Shown one piece after another: positions 1 through 14,399 of a stretch of DNA of 14,399 nt. A model generated the notes under the pieces. It had not been told where the DNA came from and ran no database searches. It saw nothing but the letters and a program-made list of their open reading frames with translations. Positions within the stretch are counted from its first letter, which is position 1; each line of letters opens with the position of its first letter. The stretch comes from a virus (lineage: Duplodnaviria > Heunggongvirae > Uroviricota > Caudoviricetes). The position numbers were made by a program, and so were the translations under genes. The DNA is taken from positions 1 to 14,399 of IMG/VR virus record IMGVR_UViG_2711768167_000007; one strand, written 5' to 3'.

Positions 1-1104
1 ATGAAAAATTTAACAGTGGCACTTTCTGCTGTAGCAGCATCAGTATTTCTGGCAATGTCTGCAAATGCAGCAGAAATATATAATAAAAACAGTAATAAAC
101 TGGATTTATATGGCAAAGTAGGGGGTAAACATTACTTTTCTTCTAACGCCAAAGAAGAAGGTGATGGAACTTATGCCCGTCTTGGATTCAAAGGTGAAAC
201 CCAAATCAACAATCAGTTAACTGGTTTTGGTCAATGGGAATATGAATTCAAAGGCAACAAGGCAGAAAAAGATGGCTCTGCAGGAGACAAAACCCGTCTG
301 GCATACGCTGGCCTGAAACTAGAAAATATTGGCTCTCTGGATTATGGTCGTAACTATGGCGTGGTGTATGACGCATTAAGCTATACTGATGTCCTCCCTG
401 AATTTGGGCCTGGTTCTGTTAACGGGGATAACTTCTTCGTGGGTCGTGTAGGTGGTGTTGCCACTTACCGTAATACCGACTTCTTCGGTCTGGTTGATGG
501 ACTGAACTTTGCGGTTCAGTATCTGGGTAAAAATGAGCGTGACAATGCAGGCACTTCAAACGGCGACGGTGTTGGCGGCTCTGTCAGTTATGAATATGAA
601 GGCTTTGGTTTTGTAGCTGCATATGGTGCAGCCGATCGCACCAATGCACAGGAAGCGACGACTTTTGGTAAAGGTAAAAAAGCTGAACAGTGGGCTACCA
701 GCGTAAAATATGACGCGAATAATCTGTACCTGGCAGCCACTTATGGTGAAACACGTAATACCCGCGCAATCAAGTACTCGCCCGGCGGCTACAACGGTGT
801 AGCCAATAAAACTGAAGATTTCGCTGTAGTTGCACAGTATCAGTTCGACTTTGGTTTGCGCCCGTCTCTTGCTTATATCCAGTCGAAAGCCAAAGACCTT
901 TCCACCAAAACTGGTATCCCTGAAAAACATAATGACGGATACATTGAAAAATTCATTGAAGTCGGTGCTGCTTATTACTTCAACAAAAATATGTCTACAT
1001 ACGTAGACTATAAAATCAACCTGCTTGATAAGAATCAATTCACTGAAAGAACTGATGTATTAACCGATGATATTGTCGCTGTTGGTTTGACTTATCAGTT
1101 CTGA
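1..1104 (+). CDS. Outer-membrane general porin, OmpC/OmpF/PhoE family (prophage-borne NmpC/Lc-like)
   Basis: ATG at position 1. Predicted signal peptide [23 protein letters not shown] then AEIYNK. Conserved porin blocks ([94 protein letters not shown]) and C-terminal ...VGLTYQF with terminal Phe typical of beta-barrel outer-membrane proteins. Position next to Q matches nmpC in DLP12 and lc in PA-2 (recalled). Confidence 0.9.
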
Positions 1105-1248
1105 TTTGTTTTGTAAGAATATGTCGGGAGAGTGAAACTTTTCTGACATATAAAGTGGTGCCCTCATGCCACTGCAAAACGTTGGACAGTACTTAACTTT
1201 TCCAACGGACTTTCTGTTATTTATTACCGTTTTTTGTTGTTTATACTT

Positions 1249-1277
1249 GGGCGCTTTGCGCCCGTTCTTTTATTTAT
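1249..1277 (+). terminator. Candidate rho-independent terminator downstream of the porin gene
   Basis: Perfect GC hairpin GGGCGC-TTT-GCGCCC (1249-1263) followed by T-rich GTTCTTTTATTTAT. On the minus strand the hairpin is followed by an A-rich tract, so it is probably unidirectional. Confidence 0.45.
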
Positions 1278-1287
1278 CCTGTACGCC

Positions 1288-1713
1288 TTATATCCCTGCC
1301 CTGAAGGACGGAGTTTTACGGCACATCGAATAATTTACGCTCACATACCGATCCATCTCAAGTCTTACTCCCAGCATCATCAACATGCCATCAACCACTC
1401 CTTCAGCTTTTTGCAAACGCTTTCCAATATGCGTATCAGAACATCCATGTTTCCTTGCTAACTTCATCAGCGTCATCCCACACACGTAGTAATCAACCAG
1501 CAATTCATGCAAATCACTGTTGTTCCGGTTCAGTTGAGCCATACAACCACAGATAATCATCGCGTCATCATCGGAACACTGCGGTCGCGATTTTACTTTT
1601 GACGGTATCAGCCCCTTGAATCCGGCGGCAATGGATGACCATTCCACGTCTTCGTGGTTATTCGCCACCCATGCCCCCCATCGCTCCATAACCTGCTGAA
1701 TATCACGCGCCAT
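1288..1713 (-). CDS. Late-gene antitermination protein Q-like (DLP12 QuuD-type)
   Basis: N-terminal [35 protein letters not shown]...SRPQC...[14 protein letters not shown] resembles QuuD-type Q proteins as I recall them. The track start at 1722 is a GTG; the first ATG is Met4 at 1713, which fits the family N-terminus better. Lies directly downstream of rusA, as in DLP12. Confidence 0.75.
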
Positions 1714-2074
1714 TGTTACCACCTGTAATTTCGTAAATCTTCACTCCCAGACGCCCGTCAGGTATTGACACGCCACGCACGATATAAATTTCATCAAACT
1801 GTTCGTCATCAATAAGCAGCCCCGCATGGGTCAGCGCATCCAGCGGTACTTTCAGTATGTTGTCCAGGTCACGGCGGCGGTTGTCTGGCGGGTCTGCGAT
1901 GATTTTTATACCCAGTCTTCCGGTCAGCCTTAATCTCAGTTGCTGCTGGCGAACAATAAGCCTGACATCACGACGATAACGTTCCCCCGCTTTTGATACA
2001 AAATACTTACCACCACGACGGTGCCAGTAAGTGTTCACCGGCGGCGGGTAAGGCAAAACAAATTCCAGACGCAT
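1703..2074 (-). CDS. rusA: Holliday-junction resolvase RusA
   Basis: 123 aa. N-terminal [11 protein letters not shown] and the acidic catalytic block [29 protein letters not shown] correspond to RusA (E. coli RusA has DRRRRDLDN...DALT...DD). GGAGG-containing RBS about 6 nt upstream of the ATG at 2074. Overlaps the Q gene start. Confidence 0.85.
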
Positions 2075-2192
2075 CTGTCCCCTCCTTCCACCCAGTCACA
2101 CCTGTTGCAAAAAAGCGTGGCAGAATAGAGAAAAAATTCAGCCATCACGCAGTAAACTCCTTCACCAGTTTTTCAAACTTTCCAGCCCTGCT

Positions 2193-3053
2193 TCATTGCT
2201 CACACTCCCCAACCAGATTGAGTATGACCGCAGCGCTATTGTCTTTCATATATTCGCCCTTTCCGCTTGCCAAAAACCAACGACACACCTCCACGGCTTC
2301 AGCCCGTGTCACCGGTTTGATGGTCATCAGCAATTTTTCAAGGTAGCGCTCGCGGTCATATACCGATTCGTGATGCTCAAAGTAACCAAACTCATCGCCC
2401 TGTTCTTTAGTTGCAGTGTGGCGAACACTGTAGAGCCAGTCCCAGTAAACAAACTCACGAACTACGTCTGACAATGTATGAGGCTCTGGCAGTACATCAC
2501 GATAGCCATCAACATATGCACGACGCTGATCATCAATTTCATTCATACGGATGCCGTCAATTCTGCCCGCTTTCTTCTCGGCTGCAGTCCAGCCCCAGAG
2601 ATGATCGTCGATAAATTTCTGGGAAGACTTGATCACTCGCTCGGCTTCCACATCTTCGAGTGCTGCTTCATAGCTACCAAACGTAGCCCTGACTGATGCT
2701 GCTTTTTTGATATTCTCCCGGGCGATCCTGATTGCCTGTGCCGGGTTATCCATGCCGATGGTACCGAAAGCAATCTGGAAAGGATCGCCACCATTCGCCA
2801 GCAGATAACGCGAATAGCGTTCCTGGGCCTCTTTTGGGGATATTTTAATTTTCACCAGCGCGGCCTCAGCAGCATCCAGATGTGCGGGTTCGTTCAGACG
2901 GATAACCTCCAGTACCCAAAGATAAGCATCAGTCTGCTTATGCCCGGTGATTCTCCGTTGCTCTGGCAGGGGTTTGATGTTTGCGAGGGCGGAGCTGTAC
3001 GCTGCCGTCGGGATGGTGAATAGTGCTTTATGTTCGTTGTTATCAGTACGCAT
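2193..3053 (-). CDS. Hypothetical phage protein (nin-region position), 286 aa
   Basis: Long ORF with ATG start; its start overlaps the stop of the upstream primase-like gene (TAATG). No family recognised by eye. Confidence 0.55.
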   Translation of the reverse strand: MRTDNNEHKALFTIPTAAYSSALANIKPLPEQRRITGHKQTDAYLWVLEVIRLNEPAHLDAAEAALVKIKISPKEAQERYSRYLLANGGDPFQIAFGTIGMDNPAQAIRIARENIKKAASVRATFGSYEAALEDVEAERVIKSSQKFIDDHLWGWTAAEKKAGRIDGIRMNEIDDQRRAYVDGYRDVLPEPHTLSDVVREFVYWDWLYSVRHTATKEQGDEFGYFEHHESVYDRERYLEKLLMTIKPVTRAEAVEVCRWFLASGKGEYMKDNSAAVILNLVGECEQ

Positions 3054-4021
3054 TACGCAGCCGCCTTTTTCTTATGGAAAACCAGCTCCCGAACCTGATC
3101 ACCGTTCATGAGCATATTGTTGAAATCATCGTGATCCGGCCAGTACACGCTCACGCGCTGCAGGTCATTCTTTGCCATCAGATTGGCATGAGCACATTCG
3201 CAAGCCGCAGCCAGCCCGGTGGCGCTGTTCTCGTCACGGTCGGCAAAAATAATCAGGTGCAGAACACCAGCTGGTACGCGGAACTTTTTCATAAAGCCGC
3301 TGTTAATGGTTGCCCAGGTGTTCACGTTATAAATCTGGTGCGCTGACAGCGCTGTTTCGATGCCTTCGGCGATACCCAGAGTGCTGGCGACAGGAAACAT
3401 GCGGATAGCTACAGAACGAGCGTGATCCAGATAGTTATCTTCCTGCAGGGATTTTAGGCGCTTTGCACTGCTACCGATATCTGCTTTTTTATCACCATCA
3501 AGCAGGGTCTGGTGCAGATAGCACAGCTCCCCTTTATCGTCCGTAGCAAGTGAATAAAGAGACTGGAACACACTCCCGTTGTGTCTCTGCCTGGCATTGA
3601 ACCTGATCGCCTCAGCAGGAAGACTGAATATTCCACGAGAATTAAGATACGCGGCGCCGGATGTACCACGCAGTGCCTCCAGTTTTGAAAACTTGCTCAA
3701 TACCCGTTTGCGTAAGCTGGTGGCGCTGCTGGTTACCGGGATTTTAACCCGTTGGTAATTATTACCGATCAGGCGGTCTATTTCGGTACAAATCACGTTA
3801 AATGGCTTCGCCTGTGTCAGGGTGACAAGTTTCATACCATCGCCACTACCACATACACAGATCCACGTTCCTGCACCGTCGCGGTCGTCAATTCGGAACT
3901 TGCCACGTGCACCGCATACCGGGCATTCACCCTTAAAGTGATTTTTTCCGGTTATCGGCGGCAGACCGAAGTGCTCTAATATTTCAGGCCAGCGGCCTTT
4001 CGCTGCATCTGCTGTTTTCAT
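3053..4021 (-). CDS. Primase-like protein with N-terminal zinc-binding motif and Toprim domain
   Basis: CPVCGARGKFRIDDRDGAGTWICVCG zinc-ribbon-like motif near the N-terminus and an acidic Toprim-like block LIIFADRDENSATG. Start lies 2 nt after the helicase stop (translational coupling). Confidence 0.75.
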   Translation of the reverse strand: MKTADAAKGRWPEILEHFGLPPITGKNHFKGECPVCGARGKFRIDDRDGAGTWICVCGSGDGMKLVTLTQAKPFNVICTEIDRLIGNNYQRVKIPVTSSATSLRKRVLSKFSKLEALRGTSGAAYLNSRGIFSLPAEAIRFNARQRHNGSVFQSLYSLATDDKGELCYLHQTLLDGDKKADIGSSAKRLKSLQEDNYLDHARSVAIRMFPVASTLGIAEGIETALSAHQIYNVNTWATINSGFMKKFRVPAGVLHLIIFADRDENSATGLAAACECAHANLMAKNDLQRVSVYWPDHDDFNNMLMNGDQVRELVFHKKKAAA

Positions 4022-4022
4022 C

Positions 4023-5681
4023 TTACTGACTCAGACTGTTTATATTTTTCTGGAGTTGTTGCTTTGCCTGCATAATGCGCCAAGCCTCACTTTCTTCCGG
4101 TGGAACATACCGGCCACCAACAACCAGTGGCAGAGAAAGCACTTCGGATGAGTTTTTCGTCATCCTCCGTGTCCGTTCACGACCTTTAGCAAACCGGATC
4201 AGCTTGTGTCTGATGTAGTTACTTACCTCTGGGCTTATTTCCATCGGGAAACTGCTCAACCCATCAGGCCATTCACCGAATTTCTCCCTGAAAGTGTGAG
4301 CGCACCATCCATCACTGACTGGACGCCCCAGTGAGGCACGCTGGCGCTGATAAAATTTGATCTGACTCCACCAGGCCTGTTTCTCTGCCTTCGTGGACTG
4401 ATGCTGATTTTTACCCAGCTTATTAAGTTTGCGGCTAGTGTCAGTATCAACGTCTTCACCTCGCAGCGGCTTGTGTCCACATTTCGGGCAAACATAGACG
4501 CCAGCTGGCTTCATGTAGTGGCATTGAGGGCATTCATGTGGCAATTTTTCGGCCCGTTCCTCAACTGCGCGGCGCGTGCTTTCCTCCATGCCGTCAGACT
4601 TACCGGGAAGATCGTCGTACTCGATTGAATCCGGATAACCCAGACGGTGCACGGTGCCGCTGTGATCGAAGATAAGGCAGGACGCTTTACCCGGTGCGGT
4701 GCGAAGTCCACGCCCGAGTGCCTGCAACCAGCGAATTTCGCTTTTTGTTGGCCTGGCGTAGATGATGCAACGAACGTCACTATCGAATCCGGCTACCAGA
4801 ACGCCCACACTAACGATGATTTTCGTTGCACCGGTTTCAAAGCGGTGAATGATGGTCTGGCGCTCATCTACCGGAGTGTCGGCGGTCATTACCTCAGCGT
4901 TAACACCCGCCAGGTTAAACTGGATTGTCAGATAATTGGCGTGAGCTACGTTGACGCAGAAAGCGATGGTAGGTAAATCCCGACCATTCTCCAGCCAGTT
5001 CTGTACGATGTCGCCCACCAGCGTAGAGCCGCACATGATTTCAGCCAGCTGCGTTTCGTTGTAATCCCGGCCGTACTCAAGCGAAGATGTGGTTTTAACA
5101 CCTTTCAGATCCGGCTTAGTTGGCGCGTAAAATTCGTATTTACTCAGATCGCCACGCTGGATTAACTCGCCGATGGTGGTCGGCTTAATCAGTCGGTCAT
5201 AGTATTTGCCCAGGAACGGAGAAAACGGAGTACCCGACAGGCCAATCACCTTTACGCCTTTGCCGCGCAGACGTTCGATATCCTTCAGGATGCGTTTTTT
5301 ACGCAGGTGCGCTTCGTCGATAATCAGCAGATCGATATTTTCAGGAAAAACACGACGAATAAGCGTGTCAGCGCTGGCAATCTGAATTTTCCGGTCCGGA
5401 TCGTAGTTCGGGTGATCCGCCCAGATATAACCGATTTCATCTCCAGGTAAACCATACTGCACGAACCGATTAGCCGTCTGACCAATCAGGATGGTGTACG
5501 GAACACAGAACAGAACGCGCATACCACGGCTGACAAAACCAGCAACTATGAAGGCTGCCAGACCCGTTTTACCGCTACCGGTTGGCGAGTACACCATGAA
5601 AGTGTCGTTTGCCTTCCAGTCACGGCGCAACATGTTTAACGCTCGTTCCTGTGCAAAATTCGGCGTGATCGTCAGCTCCAT
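4023..5681 (-). CDS. SF2 (DEAD/DEAH-box type) helicase with C-terminal zinc ribbon; putative replicative helicase of the prophage
   Basis: Walker A VYSPTGSGKTG, motif II LLIIDEAHL, motif III LSGTPF, motif VI QALGRGLR, and CPQC...CPKC zinc ribbon in the C-terminal extension. Occupies the position lambda O/P would take, between the cII-position gene and the nin region. Confidence 0.85.
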   Translation of the reverse strand: MELTITPNFAQERALNMLRRDWKANDTFMVYSPTGSGKTGLAAFIVAGFVSRGMRVLFCVPYTILIGQTANRFVQYGLPGDEIGYIWADHPNYDPDRKIQIASADTLIRRVFPENIDLLIIDEAHLRKKRILKDIERLRGKGVKVIGLSGTPFSPFLGKYYDRLIKPTTIGELIQRGDLSKYEFYAPTKPDLKGVKTTSSLEYGRDYNETQLAEIMCGSTLVGDIVQNWLENGRDLPTIAFCVNVAHANYLTIQFNLAGVNAEVMTADTPVDERQTIIHRFETGATKIIVSVGVLVAGFDSDVRCIIYARPTKSEIRWLQALGRGLRTAPGKASCLIFDHSGTVHRLGYPDSIEYDDLPGKSDGMEESTRRAVEERAEKLPHECPQCHYMKPAGVYVCPKCGHKPLRGEDVDTDTSRKLNKLGKNQHQSTKAEKQAWWSQIKFYQRQRASLGRPVSDGWCAHTFREKFGEWPDGLSSFPMEISPEVSNYIRHKLIRFAKGRERTRRMTKNSSEVLSLPLVVGGRYVPPEESEAWRIMQAKQQLQKNINSLSQ

Positions 5682-6094
5682 TGTGCAGCTCCCGTGCTGA
5701 TGAGATAATAATTTTGTGATGTGGTTTTCATGGATTCCCCCTCACATGGCTGGTGGCCTCCCCAAAGGCTGCCAGCCTCCCTTCTGATTCAGCTCCTCTG
5801 AAAAATCACTCTTCCAGGAAGAATCCTTTTCGTTTCTCAGCGCCTGAGCGCTTTGTACTACCTTGCTGATACGGGCGTTTTTTTAAATTGCGCCCTTAAG
5901 ACAGTGATCTACTTAACCAATGGATCTCTCCTGTTGGAAAAGACCCTATTCCTGCCCCAACACCCAATCCCCCCTTACCCCCCTTACCCTCTTCCCCATA
6001 AAAACGTACTACTTCCCTAGTACACATGAGGAGTTGGGTCAGTTGGTTGCCAACCTGAACAGGCACCTTTAAGCCTGCTTCTGTTCGGGTACCT
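5682..6094. other. Structured 413-bp intergenic region upstream of the helicase gene (candidate promoter and/or replication-origin region)
   Basis: Non-coding gap inside an otherwise tightly packed operon. Contains imperfect direct repeats GGCTGGTGGCCTCCCC (5748-5763) and GGCTGCCAGCCTCCC (5767-5781), a palindrome AGGCTGCCAGCCT (5766-5778), a hairpin GTACTA-N6-TAGTAC (about 6005-6022), a palindrome GGTTGCCAACC (about 6044-6054) and a C-rich tandem-repeat tract. Function is inferred, not shown. Confidence 0.35.
5971..5988. repeat. Tandem 9-mer CCCCTTACC x2 inside a C-rich tract (5955-5997)
   Basis: Direct reading: ccccttacc (5971-5979) immediately followed by ccccttacc (5980-5988), flanked by further C runs. 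The minus strand here is G-rich with at least four G runs. Confidence 0.8.
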
Positions 6095-6403
6095 TTAAAC
6101 CCGAAACAATGAGGAGCGCGATTGCGATCCAGCCAGGGGAGGTTCGGCTGTATACCCCTGTAAAGCTCTGCCCTGATTTCTTACAAACAGGCGGAGCCTT
6201 GTGTTTGCTTCGTGCCTTGCTCTGTTCTCCTTGCGGAATGAAACAGGCTCAGCGTCAAAAGTGATTTCGTATACCTCCGCATATTTCAGGGCAACCTTCC
6301 GTCTCAGTGACGGAGGCAGCCCCTGTAACTGCTGCTGAATCCACTCTTCGTCTGCCTGGCAGTACCTAGATGGCATCTCTGTCTGAACGTAATTCTGGGA
6401 CAT
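6095..6403 (-). CDS. Hypothetical protein at the cII position (possible regulatory protein), 102 aa
   Basis: ATG start 12 nt downstream of the Cro-like gene's stop. Identity not recognised; call rests on position only. Confidence 0.5.
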   Translation of the reverse strand: MSQNYVQTEMPSRYCQADEEWIQQQLQGLPPSLRRKVALKYAEVYEITFDAEPVSFRKENRARHEANTRLRLFVRNQGRALQGYTAEPPLAGSQSRSSLFRV

Positions 6404-6415
6404 ACAAGCCCTTCA

Positions 6416-6688
6416 TCATTCGTTTTTCATAACTGCCGCATTTGTGGCTGTGTGACTTCTACGTAACAAATCAGGGATTGCATCTTCAGGATGGGGATAA
6501 AGATCTGGTCTTAACCCATGAGGAGTAACTTTCCATTCCACAACTTCACATACACGCAAGACGAAACGAGCAGGAATTGTTCTTTTTGAAAACCATTGGT
6601 TCACAGCTTGCGGCGTAACGCCTAGATTTCGCGCTATGGCATTTTGTGCAATTAGCTCACGAAGTGCGTCGTAATCATTTCCTTTCAT
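6416..6688 (-). CDS. Cro-like / YdaS-type helix-turn-helix regulator, 90 aa
   Basis: Small protein with HTH-like segment RNLGVTPQAVNQWFSKRTIPARFVLRV. Transcribed divergently from the CI-like repressor across an operator-bearing intergenic region. Confidence 0.75.
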   Translation of the reverse strand: MKGNDYDALRELIAQNAIARNLGVTPQAVNQWFSKRTIPARFVLRVCEVVEWKVTPHGLRPDLYPHPEDAIPDLLRRSHTATNAAVMKNE

Positions 6689-6822
6689 CGCAACCCACCA
6701 ATCTAAACTTTATAAATTCAAGATTACATCAAGTTTAAATTAACATGCAAGTCCACAAAAGATCGAATACACTAAAATCAAGTAAAAATTTATCGAAACC
6801 AAGTAACCAGCAAGGATTAACA
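6689..6822. promoter_or_regulatory. Divergent immunity promoter/operator region (oR-like) between Cro-like and CI-like genes
   Basis: AT-rich 134-bp gap between divergent HTH genes. ATCAAGT motif at 6728-6734 and 6777-6783; the 13-mer aaatcaagtaaaa (6775-6787) recurs beyond the repressor gene at 7540-7552. Confidence 0.55.
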
Positions 6823-7512
6823 ATGAAAAACTTAAAGAGCACTGAAAATCGAATTACAAAGCTGCTACAGGAGAAAGGCTGGAGCCAAGCAGAGCTGGCC
6901 CGAAAGTTAGGTGTCAGCGCACAGTCCGTACAGTACTGGACAACAGGAAAAACATTTCCAAGGGGAAACCGGCTTGCCCAGTTATCCGAAATAAGTGGTT
7001 ATCCGCAATCGTGGTTTTTAGGAGAAATCACGTCACGGCAGTTCTCTTCAAAGGAAAAACATCAAGCAAGAACTGACAGTGTGGTCTTTAACGTGCTCGA
7101 TGTTGAGTTTAGTTGCGGCGATGGAACACATGTCCGTGGGGACTTTATCGATGTAGTTCGCTCAATCGAGCTTGATCCTGAATATGCCCGTCGCCTTGTT
7201 GGCAATAGAGCATTTCAAAACATAGAGATTGGTAACGCAAGAGGAGATAGTATGGCTCCAACAATAGCCCCAGGAGATCTTCTTTTTCTCGATAAAACAG
7301 TGAATTACTTTGATGGTGATGGCATTTATGCTTTTTGCTTTGATGGTGAATGCTACGTCAAAAGATTACAAAAGATAGGAAGTAAAATCATGGTGTTATC
7401 TGATAACCCAAATTACCAATCCTGGAGCATTGAAAAAGATGCTCTTGAGCTGCTTTATATCCAATCGAAGGTAATATCATCTGTTCCATTCAATATAAAT
7501 AGATTTGGTTAA
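6823..7512 (+). CDS. CI-like prophage repressor (N-terminal HTH-XRE, C-terminal S24 LexA-type peptidase domain)
   Basis: HTH segment GWSQAELARKLGVSAQSVQYWTTGKTFP; S24 catalytic motifs GDSMAPT (Ser) and VKRL (Lys). Start chosen at the ATG at 6823 (RBS AGGA about 6 nt upstream) rather than the track's 6745 ATG, because 6745-6822 carries the operator repeats. Confidence 0.85.
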   Translation: MKNLKSTENRITKLLQEKGWSQAELARKLGVSAQSVQYWTTGKTFPRGNRLAQLSEISGYPQSWFLGEITSRQFSSKEKHQARTDSVVFNVLDVEFSCGDGTHVRGDFIDVVRSIELDPEYARRLVGNRAFQNIEIGNARGDSMAPTIAPGDLLFLDKTVNYFDGDGIYAFCFDGECYVKRLQKIGSKIMVLSDNPNYQSWSIEKDALELLYIQSKVISSVPFNINRFG

Positions 7513-7659
7513 TTATTTATTATTAAAGAAAAAATTTACAAATCAAGTAAAAGAGACGCAGAAATCAATTTTTTCTTGACAACCCCATCAATCAAGATCT
7601 AACATCACACCATCAATTTTAACTTGATTTGTTGTTAATTTTAAATTGATGGTGATTCA
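7513..7659. promoter_or_regulatory. oL/pL-like promoter-operator region driving the plus-strand early operon
   Basis: ATCAAGT at 7542-7548, ATCAAG at 7591-7596 and inverted CTTGAT at 7623-7628. TTGACA at 7576-7581 with TAACAT 18 bp downstream (7600-7605). Perfect 12-bp inverted repeat CACCATCAATTT (7608-7619) / AAATTGATGGTG (7643-7654) overlapping the start region of the next gene. Confidence 0.5.
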
Positions 7660-8088
7660 ATGAAAGATCTGACAACCACTGAGATATCGAACTTAAACCA
7701 CTTCGAAAAAGAATCCTTTGCATTAAATATTGCAAATCTGGTAGGTGCTGCTCGTACTTTCCATTTAATTGATGGTGATCGCTCTAAAGAATTGGGGTTT
7801 GAAGTCATGGAGTTTGTTCATGAATACGCCCTGTCTGCTACTTATCCATTACATAATCACATAATCAACAAACAACCAAATAAAATCCGCACCCAACGCG
7901 AAGCCTGCGGCTTAACAACCGCCGAACTCGCCAGGCTGCTCGATCTCGATGAAGAAATTATCATCCAGTGGGAAAGCGGAGAGTACGAACCAACCATCAG
8001 CATGCTTATCCCTCTGGCTAATGTTCTTGGCTGTGATCCAATGTTGTTATTGACTGATGCTTATAAACAAAATCAGGAGGAAGCATAA
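7660..8088 (+). CDS. HTH-XRE DNA-binding protein with uncharacterised N-terminal domain, 142 aa
   Basis: C-terminal segment IRTQREACGLTTAELARLLDLDEEIIIQWESGEYEPTISMLIPLANVLGCDPMLL is a typical XRE-family HTH; the N-terminal 70 aa are unrecognised. First gene after the oL-like region. Confidence 0.65.
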   Translation: MKDLTTTEISNLNHFEKESFALNIANLVGAARTFHLIDGDRSKELGFEVMEFVHEYALSATYPLHNHIINKQPNKIRTQREACGLTTAELARLLDLDEEIIIQWESGEYEPTISMLIPLANVLGCDPMLLLTDAYKQNQEEA

Positions 8089-8089
8089 G

Positions 8090-8281
8090 ATGAAAATGTT
8101 CAAAGGCCTTACCAACGAACCGGAAACAGCTTTTCATCACATTGCCGTACTGCTTGAAGCGGGGTTAATCATTTCGGCTTCCGGTGATGATGAATGTGAT
8201 GAACTTTCGGATGATATCTTTTTACTGGCACAACAATACGCCAGAAGCGCATGCGATGCATTTAAGGAGCAAAGAACATGA
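8090..8281 (+). CDS. Small acidic hypothetical protein, 63 aa
   Basis: ATG at 8090 is 2 nt after the upstream stop, with AGGAGG 9 nt upstream. Preferred over the track's 8057 start, which overlaps the upstream gene. Rich in Asp/Glu. Confidence 0.5.
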   Translation: MKMFKGLTNEPETAFHHIAVLLEAGLIISASGDDECDELSDDIFLLAQQYARSACDAFKEQRT

Positions 8282-8469
8282 AAACGCCCATGACTATGCT
8301 CGAATATGTAGCCGCAGAAATAAAAGAAAACACGTCAATGCTTGAGTTTATCTTTAAAAATTCGCCCGACTCAGGAGAGTTAGACGATTATTTATGTTGT
8401 CTCATCAGGTCCATGAATAAGACCTGTGAAATGGCTTACGAGTATATAGAAACACTACGTAACGAATAA
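8278..8469 (+). CDS. Small acidic hypothetical protein, 63 aa
   Basis: ATGA start/stop overlap with the preceding gene; AAGGAG 7 nt upstream. Acidic composition. Confidence 0.5.
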   Translation: MKTPMTMLEYVAAEIKENTSMLEFIFKNSPDSGELDDYLCCLIRSMNKTCEMAYEYIETLRNE

Positions 8470-8653
8470 AGAATACTCAATAAAAAATCACACATAAAAA
8501 CATGACGGCCTCTGGTCGGGAGTTTTCACAACCAGAAAATAATGGTGATACATGAAAAATAGAAGCGCTTATAAAACCGCCTTATTAATGGCTAATGCAG
8601 GATACTGGTCAGTTGCAATACTGTTTCTTAGGAAAGCATACGGGAAATAACAA

Positions 8654-9013
8654 ATGGCATATGAAATCATTGGTAAATATCGTCACCGCATAGTCACAAC
8701 AGCATTACAGCGGATGCAACGTAAAACAGGAGGAAATCTTCTCATCGTAAATCTTCCTGACGGAGGGTTAACTACCATCGAAATTACGGAACACTTCATG
8801 ACACAACTGTTATTACGATTTGAAGGTCTTACCCGTGTTGAATTTGGACGGACGGATGGCGAGACCGCAATACTTGCCGCATACCGGAATGCCATCAATA
8901 TTAATCAACACACTGAGTATCTAACTGAATCGGGGAAGTTAATTGTAGACAACCTTTTAAAAGAGGTTGTTGATTACGAAAAAGAAAAATATACCAGTGG
9001 AGGAATTAACTGA
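8654..9013 (+). CDS. Hypothetical protein, 119 aa
   Basis: ATG-initiated ORF after a 184-bp gap; stop overlaps the next ORF's start (TGATG). Confidence 0.5.
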   Translation: MAYEIIGKYRHRIVTTALQRMQRKTGGNLLIVNLPDGGLTTIEITEHFMTQLLLRFEGLTRVEFGRTDGETAILAAYRNAININQHTEYLTESGKLIVDNLLKEVVDYEKEKYTSGGIN

Positions 9014-9222
9014 TGTCTGATTTATCCCCTCTTATACACGAAAAAGTAAATATCGTGCTGACAATCGAGAACGGGAAAGTTATCCACGTGCGCCCGGTTC
9101 AGAACGGCGAGGTTACAGCATCGCTGGAGACTTTTTTATGGATGGCTGAACGCGCCGGTTACACGATCACCCCACCTGCAGGAGAGAAGGACAATGGCCC
9201 TGACAGCGATACGAATTCCTGA
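9013..9222 (+). CDS. Hypothetical protein, 69 aa
   Basis: ATG overlapping the upstream stop. Its 3' end overlaps the 9194 ORF by 29 nt, so one of the two may be shorter or not real. Confidence 0.4.
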   Translation: MSDLSPLIHEKVNIVLTIENGKVIHVRPVQNGEVTASLETFLWMAERAGYTITPPAGEKDNGPDSDTNS

Positions 9223-9415
9223 GCGGGTGCACCTGCAGGCGGTCCGTGTTCTCCGCAAGTTCAGAGCCAGACGAATTCATCCCTGTCGTATGCACGGCTC
9301 CGGAAACCTGAGTCTGAGGGTTAATCGCCGCTGGCGGCTGCTGTCCCGAGACGGCGGCCAGAACTGGGAAGTAATGAGCCATGAACGATACAGCAAAGTT
9401 AAGGACCGGAAATGA
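9194..9415 (+). CDS. Hypothetical arginine-rich small protein, 73 aa
   Basis: ATG at 9194 with GAGAAGGA RBS-like sequence just upstream; strongly basic (many Arg). Overlaps the preceding ORF. Confidence 0.3.
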   Translation: MALTAIRIPERVHLQAVRVLRKFRARRIHPCRMHGSGNLSLRVNRRWRLLSRDGGQNWEVMSHERYSKVKDRK

Positions 9416-9448
9416 ACAATAAACCTTCAAACCAAAAGGAGAGTATTG

Positions 9449-10027
9449 ATGATTAATTCAACCATTACCCCTGAACCTACATTAACAGGCATCCGTTTTG
9501 GTAATCGAATTATTGGTTATTCAACTGCGGTTCGCCAGATCGACAACGGTAACTATGACAAACGAATTCCGGACGGGCTCGATCTGATAGCTTGCATTAT
9601 GGAAGGGATTGAAAGCGGCTGGTTTATGCCGGGTATTGAAAAACAAATCATCCTATGGCGCTGGCTTGTTGTCGCCGTGTTCATTGCTGAGGAGCAGGAG
9701 AAGAACGGGACTGTCGATGTTCAGAATGACAAGGGCGGCGTAGATACAGCCGTTGTATACACAGGAAAACCCGGTTCAATCAGCATTTATCCGTGGTCTG
9801 AGCGCTTCACGCTCGCCAACCATATTGAGGCGGGCGCAATTGAAAAATACGGGCCTGACGTTGGCCAGCAGATGGCGCTGCGTATGTATCAGGACATGGT
9901 TGTAACTGACGAGAAATGCGGATTCAGGCTGTCAGCGATGGGCCAGGAGGGATTCAACATACTACATGACAGCTTCATTGAACTGATTCAGAAAGACGGT
10001 ATGCCAGACATGCCGGTTATGCACTGA
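9449..10027 (+). CDS. Hypothetical protein, about 192 aa
   Basis: The track ORF begins at a TTG (9446); the first ATG is at 9449 with AAAGGAGAG RBS 7 nt upstream. Followed 11 nt later by the next gene. Confidence 0.55.
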   Translation: MINSTITPEPTLTGIRFGNRIIGYSTAVRQIDNGNYDKRIPDGLDLIACIMEGIESGWFMPGIEKQIILWRWLVVAVFIAEEQEKNGTVDVQNDKGGVDTAVVYTGKPGSISIYPWSERFTLANHIEAGAIEKYGPDVGQQMALRMYQDMVVTDEKCGFRLSAMGQEGFNILHDSFIELIQKDGMPDMPVMH

Positions 10028-10038
10028 GGTGGACGAAA

Positions 10039-10788
10039 ATGAACATAGTAACGATCAATAACAAACAGTTTCCGGTAATCGACTATCGCGGTCAGCGCGT
10101 GGTGACGCTGGCGATGATTGATGAAGTGCACCAACGCCCAGACGGAACAGCGGGACGCAATTTCCGCGAAAACAAGTCTCGTCTTATTGAAGGGGAAGAC
10201 TACTTCGAATTAGGTTCCGACGAAATTCGTCGACACCTCCCTGACGGTACTTTCTCAAAATTTGCAGCAGCAGGAATTGTACTGGTCGAATCCGGTTATT
10301 TGATGTTGGTGAAATCCTTCACCGACGATCTGGCCTGGCAGGTTCAGCGCGAACTGGTTAACAGCTACTTCCGCACTCGCGCACCTCTTTCTGAAATCGA
10401 GATGATCGCCGCAATGGCCGCCGATGCCGTTCGCCAGCAGAAGCGCCTGAATCATGTGGAAGAACAGCTCGAAACAGTCACAGAAGCGGTGGAAACCATC
10501 AAACGCGGAAATATGCGCGCCGGATATGTCGGTTATCGCCAGGTGGTCGCCAAAAGCGGAATGACTGATGCTAAGTGCCGCAATCTGGTCAATGCCTACA
10601 GCATCCCAACCGATACGCACGAATTTATGACACCAGATGGTCTTCTTTCGCGCCGGGCTATCGTGGAGCTGGAGCCGTTCATGAAAGCATTTCATCAGAT
10701 GATGTCAGAGGCAGAGCCACGCGGCACACGCTGGTATCACCCGAAGATGGGACTTTTCCAGGTGATCGGATGGGAGGATAAAGCATGA
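10039..10788 (+). CDS. ORF6N/KilA-N-superfamily domain protein (antirepressor-like DNA-binding protein), 249 aa
   Basis: N-terminal segment QRVVTLAMIDEVHQRPDGTAGRNFRENKSRLIEGEDYFEL follows the ORF6N pattern (...RN..RF.eDF.F.L..eE) as I recall it. GAGGTGG RBS upstream. Coupled to neighbours on both sides. Confidence 0.6.
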   Translation: MNIVTINNKQFPVIDYRGQRVVTLAMIDEVHQRPDGTAGRNFRENKSRLIEGEDYFELGSDEIRRHLPDGTFSKFAAAGIVLVESGYLMLVKSFTDDLAWQVQRELVNSYFRTRAPLSEIEMIAAMAADAVRQQKRLNHVEEQLETVTEAVETIKRGNMRAGYVGYRQVVAKSGMTDAKCRNLVNAYSIPTDTHEFMTPDGLLSRRAIVELEPFMKAFHQMMSEAEPRGTRWYHPKMGLFQVIGWEDKA

Positions 10789-11354
10789 TCATCCAGTCAA
10801 AACTTATTCGCGCCGCTCTGGTGTGCGCTGCTAAAAACGACGTTCGTTATTACCTGAACGGTCTTCACATCACGCCGAAACATATTGAGGCAACCAATGG
10901 TTGCGTGGCACTGCGCATGGCTCACGGCATCCGGACGAAGAAAAACATCATTGTCCAGTTCGAAGGGGGCGTACCGGCCAAAGCCGAAACGACAGAGCTG
11001 ATTTTTAGTAAAGAGCCGATCGCTGTTCATCGCGACCAGTTTCAGCGACGACTGTCCATTACCGGCATAAAACTGGTGGACGGTTGTTTTCCGGATTTGG
11101 ATCGCATCATTCCGAAAAAGTTTGACCGCTGTACTCATCCGGTGATCCAGGCGGGTTACCTGAGTTATCCAGAGAAGATGTTTGGTCGTGAGCGTAAATT
11201 TATTCCCGTCCAGTTACGTCCCTCCGGTGACGGGCAAGCGGTCAGAATTCAGTTTGATTCCATCATCAACTCAATGTATGGCAATCCTGAATTTGTTGTG
11301 ATGCCTTGTCGTGATTATGGCGATTTCAACGTGGCTCAGGAGCATCCGGAATGA
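10785..11354 (+). CDS. Shortened beta-sliding-clamp (DnaN)-like protein, 189 aa
   Basis: Motif-level matches to E. coli DnaN recalled from memory: NDVRYYLNG vs QDVRYYLNG (start of DnaN domain II), KLVDGCFPDLDRIIPK vs KLVDGRFPDYRRVLPK (end of domain II), C-terminal EFVVMPCR vs AYVVMPMRL. ATGA overlap with the upstream gene; GGGAGGA RBS. Confidence 0.6.
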   Translation: MIIQSKLIRAALVCAAKNDVRYYLNGLHITPKHIEATNGCVALRMAHGIRTKKNIIVQFEGGVPAKAETTELIFSKEPIAVHRDQFQRRLSITGIKLVDGCFPDLDRIIPKKFDRCTHPVIQAGYLSYPEKMFGRERKFIPVQLRPSGDGQAVRIQFDSIINSMYGNPEFVVMPCRDYGDFNVAQEHPE

Positions 11355-11575
11355 AAATCGAATACCAGGACTATGGCGCCGTAGCGAACATCGTGATCAC
11401 CAGTTCCCGCCTGACATTGCAAAAGCATAACCGCGTTGTTGATGCGGTGCTGTTTAATGTACAGGGGATCTATGAAAACCGCAGCGGCTTTTTCTGGGTT
11501 AAGTCATCGTTGTCAGGAAAAACACGCGACATCCTGCGCGCCTACAAAATCGTACAGCGGGAGGCAAAGCGATGA
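11351..11575 (+). CDS. Hypothetical protein, 74 aa
   Basis: ATGA-coupled to the upstream gene, with CAGGAGC RBS-like sequence. Confidence 0.45.
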   Translation: MKIEYQDYGAVANIVITSSRLTLQKHNRVVDAVLFNVQGIYENRSGFFWVKSSLSGKTRDILRAYKIVQREAKR

Positions 11576-11667
11576 AGTCATTCCTCCTGTCCATGCTGTT
11601 TGGTCTGCTGCTGGCGTCCGTCGTTTTCGGTGCGCTGATTGAATATAAATTTTTAATGAATTACTGA
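11572..11667 (+). CDS. Candidate small hydrophobic (single-TM-like) peptide, 31 aa
   Basis: Not in the ORF track (too short). ATG at 11572 overlaps the upstream stop (ATGA). Translation MKSFLLSMLFGLLLASVVFGALIEYKFLMNY is dominated by a hydrophobic stretch. Confidence 0.3.
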   Translation: MKSFLLSMLFGLLLASVVFGALIEYKFLMNY

Positions 11668-11675
11668 GGTGCGGA

Positions 11676-12305
11676 ATGAGCAAGATCAAAAACCCAGTTG
11701 TACTTATCCATAAACGAGAAAATAGTGACTCCTACGCCGTTGCAATCACCTGCGGTAGCCAGAACTATCACGACGCCGTTCTGATGGCGTCGATGGAACT
11801 GGATATGAGTGACGATGATGTCGATACCTGGAGTAAAACCGGCTACTACATGGCTCAAGAAATCGAGCGACTTAAACAAGCGCTGTCCGCTGCGGAAAAT
11901 AATTTGATTGATTCCGAATGCCTCGTCGCTGAATTAAGCAAAGCAAAGAATCACGCATATGGGCTGGTCGACACATACGACTGGCAACGTCAGCGTCTCC
12001 ACGCAGCCGCAGAGAAAGTCATCAAATGGTGCAGACAAGAAGCTGAACACCGTACCGGCGACCCAGAGAAAGCAGAAAACTATGCGTGTGTTAAAGAACT
12101 ACGCGACGCATTAACTTTTTGCAAAAGTTCTGAAGGCAGCAAGAAGAAAGGCCTGACCATCACCCTGCCCGATATCACATCAAAGGCATTCTGGAGCGGT
12201 ACCGGAAAAAACGCAAAATTCCATCCGGAAACCTATAAACGCTGGGTGAAAGAAGCTGTCAAACGGGATTGTGTTATTGCCGGGATCGGCGTGGAGGTGA
12301 AATGA
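11676..12305 (+). CDS. Hypothetical protein, 209 aa
   Basis: ATG with GAGGTG RBS. No family recognised; occupies the region where lambda carries ea-type accessory genes. Confidence 0.55.
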   Translation: MSKIKNPVVLIHKRENSDSYAVAITCGSQNYHDAVLMASMELDMSDDDVDTWSKTGYYMAQEIERLKQALSAAENNLIDSECLVAELSKAKNHAYGLVDTYDWQRQRLHAAAEKVIKWCRQEAEHRTGDPEKAENYACVKELRDALTFCKSSEGSKKKGLTITLPDITSKAFWSGTGKNAKFHPETYKRWVKEAVKRDCVIAGIGVEVK

Positions 12306-12388
12306 TGAATTGGCCTGAAGCATTCACCGCAGTAGGAGTTGCAATAGCGGTGGCATTTATTCTGTATTCGCTTTTCCGCTGGGGATAA
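12302..12388 (+). CDS. Candidate small hydrophobic peptide, 28 aa
   Basis: Not in the ORF track. ATG at 12302 overlaps the upstream stop (ATGA). Translation MMNWPEAFTAVGVAIAVAFILYSLFRWG has one hydrophobic helix-length segment. Confidence 0.3.
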   Translation: MMNWPEAFTAVGVAIAVAFILYSLFRWG

Positions 12389-12392
12389 AGGA

Positions 12393-12635
12393 ATGTTCGC
12401 TCTGATTCAACGTGGTCAGATATACACCGATAGTGCTGGCTACCCGGTAAAAATTATTCGCTGCATAAACAACACTGTGTTGTACAGAAGAATGGATGGG
12501 AGAACACAGTCGGTAAAAATAAACGATTTCAATGAACTGTTTGAACGGATTGATCACCAGGAATACCGACAAATTCTGGCAGAAACAGAGCAGGAAGCTC
12601 ATCTGAAAAAATTACGGGCCATGAAAAGGAAGTAA
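12393..12635 (+). CDS. Hypothetical small protein, 80 aa
   Basis: ATG with AAGGA RBS 3 nt upstream. Basic C-terminus. No family recognised. Confidence 0.5.
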   Translation: MFALIQRGQIYTDSAGYPVKIIRCINNTVLYRRMDGRTQSVKINDFNELFERIDHQEYRQILAETEQEAHLKKLRAMKRK

Positions 12636-12638
12636 AGA

Positions 12639-12785
12639 ATGAATAAAGCATTTGAACTATGGGTGCGCCAGCGTTATGGCAATCGCTATGACCTGACGCG
12701 AGATGTTGACGGTTTCTACTGTCGTGAAATTGTGAAACGAATGTTTGAAGTGTGGTGCCACTGCCGTGGGCTGAGTGTTGTGTGA
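12639..12785 (+). CDS. Hypothetical small protein, 48 aa
   Basis: Not in the ORF track. ATG at 12639 with AAAAGGAAG upstream; translation MNKAFELWVRQRYGNRYDLTRDVDGFYCREIVKRMFEVWCHCRGLSVV. Confidence 0.35.
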   Translation: MNKAFELWVRQRYGNRYDLTRDVDGFYCREIVKRMFEVWCHCRGLSVV

Positions 12786-12793
12786 GGTAATGC

Positions 12794-13030
12794 ATGGGCA
12801 ATGTGATTCAACTGGCTCCCAATGAATGGGTTTGTGAAAGCGTTCTAATCGCAATTACCGGGCTCAAACCAGGCACAATTCTTCGGGCCCGAAAAGAATG
12901 CTGGATGGTTGGAAGAGAGTATATTCACGTATCACCAGACGGTAATCCAAAGCCTTCCAGTGAATGTATGTATAACAGAAAAGCAATAGATGCCTGGGTC
13001 GCTTCAATGAAAAACAAACAACCTGGGTGA
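12794..13030 (+). CDS. Excisionase-like protein (putative Xis)
   Basis: 78-aa protein immediately upstream of the integrase on the same strand. The segment GLKPGTILRARKECWMVGREYIHVSPDGNPKPSSECMYNRKAIDAWV resembles the putative-excisionase family of enterobacterial prophages as I recall it. Confidence 0.6.
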   Translation: MGNVIQLAPNEWVCESVLIAITGLKPGTILRARKECWMVGREYIHVSPDGNPKPSSECMYNRKAIDAWVASMKNKQPG

Positions 13031-13085
13031 TTTAATGCCATGAAGTATGTAAGCTCGTATCGCTCTTGGGCGTCTGGAGGTATCA

Positions 13086-14399
13086 ATGGATAAAGTCAAA
13101 TATCCAACAGGCGTCGAAAACCACGGCGGCACATTACGCATCTGGTTTAATTTTAAAGGTAAACGTGTCAGGGAAAATCTTGGTGTCCCTGACACTGCCA
13201 AGAACAGGAAAATCGCCGGGGAACTGCGGACATCGGTATGTTTTGCCATCCGCACAGGAAGCTTTGATTATGCTGCACAGTTCCCTGACTCCCCTAACCT
13301 TCAGGCTTTTGGGGTAAGTAAAAAAGAAATTACGGTGAAGGAACTTGAAGAAAAGTGGCTGGATCTGAAACGAATGGAGATCTCTGCAAATGCATTCAAT
13401 CGCTATGAATCCGTTGCAAGAACGATGGTTCCGAAAATTGGAGGCAGCAGACTGGTGTCATCGGTAACTAAAGAGGAATTGCTGTATATCAGGAAAGATT
13501 TGCTGACCGGGTACCAGAATTCAACGAAAAACAAAGCAGCAGCAAAAGGACGGAGCGTCGTTACTGTAAATTATTACATGACGACAATCGCTGGAATGTT
13601 TCAGTTTGCTGCAGATCACGGTTACTTAGAAGCAAATCCCTTCCAGGGAATTAAGCCTCTTAAAAGAGCCAGGGCAGAGCCAGATCCGCTAACTCGTGAC
13701 GAATTTATTCGCCTGATAGATGCTTGCCGACATCAGCAGACGAAAAACCTGTGGTCATTGGCTGTGTACACAGGAATGCGTCACGGTGAACTGGTCTCCC
13801 TGGCCTGGGAAGATATCGATCTGAAAGCAGGAACTATTACTATCAGGCGCAATTATACGAAACTCGGTGAGTTCACTCTACCTAAAACTGAAGCAAGTAC
13901 AAACAGGGTTGTGCATCTTATCCAGCCCGCTATCAGTGTCCTGAAAAATCAGGCTGAAATGACAAGACTGGGTAAGCAGCACCACATCAAGGTTCAACTA
14001 CGTGAATATGGGCGTTCAGTGAATCATGAATGTACTTTCGTATTTAACCCCCAGGTGGTTAGAAAAAGCAAACAGGTCGGTTTTATCTACAAGGTAGATT
14101 CTATTGGCGACTCATGGGAAACAGCCATTAAGCGTGCGGGCATCAGGCACCGGAAAGCATACCAGTCACGACACACTTATGCGTGCTGGTCATTATCTGC
14201 CGGAGCAAATCCAAGCTTCATTGCCAGCCAGATGGGCCATGCAAGTGCCCAGATGGTGTTCAATGTATACGGAGCATGGATGACTGACAGTAATGCAGAA
14301 CAGATCGCAATGCTGAATCAGAAGCTGGCAGATTATGTCCCAATGATGTCCCATGGTCACCAAAGTGACACAAGAGACTTATTAAAATCAGTGGGTTAG
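13086..14399 (+). CDS. Tyrosine site-specific integrase (phage integrase family)
   Basis: GGAGG RBS 5 nt upstream of the ATG. N-terminal arm-binding-type region (PTGVENHGGTLRIWFNFKGKRVRE), catalytic-domain motifs RHGELVSLAWEDIDL, SRHTYACW (box II R/H) and GHASAQMVFNVYGAW (His and Tyr nucleophile region). Stop codon is the last three bases of the window. Confidence 0.9.
   Translation: MDKVKYPTGVENHGGTLRIWFNFKGKRVRENLGVPDTAKNRKIAGELRTSVCFAIRTGSFDYAAQFPDSPNLQAFGVSKKEITVKELEEKWLDLKRMEISANAFNRYESVARTMVPKIGGSRLVSSVTKEELLYIRKDLLTGYQNSTKNKAAAKGRSVVTVNYYMTTIAGMFQFAADHGYLEANPFQGIKPLKRARAEPDPLTRDEFIRLIDACRHQQTKNLWSLAVYTGMRHGELVSLAWEDIDLKAGTITIRRNYTKLGEFTLPKTEASTNRVVHLIQPAISVLKNQAEMTRLGKQHHIKVQLREYGRSVNHECTFVFNPQVVRKSKQVGFIYKVDSIGDSWETAIKRAGIRHRKAYQSRHTYACWSLSAGANPSFIASQMGHASAQMVFNVYGAWMTDSNAEQIAMLNQKLADYVPMMSHGHQSDTRDLLKSVG

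Follow-up and report, generated by a model that had tools for sequence, protein, structure and literature searches.

The stretch of DNA analysed here (the window; 14,399 nt) is a lambdoid prophage read in reverse orientation, with a porin gene at its first bases and the gene for the antiterminator Q on the opposite strand next to it. The features of the window are as follows.

1–1104, plus strand: porin ORF, 367 aa (ORF call and Pfam Porin_1)
1–69, plus strand: signal peptide of 23 aa, cleaved between ANA and AEIYNK (alignment to mature OmpF chains)
70–1104, plus strand: mature porin of 344 aa, with the stop codon at 1102–1104
1105–1248, plus strand: structured 3′UTR of about 145 nt
1119–1151, plus strand: hairpin 1, directly after the porin stop, with compensatory changes across cassettes
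1154–1173, plus strand: hairpin 2
1181–1206, plus strand: hairpin 3
about 1209–1227, plus strand: the motif CTTTCTGTTATTTATTACC, common to six cassettes
1249–1277, plus strand: intrinsic terminator GGGCGC-TTT-GCGCCC, then GTTCTTTTATTTAT
1284–1333, minus strand: relic consisting of the terminal 50 bp of an IS609-like (IS200/IS605) left end, with its tip at 1333/1334
1288–1713 (141 aa, ATG at 1713) or 1288–1722 (144 aa, GTG at 1722), minus strand: antiterminator Q of the 933W/Stx-phage type (PF06530)
1703–2074, minus strand: RusA resolvase gene, upstream of Q (ORF and domain search)
beyond RusA, minus strand: HTH protein, primase, helicase and Cro-like gene
plus strand: CI-like repressor, anti-repressor, excisionase and integrase, the last ending at the window's last base

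The position of RusA upstream of Q shows that the early-right operon is read leftwards, in the direction of the porin. An antisense ORF at 556–1038 on the minus strand was also considered and set aside as being without support.

A sequence-only reading of this DNA had taken the porin to be carried by a phage rather than to be the chromosomal ompC or ompF gene, and its flanks agree with this, namely: Q and RusA on one side, and tRNA genes and a holin on the other. Window positions 1–1750 match the complete E. coli chromosomes LH50-c and GF60 at 99.9% identity, and three further complete E. coli genomes at about 84%. In LH50-c (locus L001, in which position 20001 corresponds to window base 1), three tRNA genes (Ile, Arg, Thr) lie to the left of the porin and are followed by holin, lysozyme, Rz, terminase, head and tail genes; the prophage itself adjoins mlrA. 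The tRNAs, holin, lysozyme, Rz, terminase and head/tail genes are found past window position 1 in every genome that has the porin, and the asnS-ompF-aspC synteny of the true ompF locus is not matched by the porin's neighbours.

The porin lineage is present in 5 of 5426 complete E. coli genomes, four of the five being from chicken or poultry. The identical porin protein is found in hundreds of assemblies; it is indexed in 374 collection blocks, with the same neighbours in all four of the distinct contexts listed. A megablast search of window positions 1–1750 against the phage collection gave no DNA match, and the porins found there by a protein-level search are all of the NmpC/Lc type, with about 63% identity. 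No publication citing the accessions of this porin protein was found. The LH50-c prophage has frameshifts in its capsid and rusA genes, indicating that some of the carriers are defective prophages. It should be noted that past 5.6 kb (window 5664–14399) the LH50-c prophage is matched in patches only, and that the window and LH50-c differ in the immunity region, in several early-left genes and in the integrase. This divergence points to the shuffling of modules among prophages, with a porin-Q-replication module that circulates among lambdoid prophages.

The porin matches Pfam Porin_1 over the entire model (positions 1–337 of 337; E = 7e-127, 423.9 bits, the cut-off being 23.7). Alignment to mature OmpF chains begins at residue 24 of the query, which places the signal peptide at residues 1–23, and the protein ends in ...TYQF with the terminal Phe present. 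Thus, the description of the gene as a complete OmpC-family porin with a signal peptide stands as regards completeness and signal peptide, but the family label is loose, since the best match among solved structures is E. coli OmpF (478 bits, E = 1.8e-142), compared to about 400 bits for OmpC and 381 for PhoE. Overall identity is 67–69% to OmpF, 67% to NmpC/Lc and 79% to a sister allele of the same lineage.

These overall values conceal a mosaic. The signal peptide is 78% identical to that of NmpC(/Lc) vs. 27% for OmpF, residues 24–105 are 80% identical to NmpC vs. 68% to OmpF, residues 106–300 are 58–63% identical to NmpC vs. 68–79% to OmpF, and residues 325–367 are 81% identical to NmpC vs. 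65% to OmpF. In addition, residues 303–316, in predicted loop L7, contain a 7-aa insertion that is found in this lineage only. The porin is not an ortholog of NmpC or Lc, given the 67% identity, the centre closer to OmpF and the separate lineage. Among 185k species representatives searched for a chromosomal donor, nothing is closer than the OmpF of E. albertii, at 66% identity. Judged from these comparisons, the porin is a previously undescribed OmpF-like variant with a lineage of its own.

All six of the OmpF constriction residues (K16, R42, R82, R132, D113 and E117) are kept. The L3 motif reads PEFGP instead of the near-invariant PEFGG in both alleles of the lineage (G120P; residues 137–138, window 409–414), and further changes relative to OmpF are D121G, D127N, R167G and R168T, with loss of the acidic D121 and D127. 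Replacements of G119 and G120 in OmpF are known to constrict the channel and to alter the response to colicin N. The presence of PEFGP in place of PEFGG therefore means that the pore properties may differ from those of OmpF. The AlphaFold model has 16 long strands and an L3 helix at moderate confidence (mean pLDDT 66.9, pTM 0.68), and in this moderate-confidence model the variable stretches fall in external loops.

Comparison with the 79%-identical sister allele gives a dN/dS of 0.19 at a dS of 0.70, with dN peaking in predicted loop segments; the porin is thus under purifying selection and is not decaying. Between the lineage's two alleles, the 390 bp upstream of the gene are 97–100% identical, whereas the coding sequences are only about 84% identical (L001 19615–20005 vs. 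window 1–1104), which suggests that allelic exchange is confined to the coding region.

Downstream of the porin, the claim of a GC hairpin with a T-run 11 bp from the Q stop codon is borne out by folding and by coordinates. The terminator scan reports TGGGCGCTTTGCGCCCG, then TTCTTTTATT, on the plus strand at 1248–1264; folding places the stem at 1249–1263, and the T-rich run extends from 1264 to about 1277, leaving 10–11 nt to the Q stop codon at 1288–1290. What that reading missed is the structured 3′UTR of about 145 nt that separates the porin stop from the terminator. The 181-nt 3′ region folds far better than shuffled sequences (z = −4.5). By count, terminator-like sites in 1–2200 are not above chance (3 vs. 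2.1 ± 1.5 in shuffles), but conservation of the terminator across six diverged porin cassettes indicates that it is real despite this chance-level count. Read on the minus strand, the hairpin leads into A-rich sequence; the terminator therefore acts on the plus strand only. The six cassettes aligned were that of the window, the sister allele, an nmpC-type cassette, lc and two IS-flanked non-phage copies, and they have in common four 3′ non-coding features, namely: hairpin 1, hairpin 2, CTTTCTGTTATTTATTACC and the terminator. Both hairpins at 1119–1173 have compensatory base changes across the cassettes, and they may stabilise the mRNA or yield a 3′UTR-derived small RNA. Rfam returned no family at threshold in the window, STnc550 and isrK near the cassette scoring far below their gathering scores.

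The promoter region, CRP site and late promoter pR′ lie outside the window and were read from genomes that are 99.4–99.9% identical to it over the first 5.6 kb. All six cassettes compared have a CRP site upstream of the porin; in L001 (19876–19891) it is a perfect TGTGA-N6-TCACA, and a CRP site is annotated at the equivalent position in the PA-2 GenBank record. A candidate sigma-70 promoter, TTGTAT-17-TAAATT (L001 19920–19948), matches the consensus at 7 of 12 positions and was not picked up by the promoter scan; relative to its predicted start site, CRP would be centred near −71.5. The GC content is 30–39% at the cassette edges, 46–49% in the middle and about 50% in the flanks, and H-NS could silence the AT-rich upstream region.

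Two different porin cassettes have an IS5-like element (ISKpn26) inserted 20–30 bp ahead of the conserved CRP site; one of these cassettes is in a prophage (one of the sister alleles, with the element 145 bp before the ATG) and the other in an IS-rich island. The insertions (L004 2657–3852 and L005 about 2641–3850) are at different target positions, about 145 bp upstream of the equivalent of window base 1. They recall the IS5-mediated activation of promoters at glpFK and bgl.

These observations bear on whether the porin gene is a remnant, either decaying or silent, that does nothing in the lysogen, like the nmpC of K-12, a pseudogene disrupted by IS5. Consistent with such a remnant are the K-12 precedent, the frameshifted structural genes of some carrier prophages, the IS5-like element in front of one sister allele and the very AT-rich upstream region. 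However, the reading frame is unbroken and retains every pore residue as well as the C-terminal Phe; dN/dS is low (0.19 at dS 0.70); the identical protein recurs across hundreds of assemblies; and the CRP site, 3′UTR hairpins and terminator are all conserved. We therefore consider a functionless remnant unlikely, and treat the gene as an intact porin under selection.

One part of the earlier reading does not hold, namely that late transcription from a Q-dependent promoter would run antisense through the porin gene. There is a single pR′ block, made up of TTTACG-N16-TATCAT, a conserved initial transcribed region and a hairpin, and its core 28-mer is located 391 bp upstream of the porin ATG in all five loci (L001 and L014–L017). 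Its direction is that of the tRNAs and holin, with the porin behind it. In the cassette-free Stx2a phages, Q abuts pR′ directly, the sequence after Q consisting of the last Q codons, TTTACG-N16-TATCAT and a GC hairpin with a T-run. In the carriers of the porin, homology to this post-Q sequence resumes 1.7 kb away, on the far side of the porin (L001 19529–19620).

The assignment of this block as pR′ was made through Sakai. There, TTTACG-16-TATCAT predicts a start at locus position 846, and the T-run of tR′ ends at 1103, giving 258 nt. Sy et al. reported that the distance from the pR′ start of the Sakai Stx2a phage (dRNA-seq) to the 3′ end of StxS (Term-seq) is 258 nt, and that StxS immediately follows the 144-aa Q (PMC7547250). 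The Sakai pR′ was matched by this 258-nt spacing, the coordinates in PMC7547250 being those of NC_002695.1 and the record compared being version.2. Since the predicted spacing equals the mapped length of StxS, the block is identified, by homology, as the late promoter.

Placing the late promoter just downstream of Q, within 1105–1287, so that antisense late transcripts couple shut-off of the porin to lytic growth, was a reasonable guess from the window alone, as pR′ overlaps the end of Q in cassette-free phages. Yet the window contains no pR′-like sequence, even with 3 mismatches allowed, and the minus strand of 1105–1287 has no promoter-like site. Moreover, 1105–1283 is part of the porin cassette, and the single pR′ block lies beyond the porin in 5 of 5 loci and likewise in the nmpC and lc phages. 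A late promoter next to Q is thus extremely improbable. The geometry that we favour is that the 1.7-kb cassette splits Q from pR′, so that the porin is outside the path of Q-dependent late transcription. On the minus strand, transcripts that run on past Q meet no terminator before the porin, and antisense transcription into the porin would arise only in this way, from the early operon.

Downstream of pR′, the 258-nt StxS/tR′ region is missing (L001 19403–19576). What is kept after pR′ is the first hairpin with its T-run (about +25 to +48) and approximately 125 bp, followed by the Ile, Arg and Thr tRNAs. In the absence of the StxS/tR′ region, the late leader is much shorter than in the Stx phages.

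The boundary between the cassette and Q is marked by a further element. Q itself matches PF06530 with E = 5.8e-52 and shares 78% DNA identity with the 144-aa Q of Stx2a phages, with homology breaking at 1332/1333. The tip of the IS609-like relic sits exactly where homology to other Q genes breaks, and the relic supplies the final 13 codons of Q together with its stop, i.e. a non-native C-terminal tail. The Q core is intact and conserved up to ...RLEMDRYV, and the DLP12-type Q works at 127 aa with no tail at all; hence, Q is probably still functional.

The 50 bp of the relic occur at about 9000–10000 places in about 4300–4900 of the 5426 E. coli genomes. Each of the five copies inspected is the terminal 50 bp of an IS609-like element; four lie beside tnpA, while the fifth, with no annotated tnpA, lies beside the 5′ end of tnpB. 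The copies end in ...GGATAA or, on the other strand, are each preceded by TTAT. The junction between relic and Q is found only in the five genomes with this porin lineage.

The relic raises the alternative that the porin is the cargo of an IS200/IS605-type (IS609-like) transposon, which entered Q by a ‘peel and paste’ single-strand move. The 50-bp left end does lie exactly at the cassette/Q junction, beside the TTAT that also flanks the IS609 copies compared, and related porin cassettes are found among IS elements outside prophages. A cargo would call for the rest of the element, but no IS609 right end, tnpA or tnpB was found at or near the other cassette boundary. In addition, no such relic is present in the nmpC and lc cassettes, which are in the same slot, and homology between cassettes stops before the relic starts. 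From this last point, the relic looks like a later and separate insertion that has mostly been deleted. Mobilisation as transposon cargo is therefore quite improbable, and we take the porin to belong to the family of phage cassettes that occupy this slot.

The membership of the locus in the nmpC/lc slot, which had been proposed from the window, is supported by known phages. PA-2 (lc) and Lambda_4C10, an nmpC-type lambda relative, have the same order of Q, reversed porin, pR′ block and lysis genes, and homologous 3′UTR, terminator and CRP site. The NmpC-like signal peptide, N-terminal third and C-terminus of lc/nmpC are also found in the window's porin, whereas its central 195 residues, which include L3, are closer to OmpF (74–79% vs. 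58–63% for NmpC). The upstream 390 bp are unrelated to those of the lc/nmpC cassettes except for the CRP site and core promoter. Furthermore, Q has 127 aa in DLP12, compared to the 933W-type Q of 141/144 aa with an IS-derived tail here, and in contrast to the lc/nmpC phages there are Ile, Arg and Thr tRNA genes beyond the cassette, which recalls the Stx phages. With OmpF (PDB 2OMF, 3HW9), the porin shares the constriction residues and the C-terminal YQF, and its moderate-confidence model has 16 strands, but loops L1, L2, L6, L7 and L8 differ and the signal peptide is unrelated (27%).

The Stx2a phages (933W, Sakai Sp5) have the same Q family, pR′ block and downstream tRNAs, as well as a passenger gene in the Q-to-S interval. 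However, stx is a late-strand gene that follows pR′ and tR′ and is transcribed by Q-modified RNA polymerase. The porin is instead located before pR′ and on the other strand, and it has its own terminator and a putative promoter. As for moron character, Q joins pR′ directly in Stx2a phages while 1.7 kb lie between the two here, and the cassette edges have 30–39% GC against about 50% in the flanks. On layout and composition, the cassette is a moron by the working definition, with a predicted promoter of its own.

More tentatively, and with less confidence than in the assignment of the locus itself, the cassettes could be one mobile family that has come to the Q/pR′ junction repeatedly, also moves among IS-rich islands, and has in its coding region a hot spot of exchange with host porin genes. 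The unit would then consist of the CRP-site promoter, the porin, the covarying 3′UTR and the terminator; mosaic exchange would give new surface-loop combinations on a conserved regulatory chassis; and the IS609 relic and the independent IS5-like insertions would be traces of mobilisation or of switching on.

Taken together, window positions 1–1283 very probably represent most of a 1.7-kb porin moron of the nmpC/lc family that has entered the 3′ end of Q, a gene of the 933W type, in a lambdoid E. coli prophage, with the 390 bp upstream portion of the cassette falling just outside the window. In the lysogen, the porin would be transcribed from its own weak sigma-70 promoter, probably in a CRP-dependent manner, and its transcript would stop at its own terminator before reaching Q. 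The protein would leave the cytoplasm through Sec and form trimers, as an OmpF-like diffusion pore whose surface loops are novel. Altered permeability and altered docking of phages and colicins have been described for Lc in PA-2 lysogens. By analogy, the permeability and the phage/colicin recognition surface of the carrier would change. Q would act in trans on pR′, which would fire away from the porin; with the promoter in this orientation, late transcription would not oppose the porin gene. During lytic growth, only read-through from early pR past Q would run antisense into it.

The gene is of a known kind of phage passenger; what is new is the porin lineage and the corrected transcription geometry. 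For models of late-gene control, porin-carrying lambdoid phages have a cassette between Q and its target promoter, and the porin is insulated from late transcription by its position and orientation, and from Q by its own terminator. Phage-borne porins can alter the entry of antibiotics and nutrients into the cell as well as the docking of phages and colicins. A predicted OmpF-like pore with novel loops, rare and with four of its five complete carrier genomes from poultry, could thus affect the phage susceptibility or drug permeability of its carriers.

Follow-up and report, generated by a model that had tools for sequence, protein, structure and literature searches.

Where does a lambdoid prophage begin DNA replication once lambda O and P have been replaced? 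In many enterobacterial prophages, including the Shiga-toxin phages of highly virulent E. coli, the replacement is the Eru1-type module (PMC8044961). That paper and its follow-up describe genes only, with no origin or non-coding element, and a literature search found no paper on the origin of Eru1 or of Fels-1. The stretch of DNA analyzed here, 14,399 nt long and referred to as the window, comes from a lambdoid E. coli prophage, of which it is the early region, and raises this question directly. A single minus-strand operon leads from a Cro-like protein (6688-6416) through a 102-aa protein of unknown function (phrog_852; 6095-6403) and a gap to an SF2 DEAD/DEAH helicase (4023-5681), a toprim primase with a zinc ribbon (3053-4021), a 286-aa protein, RusA, and Q, while the gene for a CI-like repressor is transcribed divergently. 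The helicase, which matches Pfam ResIII, DEAD, and Helicase_C and has RadD as its top NCBIfam match, is Eru1A-like, and the primase is Eru1B-like; the pair corresponds to the Eru1 unit defined in PMC8044961 as the replication unit of Shiga-toxin phages. Neither gene contains internal repeats, and whole phage genomes of this module type, deposited as "plasmids" of 37-42 kb, carry no further replication gene; both observations speak for an origin in the gap.

The gap between the 102-aa gene and the helicase gene, 413 nt in length (5682-6094), is the largest intergenic space of the operon. An earlier note on this DNA had described it, with the right coordinates, as non-coding and had proposed it as a candidate replication origin or regulatory hub. 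The ORFs inside the gap are all short (50-56 aa) and, in phage YP3, are disrupted by single-base indels in T and G runs, indicating that no reading frame is kept. The DNA itself is conserved: the full-length gap occurs in 42 complete E. coli genomes and in phages from other genera (Fostie, 92.5% identity; Yersinia YP3, 93%; Cronobacter ENT39118, 88%), and in an alignment of four phages from four host genera it is 94% identical per column, better conserved than the end of the neighboring gene, which argues for an origin. Nine inverted repeats were located in the gap region, whose folding beats 200 of 200 shuffles on both strands (z = −4.2 and −3.9), confirming the palindromes and hairpins that had been noticed earlier; the z-scores do not discriminate between the two gap strands.

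Scans of the gap for known kinds of signal returned little. A tRNA scan found nothing, a promoter scan found no σ70-like promoter, and a scan against Rfam 15 gave nothing at gathering thresholds and chance-level matches only (E-values up to 10). The terminator scan picked out a single weak candidate, a plus-strand hairpin that corresponds to hairpin B (described below) read backwards. Features of classical origins are likewise absent, and this counts against an origin: the gap has no AT-rich DNA unwinding element, merely short A and T runs (60-nt windows overlapping it have a GC content of 40%-60%); its repeat families are two-copy only, with no set of three or more direct repeats that would qualify as classical iterons; and the conserved part contains no DnaA boxes.

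A conserved element and a lineage-specific leader

The gap consists of two parts of different origin, a conserved element and a lineage-specific leader of the helicase gene. Eighty loci with a helicase relative were collected from Enterobacterales, one genome per species. Of these, 77 have a 102-aa gene homologue on the upstream side of the helicase, a linkage that favors the origin reading, and the spacer between the two genes measures 184-1509 nt and is never shorter. Linkage and spacing together identify the 102-aa gene as a constant member of the replication module rather than the cII analogue implied when it was called a "cII-position gene". The conserved part (~5806-6105) is always found downstream of the 102-aa gene and always starts 40-170 nt past it, as would suit an origin, and in long spacers the additional genes all lie on the helicase side of the element. 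Conservation of the gap among phages sharing the module, proposed earlier as a check, is thus observed: the element is linked to the 102-aa gene, the helicase, and the primase across many genera. In a Pantoea prophage with the minimal arrangement, the spacer measures 330 nt in all; it aligns to window positions 6023-5806, and its end lies 22 nt from the helicase ATG.

The remaining ~125 nt (5682-5805) are common only to Fels-1, phi467, and a few others, L030 among them, where this leader follows an extra 122-aa gene. The leader contains an inverted repeat, a Chi site, and an upstream ORF of 19 codons. The inverted repeat (5748-5777, both strands; arms GGCTGGTGGCCT/AGGCTGCCAGCC; repeat I5, also D4, of the repeat finder) has the Chi sequence GCTGGTGG inside it (5749-5756, plus strand); read on the sense strand it has A·C mismatches, which would be G·U on the plus strand, and it is missing from the minimal gap versions of relatives. 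The direct repeats that had been read as iteron-like (5748-5762 and 5767-5781) exist in two copies only and are better read as the arms of this one inverted repeat. The supposedly AT-rich stretch at the helicase start is only mildly so (43% GC) and coincides with the upstream ORF (MKTTSQNYYLISTGAAQWS; 5672-5731, minus strand), which has its own good Shine-Dalgarno sequence and is truncated in YP3. The stop codon of this ORF, TGA, overlaps the helicase ATG at 5681, which suggests that the 19-codon ORF is translationally coupled to the helicase. Because the leader is lineage-specific, the features most stressed by the earlier note sit in a lineage-specific appendix; its proposal of an origin or regulatory hub is much strengthened when relatives are compared, but the iterons and the AT-rich stretch on which it leaned belong to a leader absent from the minimal relatives.

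The presence of a 122-125-aa gene between the element and the helicase in Fels-1, phi467, and PA2 raises the possibility that the gap is the remnant of a decayed gene, or else encodes a small protein or a small RNA. The leader 5682-5805 is shared with those relatives, and the Fostie annotation places two small ORFs in the gap. However, a tblastn search detected no trace of the 122-aa protein upstream of the helicase, gap included, in the window or in any of the other loci lacking that gene, and in relatives that carry the gene the conserved block lies upstream of it. Every ORF in the gap is broken by indels, nucleotide conservation exceeds that of the flanking genes, and the gap has neither a promoter nor an Rfam match, so that we consider this the least likely explanation and a very improbable one. 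A match of TTCCTGGAAGAG to the N-terminus of the 122-aa protein was also considered as a remnant; it is better explained as an ancestral non-coding box, since minimal Pantoea and Yersinia loci have the box 22-40 nt before the helicase.

The G-rich core and its flanking palindromes

Read on the sense strand, which is the minus strand of the window, the element starts with one or two hairpins with the loop UUAAAGGU (in one clade only), followed by a palindrome and often a T-run. Next come GGGGAAGAGGG, GGGGGG(T/A)AAGGGGGG, and a box, CTTTTCCAACAG or GGCnnnGCCAAG, and then a GATC pair within GGTTARGTAGATC and an A-run; the last parts are a second palindrome ~150-170 bp from the first and, in several lineages, TTCCTGGAAGAGTGA. 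In the window the T-run, GTTTTTAT on the sense strand, occupies 5998-6005 (minus strand) between the upstream palindrome and the G-rich core, and a run of at least four T within 60 nt upstream of the core was found in 40 of 64 elements. The CTTTTCCAACAG box lies at 5931-5942 (minus strand). At 5873-5895 (minus strand) lies a hairpin with a GGGCG/CGCCC stem and an A-rich loop; in Fels-1 the stem has undergone a compensatory change to GGGCA/TGCCC, and a run of at least five A occurs at this position in 50/64 elements. In the minimal arrangement of Pantoea, 22 nt separate the end of the TTCCTGGAAGAGTGA box (5806-5820, minus strand) from the helicase ATG.

The most distinctive part is the G-rich core GGGGAAGAGGGTAAGGGGGGTAAGGGGGGATTGGGTGTTGGGG (5955-5997, minus strand), which includes a G6-TAA-G6 tract at 5969-5983 (minus strand). 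Its sense-strand sequence, GGGGAAGAGGG..GGGGGGTAAGGGGGG, is the complement of a C-rich tandem repeat that had been pointed out before and that Tandem Repeats Finder recovers at 5969-5989 with a period of 9 (CCCCCCTTA). Of 86 loci, 42 have an exact copy of the G6-TAA-G6 15-mer; they represent distant genera, among them Serratia, Proteus, Morganella, Photorhabdus, Xenorhabdus, Yersinia, and Pantoea, a conservation that supports an origin. The degeneracy of the motif in Fels-1, phi467, and the most distant modules counts against one. Gene context was analyzed in 89 viral contigs containing the 15-mer. The helicase lies downstream of the motif in 18, of which 17 have the 102-aa gene upstream; the eighteenth is truncated 68 nt ahead of the motif. 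Among viral contigs, the gene context of the module is the only one in which the extended motif appears, and the other contigs, which lack it, represent chance matches.

Positions 5955-5997 form the sole canonical G-quadruplex motif in the 14.4-kb window and reach its maximum G4Hunter score (2.4). With nearest-neighbor parameters from the literature, the 41-nt segment 5944-5984 favors an RNA:DNA hybrid over duplex DNA by 19 kcal/mol, the lowest hybrid-minus-duplex free energy in the window, 5 SD below the window mean and well ahead of other segments on either strand. Across loci, the G-rich strand is always the sense strand. The core therefore offers what an R-loop origin has, a G-rich, hybrid-favoring non-template strand, and does so inside the early-right operon. 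Downstream of it, the conserved box GGTTAAGTAGATCACTGTC (5900-5918) lies within a GATC region (5900-5927) with GATC sites at 5906 and 5923. The 13-mer of the GATC box is exact in about 40 loci, including that of the Stx phage PA2; at least one GATC is present in 63 of the 64 unique elements, and the frequency, 1.94 per core against a background of 0.62, amounts to an approximately threefold enrichment, which again favors an origin.

The two palindromes that flank the core resemble operators of a host repressor. The upstream one, GTACTAGGGAAGTAGTAC (6006-6023, both strands), is TrpR-operator-like with one mismatch to GTACTAGNNNNCTAGTAC, and the downstream one, GTATCAGCAAGGTAGTAC (5855-5872, both strands; direct repeat D3), is a weaker TrpR-like site with three; they are 151 bp apart in the window. 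The operator palindrome used for comparison was GTACTAG-N4-CTAGTAC, and these are its only matches in the 14.4-kb window, where 0.18 would be expected. The sequence CGAACTAGTTAACTAGTACG, the trp operator, precedes trpL in 5421 of 5426 E. coli genomes and has one mismatch to the same palindrome. One and three mismatches both fall within the range of natural operators. In Proteus, Morganella, Photorhabdus, Serratia, and others, the two palindrome positions are instead occupied by tandem 8-bp repeats (for example, GGACGTCT AAACGTCT GGATGG) that match the met box consensus of MetJ, AGACGTCT (PMC4239095).

Classification of 64 unique elements by their flanks gave TrpR-like sites on both sides in 25, MetJ-like sites on both sides in 14, a TrpR-like site upstream combined with a MetJ-like site downstream in three, a single recognizable site in 12, and neither type in ten, the element of Stx phage PA2 being one of the ten. 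The flanks contain 3.6 TrpR-like and 2.6 MetJ-like sites per kb, in favor of the origin reading, whereas 250 kb of the same loci contained no TrpR-like site and three MetJ-like sites, at threshold (0.012 per kb). For twelve other E. coli transcription factors, motif frequencies in the flanks do not differ from background, and DnaA, IHF, CRP, Fur, ArgR, TyrR, and PurR motifs are at background level; LexA boxes in the Pectobacterium and Brenneria variants, tempting by eye, were also rejected as background.

Across relatives the half-sites of the palindromes change without compensation, so that they behave as double-stranded DNA sites. The VR50 prophage carries an identical gap next to a different immunity region, and none of the protein families encoded within 2.5 kb tracks the type of site, which favors the origin reading. 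The 102-aa protein was rejected as a specific binder of the palindromes, site type being independent of its sequence clusters, and it is not a TrpR relative (hhalign probability 0.3%). Judging from the sites themselves, the simplest reading is that host TrpR or MetJ binds them. The weakness of the downstream TrpR-like site in the window, with its three mismatches, and the putative nature of TrpR and MetJ binding count against the origin reading. A literature search found no report of phage sites for TrpR or MetJ.

That two host-repressor motifs are enriched at fixed positions, specifically and to a very large extent, would also be accounted for if the element were a transcriptional control point only, with TrpR- or MetJ-like operators acting as roadblocks or controlling an internal promoter, so that expression of the helicase and primase would follow the amino-acid status of the host; in a variant of this explanation, the sites would titrate host repressors when phage DNA reaches high copy number. 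The mixed TrpR/MetJ loci fit well, suggesting as they do that the sites are interchangeable modules. Yet there is no σ70-like promoter in the gap, and so none that overlaps the TrpR-like sites; a control point would leave unexplained the deeply conserved G-rich/GATC core between the sites; and ten of the 64 elements, PA2 included, have neither type of site. We therefore regard control of transcription alone as unlikely.

Hairpins of the sense strand

Two hairpins stand at the upstream end of the element in the window. Hairpin A (6084-6105, minus strand) has the stem TTCGGGT/ACCCGAA and the loop UUAAAGGU, in which UAA is the stop codon of the 102-aa gene. Hairpin B (6058-6079, minus strand; direct repeat D2) has a different stem, AGCAGGC/GCCTGTT, and the same loop. 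The family to which they belong comprises 32 unique hairpins, in which the stem has 19 variants and the loop of 8 nt is constant. Over the seven stem positions of the whole family, 184 pairs are Watson-Crick, 25 are G·U, and none is A·C; this asymmetry indicates selection for the structure of the sense strand, whether as RNA or as single-stranded DNA. The hairpins are limited to one clade, while the G-rich and GATC core is general, and it is in the hairpin-bearing clade only that the element would yield the structured sense-strand pre-primer RNA of an R-loop origin. Each of the 33 loci with hairpins also has a CTTTTCC box, CTTTTCCAACAG in the window, and each of the 31 hairpin-less loci lacks it, a correlation confounded by shared ancestry. 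By complementarity, this box could pair with the AAAGG of the hairpin loop.

Structure in the sense-strand RNA suits a regulatory RNA just as well as an origin and is to that extent evidence against the latter. The main rival to an origin is accordingly that the element is a cis-regulatory leader of the replication operon acting at the RNA level, in which the hairpins and the G-rich tract would determine whether the early-right mRNA is read through, how stable it is, or how it is processed ahead of the helicase; just as lambda N binds boxB, the Arg-rich 102-aa protein may recognize these hairpins. The covarying stems with their 25 G·U and no A·C pairs, the invariant 8-nt loop, the position of the 102-aa stop codon inside the loop of hairpin A, the invariant Arg-rich motif (ENRARHEAN) of the 102-aa family, and the invariably sense orientation of the G-rich strand would all be natural in such a leader, as would the upstream palindrome followed by a T-run, which is weakly terminator-like. 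On the other hand, the hairpins are confined to one clade whereas the G-rich/GATC core is general, the flanking palindromes, with their uncompensated half-sites, behave as DNA sites, GATC enrichment is a feature at the DNA level, a G-rich RNA is a poor substrate for Rho, and the element has no Rfam match.

Comparison with antitermination systems bears on the same point. The likeness to lambda nutR/boxB and HK022 put is considerable in outline, with conserved hairpins just past an early gene, an invariant loop, a variable stem, and an Arg-rich protein encoded next door. The differences concern the elements that define those sites: the loop UUAAAGGU has 8 nt rather than being a GNRA-like pentaloop, no boxA was seen, and the leftward operon lacks the second copy that would be expected for put or nut sites. 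The gap hairpins thus differ from N-utilization sites in loop, in boxA, and in the lack of copies in both early operons, and no exact copy of the loop motif exists elsewhere in the window outside the gap. The 102-aa protein has no similarity to N (hhalign probability 0.3%, by which it was rejected as a lambda N relative) and no match in Pfam, NCBIfam, or PDB; its AlphaFold model, three helices at a pLDDT of 58, was too poor for a fold search. We consider a purely regulatory leader clearly less likely than an origin. The readings are not fully exclusive of one another: if transcription activates an origin, the cis-acting DNA site would naturally also give rise to structured RNA.

A candidate origin and its counterparts

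The conserved non-coding element shared by relatives of the module, its G-rich core, and its repressor-like flanks make ~5806-6105 the best candidate for the replication origin of the module. We put at about one half the probability that the Eru1-type module, made up of the 102-aa protein, the SF2 helicase, and the toprim primase, has its cis-acting origin region here. Linkage and conservation are observed directly; from the features of the element we infer how it would work, namely that the origin is probably activated by transcription via an R-loop, with host repressors as modulators. Once the prophage is induced, RNA polymerase starting at the early rightward promoter would pass through cro and the 102-aa gene into the element, where the nascent RNA would fold into the UUAAAGGU-loop hairpins. 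At the core, the G-rich RNA would remain hybridized to the C-rich template, and the displaced G-rich strand could form a quadruplex, opening the duplex without an AT-rich unwinding element or DnaA. Module proteins would then assemble at the opened core, with the first primer supplied by the RNA or by the primase. Host repressors on the flanking palindromes (TrpR in this lineage, MetJ in others) would couple firing, or transcription into the element, to the amino-acid state of the host, and the GATC pair would add control by Dam and SeqA. The leader 5682-5805 is separate from this element.

The full combination, a G-quadruplex/R-loop origin licensed or blocked by TrpR or MetJ at interchangeable flanking operators, is a tentative proposal that we hold with considerable doubt. 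If true, lytic replication, and with it toxin gene dosage in the Stx-phage relatives, would be wired to the tryptophan or methionine/SAM status of the host. Should TrpR or MetJ really bind, the sites would represent a new way for a phage to sense host metabolism. The candidate is ~300 nt long, and its G-runs, its GATC pair, and its two palindromes can each be mutated, so that the origin can be tested directly; if the R-loop/quadruplex mechanism holds, it would provide a tractable bacterial model of origins of the ColE1, T4, and mitochondrial type.

Those origins are the closest counterparts of the element. ColE1 and mitochondrial CSBII are R-loop origins that rely on G-runs in the RNA, the sequence of CSBII being G6-A-G8. 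T4 oriF and oriG fire from R-loops in which a transcript from an upstream promoter forms a persistent hybrid, opens the duplex, and primes synthesis (PMC3016281). To be compared with T4, ColE1 RNA II, and CSBII are, in the element, two G6 runs on the non-template strand, folded RNA upstream, and the top hybrid-favoring segment of the window. The element differs in that its hybrid is predicted, its promoter is the distant early one rather than a dedicated one, and its proteins are an SF2 helicase and a toprim primase in place of the helicase/loader pair gp41/gp59 of T4 or host Pol I and RNase H; the repressor-like flanks have no counterpart there.

Within the Eru1 family itself the counterpart is the unit of TL-2011c and PA2: the helicase of the window shares 66% identity with the PA2 helicase, the primases are alike in type, and PA2 has a homologue of the 102-aa protein, a G5-TAA-G5 tract, and a GGTTAGGTAGATC box. 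PA2 differs in lacking both TrpR-like and MetJ-like sites and in having an extra 125-aa gene. ColE1 cer offers a precedent for a mobile element whose DNA site, acting in cis, makes use of an amino-acid repressor of the host: there ArgR serves as an accessory factor in a non-transcriptional task. Cer is a recombination site, however, the repressor is another one, and its binding is demonstrated, whereas that of TrpR or MetJ to the element is deduced from site sequences.

Phage origins beside replication genes are a known kind. What appears to be undescribed is a G6-TAA-G6 core conserved across Enterobacterales without iterons, DnaA boxes, or an AT-rich unwinding element, and, on the basis of motif matches, a conserved core set between interchangeable TrpR-like or MetJ-like flanks. 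The element shares with lambda ori its neighborhood, lying in the early-right operon beside the replication genes, and a dependence, as proposed here, on rightward transcription. It differs from lambda ori, whose iterons lie inside gene O, in being intergenic and in having no multi-copy iterons, no AT-rich unwinding region, and no O/P homologues. The slot occupied by the element does hold true iterons in one case: a distant Vibrio relative has AT-rich iterons there, together with a gene annotated as RepL, an arrangement that adds to the evidence for an origin.

Hairpins in the conserved element

The first hairpin (6084-6105) of the element, the conserved non-coding part of the gap upstream of the SF2 helicase gene, has a conserved loop, UUAAAGGU, that includes the stop codon (UAA; 6095-6097, minus strand) ending the 102-aa gene, and a ribosome terminating on this gene would therefore occupy the hairpin and melt its stem.

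A subclass of elements, found in related loci L005, L008, L028, L072, L074, L077, and L081, carries a mini-hairpin with a GAA loop. This structure is positioned about 25-45 nt 3' of the G-tract, the G-rich core of the element, and its stems are fully compensated (GTGCGAAGCAC, GCGCGAAGCGC, GCCCGAAGGGC). The GCGAAGC motif forms a DNA hairpin of unusual stability and occurs in the origins of single-strand phages.

The leader and the start of the helicase gene

An upstream ORF of 19 codons (MKTTSQNYYLISTGAAQWS; 5672-5731, minus strand), preceded by a strong Shine-Dalgarno sequence, ends in a TGA that shares bases with the ATG of the helicase. This overlap is seen in the window and in phages Fostie, ENT39118, phi467, and Fels-1; in YP3 the ORF is shortened to 12 codons. 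Because its first seven codons are nucleotide-identical in the window and in all of these phages, YP3 included, selection on the upstream ORF may not act at the level of the peptide.

The inverted repeat of the leader, the lineage-specific stretch just before the helicase, includes a perfect Chi sequence (GCTGGTGG; 5749-5756, plus strand). Chi is retained in Fels-1 and phi467 and is lost in ENT39118, where the site reads GCTGGCGG.

Additional genes between the 102-aa gene and the helicase

Otherwise similar modules differ in the presence or absence of a gene of 122-125 aa between the element and the helicase, which belongs to phrog_1347, of unknown function (L008, 3096-3464; L005, 2521-2889; L003, 2627-3004). 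The copy in phage PA2 gives a weak, restriction-endonuclease-like Pfam match (E = 0.037). In Vibrio phage 1.148.O (L004), the space between the 102-aa homologue and the helicase holds a RepL-annotated gene and an AT-rich repeat, TACCGTATAYRAGTATT, in four or five copies (2380-2530), which constitutes a classical iteron arrangement in the slot matching that of the element.

Mosaicism and genome context

The related prophage of E. coli VR50 combines a gap 99.8% identical to that of the window with an immunity region different from that at 6416-8088, which shows a mosaic exchange right at the edge of the 102-aa gene. Just past the Q gene, the window encodes a complete porin (1-1104, plus strand; Pfam Porin_1, E = 7e-127), likely a lysogenic-conversion gene, whose place in VR50 is occupied by an annotated ompC.

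NZ_CP076549.1 (L209) and similar PLSDB records comprise several 37-42 kb "plasmids" from Klebsiella, Enterobacter, and Morganella that correspond to complete phage genomes with an integrase, and probably represent captured excised circles.

Follow-up and report, generated by a model that had tools for sequence, protein, structure and literature searches.

In lambda-like phages, the course of infection or induction is set by whichever genes pL transcribes first, and the locus described here raises the question of what three small genes in that position do. They lie in IMG/VR virus record IMGVR_UViG_2711768167_000007, of which we analyzed positions 1 to 14,399 (the window, 14,399 nt in all). The first-pass annotation, made from the sequence alone, had placed three ORFs directly behind a CI-like gene, the first encoding a 142-aa protein with a C-terminal XRE helix-turn-helix (HTH), and both the ORFs and the HTH were confirmed (Pfam HTH_3, aa 76-127, E 3.5e-11). 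The three genes, called the cassette below, are as follows.

7660-8088, + strand: HTH142, 142 aa, from the ORF list and the HTH_3 match
8090-8281, + strand: sp1, 63 aa, an acidic protein predicted to form a two-helix hairpin
8278-8469, + strand: sp2, 63 aa, likewise acidic and predicted to form a two-helix hairpin

These are real, coupled, acidic and co-translated genes. The same three CDSs are annotated in RefSeq and GenBank, a gap of 1 nt (TAA g ATG) separates HTH142 from sp1, and the sp1 and sp2 genes overlap in ATGA, in agreement with the coupling proposed on first reading. The start of sp1 is ATG 8090, with AGGAGG 9 nt upstream; a 74-aa version starting at 8057 was rejected, as it has no Shine-Dalgarno sequence and homologues start MK(T/M)FKGL. 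The small proteins had been called strongly acidic, which holds as to acidity (pI 4.41 and 4.45, net charge -7 and -6) but not as to its extremity, since D+E makes up 19% of residues, less than in classical DNA mimics, and other small ORFs of the same operon are similarly acidic (o69, pI 4.67). The supposed AT-richness of the cassette and repressor region proved modest, with a GC content of 41.2% for the cassette and 40.6% for cI vs 47.0% for the whole window, about 50% for the flanking replication genes and 25-31% for the intergenic stretches. The horizontal acquisition read from it is weak, because the position of the cassette is kept in many phages. Lack of conservation as a unit would have spoken against the annotation, and the unit of HTH C-terminus, sp1 and sp2 is present in 354 of 5426 complete E. 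coli genomes (6.5%).

The sequence upstream of the cassette indicates when it is expressed, and the relevant features are as follows.

6697-6793, no strand: OR region, three 17-bp operators ATCAA-N7-TTGAT (6697-6713, 6728-6744, 6777-6793), in inverted-repeat pairs with OL
6745-7512, + strand: cI-type repressor, XRE HTH plus S24 peptidase (Pfam Peptidase_S24 E 9e-17, HTH_3 E 7e-9)
7564-7650, no strand: OL region, three operators of the OR type (7564-7580, 7612-7628, 7634-7650), with 0, 1 and 2 mismatches among them
7576-7605, + strand: pL-like sigma-70 promoter, TTGACA (7576-7581), 18-nt spacer, TAACAT (7600-7605)

Annotated cI homologues start at the internal ATG 6823 and are 229 aa long, as is the phi467 CDS. 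The pL-like promoter, with 10 of 12 matches, is the best in the region; the operator at 7564-7580 overlaps its -35 hexamer and that at 7612-7628 matches ATCAA-N7-TTGAT perfectly. The earlier observation that the cassette follows a CI-like gene and an operator-bearing promoter was therefore borne out. The inverted repeat at 7608-7654, which had been offered as a candidate binding site of the HTH protein, instead consists of two CI operators of the kind also found at OR; as RNA, this stretch folds at -17.3 kcal/mol (z -3.1) and covers the GGUG Shine-Dalgarno sequence. Judged by this promoter architecture, the cassette is an early-transcribed unit under CI control, and it opens the CI-repressed early-left (pL-type) operon of an E. 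coli lambdoid prophage that resembles phiP27 and phi467.

In lambda, the first gene of pL is N, which encodes a basic, RNA-binding protein. The cassette shares position and timing with N and the other pL-proximal genes of lambda (ral, cIII and gam); its proteins showed no homology to any of the four in family scans and, unlike N, are acidic hairpins. The comparison previously made with the rexAB/N neighborhood is thus apt for N and fails for rexAB, since the cassette is not located between cI and the pL promoter but downstream of the pL-like promoter and its operators.

This arrangement bears on the idea of a prophage toxin-antitoxin, abortive-infection or superinfection-exclusion system, in which an XRE antitoxin would accompany small toxins and be expressed by read-through from cI, as rexAB are. 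No terminator-like site was found between cI and the cassette in the window, so such read-through is possible, and the XRE domain weakly matches antitoxin models of the MqsA/HipB type. However, these matches are far under the curated cut-offs and reflect the generic HTH only (MqsA_antitoxin 14.2 bits, cut-off 30; HipB-type 26.9, cut-off 71.65; MqsA family model 24.9, cut-off 61.8), and the small proteins are predicted soluble acidic hairpins with no match to a toxin family. Related phages JNEC-KY202 and PhiR49_2 carry a strong terminator between cI and the cassette, the cassette promoter has three CI operators, and at one locus (L019) the space between cI and the cassette is taken by a true rex-like moron, which encodes an HSDR_N protein. 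We regard a system of this kind as very improbable, and the antitoxin-module layout suggested in the annotation was not supported.

HTH142 itself consists of a predicted two-helix hairpin domain of the sp1 type at about aa 18-67 followed by an atypically acidic XRE domain at aa 74-132. PHROG 4587, the family of sp1, matches HTH142 at aa 16-61 (E 2.9e-7). An HMM built from 13 free-standing sp1 proteins only finds HTH142 at aa 23-61 (E 6e-5, Z = 1e4) and, at the same Z, the N-terminal domains of the HTH fusions ASU11 (1e-14) and P0040 (4e-10). Pairwise BLASTP of the HTH142 N-terminal domain against sp1 returned no match, and the relationship is visible in profiles only; by these profiles, the N-terminal domain is a paralogue of sp1.

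The XRE domain of HTH142 and its kind carries a net charge of -7 to -8 over 62 aa, in contrast to +1 to +7 in the domains used for comparison (12 CI HTH domains, 434 CI, 434 Cro, P22 C2, SinR and DicA). Its recognition helix starts L-D-E-E-I-I, where DNA-binding relatives have T-Q-Q-S-I or S-N-V-A-I, such that D-E-E stands in place of the base-contacting residues. A net charge of -7 together with this helix start makes canonical operator binding doubtful. HTH142 probably does not read operators in the canonical way, and the EMSA on 7608-7654 that the annotation had recommended would probably be negative. Some HTH domains of fused relatives do look canonical (net +1 to +2).

Nevertheless, HTH142 might be taken for an ordinary DNA-binding early regulator whose hairpin serves dimerization only, with sp1 and sp2 as functionally unrelated neighbors. 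The clear XRE HTH would fit this, as would the match to PHROG 4836 (labeled as a CII-like regulator), the annotation of the phi467 protein as DicA, and the more canonical recognition helices of tandem-HTH relatives. We consider it improbable. Apart from the acidic domain and its D-E-E helix start, the CII-like and DicA labels are annotation transfers made without experiments, and DicA has its HTH at the N-terminus, its model scoring 33.8 bits against a cut-off of 101. The HTH domain is also kept across immunity types whose promoters lack a common candidate site, as the promoters of the three immunity types that share it had no common motif beyond the -35 hexamer. Finally, independent neighbors are unlikely given that sp1 is paralogous to the N-terminal domain, with which it is coupled in translation, and that members of both hairpin families are found elsewhere as fusions to this HTH.

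For the two small proteins, the annotation had proposed profile searches and structure prediction, and both turned out as confidently predicted two-helix hairpins. The AF2 model of sp1 (pLDDT 93.8) has a short beta segment at 3-8 and helices at 11-29 and 34-62, and that of sp2 (pLDDT 93.6) has helices at 4-28 and 35-62. Acidic residues are concentrated at the tip of the hairpin (SGDDECDELSDD in sp1) and do not cover the whole surface. sp1 matches PHROG 4587 (E 1e-33) and has 76 homologues, all enterobacterial. sp2 matches PHROG 6882 (E 2e-37) and carries the conserved motif CLIRSMxKT; it is a short form in a family mostly 115-141 aa long, with 45 representatives among 1.84 billion proteins, and its dN/dS is 0.12 at a dS of 0.70 (vs phi467 and JNEC-KY202). 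Neither BLASTP, hhalign nor HMM searches found homology between sp1 and sp2, and the idea that these two are paralogues was dropped as unsupported by hhalign and HMM; what they have in common is the hairpin architecture only.

Foldseek searches of both models against the PDB, and of sp2 against BFVD, returned generic hairpins only (E >= 0.8), with the exception of sp2's own homologue in Klebsiella phage ST16-OXA48phi5.3 (BFVD). The nearest PDB shapes, all non-significant, were obligate oligomeric hairpins, among them Rop variants, CsoR/CstR and designed homo-oligomers. When PDB sequences were searched with profiles of sp1 and sp2, matches were confined to the HTH portion of fused family members. 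A ribbon-helix-helix fold had been suggested by the short beta segment at the N-terminus of sp1; this idea was rejected because the helices are far longer than in that fold, the protein is acidic and no ribbon-helix-helix match was obtained. An AbrB/MazE-like identity for the N-terminal "X" domain of 121-aa X-sp1 proteins likewise had no Pfam support. Across Pfam, NCBIfam, PHROGs and PADLOC, neither small protein matched a housekeeping, toxin-like or defence-like family, and HTH142 gave generic HTH matches; homology to housekeeping phage functions, which would have undercut the annotation, was thus not found in these scans. Literature searches by accession and by PHROG number retrieved no paper on the cassette proteins, and the phi467 papers concern Stx phage typing. 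sp1 and sp2 represent two previously undescribed families without known relatives.

Elsewhere, each family includes stand-alone proteins as well as fusions to an XRE domain of the same kind, the fusions having the architectures sp1-HTH, sp1-HTH-HTH, sp2-HTH, sp2-HTH-HTH and X-sp1-HTH, all with one HTH subfamily (...PLANxLGCDPMWLLTG). One locus, L021, encodes [sp2-HTH-HTH] and [X-sp1-HTH] next to each other. Where hairpin ORFs follow one another, 42 of 45 spacings are -4, -1 or +4 nt. Among 80 IMG/VR loci chosen with the sp2 pattern, 78 have the first hairpin gene starting 123-540 bp downstream of a CI-like gene of the same orientation, and all 80 have hairpin genes with no HTH. Since most family members lack an HTH, the hairpins must be able to carry out their core activity without one as a partner. 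The hairpin genes have this position and orientation relative to cI in all 24 curated loci as well. These loci differ in CI (at least 6 N-terminal types and 2 C-terminal classes) and carry several replication modules, and the hairpin families follow neither the specificity of CI nor its C-terminal class, an observation that speaks against a target specific to CI. The conserved C-terminal domain of CI was considered as a target too, and is weakened because the cassette adjoins two classes that are only about 20% identical. Both families are found at one fixed locus in phages of Escherichia, Klebsiella, Citrobacter, Enterobacter and Salmonella, and cassette-type hairpin genes are present in Stx1a-, Stx2a-, Stx2d-, Stx2e- (phiP27) and Stx2f-converting (phi467) phages. 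One scan of a species-representative genome collection found no relative.

The locus is also mosaic, as two further features show.

7885, no strand: mosaic junction, from blastn of the window vs JNEC-KY202
8552-8650, + strand: conserved micro-ORF of 32 aa (...AYKTA.L......LFLRKAYGK), right edge of the variable slot

Phages exchange an immunity module at 6416-7884 that comprises cro, OR, cI, OL/pL and the N-terminal domain of HTH142. The homology to JNEC-KY202 picks up again precisely where the HTH domain begins, and about 340 E. coli genomes have no match before query position 386-389. The N-terminal hairpin of HTH142 thus travels with the immunity module, whereas its HTH domain, sp1 and sp2 do not. 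Two very different types of this N-terminal domain, about 25% identical, occur alongside nearly identical sp1 and sp2, an observation that fits poorly with a specific pairing of the HTH142 N-terminal domain with sp1. Allele exchange was also seen at the sp1/sp2 boundary. The stop of the micro-ORF lies 3 nt before the next gene, and the micro-ORF is kept even where the slot genes are unrelated. A comparison of this slot across related prophages, which the annotation had called for, revealed varying content: between promoter and micro-ORF, Aeromonas phage AsXd-1 and Klebsiella phage KPP5665-2 have genes that bear no relation to the cassette. Since some close relatives carry unrelated genes there, the slot is variable and the basic life cycle does not require the module.

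To account for these findings we put forward, tentatively and with less than even confidence, a hetero-oligomerizing hairpin module with SinR/SinI-like logic that titrates proteins early after derepression. A lone two-helix hairpin has no closed hydrophobic core, so the hairpins would be expected to pair as four-helix bundles. In these bundles the free hairpins, sp1 and probably sp2, would combine with one another as well as with the hairpin at the N-terminus of HTH142, and a regulator produced with a free copy of its own oligomerization domain would follow the logic of SinR/SinI. The assembly would titrate proteins by protein-protein contact right after derepression or infection, the likeliest target being a basic DNA-binding protein of the lysis/lysogeny circuitry, either of the phage itself or of a co-resident prophage. 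The hairpin-hairpin pairing, the loss of DNA binding by HTH142 and the target are what we infer here. Supporting such a module are the paralogy, the fold, the fusions, the tight coupling, the synteny with cI, the charge of the HTH, the immunity-linked N-terminal hairpin and the precedents. Against it stand the lack of detectable homology between sp1 and sp2, the loci with no HTH, the replaceable slot, the uncoupling of the hairpins from CI type and the canonical look of some HTH domains.

The closest precedent in logic is SinR/SinI, in which the regulator has a phage-repressor-like XRE domain and a two-helix oligomerization domain, and free-standing SinI, a homologue of the latter, pairs with it by exchange of an intermolecular four-helix bundle (PMC3163267). 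As in SinR/SinI and SlrR/SlrA of Bacillus subtilis, HTH142 appears to combine an XRE domain with a hairpin domain (here of the sp1 family), and sp1 is a free paralogue of that hairpin encoded next door. In contrast to SinR/SinI, the order is reversed, with the HTH142 hairpin N-terminal, the hairpins measure about 50 rather than about 35 residues, the XRE domain is strongly acidic, a second and unrelated hairpin family (sp2) is present, some phages have no HTH, and pairing is our proposal. Profile searches of PDB sequences with sp1 and sp2 found no sequence similarity to SinR/SinI.

Other small proteins are known to act on phage regulators. In the TF-smORF antirepressor modules Qtip/VqmA-phi and TF72-smORF72, which belong to plasmid-like phages (Silpe et al. 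2023), the transcription factor activates a divergent smORF independently of SOS, and the small protein inactivates cI without proteolysis (PMC10432266). The cassette resembles these modules in joining an HTH protein to small proteins with no known homologues in a variable temperate-phage region; it differs in that its genes all run in one direction as a coupled operon, their promoter carries three CI operators, and its HTH looks unfit for DNA binding. AimX blocks the oligomerization of AimC in arbitrium phages (bioRxiv 10.1101/2025.11.23.689978), and, as summarized in a review, MOR of TP901-1 is a small phage protein that contacts the small HTH repressor CI to control the switch (PMC11323111). 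Both belong to Gram-positive phages, are unrelated in sequence to the cassette, and have the master repressor as partner, whereas the cassette hairpins do not co-vary with CI type.

A rival to the titration module is counter-defence or host takeover, in which the acidic hairpins would block a host nucleic-acid-binding defence or repair protein (for example, a restriction enzyme, RecBCD or an H-NS-like silencer) and the HTH would be a regulatory or adaptor module. The first-pass annotation had compared the layout to anti-CRISPR/Aca loci, and some likeness exists: in acr-aca operons and AcrIIA1 fusions, too, an HTH accompanies small early proteins or is fused to them (PMC9410906, PMC8633003), and the optional fusion recalls bifunctional Acr-Aca proteins (PMC9410906). 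The cassette genes come first from pL, encode small acidic proteins, and lie in a slot of varying content with much-shuffled copy number and domain architecture and with allele exchange at the sp1/sp2 boundary; genes of the Red/Gam type were not seen in the early-left operon, in either the ORF list or family scans. However, in acr-aca operons the aca (HTH) gene lies downstream of acr (PMC8633003, PMC9410906) and Aca binds an inverted repeat of its own in the operon promoter to autorepress (PMC9410906). In the cassette, as in its relatives, the HTH gene comes first, an order opposite to that of acr-aca (PMC8633003), and the L-D-E-E recognition helix is ill-suited to autorepression. No private Aca-type operator or conserved inverted repeat is common to the compared promoters, whose repeats are CI operators, and the Acr/Aca-like layout was therefore not retained. 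No defence or anti-defence model was matched in PADLOC, Pfam, NCBIfam or PHROGs, Pfam and NCBIfam scans of the cassette proteins returned no DNA-mimic anti-restriction family of the Ocr or ArdA type, and a D+E content of 19% is nothing unusual in a small phage protein. Known anti-defence loci tend to accommodate many families with no relation to each other, whereas here the same two recur at one fixed locus in phages of the enterobacterial genera listed above. We consider counter-defence possible and rather doubtful.

Returning to the titration module, a bolder version, which we think unlikely, is that the cassette represents a new class of lambdoid switch modulators. A hetero-oligomerizing decoy would be made first from pL, with a non-DNA-binding XRE domain and acidic tips that trap basic DNA-binding proteins, and with the immunity-linked N-terminal hairpin of HTH142 providing self/non-self specificity. 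It might trap the repressors or Cro proteins of other prophages resident in the cell, LexA-like proteins, or XRE-type repressors that control defence operons of the host, and such capture would link the derepression of one prophage to the state of the others.

For the biology of these phages, the finding means that a large group of enterobacterial prophages encodes uncharacterized hairpin proteins where lambda has N. Should the hairpins act on repressors or other DNA-binding proteins, prophage induction, and through it Shiga-toxin release, would have a new control point, as would competition between co-resident prophages; if they are counter-defence proteins, they would add two new families with a simple, tractable fold. 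Either way, the natural fusions of the hairpins to one HTH subfamily and the acidified recognition helix provide concrete hypotheses that can be tested cheaply.

The window belongs to an Escherichia coli lambdoid prophage that is phiP27/phi467-like, and among phage records the Stx2f phage phi467 comes closest, being 95% identical across the cassette formed by a 142-aa XRE HTH protein (HTH142) and two 63-aa acidic proteins (sp1 and sp2). The genes are laid out as follows:

Minus strand: Q-like antiterminator, RusA, toprim protein, helicase and a small ORF (o102)
6416-6688, minus strand: Cro/YdaS-like gene
6745/6823-7512, plus strand: cI-type repressor (HTH and S24 peptidase)
After cI, plus strand: the cassette, with HTH142 at 7660-8088, sp1 from the ATG at 8090 and sp2 at 8278-8469
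3' of the cassette, plus strand: small early genes (ORF6N protein, beta-clamp-like protein, excisionase, integrase)

The ORF6N/KilA-N-type protein, a possible antirepressor, and the overlapping 189-aa gene that follows it (10039-11354, plus strand; the latter labelled 'beta clamp domain-containing' in the RefSeq records of relatives) lie in the early-left operon with the cassette. An OmpC/NmpC-like porin gene (1-1104, plus strand) adjoins the Q-like antiterminator gene (1288-1722, minus strand) at the edge of the prophage regulatory region and is presumably phage-borne porin cargo.

The cassette ORFs are real genes and not chance ORFs. They lie where the first-pass annotation had placed them, identical CDSs are annotated in RefSeq and GenBank for all three, the unit is present in 354 of 5426 complete E. 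coli genomes, and sp2 shows a dN/dS of 0.12 at a dS of 0.70 against two relatives. The C-terminal XRE HTH assigned to HTH142 was recovered at residues 76-127 (Pfam HTH_3, E 3.5e-11), and the proposed coupling was confirmed, with TAA-g-ATG joining HTH142 to sp1 and an ATGA overlap joining sp1 to sp2. The 63-aa reading of sp1 has AGGAGG 9 nt 5' of its start; a 74-aa reading from 8057 is less likely. The description of the two small proteins as strongly acidic was somewhat overstated: all three proteins are acidic (pI 4.69 for HTH142, 4.41 for sp1 and 4.45 for sp2), but D+E make up 19% of the small ones and other small operon proteins have a similar pI. The AT-richness is there but modest, the cassette having 41% GC, the window 47% and the replication genes about 50%.

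Within the region, TTGACA-18-TAACAT (7576-7605) is the top sigma-70 match. Three copies of a 17-bp palindrome, ATCAA-N7-TTGAT, lie at this promoter (7564-7580, over the -35; 7612-7628, a perfect match; and 7634-7650) and another three between cro and cI (6697-6793), the textbook three-site layout of OL and OR for a single repressor. The inverted repeat at 7608-7654, earlier proposed for EMSA with the HTH protein, is thus OL sites two and three. Since the promoter region holds OL palindromes, we place the cassette at the head of the CI-controlled leftward early operon, as its first transcription unit, in the position corresponding to that of N in lambda; the suggested rexAB/N neighbourhood therefore holds for N but not for rexAB, which lies between cI and pL. 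In one comparison locus (L019), a gene for a 385-aa HSDR_N-domain protein (restriction-endonuclease-like N-terminal domain; 728-1885) sits 22 bp after cI and 5' of an sp2-HTH gene. This insertion resembles a moron of the rexAB position and possibly serves in prophage defence. At the 5' end of the pL transcript, the RNA of 7608-7654 is predicted to fold into an 18-bp hairpin (-17.3 kcal/mol, z -3.1) that covers the GGUG Shine-Dalgarno sequence of HTH142, making its translational control a possibility.

No terminator-like hairpin was found in the window between cI and the pL-like promoter (7513-7575), whereas the relatives JNEC-KY202 and PhiR49_2 carry a strong GC stem and, after it, a T-run between cI and the cassette (terminators at 5655-5690 in locus L002 and about 3465-3490 in locus L018). 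In this prophage alone, transcription of cI in the lysogen could therefore run on into the cassette. This, together with matches to antitoxin models, is what speaks for a toxin-antitoxin or exclusion module, which we consider very improbable given the terminator in relatives; the matches were all sub-threshold, leaving the antitoxin suggestion of the first-pass annotation unsupported.

Profile and structure prediction, as that annotation had advised for the small proteins, returned no Pfam, NCBIfam or PADLOC family match and confident two-helix hairpins. AlphaFold2 models both as antiparallel hairpins with an acidic turn (sp1: helices 11-29 and 34-62, pLDDT 93.8; sp2: helices 4-28 and 35-62, pLDDT 93.6). 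Fold searches with these models retrieved only generic oligomerising hairpins at non-significant E-values, and profile searches of PDB sequences retrieved nothing for either. The proteins fall in PHROGs 4587 (sp1) and 6882/27579, all annotated as unknown function, and Pfam, NCBIfam, PADLOC and the literature searched contain no description of either family. PHROG 4587 also matches HTH142 residues 16-61 (E 2.9e-7). To avoid circularity, an HMM was built solely from 13 sp1-type proteins that stand free; with the database size set nominally to 10,000, it matched the N-terminal domains of HTH fusions (ASU11, 1e-14; P0040-type, 4e-10; HTH142 itself, 6e-5) and neither sp2 nor other neighbours. Both searches identify the N-terminal domain of HTH142 as a divergent sp1 paralogue (sp1'). 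Homology between sp1 and sp2 received no support from profile-profile comparison.

An exhaustive HMMER scan of 1.84 billion proteins with sp2 yielded only 45 representatives. In several of these (P0096, P0104, P0117 and P0119) the sp2 domain is fused, on the N-terminal side, to a single XRE domain or a pair of them, all of the HTH142 subfamily. Most sp2 proteins are 115-141 aa long with a C-terminal helical extension (...DDIFDVxxTAKKLExxxQTYSE...); the window sp2 is a short form lacking it, and in phage EKP1 a 74-aa ORF of its own encodes the extension (loci compared: L003 3189-3611, L006 3001-3421 and L008 4189-4536). Some phages, phiP27 L08 among them, have a further N-terminal domain X of about 55 aa (MKKFENITVLHVDDFDY...IVIREKRIVKNR, PHROG 5451, no Pfam match) ahead of sp1 (L018 4275-4640; L106 3757-4122; P0047; L021 4210-4845).

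We scanned 24 curated loci with HMMs of sp1, sp2 and the HTH and S24 domains; among these loci are Stx1a, Stx2a and Stx2d phages, phiP27, ASU11 and prophages of Klebsiella, Citrobacter and Enterobacter. Directly 3' of cI, the window, phi467 and JNEC-KY202 have [sp1'-HTH][sp1][sp2]. Other loci have, in the same place, sp1-led arrangements ([sp1][sp2]; [sp1][sp1][sp2]; [sp1-HTH-HTH][X-sp1]; [sp1'-HTH][X-sp1]) or sp2-led ones ([sp2+extension]; [sp2-HTH]; [sp2-HTH-HTH][X-sp1-HTH]...[sp1]). An sp2 pattern retrieved 80 further IMG/VR loci; in 78 of them a same-strand CI-like gene ends 123-540 bp upstream, and half (40/80) have sp1 and sp2 together. Of 45 spacings between consecutive hairpin ORFs, 42 are -4, -1 or +4 nt. 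The adjacent CI proteins fall into at least six types by their N-terminal (specificity) part and into two C-terminal classes with a mutual identity of only about 20%, and replication modules also vary, so the hairpins associate with the position after cI and pL and not with a particular immunity. 'Elizabethkingia phage EKP1' (L006/L009, OM284015.1) has an sp1 identical to Phytobacter P0025 and synteny in common with enterobacterial prophages, and 'Aeromonas phage AsXd-1' (L104, MH178096.1) encodes a homologue, 74% identical, of the 193-aa protein of the window; judged by these sequences, both recorded hosts look doubtful.

Against a small set of 12 CI HTH domains from these loci plus 434 CI, 434 Cro, P22 C2, SinR and DicA, with net charges of +1 to +7, the HTH142-type domain has a net charge of -7 to -8 over 62 residues. 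Its recognition helix starts L-D-E-E-I-I, in place of the DNA-reading residues that usually open it (T-Q-Q-S-I, S-N-V-A-I or S-A-Q-S-V in the set), and E-Y-E-P replaces the basic loop after it; these features are conserved in all E. coli members. Some HTH domains of the tandem-HTH relatives look canonical (net +1 to +2). The promoters of three immunity types with this domain share no motif beyond the -35 hexamer, which, with the acidic helix, makes canonical operator binding by HTH142 unlikely, Aca-like autorepression at the promoter repeats above all. That HTH142 is a conventional DNA-binding early regulator with unrelated neighbours, as annotation labels would have it, is improbable, being contradicted by the charge pattern, the sp1 paralogy and the hairpin-HTH fusions.

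Aligned with JNEC-KY202, the window shows 96% identity as far as the end of cro (6415), no relationship over 6416-7884 and renewed homology from 7885, the exact junction of the N-terminal and HTH domains of HTH142; a matching breakpoint is seen in about 340 E. coli genomes. The N-terminal hairpin thus moves together with the immunity module (cro, OR, cI, OL/pL); different immunity types have the HTH domain, sp1 and sp2 in common. At a second junction, the sp1/sp2 boundary (8278), sp1 is nearly identical between relatives and sp2 is a diverged allele (dS 0.70). Both junctions coincide with domain or gene boundaries.

The slot between pL and a conserved micro-ORF can hold unrelated genes in phages with the same downstream genes: a 97-aa protein and an S24-like protein in AsXd-1, 104-aa and 62-aa proteins in KPP5665-2 and P18-100, and, in phiP27 L10, another N-terminal domain before the HTH domain common to HTH142. 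The unrelated 62-aa protein of Klebsiella phage KPP5665-2 (L105 2932-3120, MSDITLQKAASKAYQAEIVARMLENYPHKLTDSDVESVASLLADLIGPVAAYLIEEESKNPA) looks like an acidic two-helix hairpin, and the slot may hold hairpins diverged beyond sequence recognition. The unannotated micro-ORF of the window (8552-8650, plus strand; 32 aa, MKNRSAYKTALLMANAGYWSVAILFLRKAYGK) has a GGTGA ribosome-binding site and a stop 3 nt short of the next gene. Every related phage examined, even one lacking hairpin genes, has a homologue (35-48 aa; ...AYKTAxL...LFLRKAYGR) after the slot. An anti-defence or host-takeover role would fit this variability as well as the domain shuffling, and also the timing and the acidity and small size of the proteins; Acr-Aca fusions offer a precedent (PMC9410906). 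Nevertheless, HTH142 did not show the Aca features we looked for and no family matched, which leaves the Aca/Acr reading of the first-pass annotation unsupported; the broader role is a possibility that we rate somewhat less probable than the explanation favoured below.

The cassette finding is real. With early, CI-controlled, coupled genes, two hairpin families, an sp1 paralogue as the N-terminal domain of HTH142 and an acidic HTH subfamily to which both families fuse, the cassette may, as a tentative but plausible explanation, be a hetero-oligomerising hairpin module that, shortly after derepression, titrates a DNA-binding protein belonging to the switch circuitry. A lone two-helix hairpin has no closed hydrophobic core and normally pairs into a four-helix bundle. 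That sp1-type and sp2-type hairpins would assemble with one another is suggested by their being coupled, adjacent and repeatedly co-occurring, and by the adjacent [sp2-HTH-HTH][X-sp1-HTH] pair. Counting against titration are that most hairpin family members have no HTH, that two dissimilar N-terminal domain types occur alongside unchanged sp1 and sp2, that the families do not follow CI type, and that the slot is dispensable in some relatives.

For titration by the hairpins, the explanation that we favour, there are also precedents. In the SinI-type small protein and SinR regulator, a four-helix bundle alters regulator activity (PMC3163267), and the likeness lies in a regulator-like protein encoded beside a free copy of its own oligomerisation domain, here HTH142 and sp1. 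Small proteins control phage repressors in AimX-AimC (bioRxiv 10.1101/2025.11.23.689978), in TF-smORF modules (PMC10432266) and, as summarised in PMC11323111, in MOR-CI. Small proteins with an HTH protein beside a phage repressor are already known as a general kind; new here are the hairpin domain families of their own, the reversed and fused architecture and the acidified HTH.

Follow-up and report, generated by a model that had tools for sequence, protein, structure and literature searches.

The leftward early (pL) operon of phage lambda runs in the order N, ral, ea10, cIII, kil, gam, bet, exo, orf60a-61-63, ea22, ea8.5, xis and int. Published lambdoid classes depart from this set: the Eru1 type of Shiga-toxin phages (e.g. 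TL-2011c), which replicate with an SF2 DEAH helicase and a Toprim protein (about 323 aa), are reported to be without N, CII and CIII homologues (Llarena et al. 2021, PMC8044961), and 68 of 314 lambdoid genomes (~22%) have no Rec module (LLS type), with at least eight actively oriented Chi sites in 62 of the 68 (Zheng et al. 2025, PMC12315714). Absence of the lambda early functions is already known, and the operon described here is an ordinary one of a known type of E. coli prophage.

Relatives and boundaries of the operon

The window analyzed here is a stretch of 14,399 nt, and by its sequence relationships it is assigned to a Fels-1/phi467-type lambdoid prophage at yecE. The whole operon is 98.9% identical over 100% to the yecE prophage of E. 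coli TUM1886, and phage phi467 (LN997803, an Stx2f phage) shows 93% identity over 84%. Both share with the window the gene order from cI to o14, an identical cI and the helicase/Toprim replication module. In phi467 the short clamp is replaced by a 112-aa gene, and the o5 allele (58%) and the integrase differ from those of the window. In TUM1886 the helicase gene has a NUMOD4 gene as its neighbour, no RusA gene is annotated in the interval from Q to the 286-aa gene, and o12 is annotated only as a pseudogene. The window's Toprim protein shares 98.8% identity with its phi467 counterpart, 94.7% with the Fels-1 protein and about 58% with the Toprim proteins of Stx2a phages. Likeness to the Eru1 phages lies in the helicase plus Toprim module (Toprim about 58% identical) and in the reported absences, the window being closer to Fels-1/phi467. 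Like the LLS-type phages, the early-left region is without a single-strand annealing protein, exonuclease, SSB, anti-RecBCD gene or N; however, the yfbR/yfdQ/yfdP-type early-left genes of that type are not those found in the window. Chi sites number three in the window against 0.41 expected, but the nearest complete prophage (44.9 kb) has only four top-strand and two bottom-strand sites, fewer than the eight or more usual in the published Rec-less class, so that any reliance on RecBCD and Chi is tentative.

The block is bounded on its promoter side by a cI-type repressor gene (6823..7512, alternative start 6745; start and name taken from the PGAP annotation in TUM1886) whose product combines HTH_3 (Pfam E 6.6e-9) and Peptidase_S24 (E 9.3e-17) domains and matches phrog_4 "transcriptional repressor" (E 2.6e-52). 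At the far end lie the excisionase gene xis (12794..13030; Pfam DUF1233 "putative excisionase" E 9.5e-33, phrog_539 E 7.4e-40) and a tyrosine integrase gene (13086..14399) whose product is 100% identical to the TUM1886 integrase; the latter gene abuts yecE, and the attachment site in relatives adjoins yecE. These and all genes described below are on the plus strand.

Between cI and xis, positions 7660-12785 hold 14 plus-strand ORFs of at least 48 aa, and three further micro-ORFs of 32, 31 and 28 aa are kept in relatives, giving a total of 17 with xis excluded, slightly above the roughly 15 proteins of a sequence-only reading made earlier. The tightly coupled plus-strand early block that this reading described is borne out by the ORF map and by the spacings between successive genes, which are +1, -4, +82, +3, -1, -29, +33 and +11 nt up to o8 and, from o8-o9 on, -4, -4, -4, +8, -4, +4, +3 and +8 nt. 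All ORFs of the window are intact, and 14 of the 14 larger ones match a PHROG family (E 3.6e-18 to 2.6e-87); the six minus-strand ORFs within the block match nothing. GC content rises from 37-40% to about 50%, with a step near position 9000.

Searches of Pfam, PHROGs and NCBIfam together with direct comparison gave no match to N, Exo, Bet, Gam, Kil, CIII, Ral, Ea10 or Ea22, no ORF matched any other recombinase in the three profile collections, and blastp and phmmer against every lambda int-to-N protein yielded int-int (5e-6) as the sole significant pair. The lack of N, recombination, Kil and CIII homologues noted from sequence is thus upheld. The further statement that motifs link no product to the usual lambdoid functions went too far, since five have recognizable domains (HTH_3, ParE_like, ORF6N, a beta-clamp homologue and DUF4222). 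The operon resembles lambda pL in its position and direction relative to cI, in a promoter apparently under operator control, in having many coupled genes of very small size, and in ending with xis and int. It differs in that Int is the only lambda protein with a detectable homologue, and in having neither a nutL nor an excess of terminators.

Promoter region and proposed expression

A promoter scan found a single plus-strand promoter-like site for the block, the pL-like TTGACA-18-TAACAT at 7576-7605 (10/12 matches). It is flanked by palindromes at 7564-7580 (ATCAATTTTTTCTTGAC) and 7612-7628 (ATCAATTTTAACTTGAT), so that the whole element spans 7564..7628; their form, ATCAA-N7-TTGA(T/C), recurs on the pR side of cI, and they presumably serve as operators. 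The leader can form a hairpin (7608..7654, plus strand) that takes up the GGTGA Shine-Dalgarno sequence of o1 in its 3' arm, with an RNA fold of -17.3 kcal/mol (z = -4.56) equalled by one of 200 shuffles, although it may merely reflect the operator palindrome at the DNA level. Terminator-like sites in the block are at chance level (8 vs 7.1 expected), no boxA-like nut site is present in the leader, and an Rfam search gave no match. An internal promoter below the scan threshold, or Rho-dependent termination, may occur in the block.

On this evidence 7576-13030 is probably a leftward early (pL-type) operon that is cI-controlled, N-independent and a mosaic of four cassettes. The adjacent cI-type repressor would shut the operon off through the operator palindromes at the promoter, and upon loss of repressor the genes would most likely be transcribed as a single unit through xis and perhaps int. 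Antitermination by N and nut would not be needed, since N and a nut site are absent and no terminator stands in the way, and tight translational coupling would restrict access of Rho. Having no recombination module, the phage must therefore use host recombination.

Gene cassettes and their possible functions

Conserved and variable slots, as comparison with related prophages might be expected to reveal, are resolved in a presence/absence matrix of 12 loci. The proposed first cassette is a regulatory head, o1 to o3. The first operon gene, o1 (142 aa, 7660..8088), encodes an N-terminal helical domain and a C-terminal XRE-type HTH (HTH_3 E 3.5e-11, residues 76-127), and matches phrog_4836 "CII-like regulator" (E 1.5e-58) but in NCBIfam only weakly DicA/MqsA-type HTH families. 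The acidic 63-aa product of o2 (8090..8281) is homologous to the N-terminal domain of o1: phrog_4587 matches both o2 (E 2.7e-34) and o1 residues 16-61 (E 2.9e-7), and an ungapped alignment of 45 residues has z = 4.2 and p = 0.002, although BLASTP alone finds nothing. It could thus be a stand-alone copy of the non-DNA-binding domain of o1. The product of o3 (63 aa, acidic, 8278..8469) matches phrog_6882 (E 1.6e-37) and nothing in Pfam, NCBIfam or PADLOC.

The second proposed cassette is a conserved core of s32, o4, o5, o6, o10 and o11, in which the o4-o5-o6 trio is present in 12 of 12 related loci and is kept across genera. Directly 5' of o4, the basic micro-ORF s32 (32 aa, 8552..8650) is recognized by positional conservation; it stands at the same position with 47-53% identity in the distant loci L007 and L009-L013 and is a called gene in L009. 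The o4 protein (119 aa, 8654..9013; phrog_1737 E 1.4e-48) has no PDB sequence match and no HTH. ATGA-coupled to it, o5 (69 aa, 9013..9222; phrog_340 E 8.6e-21) encodes an acidic protein (pI 4.7) with 88 homologues, none of them named, and no recognizable DNA-binding or antitoxin domain. It overlaps by 29 nt with o6 (73 aa, 9194..9415), which has an AGGAG ribosome-binding site upstream and encodes a very basic (pI 11.9) toxin-like protein of the ParE/RelE superfamily (Pfam ParE_like PF24732, E 2.9e-19, 69.3 bits against a cut-off of 24.4), named "ParE family toxin-like protein" by PGAP. Identity of o6 is 82-97% in 10 of the 12 related loci and 63-69% in L003 and L004. The family also occurs in the genus Sortsnevirus (Sortsne and relatives), wastewater isolates on E. 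coli K-12. From the overlap of the genes and the contrasting pI values, o5 is likely a partner and a candidate antitoxin of o6, although the alleles of the two do not strictly covary and the genes beside the distant o6 homologues of phages OS31 and Sortsne are unrelated. The PaaR2-PaaA2-ParE2 module of prophage CP-933P (PMC8630535) is likewise a coupled three-gene cassette beside the immunity region of a lambdoid prophage, and both cassettes end in a ParE-superfamily protein (toxin-like in o6) preceded by a small acidic protein; in contrast to that module, o5 and o6 have no sequence similarity to the solved PaaA2 and ParE2 chains, o4 has no HTH, and o4-o6 lie inside the repressed pL operon and not with the repressor gene. 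The core resumes with o10 (74 aa, basic, 11351..11575; phrog_1001 E 4.3e-33) and o11 (11572..11667), a 31-aa hydrophobic micro-protein (GRAVY 1.39) annotated in phi467 and 77-100% conserved, distant loci L010-L013 included; in these four loci o10-o11 directly abut the trio.

An accessory cassette, o7-o8-o9, appears to be inserted between these parts of the core and is missing from L009-L013. The variable o7 slot (9449..10027) encodes a 192-aa protein (phrog_1515 E 2.6e-87; 299 homologues; AF2 pLDDT 66) without a match in a fold search of the PDB (best E 0.65). The 249-aa ORF6N-domain protein of o8 (10039..10788; Pfam ORF6N E 1.3e-14) is of antirepressor type, and its match to phrog_1726 "anti-repressor" (E 5.5e-66) suggests such an activity. 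The proposed tail cassette comprises o12, s28, o13, o14 and xis. The 209-aa o12 protein (11676..12305; phrog_492 E 3.6e-18) has no similarity to lambda Ea22, and its residues 63-157 give a non-significant match to a coiled-coil chimera (best PDB 5wlq, E 0.99); in L003 its place is taken by ead/Ea22-like and DUF551 genes. The next ORF, s28 (12302..12388), shares an ATGA with the stop codon of o12; it is a 28-aa hydrophobic micro-ORF (GRAVY 1.14) that is 96-100% conserved in L001, L002 and L004-L007, and of equal length and 44% identical in L003. It is followed by o13 (80 aa, 12393..12635; DUF4222, Pfam E 1.6e-17, phrog_285 E 4e-35) and o14 (48 aa, 12639..12785; phrog_3871 E 5.7e-36).

The apparent emptiness of the operon might be deceptive if small proteins (o2, o3, s32, o10, o11, s28, o14) or o1 perform lambda-like early tasks, such as Kil-like division inhibition, CIII-like FtsH inhibition or N-like early transcription control, in which case it would be functionally standard. 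Lambda Kil and CIII, at 47 and 54 aa, are of comparable size, the three micro-ORFs are kept across divergent relatives, o1 is first after pL as N is in lambda, and an SPFH cassette occupies the o7 slot in the related prophage L003, SPFH proteins such as HflK/C being modulators of FtsH, the protease that CIII targets. However, sequence or profile similarity is entirely absent, o1-o3 are acidic and have no arginine-rich motif, o1 is a DNA-binding HTH protein rather than an RNA-binding antiterminator, and an N analogue would find no nut site or terminators as targets; this reading is possible but doubtful.

Host-interaction functions in the operon are plausible, but that it consists mainly of counter-defence or superinfection-exclusion genes is unlikely. 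Lambdoid early-left regions do carry Gam, Ral and SieB, the make-up of the slots is mosaic and varies, members of the o6 and o9 families are also found in phages isolated on E. coli K-12, and toxin-like modules can act in abortive infection. Yet PADLOC returns generic HTH matches to o1 and nothing for the other ORFs, no product matches a named anti-defence protein in Pfam, PHROGs or NCBIfam, and an operon repressed in the lysogen is poorly placed for prophage-encoded defence. Least probable is a decaying cryptic prophage whose lambda-type genes were deleted to leave incoherent remnants. Pseudogenes do occur here in relatives, with frameshifts in strain A41 and, in TUM1886 and others, an o12 whose only annotation is a pseudogene truncated at the N-terminus (tblastn finds full-length o12 in TUM1886 at 97%), but against decay stand the intact ORFs of the window, the conservation of the trio, the published classes without these genes, and the same gene order both in phi467, deposited as a phage genome record, and in a complete prophage of 45 kb that has its modules for replication, lysis, head and tail in full. 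The cI-controlled, N-independent mosaic operon is thus the preferred reading.

A truncated beta sliding clamp

Neither the toxin-like gene o6 nor the short clamp gene o9 has been studied before, and o9 (189 aa, 10785..11354) is the best lead of the operon. It belongs to a large, uncharacterized phage family whose profile matches E. coli beta (1jqj) with E 6.7e-20, and its AF2 model (pLDDT 91.2) has only DnaN clamps as top Foldseek matches. Homology covers DnaN residues 136-250 and 314-365, i.e. domain II and the C-terminal half of domain III; compared with the 366 residues of DnaN, the protein lacks domain I and the first half of domain III, and in the model the domain II-like part is free of helix in its second half, so a ring is not expected. 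The residues of the pocket for the clamp-binding motif are nevertheless kept and are the most conserved columns among 141 diverse representatives: those at least 80% conserved are, in E. coli beta numbering, D150, R152, Y154, L155, G157, T172, G174, H175, P242, D243, Y323, M362, P363 and R365. Peptide contacts of beta include R152, G174, H175, P242, M362 and P363 (PMC3716654); the H175 equivalent in the o9 of this window is Cys. The protein would thus be a monomeric remnant of the beta clamp, a pocket without the ring, that most likely binds proteins carrying the clamp-binding motif, the strict form of which is in no protein of the window. The slot is dispensable, with a 112-aa protein or DUF5406 there in relatives.

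Layout and identity of the early-left operon

The window covers a single slice of a lambdoid prophage, from arm to arm. A porin gene (1-1104, plus strand), whose counterpart in the prophage of E. coli TUM1886 is annotated 'porin' by PGAP, adjoins the Q antiterminator (1288-1722, minus strand) and reads toward it; the porin is presumably related in kind to the lysogenic-conversion outer-membrane porins PA-2 lc and DLP12 nmpC. Q is followed by RusA (1703-2074, minus strand), a 286-aa gene of unknown function, a 322-aa Toprim/zinc-ribbon primase-type protein (3053-4021, minus strand; Toprim_3, Zn_Ribbon_Prim and DUF7146) and a gene to which PGAP gives the name DEAD/DEAH helicase (4023-5681, minus strand). 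The gene in the cII position (6095-6403) belongs to phrog_852, a family of unknown function, and is followed by a YdaS/Cro-type regulator (6416-6688, minus strand) and a cI-type repressor with HTH and S24 domains (6823-7512, plus strand). The block under study (7660-12785, plus strand) lies between this repressor and the DUF1233 excisionase (12794-13030), beyond which is the tyrosine integrase (13086-14399).

The block is the early-left operon, the one running from the early promoter pL to xis, of a Fels-1/phi467/Eru1-like lambdoid prophage, and it is nearly identical to known database sequences. The TUM1886 prophage, inserted beside yecE, is 98.9% identical across the whole block, and the Stx2f phage phi467 is 93% identical to it over 84% of its length. 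Some part of the block is found in 1004 of 5426 complete E. coli genomes, and at least 80% of it in only six. In the other arm of the TUM1886 prophage a NUMOD4-domain gene abuts the helicase (6737-7339 of that locus), and the annotation shows no RusA gene between Q and the 286-aa gene (2839-4118), where the window has one.

The block contains 14 ORFs of at least 48 aa, every one of which matches a PHROG family (E 3.6e-18 to 2.6e-87); six minus-strand ORFs overlap the block and none has any match. Judged by conservation, three micro-ORFs missed by most annotations are also real. The basic 32-aa s32 (8552-8650, plus strand) keeps its position and 47-53% identity in Salmonella, Citrobacter and Buttiauxella prophages, and two hydrophobic products, the 31-aa o11 (11572-11667, plus strand) and the 28-aa s28 (12302-12388, plus strand), likewise keep their positions and sequences in divergent prophages and are probably membrane-spanning. 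The sequence-only reading had described the genes as densely coupled and was right, the successive spacings being +1, -4, +82, +3, -1, -29, +33, +11, -4, -4, -4, +8, -4, +4, +3 and +8 nt.

The sole plus-strand promoter-like site is TTGACA-18-TAACAT (7576-7605), flanked by ATCAA-N7-TTGA(T/C) palindromes, which are also present between cI and cro, and terminator-like sites are no commoner than chance (8 found, 7.1 expected). The leader of o1, the first gene, contains a 47-nt hairpin (7608-7654, plus strand; -17.3 kcal/mol, z = -4.56), and the GGTGA ribosome-binding site falls within its 3' arm. This hairpin may merely reflect the operator palindrome; since it coincides with the operator-like palindromes, any action could be on DNA, on RNA or on both. 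Folding in the longer non-coding gaps at 8470-8555 and 12300-12395 is ordinary (z = -1.3 and +0.9).

Missing lambda functions and the fit to documented phage classes

That recognisable N, recombination, Kil and CIII homologues are absent, as had been proposed from the sequence, was borne out by searches of Pfam, PHROGs and NCBIfam, in which no product matches such families; nor does any match the Exo, Bet, Gam, RecE/T, Erf, Ral or Ea families. In blastp and phmmer comparisons of each ORF with the full lambda int-to-N protein set, int-int was the only match. o12 (11676-12305) was considered as an Ea22 homologue, which is unsupported by Pfam, NCBIfam or direct lambda comparison. No N-family protein was found downstream of pL in the same three databases, nor any likeness to lambda N, and the products of the first three genes, o1-o3, are acidic (pI 4.4-4.7) and have no arginine-rich motif. 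A nutL search for boxA with up to one mismatch gave two matches, a chance-level number, neither of them in the leader or on the plus strand, and an Rfam scan of the whole window returned no family; a put-like RNA is still conceivable. No block ORF belongs to a Rec module family (Exo/Bet/Gam, RecET, Erf/Abc2 and similar). The operon is Rec-less and probably N-independent.

The wider claim that nothing in the operon is recognisable stood in its negative inventory and otherwise gave way, since HTH, ParE_like, ORF6N, beta-clamp and DUF4222 products were found, the last being o13 (12393-12635). The suggested anti-defence content gained no direct support, PADLOC having yielded generic HTH matches only.

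The lack of N, Red, Kil and CIII is unsurprising in a lambdoid class that is already documented. The replication region of Eru1 phages carries an SF2 helicase and a 323-aa Toprim protein, and these phages are without N, CII and CIII (Llarena et al., PMC8044961). The window is of similar type, with an SF2 DEAD/DEAH helicase and the 322-aa Toprim protein replacing O/P and with no homologues of lambda N, CII and CIII; its Toprim protein is ~58% identical to Stx2a-phage proteins and 95-99% identical to those of Fels-1 and phi467. Among 314 lambdoid phages of Enterobacteriales, 68 have no Rec module, and the type phage LLS has no N homologue (Zheng et al., PMC12315714). The window is likewise without Rec module genes, as in the 'No Rec module / high Chi' class of that study, whose members usually have at least eight Chi sites in the active orientation (PMC12315714). 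Chi (GCTGGTGG) occurs at 3716, 5015 and 5749 of the window, three sites in 14.4 kb against 0.41 expected, a count that none of 200 shuffles reaches. In the nearest complete prophage (44.9 kb) there are four top-strand and two bottom-strand sites against ~1.2 and 0.5 expected, which is an enrichment, yet below the norm of the class (PMC12315714); the 'high Chi' signature is therefore weak. As another example of a documented class, the operon as a whole leaves the general picture unchanged, and its value lies in a compact list of conserved, unstudied early genes.

Conserved core, exchangeable slots and a toxin-like trio

The operon is real but ordinary, consisting of a conserved core and swappable accessory slots. 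At its head is a cassette of o1, o2 and o3. o1 (7660-8088; 142 aa) has a helical domain at its N-terminus and an XRE-type HTH at its C-terminus (E 3.5e-11), and phrog_4587, the profile of o2 (8090-8281), also matches o1 residues 16-61 (E 2.9e-7). An ungapped 45-residue alignment of the two proteins scores 4.2 sd above shuffles (p = 0.002), a relationship that BLASTP does not see. The 63-aa o2 thus appears to be a homologue of the o1 N-terminal domain (residues ~15-60). Such an order, with the regulator first and then its non-DNA-binding domain as a separate protein, would be analogous to that of SinR/SinI, a regulator-antagonist pair. A paralogous relationship of o2 to o3 (8278-8469) is unsupported (p = 0.38).

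Twelve related loci were compared, seven from E. coli or phage and five from Salmonella, Citrobacter and Buttiauxella. The trio o4-o5-o6 (8654-9013, 9013-9222 and 9194-9415) is found in all twelve, and o10-o11 (o10, 11351-11575) in most. Because o10-o11 directly follows the trio in loci L010-L013, the intervening o7-o8-o9 has the look of an inserted cassette. Slot contents differ in the E. coli set: a 112-aa gene or DUF5406 can take the place of o9, ead/Ea22-like and DUF551 genes that of o12, and a cassette with an SPFH-domain gene that of o7 (9449-10027), as at 5040-5867 of the E. coli N61 prophage locus. SPFH proteins of the HflK/C type modulate FtsH, and for this reason the N61 protein could, by analogy, be a functional stand-in for lambda CIII. 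The model of o7 itself is of moderate quality (pLDDT 66) and has no PDB fold match, and PDB sequence searches with o4, o5, o6, o7 and o12 returned nothing significant. o8 (10039-10788) has an N-terminal ORF6N domain (PF10543, E 1.3e-14) and matches phrog_1726 'anti-repressor' (E 5.5e-66), a family-name annotation under which repressor binding or inactivation is putative; if active, o8 would reinforce derepression once pL fires. Stand-alone S24-peptidase genes lie downstream of the full-length cI-type repressor in the Salmonella, Citrobacter and Buttiauxella relatives, within the early-left operon, and encode proteins of 125-128 aa (3968-4354 in L010-L013, 4149-4526 in L009). The final gene of the block is o14 (12639-12785).

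GC content steps near 9000, at the o4/o5 junction, from 37-40% (the immunity region through o4) to ~50% (o5 onward), and in the distant loci identity is 43-58% for o4, 71-91% for o5 and 82-97% for o6. The GC step, together with the fall in o4 identity where that of o6 stays high, suggests that o4 and o5 meet at a recombination joint.

o6 is a 73-aa protein of pI 11.9 with a good ribosome-binding site, and it matches Pfam ParE_like (PF24732) at E 2.9e-19 and 69.3 bits against a cut-off of 24.4, from which it is predicted to be a ParE/RelE-type toxin-like protein. It has no solved relative at the sequence level, and no characterised PF24732 protein was found in the literature searched; a ParE-like action on gyrase and a RelE-like action on mRNA are alike compatible with its sequence. 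o5 is acidic (pI 4.7) and its gene shares 29 nt with that of o6, ATGA coupling joins o4 to o5, and the o5-o6 pair occurs in 12 of 12 related loci. In gene order and composition o4-o5-o6 looks like a candidate toxin-antitoxin cassette and recalls PaaR2-PaaA2-ParE2, the three-gene module of prophage CP-933P (PMC8630535). Several observations argue against a toxin-antitoxin cassette: o5 has none of the RHH, Phd, HTH or AbrB antitoxin/DNA-binding domains in Pfam, NCBIfam or PDB searches, the scan revealed no promoter-like site upstream of the trio, and covariation of the o5 and o6 alleles is not strict. At long range o5 fails as a universal partner of the o6 family: the o6 homologues of coliphage Sortsne (E 1.8e-17) and Serratia phage OS31 (E 1.6e-19) have unrelated neighbours, including a ParB-like protein. 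That phages like Sortsne carry members of the o6 family suggests that o6 serves infection and not addiction. The setting of o6 is a repressed early operon, and this ParE/RelE-like early gene is, with the short clamp o9 and its conserved docking pocket, one of the concrete leads worth experiments; either could reveal new phage manipulation of the host replisome or translation.

A short beta clamp homologue

Alone, the 189-aa o9 (10785-11354) gives a weak match to E. coli beta; with a profile built from 32 sequences of its family the match to beta reaches E 6.7e-20 and covers residues 136-250 followed by 314-365, the C-terminal VVMPxR among them. AF2 models o9 with confidence (pLDDT 91.2, pTM 0.87) as one full and one half domain, and the top PDB fold matches to the model are all DnaN clamps, with TM-scores of ~0.6 normalised to the query and ~0.3 normalised to the target. 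On the basis of the profile alignment and of the model with its fold matches, o9 is beta domain II joined to the C-terminal half of domain III. The beta clamp dimer interface is formed by domain I and the first half of domain III, both of which o9 is without. It differs from DnaN, therefore, in not having the three clamp domains of the head-to-tail dimeric ring. A tetrameric ring built from such 1.5-domain subunits is unlikely, since in the model the second half-domain has no inner helix and the protein is a confident compact monomer.

Conservation was examined in 141 cluster representatives, whose median identity to o9 is 28%. It reaches at least 80% in the columns equivalent to beta D150, R152, Y154, L155, G157, T172, G174, H175, P242, D243, Y323, M362, P363 and R365. 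Ten of these, R152, L155, T172, G174, H175, P242, Y323, M362, P363 and R365, belong to the hydrophobic peptide-binding pocket. Residues of beta that contact clamp-binding peptides are R152, G174, H175, L177, P242, R246, V247, V360, M362 and P363 (PMC3716654). The o9 family thus appears to keep the residues of the DnaN pocket for clamp-binding-motif peptides, and this docking pocket, which host replication and repair proteins use, is apparently its sole strongly conserved feature. Because the conserved columns coincide with the peptide contacts, the family seems to have kept the docking pocket and discarded the ring.

From these conserved residues we infer that o9 would bind proteins with a clamp-binding motif, as a decoy or as an adaptor. 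The fuller proposal, that o9 and the short phage 'beta-clamp' family are monomeric, ring-less decoys or adaptors and not processivity factors, is put forward tentatively and has somewhat less than an even chance of being correct. A decoy could titrate the beta-docking proteins Pol III alpha/delta, Hda, Pol II/IV/V and MutS/MutL, and such titration could stall or over-initiate host replication, or blunt repair; as an adaptor, o9 could instead hand host polymerase to the phage helicase-primase. Three caveats apply: the residue equivalent to H175 is Cys in the o9 of the window, relatives can do without the gene, and a strict clamp-binding motif is missing from every protein of the window. A candidate motif in o4 (QLLLRF at residue 51) was rejected, as its Gln is not conserved and distant homologues have GLLRRF or KLLLRF.

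The short clamps form a widespread family, for which no functional study was found in the literature searched. o9, whose length falls in the ~170-215 aa range of these proteins, matches the phrog_3007 profile end to end at E 1.5e-64, and 79 homologues were found; the PGAP name for such proteins is 'beta clamp domain-containing protein'. At E <1e-30, 71 cluster representatives were counted, proteins of 170-215 aa make up nearly all of the top 150, and BFVD holds many o9-like models (TM 0.7-0.8). At least 210 phage genome records contain the family, among them those of phages isolated on E. coli K-12. Some records call it 'beta clamp domain protein', but it is often mislabelled, either as 'DNA polymerase III beta subunit' or as 'RusA-like Holliday junction resolvase'. 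The last of these, the 'RusA-like resolvase' label of phrog_3007, is an annotation error that many phage records have taken over; o9 is homologous to clamps.

Follow-up and report, generated by a model that had tools for sequence, protein, structure and literature searches.

Do five short, tightly packed phage genes form a functional unit of their own, or are they a segment of something longer? The question arises at positions 9449-11667 of a 14,399-nt viral sequence (IMGVR_UViG_2711768167_000007:1-14399, the whole of which is called the window here), where the original prediction saw a single translationally coupled module, expressed in stoichiometric amounts and possibly serving host takeover or superinfection exclusion. 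Our analysis led to another answer. The five ORFs are genuine genes that probably act as individually exchangeable accessory cassettes, and the third of them, g3, encodes a truncated beta clamp. This judgement covers the cassette reading and the identity of g3 together; the mechanism of g3 lies outside it and is graded separately below.

The five + strand ORFs, their coordinates and their junctions are as the original prediction had them, with an 11-nt gap between g1 and g2 and ATGA overlaps of 4 nt (-4) at g2/g3, g3/g4 and g4/g5. The features of the locus and of the region around it, all on the + strand, are the following.

7576-7605, + strand: candidate early-left promoter, sigma-70-like TTGACA-18-TAACAT, 10/12 consensus matches, best site
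7660-8088, + strand: HTH protein, upstream part of the array
8057-8281, + strand: small ORF, upstream part of the array
8278-8469, + strand: small ORF, upstream part of the array
8654-9013, + strand: 119-aa protein, PHROG 1737
9013-9222, + strand: 69-aa acidic protein, PHROG 340
9194-9415, + strand: ParE-like toxin, PF24732 (E=2.9e-19)
9449-10027, + strand: g1, 192 aa, ATG start, AAGGAG upstream
10039-10788, + strand: g2, 249 aa
10785-11354, + strand: g3, 189 aa
11351-11575, + strand: g4, 74 aa
11572-11667, + strand: g5, 31 aa
11676-12305, + strand: g6, 209-aa protein, PHROG 492
12393-12635, + strand: DUF4222 protein
12639-12785, + strand: 48-aa ORF
12794-13030, + strand: excisionase
13086-14399, + strand: integrase

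Equally compact packing on the + strand was found across the whole of 7660-14399, which constitutes a 16-gene early-left array of about 6.7 kb running up to the integrase, with successive junctions of -32, -4, +184, -1, -29, +33, +11, -4, -4, -4, +8, +87, +3, +8 and +55 nt. The start of g6 lies 8 nt past the end of g5. The five genes share one strand, have overlapping or nearly abutting stops and starts and contain no internal terminator, and the same is true of the genes that flank them. The limits of the five-gene "operon" are arbitrary, and 9449-11667 is a slice of a longer array; the ATGA overlaps within it reflect the general compaction of the whole operon and are not a property of this gene set. 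Nor do the overlaps imply stoichiometric co-expression, as had been proposed, since each of the five genes has its own Shine-Dalgarno sequence ahead of it and overlap alone is insufficient for that conclusion.

The five genes are located in an early-left operon between the immunity region and xis/int, and the original prediction, which put them where lambdoid phages usually carry recombination genes, had their position right. We infer that the array is the co-transcribed early-left (pL-type) polycistronic array of a phi467-like temperate phage. The candidate promoter at 7576-7605 is found just downstream of a cI-like gene (6745-7512) and upstream of the first gene of the array (7660), and from there would drive the entire + strand array; it is a consensus match only, the total of sigma-70-like sites in the region being no higher than in shuffled sequences. 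Similarly, the count of terminator-like sites did not exceed the shuffle expectation. The reading of the array as a single operon draws on gene packing together with these weak consensus scans. The base composition of the window is unremarkable, and searching it for Rfam families and tRNA genes gave no matches. A near-identical prophage is present in E. coli TUM1886, where its integrase adjoins yecE.

The arrays of the ea/b region and the nin region of lambdoid phages are comparable to this one, as they too are long runs of small co-directional genes whose stops and starts overlap, and in which relatives exchange single genes at the gene boundaries. The difference lies in the gene content, the present array having no Red, RecET or Erf recombinase. 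Indeed, the searches of nine ORFs spanning 8654-12305 against Pfam, PHROG and NCBIfam gave no match to Exo, Bet, Gam, RecT, RecE or Erf, in agreement with the earlier statement that none of the products resembles Bet, Exo, RecT or Erf.

Exchange of a single gene is seen in phi467, which can be aligned with positions 6091-10782 and 11350-12788 of the window. Here, g3 alone has been replaced, the breakpoints coinciding with the ATGA junctions on either side of it, and g1, g2, g4, g5 and g6 have been retained. At g2 and g4 loci that lack g3, the free slots are filled by unrelated cassettes, which are likewise linked through ATGA overlaps. The region is covered to at least 80% in one of 5,426 complete E. 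coli genomes, parts of it being common to 88, and the combination of SPFH, ORF6N and clamp genes is found in E. coli prophages with differing flanking genes. The five-gene unit is not co-inherited, and recombination takes place at gene boundaries between related prophages.

The genes themselves are real in the case of g1, g3 and g4 because each has hundreds of homologues of conserved length. The acidic product of g1 (pI 4.7) belongs to PHROG 1515 (E=4e-87), and DUF5375 (PF17345) is assigned to some of its homologues; at least 120 homologues are listed, nearly all of 192-193 aa. The product of g4 is basic (pI 10.2) and falls in PHROG 1001, and g4 is the commonest downstream neighbor of g3, yet often occurs without it. 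Beyond these family assignments, remote-homology searches of the kind suggested for the 192-aa and 74-aa proteins gave no informative similarity, profile searches of the PDB returning no match for either. Comparison of the AF2 model of g1 (pLDDT 78) with PDB and BFVD structures also gave nothing significant. The possibility that g4 supplies the half-domain missing from g3 was rejected at the level of sequence: when an alignment of 58 g4 sequences was compared by hhalign with DnaN and with the g3 family, the probability stayed <1%.

The 31-aa product of g5 is hydrophobic and single-TM-like (GRAVY 1.39), as predicted. There are 23 variants at the DNA level that keep the ORF, and nearly every one has more synonymous than non-synonymous codon changes (for example, 12 vs 3). 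By this pattern g5 is under purifying selection, and by its composition it is a small, probably membrane-located peptide. It has no RefSeq annotation and was not called in TUM1886.

For g2, the ORF6N-like assignment was confirmed, residues 13-93 matching Pfam ORF6N (PF10543) with E=1.3e-14 and 54.6 bits, above the Pfam gathering cut-off of 27.8. The protein also matches PHROG 1726 (E=5.5e-66), and its C-terminal domain (residues ~117-249) corresponds to PHROG 6610 and ends RWYHPKMGLFQVIGWEDKA. In relatives of g2, the C-terminal domain is kept and the N-domain is exchanged for Bro-N or Rha. Such domain shuffling is typical of the KilA-N/Bro-N/ORF6N/Rha class, and g2, with its bona fide ORF6N domain, is a predicted DNA-binding protein of the ORF6N/KilA-N class, which can be called "anti-repressor-like" by its PHROG name only. 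The ant gene of P22 is under separate control, whereas g2 is found inside the repressor-controlled early operon.

The DnaN-like assignment of g3 was upheld by both profile and fold comparisons. The single g3 sequence aligned with residues 136-256 of E. coli beta (E=1.5e-3), and the profile of the g3 family did so with E=4.5e-20, residues 7-164 corresponding to beta 136-296 and residues 120-178 also to beta 314-365. The AF2 model of g3 (pLDDT 91.5, pTM 0.87) contains about 1.5 clamp domains, and all 48 significant matches (E<=0.001) in a Foldseek search of the PDB were beta clamps, with a query-normalized TM-score of ~0.6. The protein consists of DnaN domain II and a half-domain ending VVMPCR, domain I being absent. 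With E. coli DnaN (PDB 1MMI, 1JQJ) it shares the motifs DVRYYLNG and KLVDGxFPDxxRxxPK, the C-terminal VVMPxR and the beta-alpha-beta-beta-beta fold. It differs from DnaN in its length (189 aa vs 366), in having neither domain I nor half of domain III, in a model without one of the inner helices of domain II, and in being phage-borne and dispensable. Moreover, it is basic and not acidic (pI 9.1); the median pI of the g3 family is 8.4, vs 5.2 in 67 full-length DnaN proteins. The scores of g3 are below the curated DnaN thresholds, with 21.1 bits vs 137.65 for TIGR00663 and 16.9 vs 27 for PF02767.

These properties are those of the short phage clamps of PHROG 3007, which g3 matches with E=1.5e-64 and with which it has its length, motifs and early-gene location in common. 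The marks of the short-clamp family (xxRYYLxG toward the N-terminus, TxGH, DGxFP and the C-terminal VMPxR) all fit g3. What distinguishes its enterobacterial temperate-phage branch is a C-terminal extension of ~10 residues, the Ant-like neighbors and a Cys at the position of His175. The family comprises 3,846 clusters at E<=1e-10, the best 150 being nearly all of 170-215 aa, and a g3 homologue is present in 253 isolated phages. Scanning species genomes with the g3 profile detected mostly true dnaN genes, along with seven mini-clamps. Near-identical proteins are named "beta clamp domain-containing protein" in RefSeq, and g3 is an uncharacterized but already annotated member of the short-clamp family; for the truncated clamps of phages, the searchable literature yielded genome descriptions using the gene as a marker and no functional study. 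PHROG 3007 also carries the label "RusA-like Holliday junction resolvase", which was discarded for g3, as no RusA match was found in Pfam, NCBIfam or the PDB.

The clamp-binding-motif pocket of beta is made up of 18 listed residues in subsites I and II (PMC11139829). We were able to map 17 of these onto g3. Eleven are identical (R152, L155, T172, G174, P242, R246, Y323, V360, M362, P363 and R365) and others are conservative. The equivalent of Asn320 is Gln in g3, and that of His175 is Cys in g3 and His in 91% of the family. Across 144 representatives of the family, with a median identity to g3 of 28%, pocket residues account for seven of the ten most conserved columns (hypergeometric p=1.3e-6). 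The retention of the pocket is not proof of peptide binding, since the pocket residues are among the structurally most conserved in any DnaN.

A putative host-directed role for g3 on its own is plausible. Tentatively, and from sequence comparison, we suggest that g3 may be an off-ring, pocket-bearing adaptor or decoy on which clamp-motif proteins dock. Early after induction, it would act off the ring by binding proteins with QLxLF-type motifs, the proposed partners being Pol III alpha or epsilon, Hda and repair polymerases. Scanning all proteins of the window for canonical clamp-binding motifs gave chance-level matches only. This prophage (primase at 3053-4021, helicase at 4023-5681) and three unrelated mini-clamp phages, whose genomes were read throughout, have primase, helicase and SSB-type genes, and a DNA polymerase is annotated in none of them. 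In a phage that encodes helicase and primase without a polymerase, g3 would serve to divert host replication factors or to keep them tethered; the correlation between mini-clamps and the missing polymerase is weak, because polymerase absence is common in 40-50-kb phages and it was seen in four genomes only. Phage proteins acting at the beta-clamp hub include Twort Gp168 (PDB 7EVP) and Mu MuC, the latter binding the host clamp via a clamp-binding motif (PMC12867686). Both of these bind the host clamp, whereas g3 is proposed to imitate the binding site of the clamp.

For the short-clamp family in general, a broader and less probable proposal is that of a loader-independent, basic "half clamp" with nothing but the docking pocket of the host clamp, which in phages with their own helicase and primase but no DNA polymerase would capture or tether clamp-motif proteins (Pol III alpha or epsilon, Hda, repair polymerases), so as to redirect the host replisome to phage DNA or disable host replication control; in a variant of this proposal, four subunits of 1.5 domains would form a ring. 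The basic pI, unlike that of DnaN, the ~1.5 domains of the model and a profile that aligns with domain II and with either half of domain III could also be taken to mean that g3 is a DNA-encircling processivity clamp of unusual stoichiometry, working with host Pol III on phage DNA and without a clamp loader. In favor of this, g3 keeps the pocket in which Pol III alpha would sit, and in several phage lineages with no polymerase it belongs with the early or replication genes. Such a clamp might be a tetramer, with four times three beta-alpha-beta-beta-beta units making up 12, as in the normal ring, or an open crescent built from a tail-to-tail dimer, as in UL44. Herpesvirus UL42 and UL44 have the clamp fold and form no closed ring, need no loader, place a basic face on DNA and hold the polymerase. 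Their likeness to g3 is by analogy only, all being viral clamp-fold proteins: they have no detectable sequence relation to g3, they are absent from its top fold matches, and their partner is a viral polymerase, whereas the phage of g3 has none. We consider encirclement unlikely. The AF2 model has only two long helices (residues 5-14 and 123-133) and does not include the second inner helix of domain II, which leaves the DNA-facing helical layer incomplete. There is no domain I, which in beta contributes one half of the dimer interface, and g3 probably has no equivalent of the parts needed for a head-to-tail ring; the lack of domain I argues against a head-to-tail dimeric ring, which is structurally doubtful. 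In addition, close relatives such as phi467 do without g3.

More doubtful still is a two-component unit of g2 and g3, in which the C-terminal tail of g2 (RW-HP-x-phi-G-x-F) would dock in the g3 pocket and a sequence-specific DNA binder would thereby carry the mini-clamp. The tail motif resembles the x-phi-x-L-F clamp motifs and is conserved at the protein level despite unrelated N-domains, as KMGLF with ORF6N or Rha, EFGGF with Bro-N and AVGRF in a Lar-like 84-aa protein. The gene ahead of g3 overlaps it via ATGA in 70 of 82 loci, whether the product is ORF6N, Bro-N, Rha or Lar-like. However, the conserved Gln is absent from the motif, the motif itself is absent in two ORF6N classes found ahead of g3, and the mini-clamps of other phage lineages have no such neighbor. 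Moreover, in co-occurrence counts that are based on the best 80 matches per scan (of 362, 393 and 152 in IMG/VR) and biased to close relatives, g3 was present at 20 of the 73 loci with the g2 C-terminal domain, the tail occurring without a downstream g3 at the other 53.

The same scans bear on the original reading, by which the five genes make up a single module, translationally coupled and stoichiometric, that serves to take over the host or to exclude superinfecting phages. We regard this reading as highly improbable. It can appeal to the three consecutive ATGA overlaps and the 11-nt gap, and to a gene order, Ant-like gene followed by g3 and g4, that is frequent at g3 loci. Among the best matches, the 83 g3-bearing loci include g2 in 61 cases and g4 in 70, the g3/g4 junction being ATGA in 61 of these 70; an Ant-like gene precedes g3 in ~85% of loci, and g4 follows it in 84%. 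However, g1 was found at only 28 and g5 at only 6 of the 83 loci, so that the co-occurrence and order of the five genes, whose conservation the original prediction had proposed to check, are not conserved. In the reverse direction, g3 is present at 37 of the 79 best-matching g4 loci and missing from 42, in addition to its absence from the g2 loci mentioned above. This asymmetric co-occurrence could reflect a dependence of g3 on its neighbors. Distant mini-clamps are found in other contexts, for example beside ParB-like or replication genes, alternative cassettes fill the same slots, and phi467 has lost g3 alone. The PADLOC-DB defence models gave nothing beyond chance level, the one match being that between g2 and PDC-S05 (E=0.033). 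The five genes occur independently in other phages, an outcome that the original prediction had itself named as refuting its reading, and each has its own Shine-Dalgarno sequence, which argues against one distinct module.

Finally, the idea that g3 has no function and is what is left of a captured piece of dnaN, for which its short length, its DnaN scores below threshold and its replacement in relatives could be cited, can be dismissed almost entirely in view of the thousands of clusters of 170-215 aa that keep near-invariant motifs down to ~20-28% identity in many phage lineages, and of the confident, compact AF2 model.

The five-gene "module" is an ordinary segment of a mosaic early operon in a prophage, and ATGA overlaps alone do not delimit a functional unit. 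Two annotation points also emerge: the label "RusA-like Holliday junction resolvase" is a mis-annotation that has been propagated, and the 31-aa putative membrane peptide encoded by g5 is conserved and unannotated. As a by-product, the analysis brings out a large, database-visible family of truncated sliding clamps whose strongest conservation is in the partner-binding pocket, and whose carriers include T1-like and P22-like virulent phages of therapy collections. If these short clamps do bind clamp-motif proteins, they would represent a new phage route into the bacterial replication hub and would provide a natural reagent for clamp-partner competition.

The window is laid out as follows, the genes at 9449-11667 being labelled g1 to g5:

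Minus strand: antiterminator Q-like gene, HTH protein, toprim primase, DEAD-box helicase and cro-like gene
6745-7512, plus strand: cI-like XRE gene
7660 to the integrase, plus strand: 16 co-directional genes
9013-9222, plus strand: acidic ORF, 69 aa, pI 4.67 (PHROG 340)
9194-9415, plus strand: ParE-like toxin, 73 aa, pI 11.95 (PF24732, E=2.9e-19)
9449-10027, plus strand: g1, 192 aa (ORF call)
10039-10788, plus strand: g2, 249 aa (ORF call)
10785-11354, plus strand: g3, 189 aa (ORF call)
11351-11575, plus strand: g4, 74 aa (ORF call)
11572-11667, plus strand: g5, 31 aa (ORF call)
13086-14399, plus strand: integrase

The five ORFs were recovered on the plus strand at the coordinates originally predicted, as was their spacing, with an 11-nt gap between g1 and g2 followed by three ATGA overlaps through g5. 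Every start has its own Shine-Dalgarno sequence, homologue searches returned numerous homologues of conserved length for g1, g3 and g4, and 23 DNA variants of g5 all preserve the frame, synonymous changes exceeding non-synonymous ones in almost every variant. All five are thus real genes, and the observation itself is confirmed.

From 7660 to the integrase, the successive junctions measure -32, -4, +184, -1, -29, +33, +11, -4, -4, -4, +8, +87, +3, +8 and +55 nt, and a 209-aa gene (g6, 11676-12305), which RefSeq records only as a pseudogene fragment, starts 8 nt beyond the end of g5. Because the flanking junctions are equally compact and g6 lies so close, g1 to g5 are only one segment of a longer, tightly packed early-left array, with no sequence marks at their boundaries. 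The top promoter-like site is located at 7576-7605, and terminator-like sites are not commoner than in shuffled sequence. We infer that the array is co-transcribed.

Most of the window (2194-5693 and 6091-14399) shows 98.9-99.4% identity to a prophage in E. coli TUM1886, the integrase of which adjoins yecE; phage phi467 (LN997803) is 94-97% identical in parts. Of 5,426 complete E. coli genomes, 88 share pieces of the region and only one spans 80% or more of it. In the otherwise near-identical TUM1886 prophage, the interval 5973-6792, which corresponds to 5693-6091 of the window, holds an additional NUMOD4-domain, homing-endonuclease-like gene, with the helicase on one side and the cro-side genes on the other; this gene is absent from the window.

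Conservation of the neighborhood was examined in the 80 best IMG/VR loci with a g3 homologue, together with several E. coli prophages. Among 83 g3 loci, g4 was found in 70, g2 in 61, g6 in 34, g1 in 28 and g5 in 6, and g3 overlapped the immediate upstream gene by ATGA in 70/82. That upstream gene encoded a g2-like ORF6N protein (33 loci), a Bro-N protein (12 loci) or a Rha protein with the C-terminal domain of g2 (nine loci); among the remainder were ORF6N proteins of two other classes, a Lar-like protein of 84 aa and a protein of 73 aa. The decisive result came from the reverse test, in which the best IMG/VR matches were anchored on the g2 C-terminal domain (n=73) or on g4 (n=79): g3 lay downstream of the former in only 20/73 loci and upstream of the latter in only 37/79. 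Where g3 is absent, g2 is followed either by g4 directly or by an unrelated cassette (112, about 128 or 141 aa), again with ATGA overlaps, and g4 in turn is also found after the ParE-like toxin, after a Bro-N protein or after a hydrophobic peptide of 41 aa. In phi467, the match to the window ends at 10782 and resumes at 11350, so that exactly g3 is replaced, here by a gene for an unrelated protein of 112 aa (M.LITQNFRLNALANQY...). Both breakpoints fall on the ATGA stop/start overlaps of g3, making phi467 a clean case of gene-boundary cassette exchange. The original prediction of a distinct five-gene module for host takeover or exclusion is therefore not supported, the genes being found independently elsewhere, an outcome that it had itself named as its refutation. 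Its remark that no product resembles Bet, Exo, RecT or Erf does stand, with no match to Red, RecET or Erf recombinases in Pfam, PHROG or NCBIfam, and no product matched a PADLOC defence model. The five genes belong to an unremarkable early-left accessory region with a highly mosaic make-up.

The g1 family corresponds to PHROG 1515, with DUF5375 in some homologues. RefSeq/PGAP starts g1 of TUM1886 at the equivalent of window position 9509 (172 aa); the longer form from the ATG at 9449 is the likelier one, because almost all of the 120 homologues listed are 192-193 aa long and AAGGAG lies upstream. An AF2 model of g1 (pLDDT 78) has no significant fold neighbor in PDB or BFVD, and a profile search of PDB gave no match. 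Among the matches listed, the g4 family (PHROG 1001) is confined to Enterobacterales; it shows no similarity to PDB entries or DnaN. As predicted, g5 is a hydrophobic peptide; it is a conserved single helix lacking RefSeq annotation, and its 23 frame-keeping variants show purifying selection. Related arrays carry similar hydrophobic peptides of 41 aa in other places. Upstream of g1, the acidic ORF overlaps the ParE-like toxin gene by 29 nt, a layout (9013-9415) resembling an antitoxin-toxin pair inside the early-left operon.

The ORF6N assignment of g2 was borne out at residues 13-93 (PF10543, 54.6 bits). Its PHROG family is "anti-repressor" in name alone. The C-terminal domain (residues about 117-249; PHROG 6610, function unassigned) occurs behind ORF6N, Rha or Bro-N N-domains, an instance of the domain shuffling known from KilA-N-class phage proteins.

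Only g3 has a specific, unusual identity. Residues 5-117 align by phmmer to domain II of the E. coli beta clamp (136-256), with the motifs DVRYYLNG and KLVDGxFPDxxRxxPK in common. A 25-sequence family profile matches beta with E=4.5e-20, positions 7-164 aligning to 136-296 and positions 120-178 also to 314-365; the latter alignment ends in VVMPxR, which is the C-terminus of the clamp itself. The AF2 model is confident (pLDDT 91.5, pTM 0.87) and its significant PDB neighbors are all beta clamps, in agreement with the DnaN-like call. On the basis of these alignments and fold neighbors, g3 consists of domain II plus one half-domain, without domain I; in the model, domain II also lacks its second inner helix. 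Since g3 scores below curated DnaN thresholds, it is a DnaN homologue and not a DnaN.

The family comprises 3,846 clusters (E<=1e-10), with lengths of 170-215 aa in almost all of the 150 best; 253 isolated phages carry a homologue, labeled "DNA polymerase III beta subunit", "beta sliding clamp", "hypothetical" or "RusA-like Holliday junction resolvase". The last label (PHROG 3007) is unsupported, sequence and fold being clearly those of a truncated beta clamp; it has spread to many phage genomes (e.g., NC_054651.1 17626-18162 and NC_025458.1 25330-25878). In RefSeq, near-identical proteins now go under the name "beta clamp domain-containing protein". We found no functional work on the family in the literature searched, where the gene serves solely as an annotation or phylogenetic marker. 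The family is one of truncated sliding clamps, already annotated and functionally unexplored.

In T1-like and related virulent phages, this mini-clamp is the last gene of a small early operon whose first gene encodes a ParB/KorB-like protein (four loci), and in three of the four a conserved 57-58-aa ORF precedes it and overlaps its start. In a Vibrio phage, its neighbors are genes for RdgC, an exonuclease, a methylase and SSB. Primase, helicase and SSB genes are present in three unrelated carriers whose genomes were read whole (KpV2811, Skarpretter and Shewanella 1/41), none of which has an annotated DNA polymerase; similarly, the window and the annotated stretch of the TUM1886 prophage have primase and helicase and no polymerase. 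An SPFH/band-7 gene recurs near the mini-clamp in unrelated phages, in the order SPFH-ORF6N-clamp in two E. coli prophages (L003, 5130-7319; L004, 5133-7319) and less than 2 kb away in virulent Skarpretter (1247-3893), which may be coincidence.

The clamp pocket that binds clamp-binding-motif proteins is defined in a recent review as subsite I (R152, L155, T172, G174, H175, R176, L177, P242, R246, V247, V360, M362) and subsite II (H175, N320, Y323, V344, M362, P363, M364, R365) (PMC11139829). Seventeen of these residues could be mapped onto g3, 11 of them identical, and pocket columns make up seven of the 10 most conserved in 144 diverse representatives of the family, whose median identity to g3 is 28% (hypergeometric p=1.3e-6). 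The family is basic, with a median pI of 8.4 (g3, 9.1) vs. 5.2 in 67 full-length DnaN. The g3 of the window differs at two pocket positions:

10902-10904: Cys40, equivalent of His175
11148-11150: Gln122, equivalent of Asn320

The His175 equivalent is kept in 91% of the family, with Cys or Phe in g3 and its closest E. coli relatives; the Asn320 equivalent is found in 72%, with Gln in the same group. These substitutions may mean that this branch has a changed ligand preference, or that constraint on it has relaxed. A QLLLRF sequence (8804-8821; residues 51-56 of a 119-aa ORF at 8654-9013) fits the hexameric clamp-binding pattern QLxLxF and is probably meaningless, about one chance match being expected in the window's proteome.

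An unconventional ring or crescent clamp is an improbable reading of g3. Somewhat less probable still is a pairing of the g2 tail with the g3 pocket: different upstream partners share the conserved tail motif RW-HP-x-phi-G-x-F, but this motif is frequent at loci lacking g3 as well. That g3 is a dead remnant is scarcely credible. The most likely mechanism, put forward tentatively, is that g3 would act as a pocket-bearing adaptor or decoy, binding clamp-motif proteins away from the ring shortly after induction, and such binding would tether or divert host replication factors.

Follow-up and report, generated by a model that had tools for sequence, protein, structure and literature searches.

A prophage represented by a stretch of 14,399 nucleotides (IMG/VR record IMGVR_UViG_2711768167_000007; the whole stretch is hereafter the window) carries a gene whose product resembles half of a bacterial sliding clamp. 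Is this protein a true relative of the β clamp, DnaN, and if so, what use might a phage make of half of it? The β clamp is the hub that coordinates bacterial polymerases, the clamp loader, mismatch repair and initiation control, and is an antibiotic target. Polymerases, the clamp-loader subunit δ, Hda and MutS/MutL dock in its cleft via Q-L-x-L-F type motifs.

Architecture of the short clamp

The gene and the parts of its product are as follows.

10785..11354, + strand: short β-clamp gene, 189 aa
Residues 1 to about 113 of the product: DnaN domain II-like part
Residues about 114 to 177: module resembling the second half of domain III
Residues 178-189: disordered tail

The short clamp is a genuine, diverged DnaN homologue made up only of domain II and the second half of domain III. 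A profile of its family matches E. coli β with E=4e-20 in a PDB profile search, and all 40 of its 40 PDB matches are β clamps. The predicted structure has the clamp fold of β-α-β-β-β repeats and the monomer is predicted with confidence, half domain included, with the second inner helix of domain II replaced by a proline-containing loop and a strand. The likeness to DnaN, which an earlier note had proposed from the letters of the sequence, is therefore borne out. The short clamp scores below the cut-offs of standard models (TIGR00663, 21.1 bits against 137.65; PF02767, 16.9 bits against 27), and a Pfam search gave no match to PF00712 or PF02768.

Alignment to DnaN is confined to residues 136-253 and 312-365. 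The C-terminal ~65 residues of the short clamp correspond to DnaN 312-366, the second half of domain III, while the first half (254-311) is deleted. Scores against the family HMM follow the same division: an artificial DnaN composed of residues 125-253 and 312-366 reaches 93.5 bits versus 85.1 for full DnaN, domain II with the first half of domain III gives 71.2 and domain II by itself 64.2. On their own, the second half of domain III scores 20.8 bits versus 2.7 for the first half, and domain I scores -3.2. The half length, missing domain I and compressed domain III described in the earlier note are thus confirmed, the compression being the loss of DnaN 254-311. I272 and L273, whose role in the head-to-tail dimer interface is reviewed elsewhere (PMC11139829), lie within this missing segment. 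With domain I absent too, the short clamp has neither side of the ring-closing interface.

The binding cleft, surface charge and related clamps

Five segments of the short clamp carry the counterparts of cleft residues in β.

10836..10862, + strand: NDVRYYLNG (aa 18-26), equivalent to DnaN 149-157; cleft residues R21 (R152) and L24 (L155)
10893..10910, + strand: TNGCVA (aa 37-42), equivalent to DnaN 172-177, TDGHRL; cleft residues T172, G174, H175 (Cys here), R176 (Val) and L177 (Ala)
11070..11117, + strand: KLVDGCFPDLDRIIPK (aa 96-111), the domain II-III connector, equivalent to DnaN 235-250; cleft residues P103 (P242), R107 (R246) and I108 (V247)
11148..11159, + strand: Q122-Y125 of the C-terminal helix, equivalent to DnaN N320-Y323, cleft subsite II
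11289..11312, + strand: C-terminal EFVVMPCR (aa 169-176), equivalent to DnaN 358-365; cleft residues V360, M362, P363, M364 (Cys here) and R365

NDVRYYLNG, the connector and EFVVMPCR had already been picked out as DnaN blocks, and each maps to its expected counterpart. When the 18 cleft residues of β are taken from the literature (review PMC11139829), family columns are found for 18 of 18, and across 148 family sequences sharing <60% identity their mean entropy is 1.25 versus 2.74 for the other columns (Mann-Whitney p=5.6e-7). The check on cleft conservation suggested in the earlier note is therefore strikingly positive. The five most conserved columns are G174, P242, R152, L155 and M362, each identical to E. 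coli β; the equivalents of R152 and L155 are kept in 98% and 97% of the 148 non-redundant members, and those of N320 and Y323 are Asn and Tyr in 73% and 89% of the family. Members from lytic phages are identical to E. coli β at 16 of the 18 positions (cleft string RLTGHRAPRVNYTVMPMR vs RLTGHRLPRVNYVVMPMR in β). The prophage clamp keeps 11 (R152, L155, T172, G174, P242, R246, Y323, V360, M362, P363 and R365) and shows four non-trivial changes, H175 to Cys, R176 to Val, L177 to Ala and M364 to Cys; the H175 position varies between H, S, F, C and Y in the clade nearest to it. Judged by its sequence, the family retains the cleft for clamp-binding motifs as a predicted peptide docking pocket. The same residues are the most conserved in DnaN generally, and their conservation here may be partly structural.

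The charge of the protein has shifted, with a median pI of 8.7 in the family and 9.1 in the prophage clamp versus 5.25 for DnaN as a whole and 5.4 for its corresponding portion. The family is under purifying selection, with a median dN/dS of 0.095.

Compared with E. coli β (PDB 1MMI/2POL), which is acidic and has 366 residues in three domains, the short clamp has 189 residues, is basic and lacks the dimer interface. It also differs in being phage-encoded, in lying in an accessory operon and in the replacement of the second helix of domain II. E. coli itself makes a shortened clamp, β*, which Skaliter, Paz-Elizur and Livneh reportedly described in 1996 as a UV-inducible 26-kDa product of an internal start in E. 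coli dnaN. Like β*, the short clamp begins near the start of domain II and has no domain I. β* is said to keep the whole of domain III, to be trimer-like and to be able to act as a processivity clamp; unlike it, the short clamp is without half of domain III and comprises 1.5 domains, so a six-domain ring cannot be tiled in the β* manner. The herpesvirus factors UL42 (a monomer) and UL44, PF-8 and BMRF1 (C-shaped dimers) have two full domains and no specific sequence relationship to the short clamp, which in contrast is clearly derived from bacterial DnaN. T4 gp45, other PCNA-type trimers and full-length phage DnaN form complete rings, usually encoded with a clamp loader and polymerase; the 1.5 domains of the short clamp are accompanied by no loader and no polymerase.

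Operon, neighbours and distribution

The genes that frame the short clamp in the prophage are listed below.

6823..7512, + strand: cI-type repressor with HTH and S24 peptidase domains, LexA-like (Pfam)
7538..7654, + strand: putative oL/pL region (consensus and repeat matches)
10039..10788, + strand: upstream partner gene, 249 aa (Pfam and PHROG matches)
11351..11575, + strand: downstream partner gene, 74 aa, phrog_1001

The repressor, whose start follows the PGAP annotation of a near-identical prophage in E. coli TUM1886, is probably the one that controls the clamp operon. The putative oL/pL region holds a promoter-like TTGACA-18-TAACAT (7576-7605) flanked by ATCAAGT/ACTTGAT-type repeats, which are present also in the cro-cI intergenic region (6713-6793), and downstream of it ORFs on the same strand run to xis and int. 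From this layout, the clamp gene looks like a member of the repressor-controlled leftward early operon of a lambdoid prophage, which supports the setting proposed earlier. This operon is an accessory one, away from the helicase-primase replication module of the prophage, and no polymerase gene of the prophage was found within the window.

In enterobacterial prophages an ORF6N/Rha/Bro-type protein, the clamp and the 74-aa protein form a strict three-gene module. The stop of the upstream partner overlaps the clamp start by 4 nt, and the clamp stop overlaps the start of the 74-aa gene, again by 4 nt. Homologues of the partner's C-terminal domain lie directly upstream of the clamp gene (position -1) in 107 of 107 scorable cases, and the 74-aa family lies at +1 in 98 of 98 occurrences. 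In the upstream partner, a helical linker joins the ORF6N DNA-binding domain (aa 13-93) to a C-terminal domain (phrog_6610; aa ~111-249) that ends in an invariant RWxHPxxGxF. Among homologues the N-terminal domain is interchanged between ORF6N, Rha-like and Bro-N-like types, and PHROG places the partner in "anti-repressor" families whose DNA-binding domains are of the ORF6N, Rha or Bro-N kind. It is confined to one clade; the short clamp is far more widespread, and in other lineages has as neighbours genes for SF2 helicase, ParB-like, Dam methylase, SSB or replication proteins.

Could the neighbours encode the missing pieces of a split clamp? At the sequence level this is rejected: hhalign of the 74-aa family against DnaN gives a probability of 0.1%, and no PDB chain matches the profile of either partner. 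The partner's tail reads ...HPKMGLF..., and ...HPEFGGF... in a sister clade; its KMGLF resembles the AMSLF of δ. The idea that this tail is a clamp-binding motif is a weak one. Differences between tail types and cleft residues track clade structure, and the AF2 model of the partner has a pLDDT of 49.5. Among the prophage's own proteins, three (RusA, orf119 and the integrase) carry clamp-binding motifs, about the number expected by chance, so no enrichment was found. PADLOC-DB gave no match for the clamp or either partner, and a defence system was rejected on that basis. A methylase adjoins the clamp in Vibrio phage PVP-XSN, in the metagenomic locus L012 and in an Erythrobacter phage. A DNA methyltransferase occupies +1 in only 2 of 29 dereplicated loci, and a partnership with this enzyme is therefore not general.

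The family occurs in hundreds of sequenced phages as a stand-alone protein of ~180 aa, a length held constant across clades of only 25-35% identity. The best matches comprise at least 150 clusters at 50% identity, relatives overall number thousands, and ~1% of complete E. coli genomes carry the gene. The best 120 distant relatives are all stand-alone proteins of 158-236 aa, with no Rosetta-stone fusion among them; the apparent fusion P0015 (282 aa) results from read-through into the coiled-coil gene that follows. Compact lytic genomes carry the gene as well, and in Dhillonvirus and Bcep781 it is a lone opposite-strand gene among the head genes. Some carriers encode their own Pol I. As to novelty, a full-text literature search turned up no work on the function of short phage clamps; what it returned was confined to genome annotations, among them the "DNA Pol III b subunit fragment" of the Bcep781 record and an entry in a table (PMC5463345). 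The family itself is less new than the earlier note implied: it is present in hundreds of phages, where automatic annotation already labels it "DNA polymerase III beta subunit" or else "beta clamp domain-containing protein".

Possible roles of a half-length clamp

Part of the annotation points elsewhere, to a "RusA-like Holliday junction resolvase", the label of phrog_3007 that has been copied into some GenBank records. The short clamp has no PF05866 match at E<=10, its fold is that of a clamp, and the real RusA of the prophage is encoded at 1703-2074 (Pfam); the label is a propagating mis-annotation, corrected here. The half-length, fragment-like appearance might equally suggest a non-functional remnant of a captured host dnaN, a reading opposed by dN/dS of ~0.1, by the preservation of length despite low identity and by the presence of the gene in compact lytic genomes. 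Both can be regarded as effectively refuted.

From the kept cleft, the lost ring interface and the exchange of an acidic for a basic character, we therefore propose, tentatively and with rather less than even confidence, that the short clamp works on phage DNA as a docking module for clamp-binding proteins, neither forming a ring nor needing a clamp loader. It corresponds precisely to the portion of β from which the hydrophobic cleft for clamp-binding motifs is built. Without encircling DNA, such a module would be held on phage DNA by its basic surface, and in the prophage clade the co-translated ORF6N-type partner and the 74-aa protein may also tether it there. Soon after induction, the conserved cleft would bring partners that normally dock on the host clamp, whether host replication and repair proteins or phage proteins bearing such a motif, to intermediates of phage replication or recombination. 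Since some carriers have their own Pol I, recruitment of host Pol III would not be a universal role.

The main rival is a decoy or sponge, in which a free cleft fragment competes with host β for clamp-binding proteins (δ, Pol III α and ε, the SOS polymerases II, IV and V, Hda, MutS/MutL), inhibiting or rewiring host replication, translesion synthesis, mismatch repair or DnaA inactivation to the benefit of the phage. The near identity of the family cleft to that of host β speaks for the host's own clamp partners as its ligands, and the loss of the ring interface is in keeping with this reading. Monomeric β (I272A/L273A) binds δ much more tightly than the ring does. Control by a LexA-like repressor means that the clamp would be made while SOS polymerases are abundant. 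In lytic phages its position alone on the opposite strand would suit a host-directed, "moron"-like gene, and fits a replication accessory just as well. A decoy has, however, no obvious need of the large basic pI shift, nor of a co-translated DNA-binding partner with a repeatedly swapped domain, and it would tie up the Pol III on which a prophage lacking a polymerase depends to replicate. We consider it possible but on balance unlikely, and the evidence leans towards a DNA-associated docking or adaptor role, with recruitment as its proposed mode, over pure exclusion, which the earlier note had listed beside a decoy and a processivity factor.

A true processivity factor of unconventional assembly, tethering a phage Pol I-type enzyme or host Pol III via the cleft, appears improbable. 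Two half domains III might pair to restore a full domain, as in a C-shaped dimer of the HCMV UL44 type or a ring of higher order, or the monomer might bind DNA directly in the manner of HSV UL42; yet the half domain is already confidently predicted within a monomer, the replaced helix of domain II leaves fewer DNA-facing helices, and the prophage has no polymerase gene in the window. Far less probable again is a role in transcription or regulation as a cofactor of the antirepressor-like ORF6N protein, on the model of T4 gp45 and MuC of Mu. The "anti-repressor" assignment of the partner and the precedent of clamp-dependent phage transcription (PMC12867686, PMC2988020) speak for it, but the partner is found in one clade only, whereas the widespread short clamp elsewhere sits among DNA-metabolism genes.

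There is precedent for the clamp as a pressure point for phages: the λ sRNA PreS raises translation of host dnaN and aids phage replication (bioRxiv 10.1101/2024.10.31.621285), and late transcription in phages Mu and T4 is clamp-dependent. Twort gp168, Caulobacter SocB and PreS act on β itself by binding or regulation, while the short clamp is a partial mimic of β; the host clamp interaction network is the target of the first three and would be that of the short clamp as well. The structure of gp168 (PDB 7EVP) was among the matches of the short-clamp search.

More guardedly still than the docking role itself, we suggest that short clamps may constitute a distinct and widespread class of minimal, ring-less docking clefts that tap or jam the clamp network without a loader, and that in enterobacterial prophages they may have been built into a three-protein, DNA-targeted complex with an interchangeable head and a 74-aa subunit. 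A large phage family appears to keep only the docking cleft of the hub, which suggests a simple route to hijack or inhibit it. Provided that its cleft accepts the same motifs, this family would supply natural, minimal 20-kDa receptors for clamp-binding motifs, usable as probes or inhibitors, and a way into the question of how temperate phages without a polymerase enlist host enzymes of replication or repair.

The early region and its clamp-like gene

The window covers the immunity and early region of a lambdoid prophage, and a near-identical prophage copy is integrated adjoining yecE in E. coli TUM1886. Its main features are:

1-1104, + strand: porin gene of OmpC/NmpC type, complete (PF00267, E=7e-127), with the Q antiterminator on one side and lysis genes on the other; likely a lysogenic-conversion gene
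1703-2074, - strand: genuine RusA resolvase of the prophage (PF05866, E=2e-14), between Q and a 286-aa ORF
minus strand: Q, RusA, the 286-aa ORF, a toprim primase, an SF2 helicase, a cII-like gene and cro
+ strand: LexA-like cI (HTH + S24), then small ORFs as far as excisionase and integrase
9194-9415, + strand: 73-aa ORF carrying a ParE-like toxin domain (PF24732, E=3e-19) and overlapping the end of a 69-aa ORF (9013-9222)
10785-11354, + strand: the short beta-clamp ORF, a real ORF of 189 aa

A promoter-like site (TTGACA-18-TAACAT) lies just downstream of cI; on both sides of it are ATCAAGT/ACTTGAT-type repeats, which are also present between cro and cI. These elements fit an oL/pL arrangement, and it is therefore plausible that the clamp gene belongs to a repressor-controlled early operon. 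The longest ORF for cI starts at 6745, but the start annotated for the near-identical genome maps to 6823. The shorter form is favored, because the extension (6745-6822) takes in part of the operator-like repeats (6713-6793) that are found again downstream of cI. The TUM1886 prophage lacks RusA at the equivalent site, where a single HTH protein is found instead, and carries an additional NUMOD4 homing-endonuclease-like gene adjoining the helicase; these differences look like mosaic replacement.

The earlier note had recognized this ORF from motifs of the sliding clamp beta (DnaN), and these proved accurate against E. coli K-12 dnaN: NDVRYYLNG aligns with QDVRYYLNG (DnaN 149-157), KLVDGCFPDLDRIIPK with KLVDGRFPDYRRVLPK (235-250) and EFVVMPCR with AYVVMPMR (358-365). 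Taken as a single sequence, the window protein gives only marginal database evidence for a clamp, with a PF02767 match under the gathering score (E=0.008), a TIGR00663 score of 21 bits where the cut-off is 137.65, and matches to PDB beta clamps at E~0.002. A profile built from an alignment of 32 homologues had only beta clamps among its listed matches, with E. coli beta at E=4e-20, and the protein is a DnaN homologue. It agrees with DnaN in fold and cleft, the pocket for clamp-binding motifs, whereas it departs from it in architecture, dimer interface and score against the curated thresholds.

The protein also matches PHROG family 3007 over its full length (E=1.5e-64), a family labeled “RusA-like Holliday junction resolvase.” This label is wrong, since there is no RusA Pfam match and the fold is that of a clamp, and it has spread into GenBank/RefSeq phage annotations (e.g., Bas79, Bcep781, and VLCpiS13a). 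The DnaN likeness is itself already on record in automated annotation and old genome notes, such as the Bcep781 label “DNA Pol III b subunit fragment.” A full-text literature search found no functional or structural study of a short phage clamp; the extent of beta that is retained, the selective constraint on its cleft, the inversion of charge and the strict three-gene module with its swappable DNA-binding head appear to be undescribed in the searchable literature.

What is retained of beta

Pieces of E. coli DnaN were compared by their scores with an HMM built from 206 family members. An artificial DnaN(125-253 + 312-366) scored 93.5 bits, above full-length DnaN (85.1), domain II with the first half of domain III (71.2) and domain II alone (64.2); the second half of domain III alone scored 20.8, its first half 2.7 and domain I -3.2. 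The short clamp therefore consists of domain II and only the second half of domain III. The second inner helix of domain II (DnaN 197-208) is predicted to be replaced by a loop with a highly conserved proline and a short strand. Both sides of the head-to-tail dimer interface are absent, namely domain I and the domain III segment with I272/L273, which form part of that interface in beta (PMC11139829), and the canonical ring therefore cannot form.

The pocket for clamp-binding motifs has two subsites, for which 18 residues are listed (PMC11139829), and all 18 fall within the retained parts. The cleft conservation that the earlier note had put forward as a check was borne out: among 148 family members filtered to <60% identity, mean entropy was 1.25 bits in cleft columns and 2.74 in the rest (Mann-Whitney p=5.6e-7), although cleft residues are also the most conserved ones in DnaN generally. 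The five most conserved columns (G174, P242, R152, L155, and M362) are each the same as in E. coli beta, and T172, P363, Y323, H175, and R365 are also within the top 25. Cleft positions of lytic-phage members among the fetched loci read RLTGHRAPRVNYTVMPMR, against RLTGHRLPRVNYVVMPMR in beta, or 16 of 18 identities despite roughly 25% identity overall. The window's prophage clade has diverged somewhat more (RLTG[H/S/F/C/Y]VAPR[V/I]QYxVMPCR), with Cys replacing the H175 equivalent in the window protein. The docking pocket is thus precisely what the family kept of the clamp.

In beta, His175 spans the gap between the two subsites. Its equivalent (codon 40, 10902-10904) is polymorphic (H/S/F/C/Y) among otherwise 96-98% identical prophage copies, in which every other cleft position is fixed. 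Selection at this single ligand-contact position could be relaxed or diversifying.

The family is basic (median pI 8.7; 66% above 8), as is the window protein (pI 9.1, net charge +6), against a pI of 5.25 for E. coli DnaN and 5.4 for its equivalent fragment. The gene is under purifying selection, with a median dN/dS of 0.095 (35 pairs).

Distribution and gene neighborhoods

In an exhaustive profile search 15,418 cluster representatives passed E<=1e-3, of which 3,649 also passed E<=1e-10; ~140 of the best 150 matches are 170-214 aa long, the remainder being shorter fragments (87-159 aa). A second search with distant members as query gave 5,733 proteins at E<=1e-5. The top 120 of these show no domain fusions, are all 158-236 aa long and include several auto-named “DNA polymerase III beta subunit.” BFVD holds many phage proteins of 160-270 aa with the same fold (TM 0.7-0.81). 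A region of the 1,394-aa “large polyvalent protein-associated domain” protein A0A6J7W9M3_1 of an uncultured phage also fits the short-clamp model (TMq 0.52, E=2e-5); this may be the sole fusion in which such a module was encountered. By tblastn the protein is present in 210 sequenced phage genomes; most are from phages of Salmonella, Escherichia, Klebsiella, and Vibrio, and others from phages of Burkholderia, Acinetobacter, and Proteus. Enterobacterial phages dominate the family sample. Among 5,426 complete E. coli genomes, 61 carry the gene, whose recent PGAP name there is “beta clamp domain-containing protein,” and it is on only 12 of 72,556 plasmids.

In the window the clamp gene overlaps, by 4 nt at either end, the stop of an upstream ORF6N gene and the start of a downstream gene for a 74-aa protein. 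In 77 closely related viral loci, position -1 is taken by the ORF6N gene 63 times and position +1 by the 74-aa gene 54 times, with variable outer flanks. The C-terminal domain of the upstream protein (aa ~111-249, phrog_6610) has homologues in 108 ORFs among 237 clamp-gene loci, and these lie directly upstream of the clamp gene in 107/107 scorable cases; the 74-aa protein (phrog_1001) has its homologues at +1 in 98/98. The N-terminal DNA-binding domain of the upstream protein comes in ORF6N, Rha-like, and Bro-N-like versions that replace one another; its C-domain is constant and terminates in an invariant R-W-x-H-P-x-x-G-x-F. The trio also occurs in Providencia phage PSTCR3, where the clamp is only ~32% identical.

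Outside the trio-bearing clade the partners are absent, and neighbors include SF2 helicase, ParB-like, Dam methylase, SSB, and replication-protein genes. Genes in the fetched loci were called by a simple longest-ORF rule, and only 29 clamp lineages remain in the neighborhood sample after dereplication at 70% identity. Adjacency to a DNA methyltransferase gene (Dam-type or large modification methylase) recurs in unrelated phages (locus L012, 6001-7043; locus L006, 4995-6290; Erythrobacter phage vB_EliS-R6L, genes 1-2), yet is not general (+1 in 2/29 dereplicated loci). In two unrelated lytic phages, the first a Dhillonvirus, a genus that itself encodes Pol I, the clamp gene stands alone inside the head-gene cluster, between capsid/protease and portal/spanin genes:

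5971-6489, opposite strand: clamp gene of Escherichia phage TheodorHerzl/Bas14
4998-5579, opposite strand: clamp gene of Burkholderia phage Bcep781

This moron-like placement suggests that the gene has its own promoter and timing.

Possible modes of action

E. coli beta*, which is made from an internal start and consists of domains II and III, is the nearest natural analog in architecture, but unlike the short clamp it has a complete domain III. In likely mode of action, the nearest analogs are the non-ring processivity factors of herpesviruses. We infer that the cleft probably still binds clamp-binding motifs and that the short clamp would act without encircling DNA and without a loader.

What would such a protein do? 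It could be a decoy that titrates clamp-binding proteins off host beta. This is the main rival to a role on DNA, and a somewhat doubtful one: moron-like placement in lytic phages and SOS timing speak for it, and a cleft near-identical to the host's supports both, but the shift in charge and a DNA-binding partner of its own argue for a DNA-associated protein. Assembly into an unconventional oligomeric processivity factor, for example a UL44-like C-clamp from paired half domains, is improbable, and a transcriptional role alongside the antirepressor-like partner is less likely still. A dead fragment and a RusA-like nuclease are excluded.

Because of that charge and that partner, we tentatively favor a DNA-associated docking module, though at somewhat less than even confidence. 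Acting in this way, the short clamp would bring clamp-binding proteins onto phage DNA early after induction.
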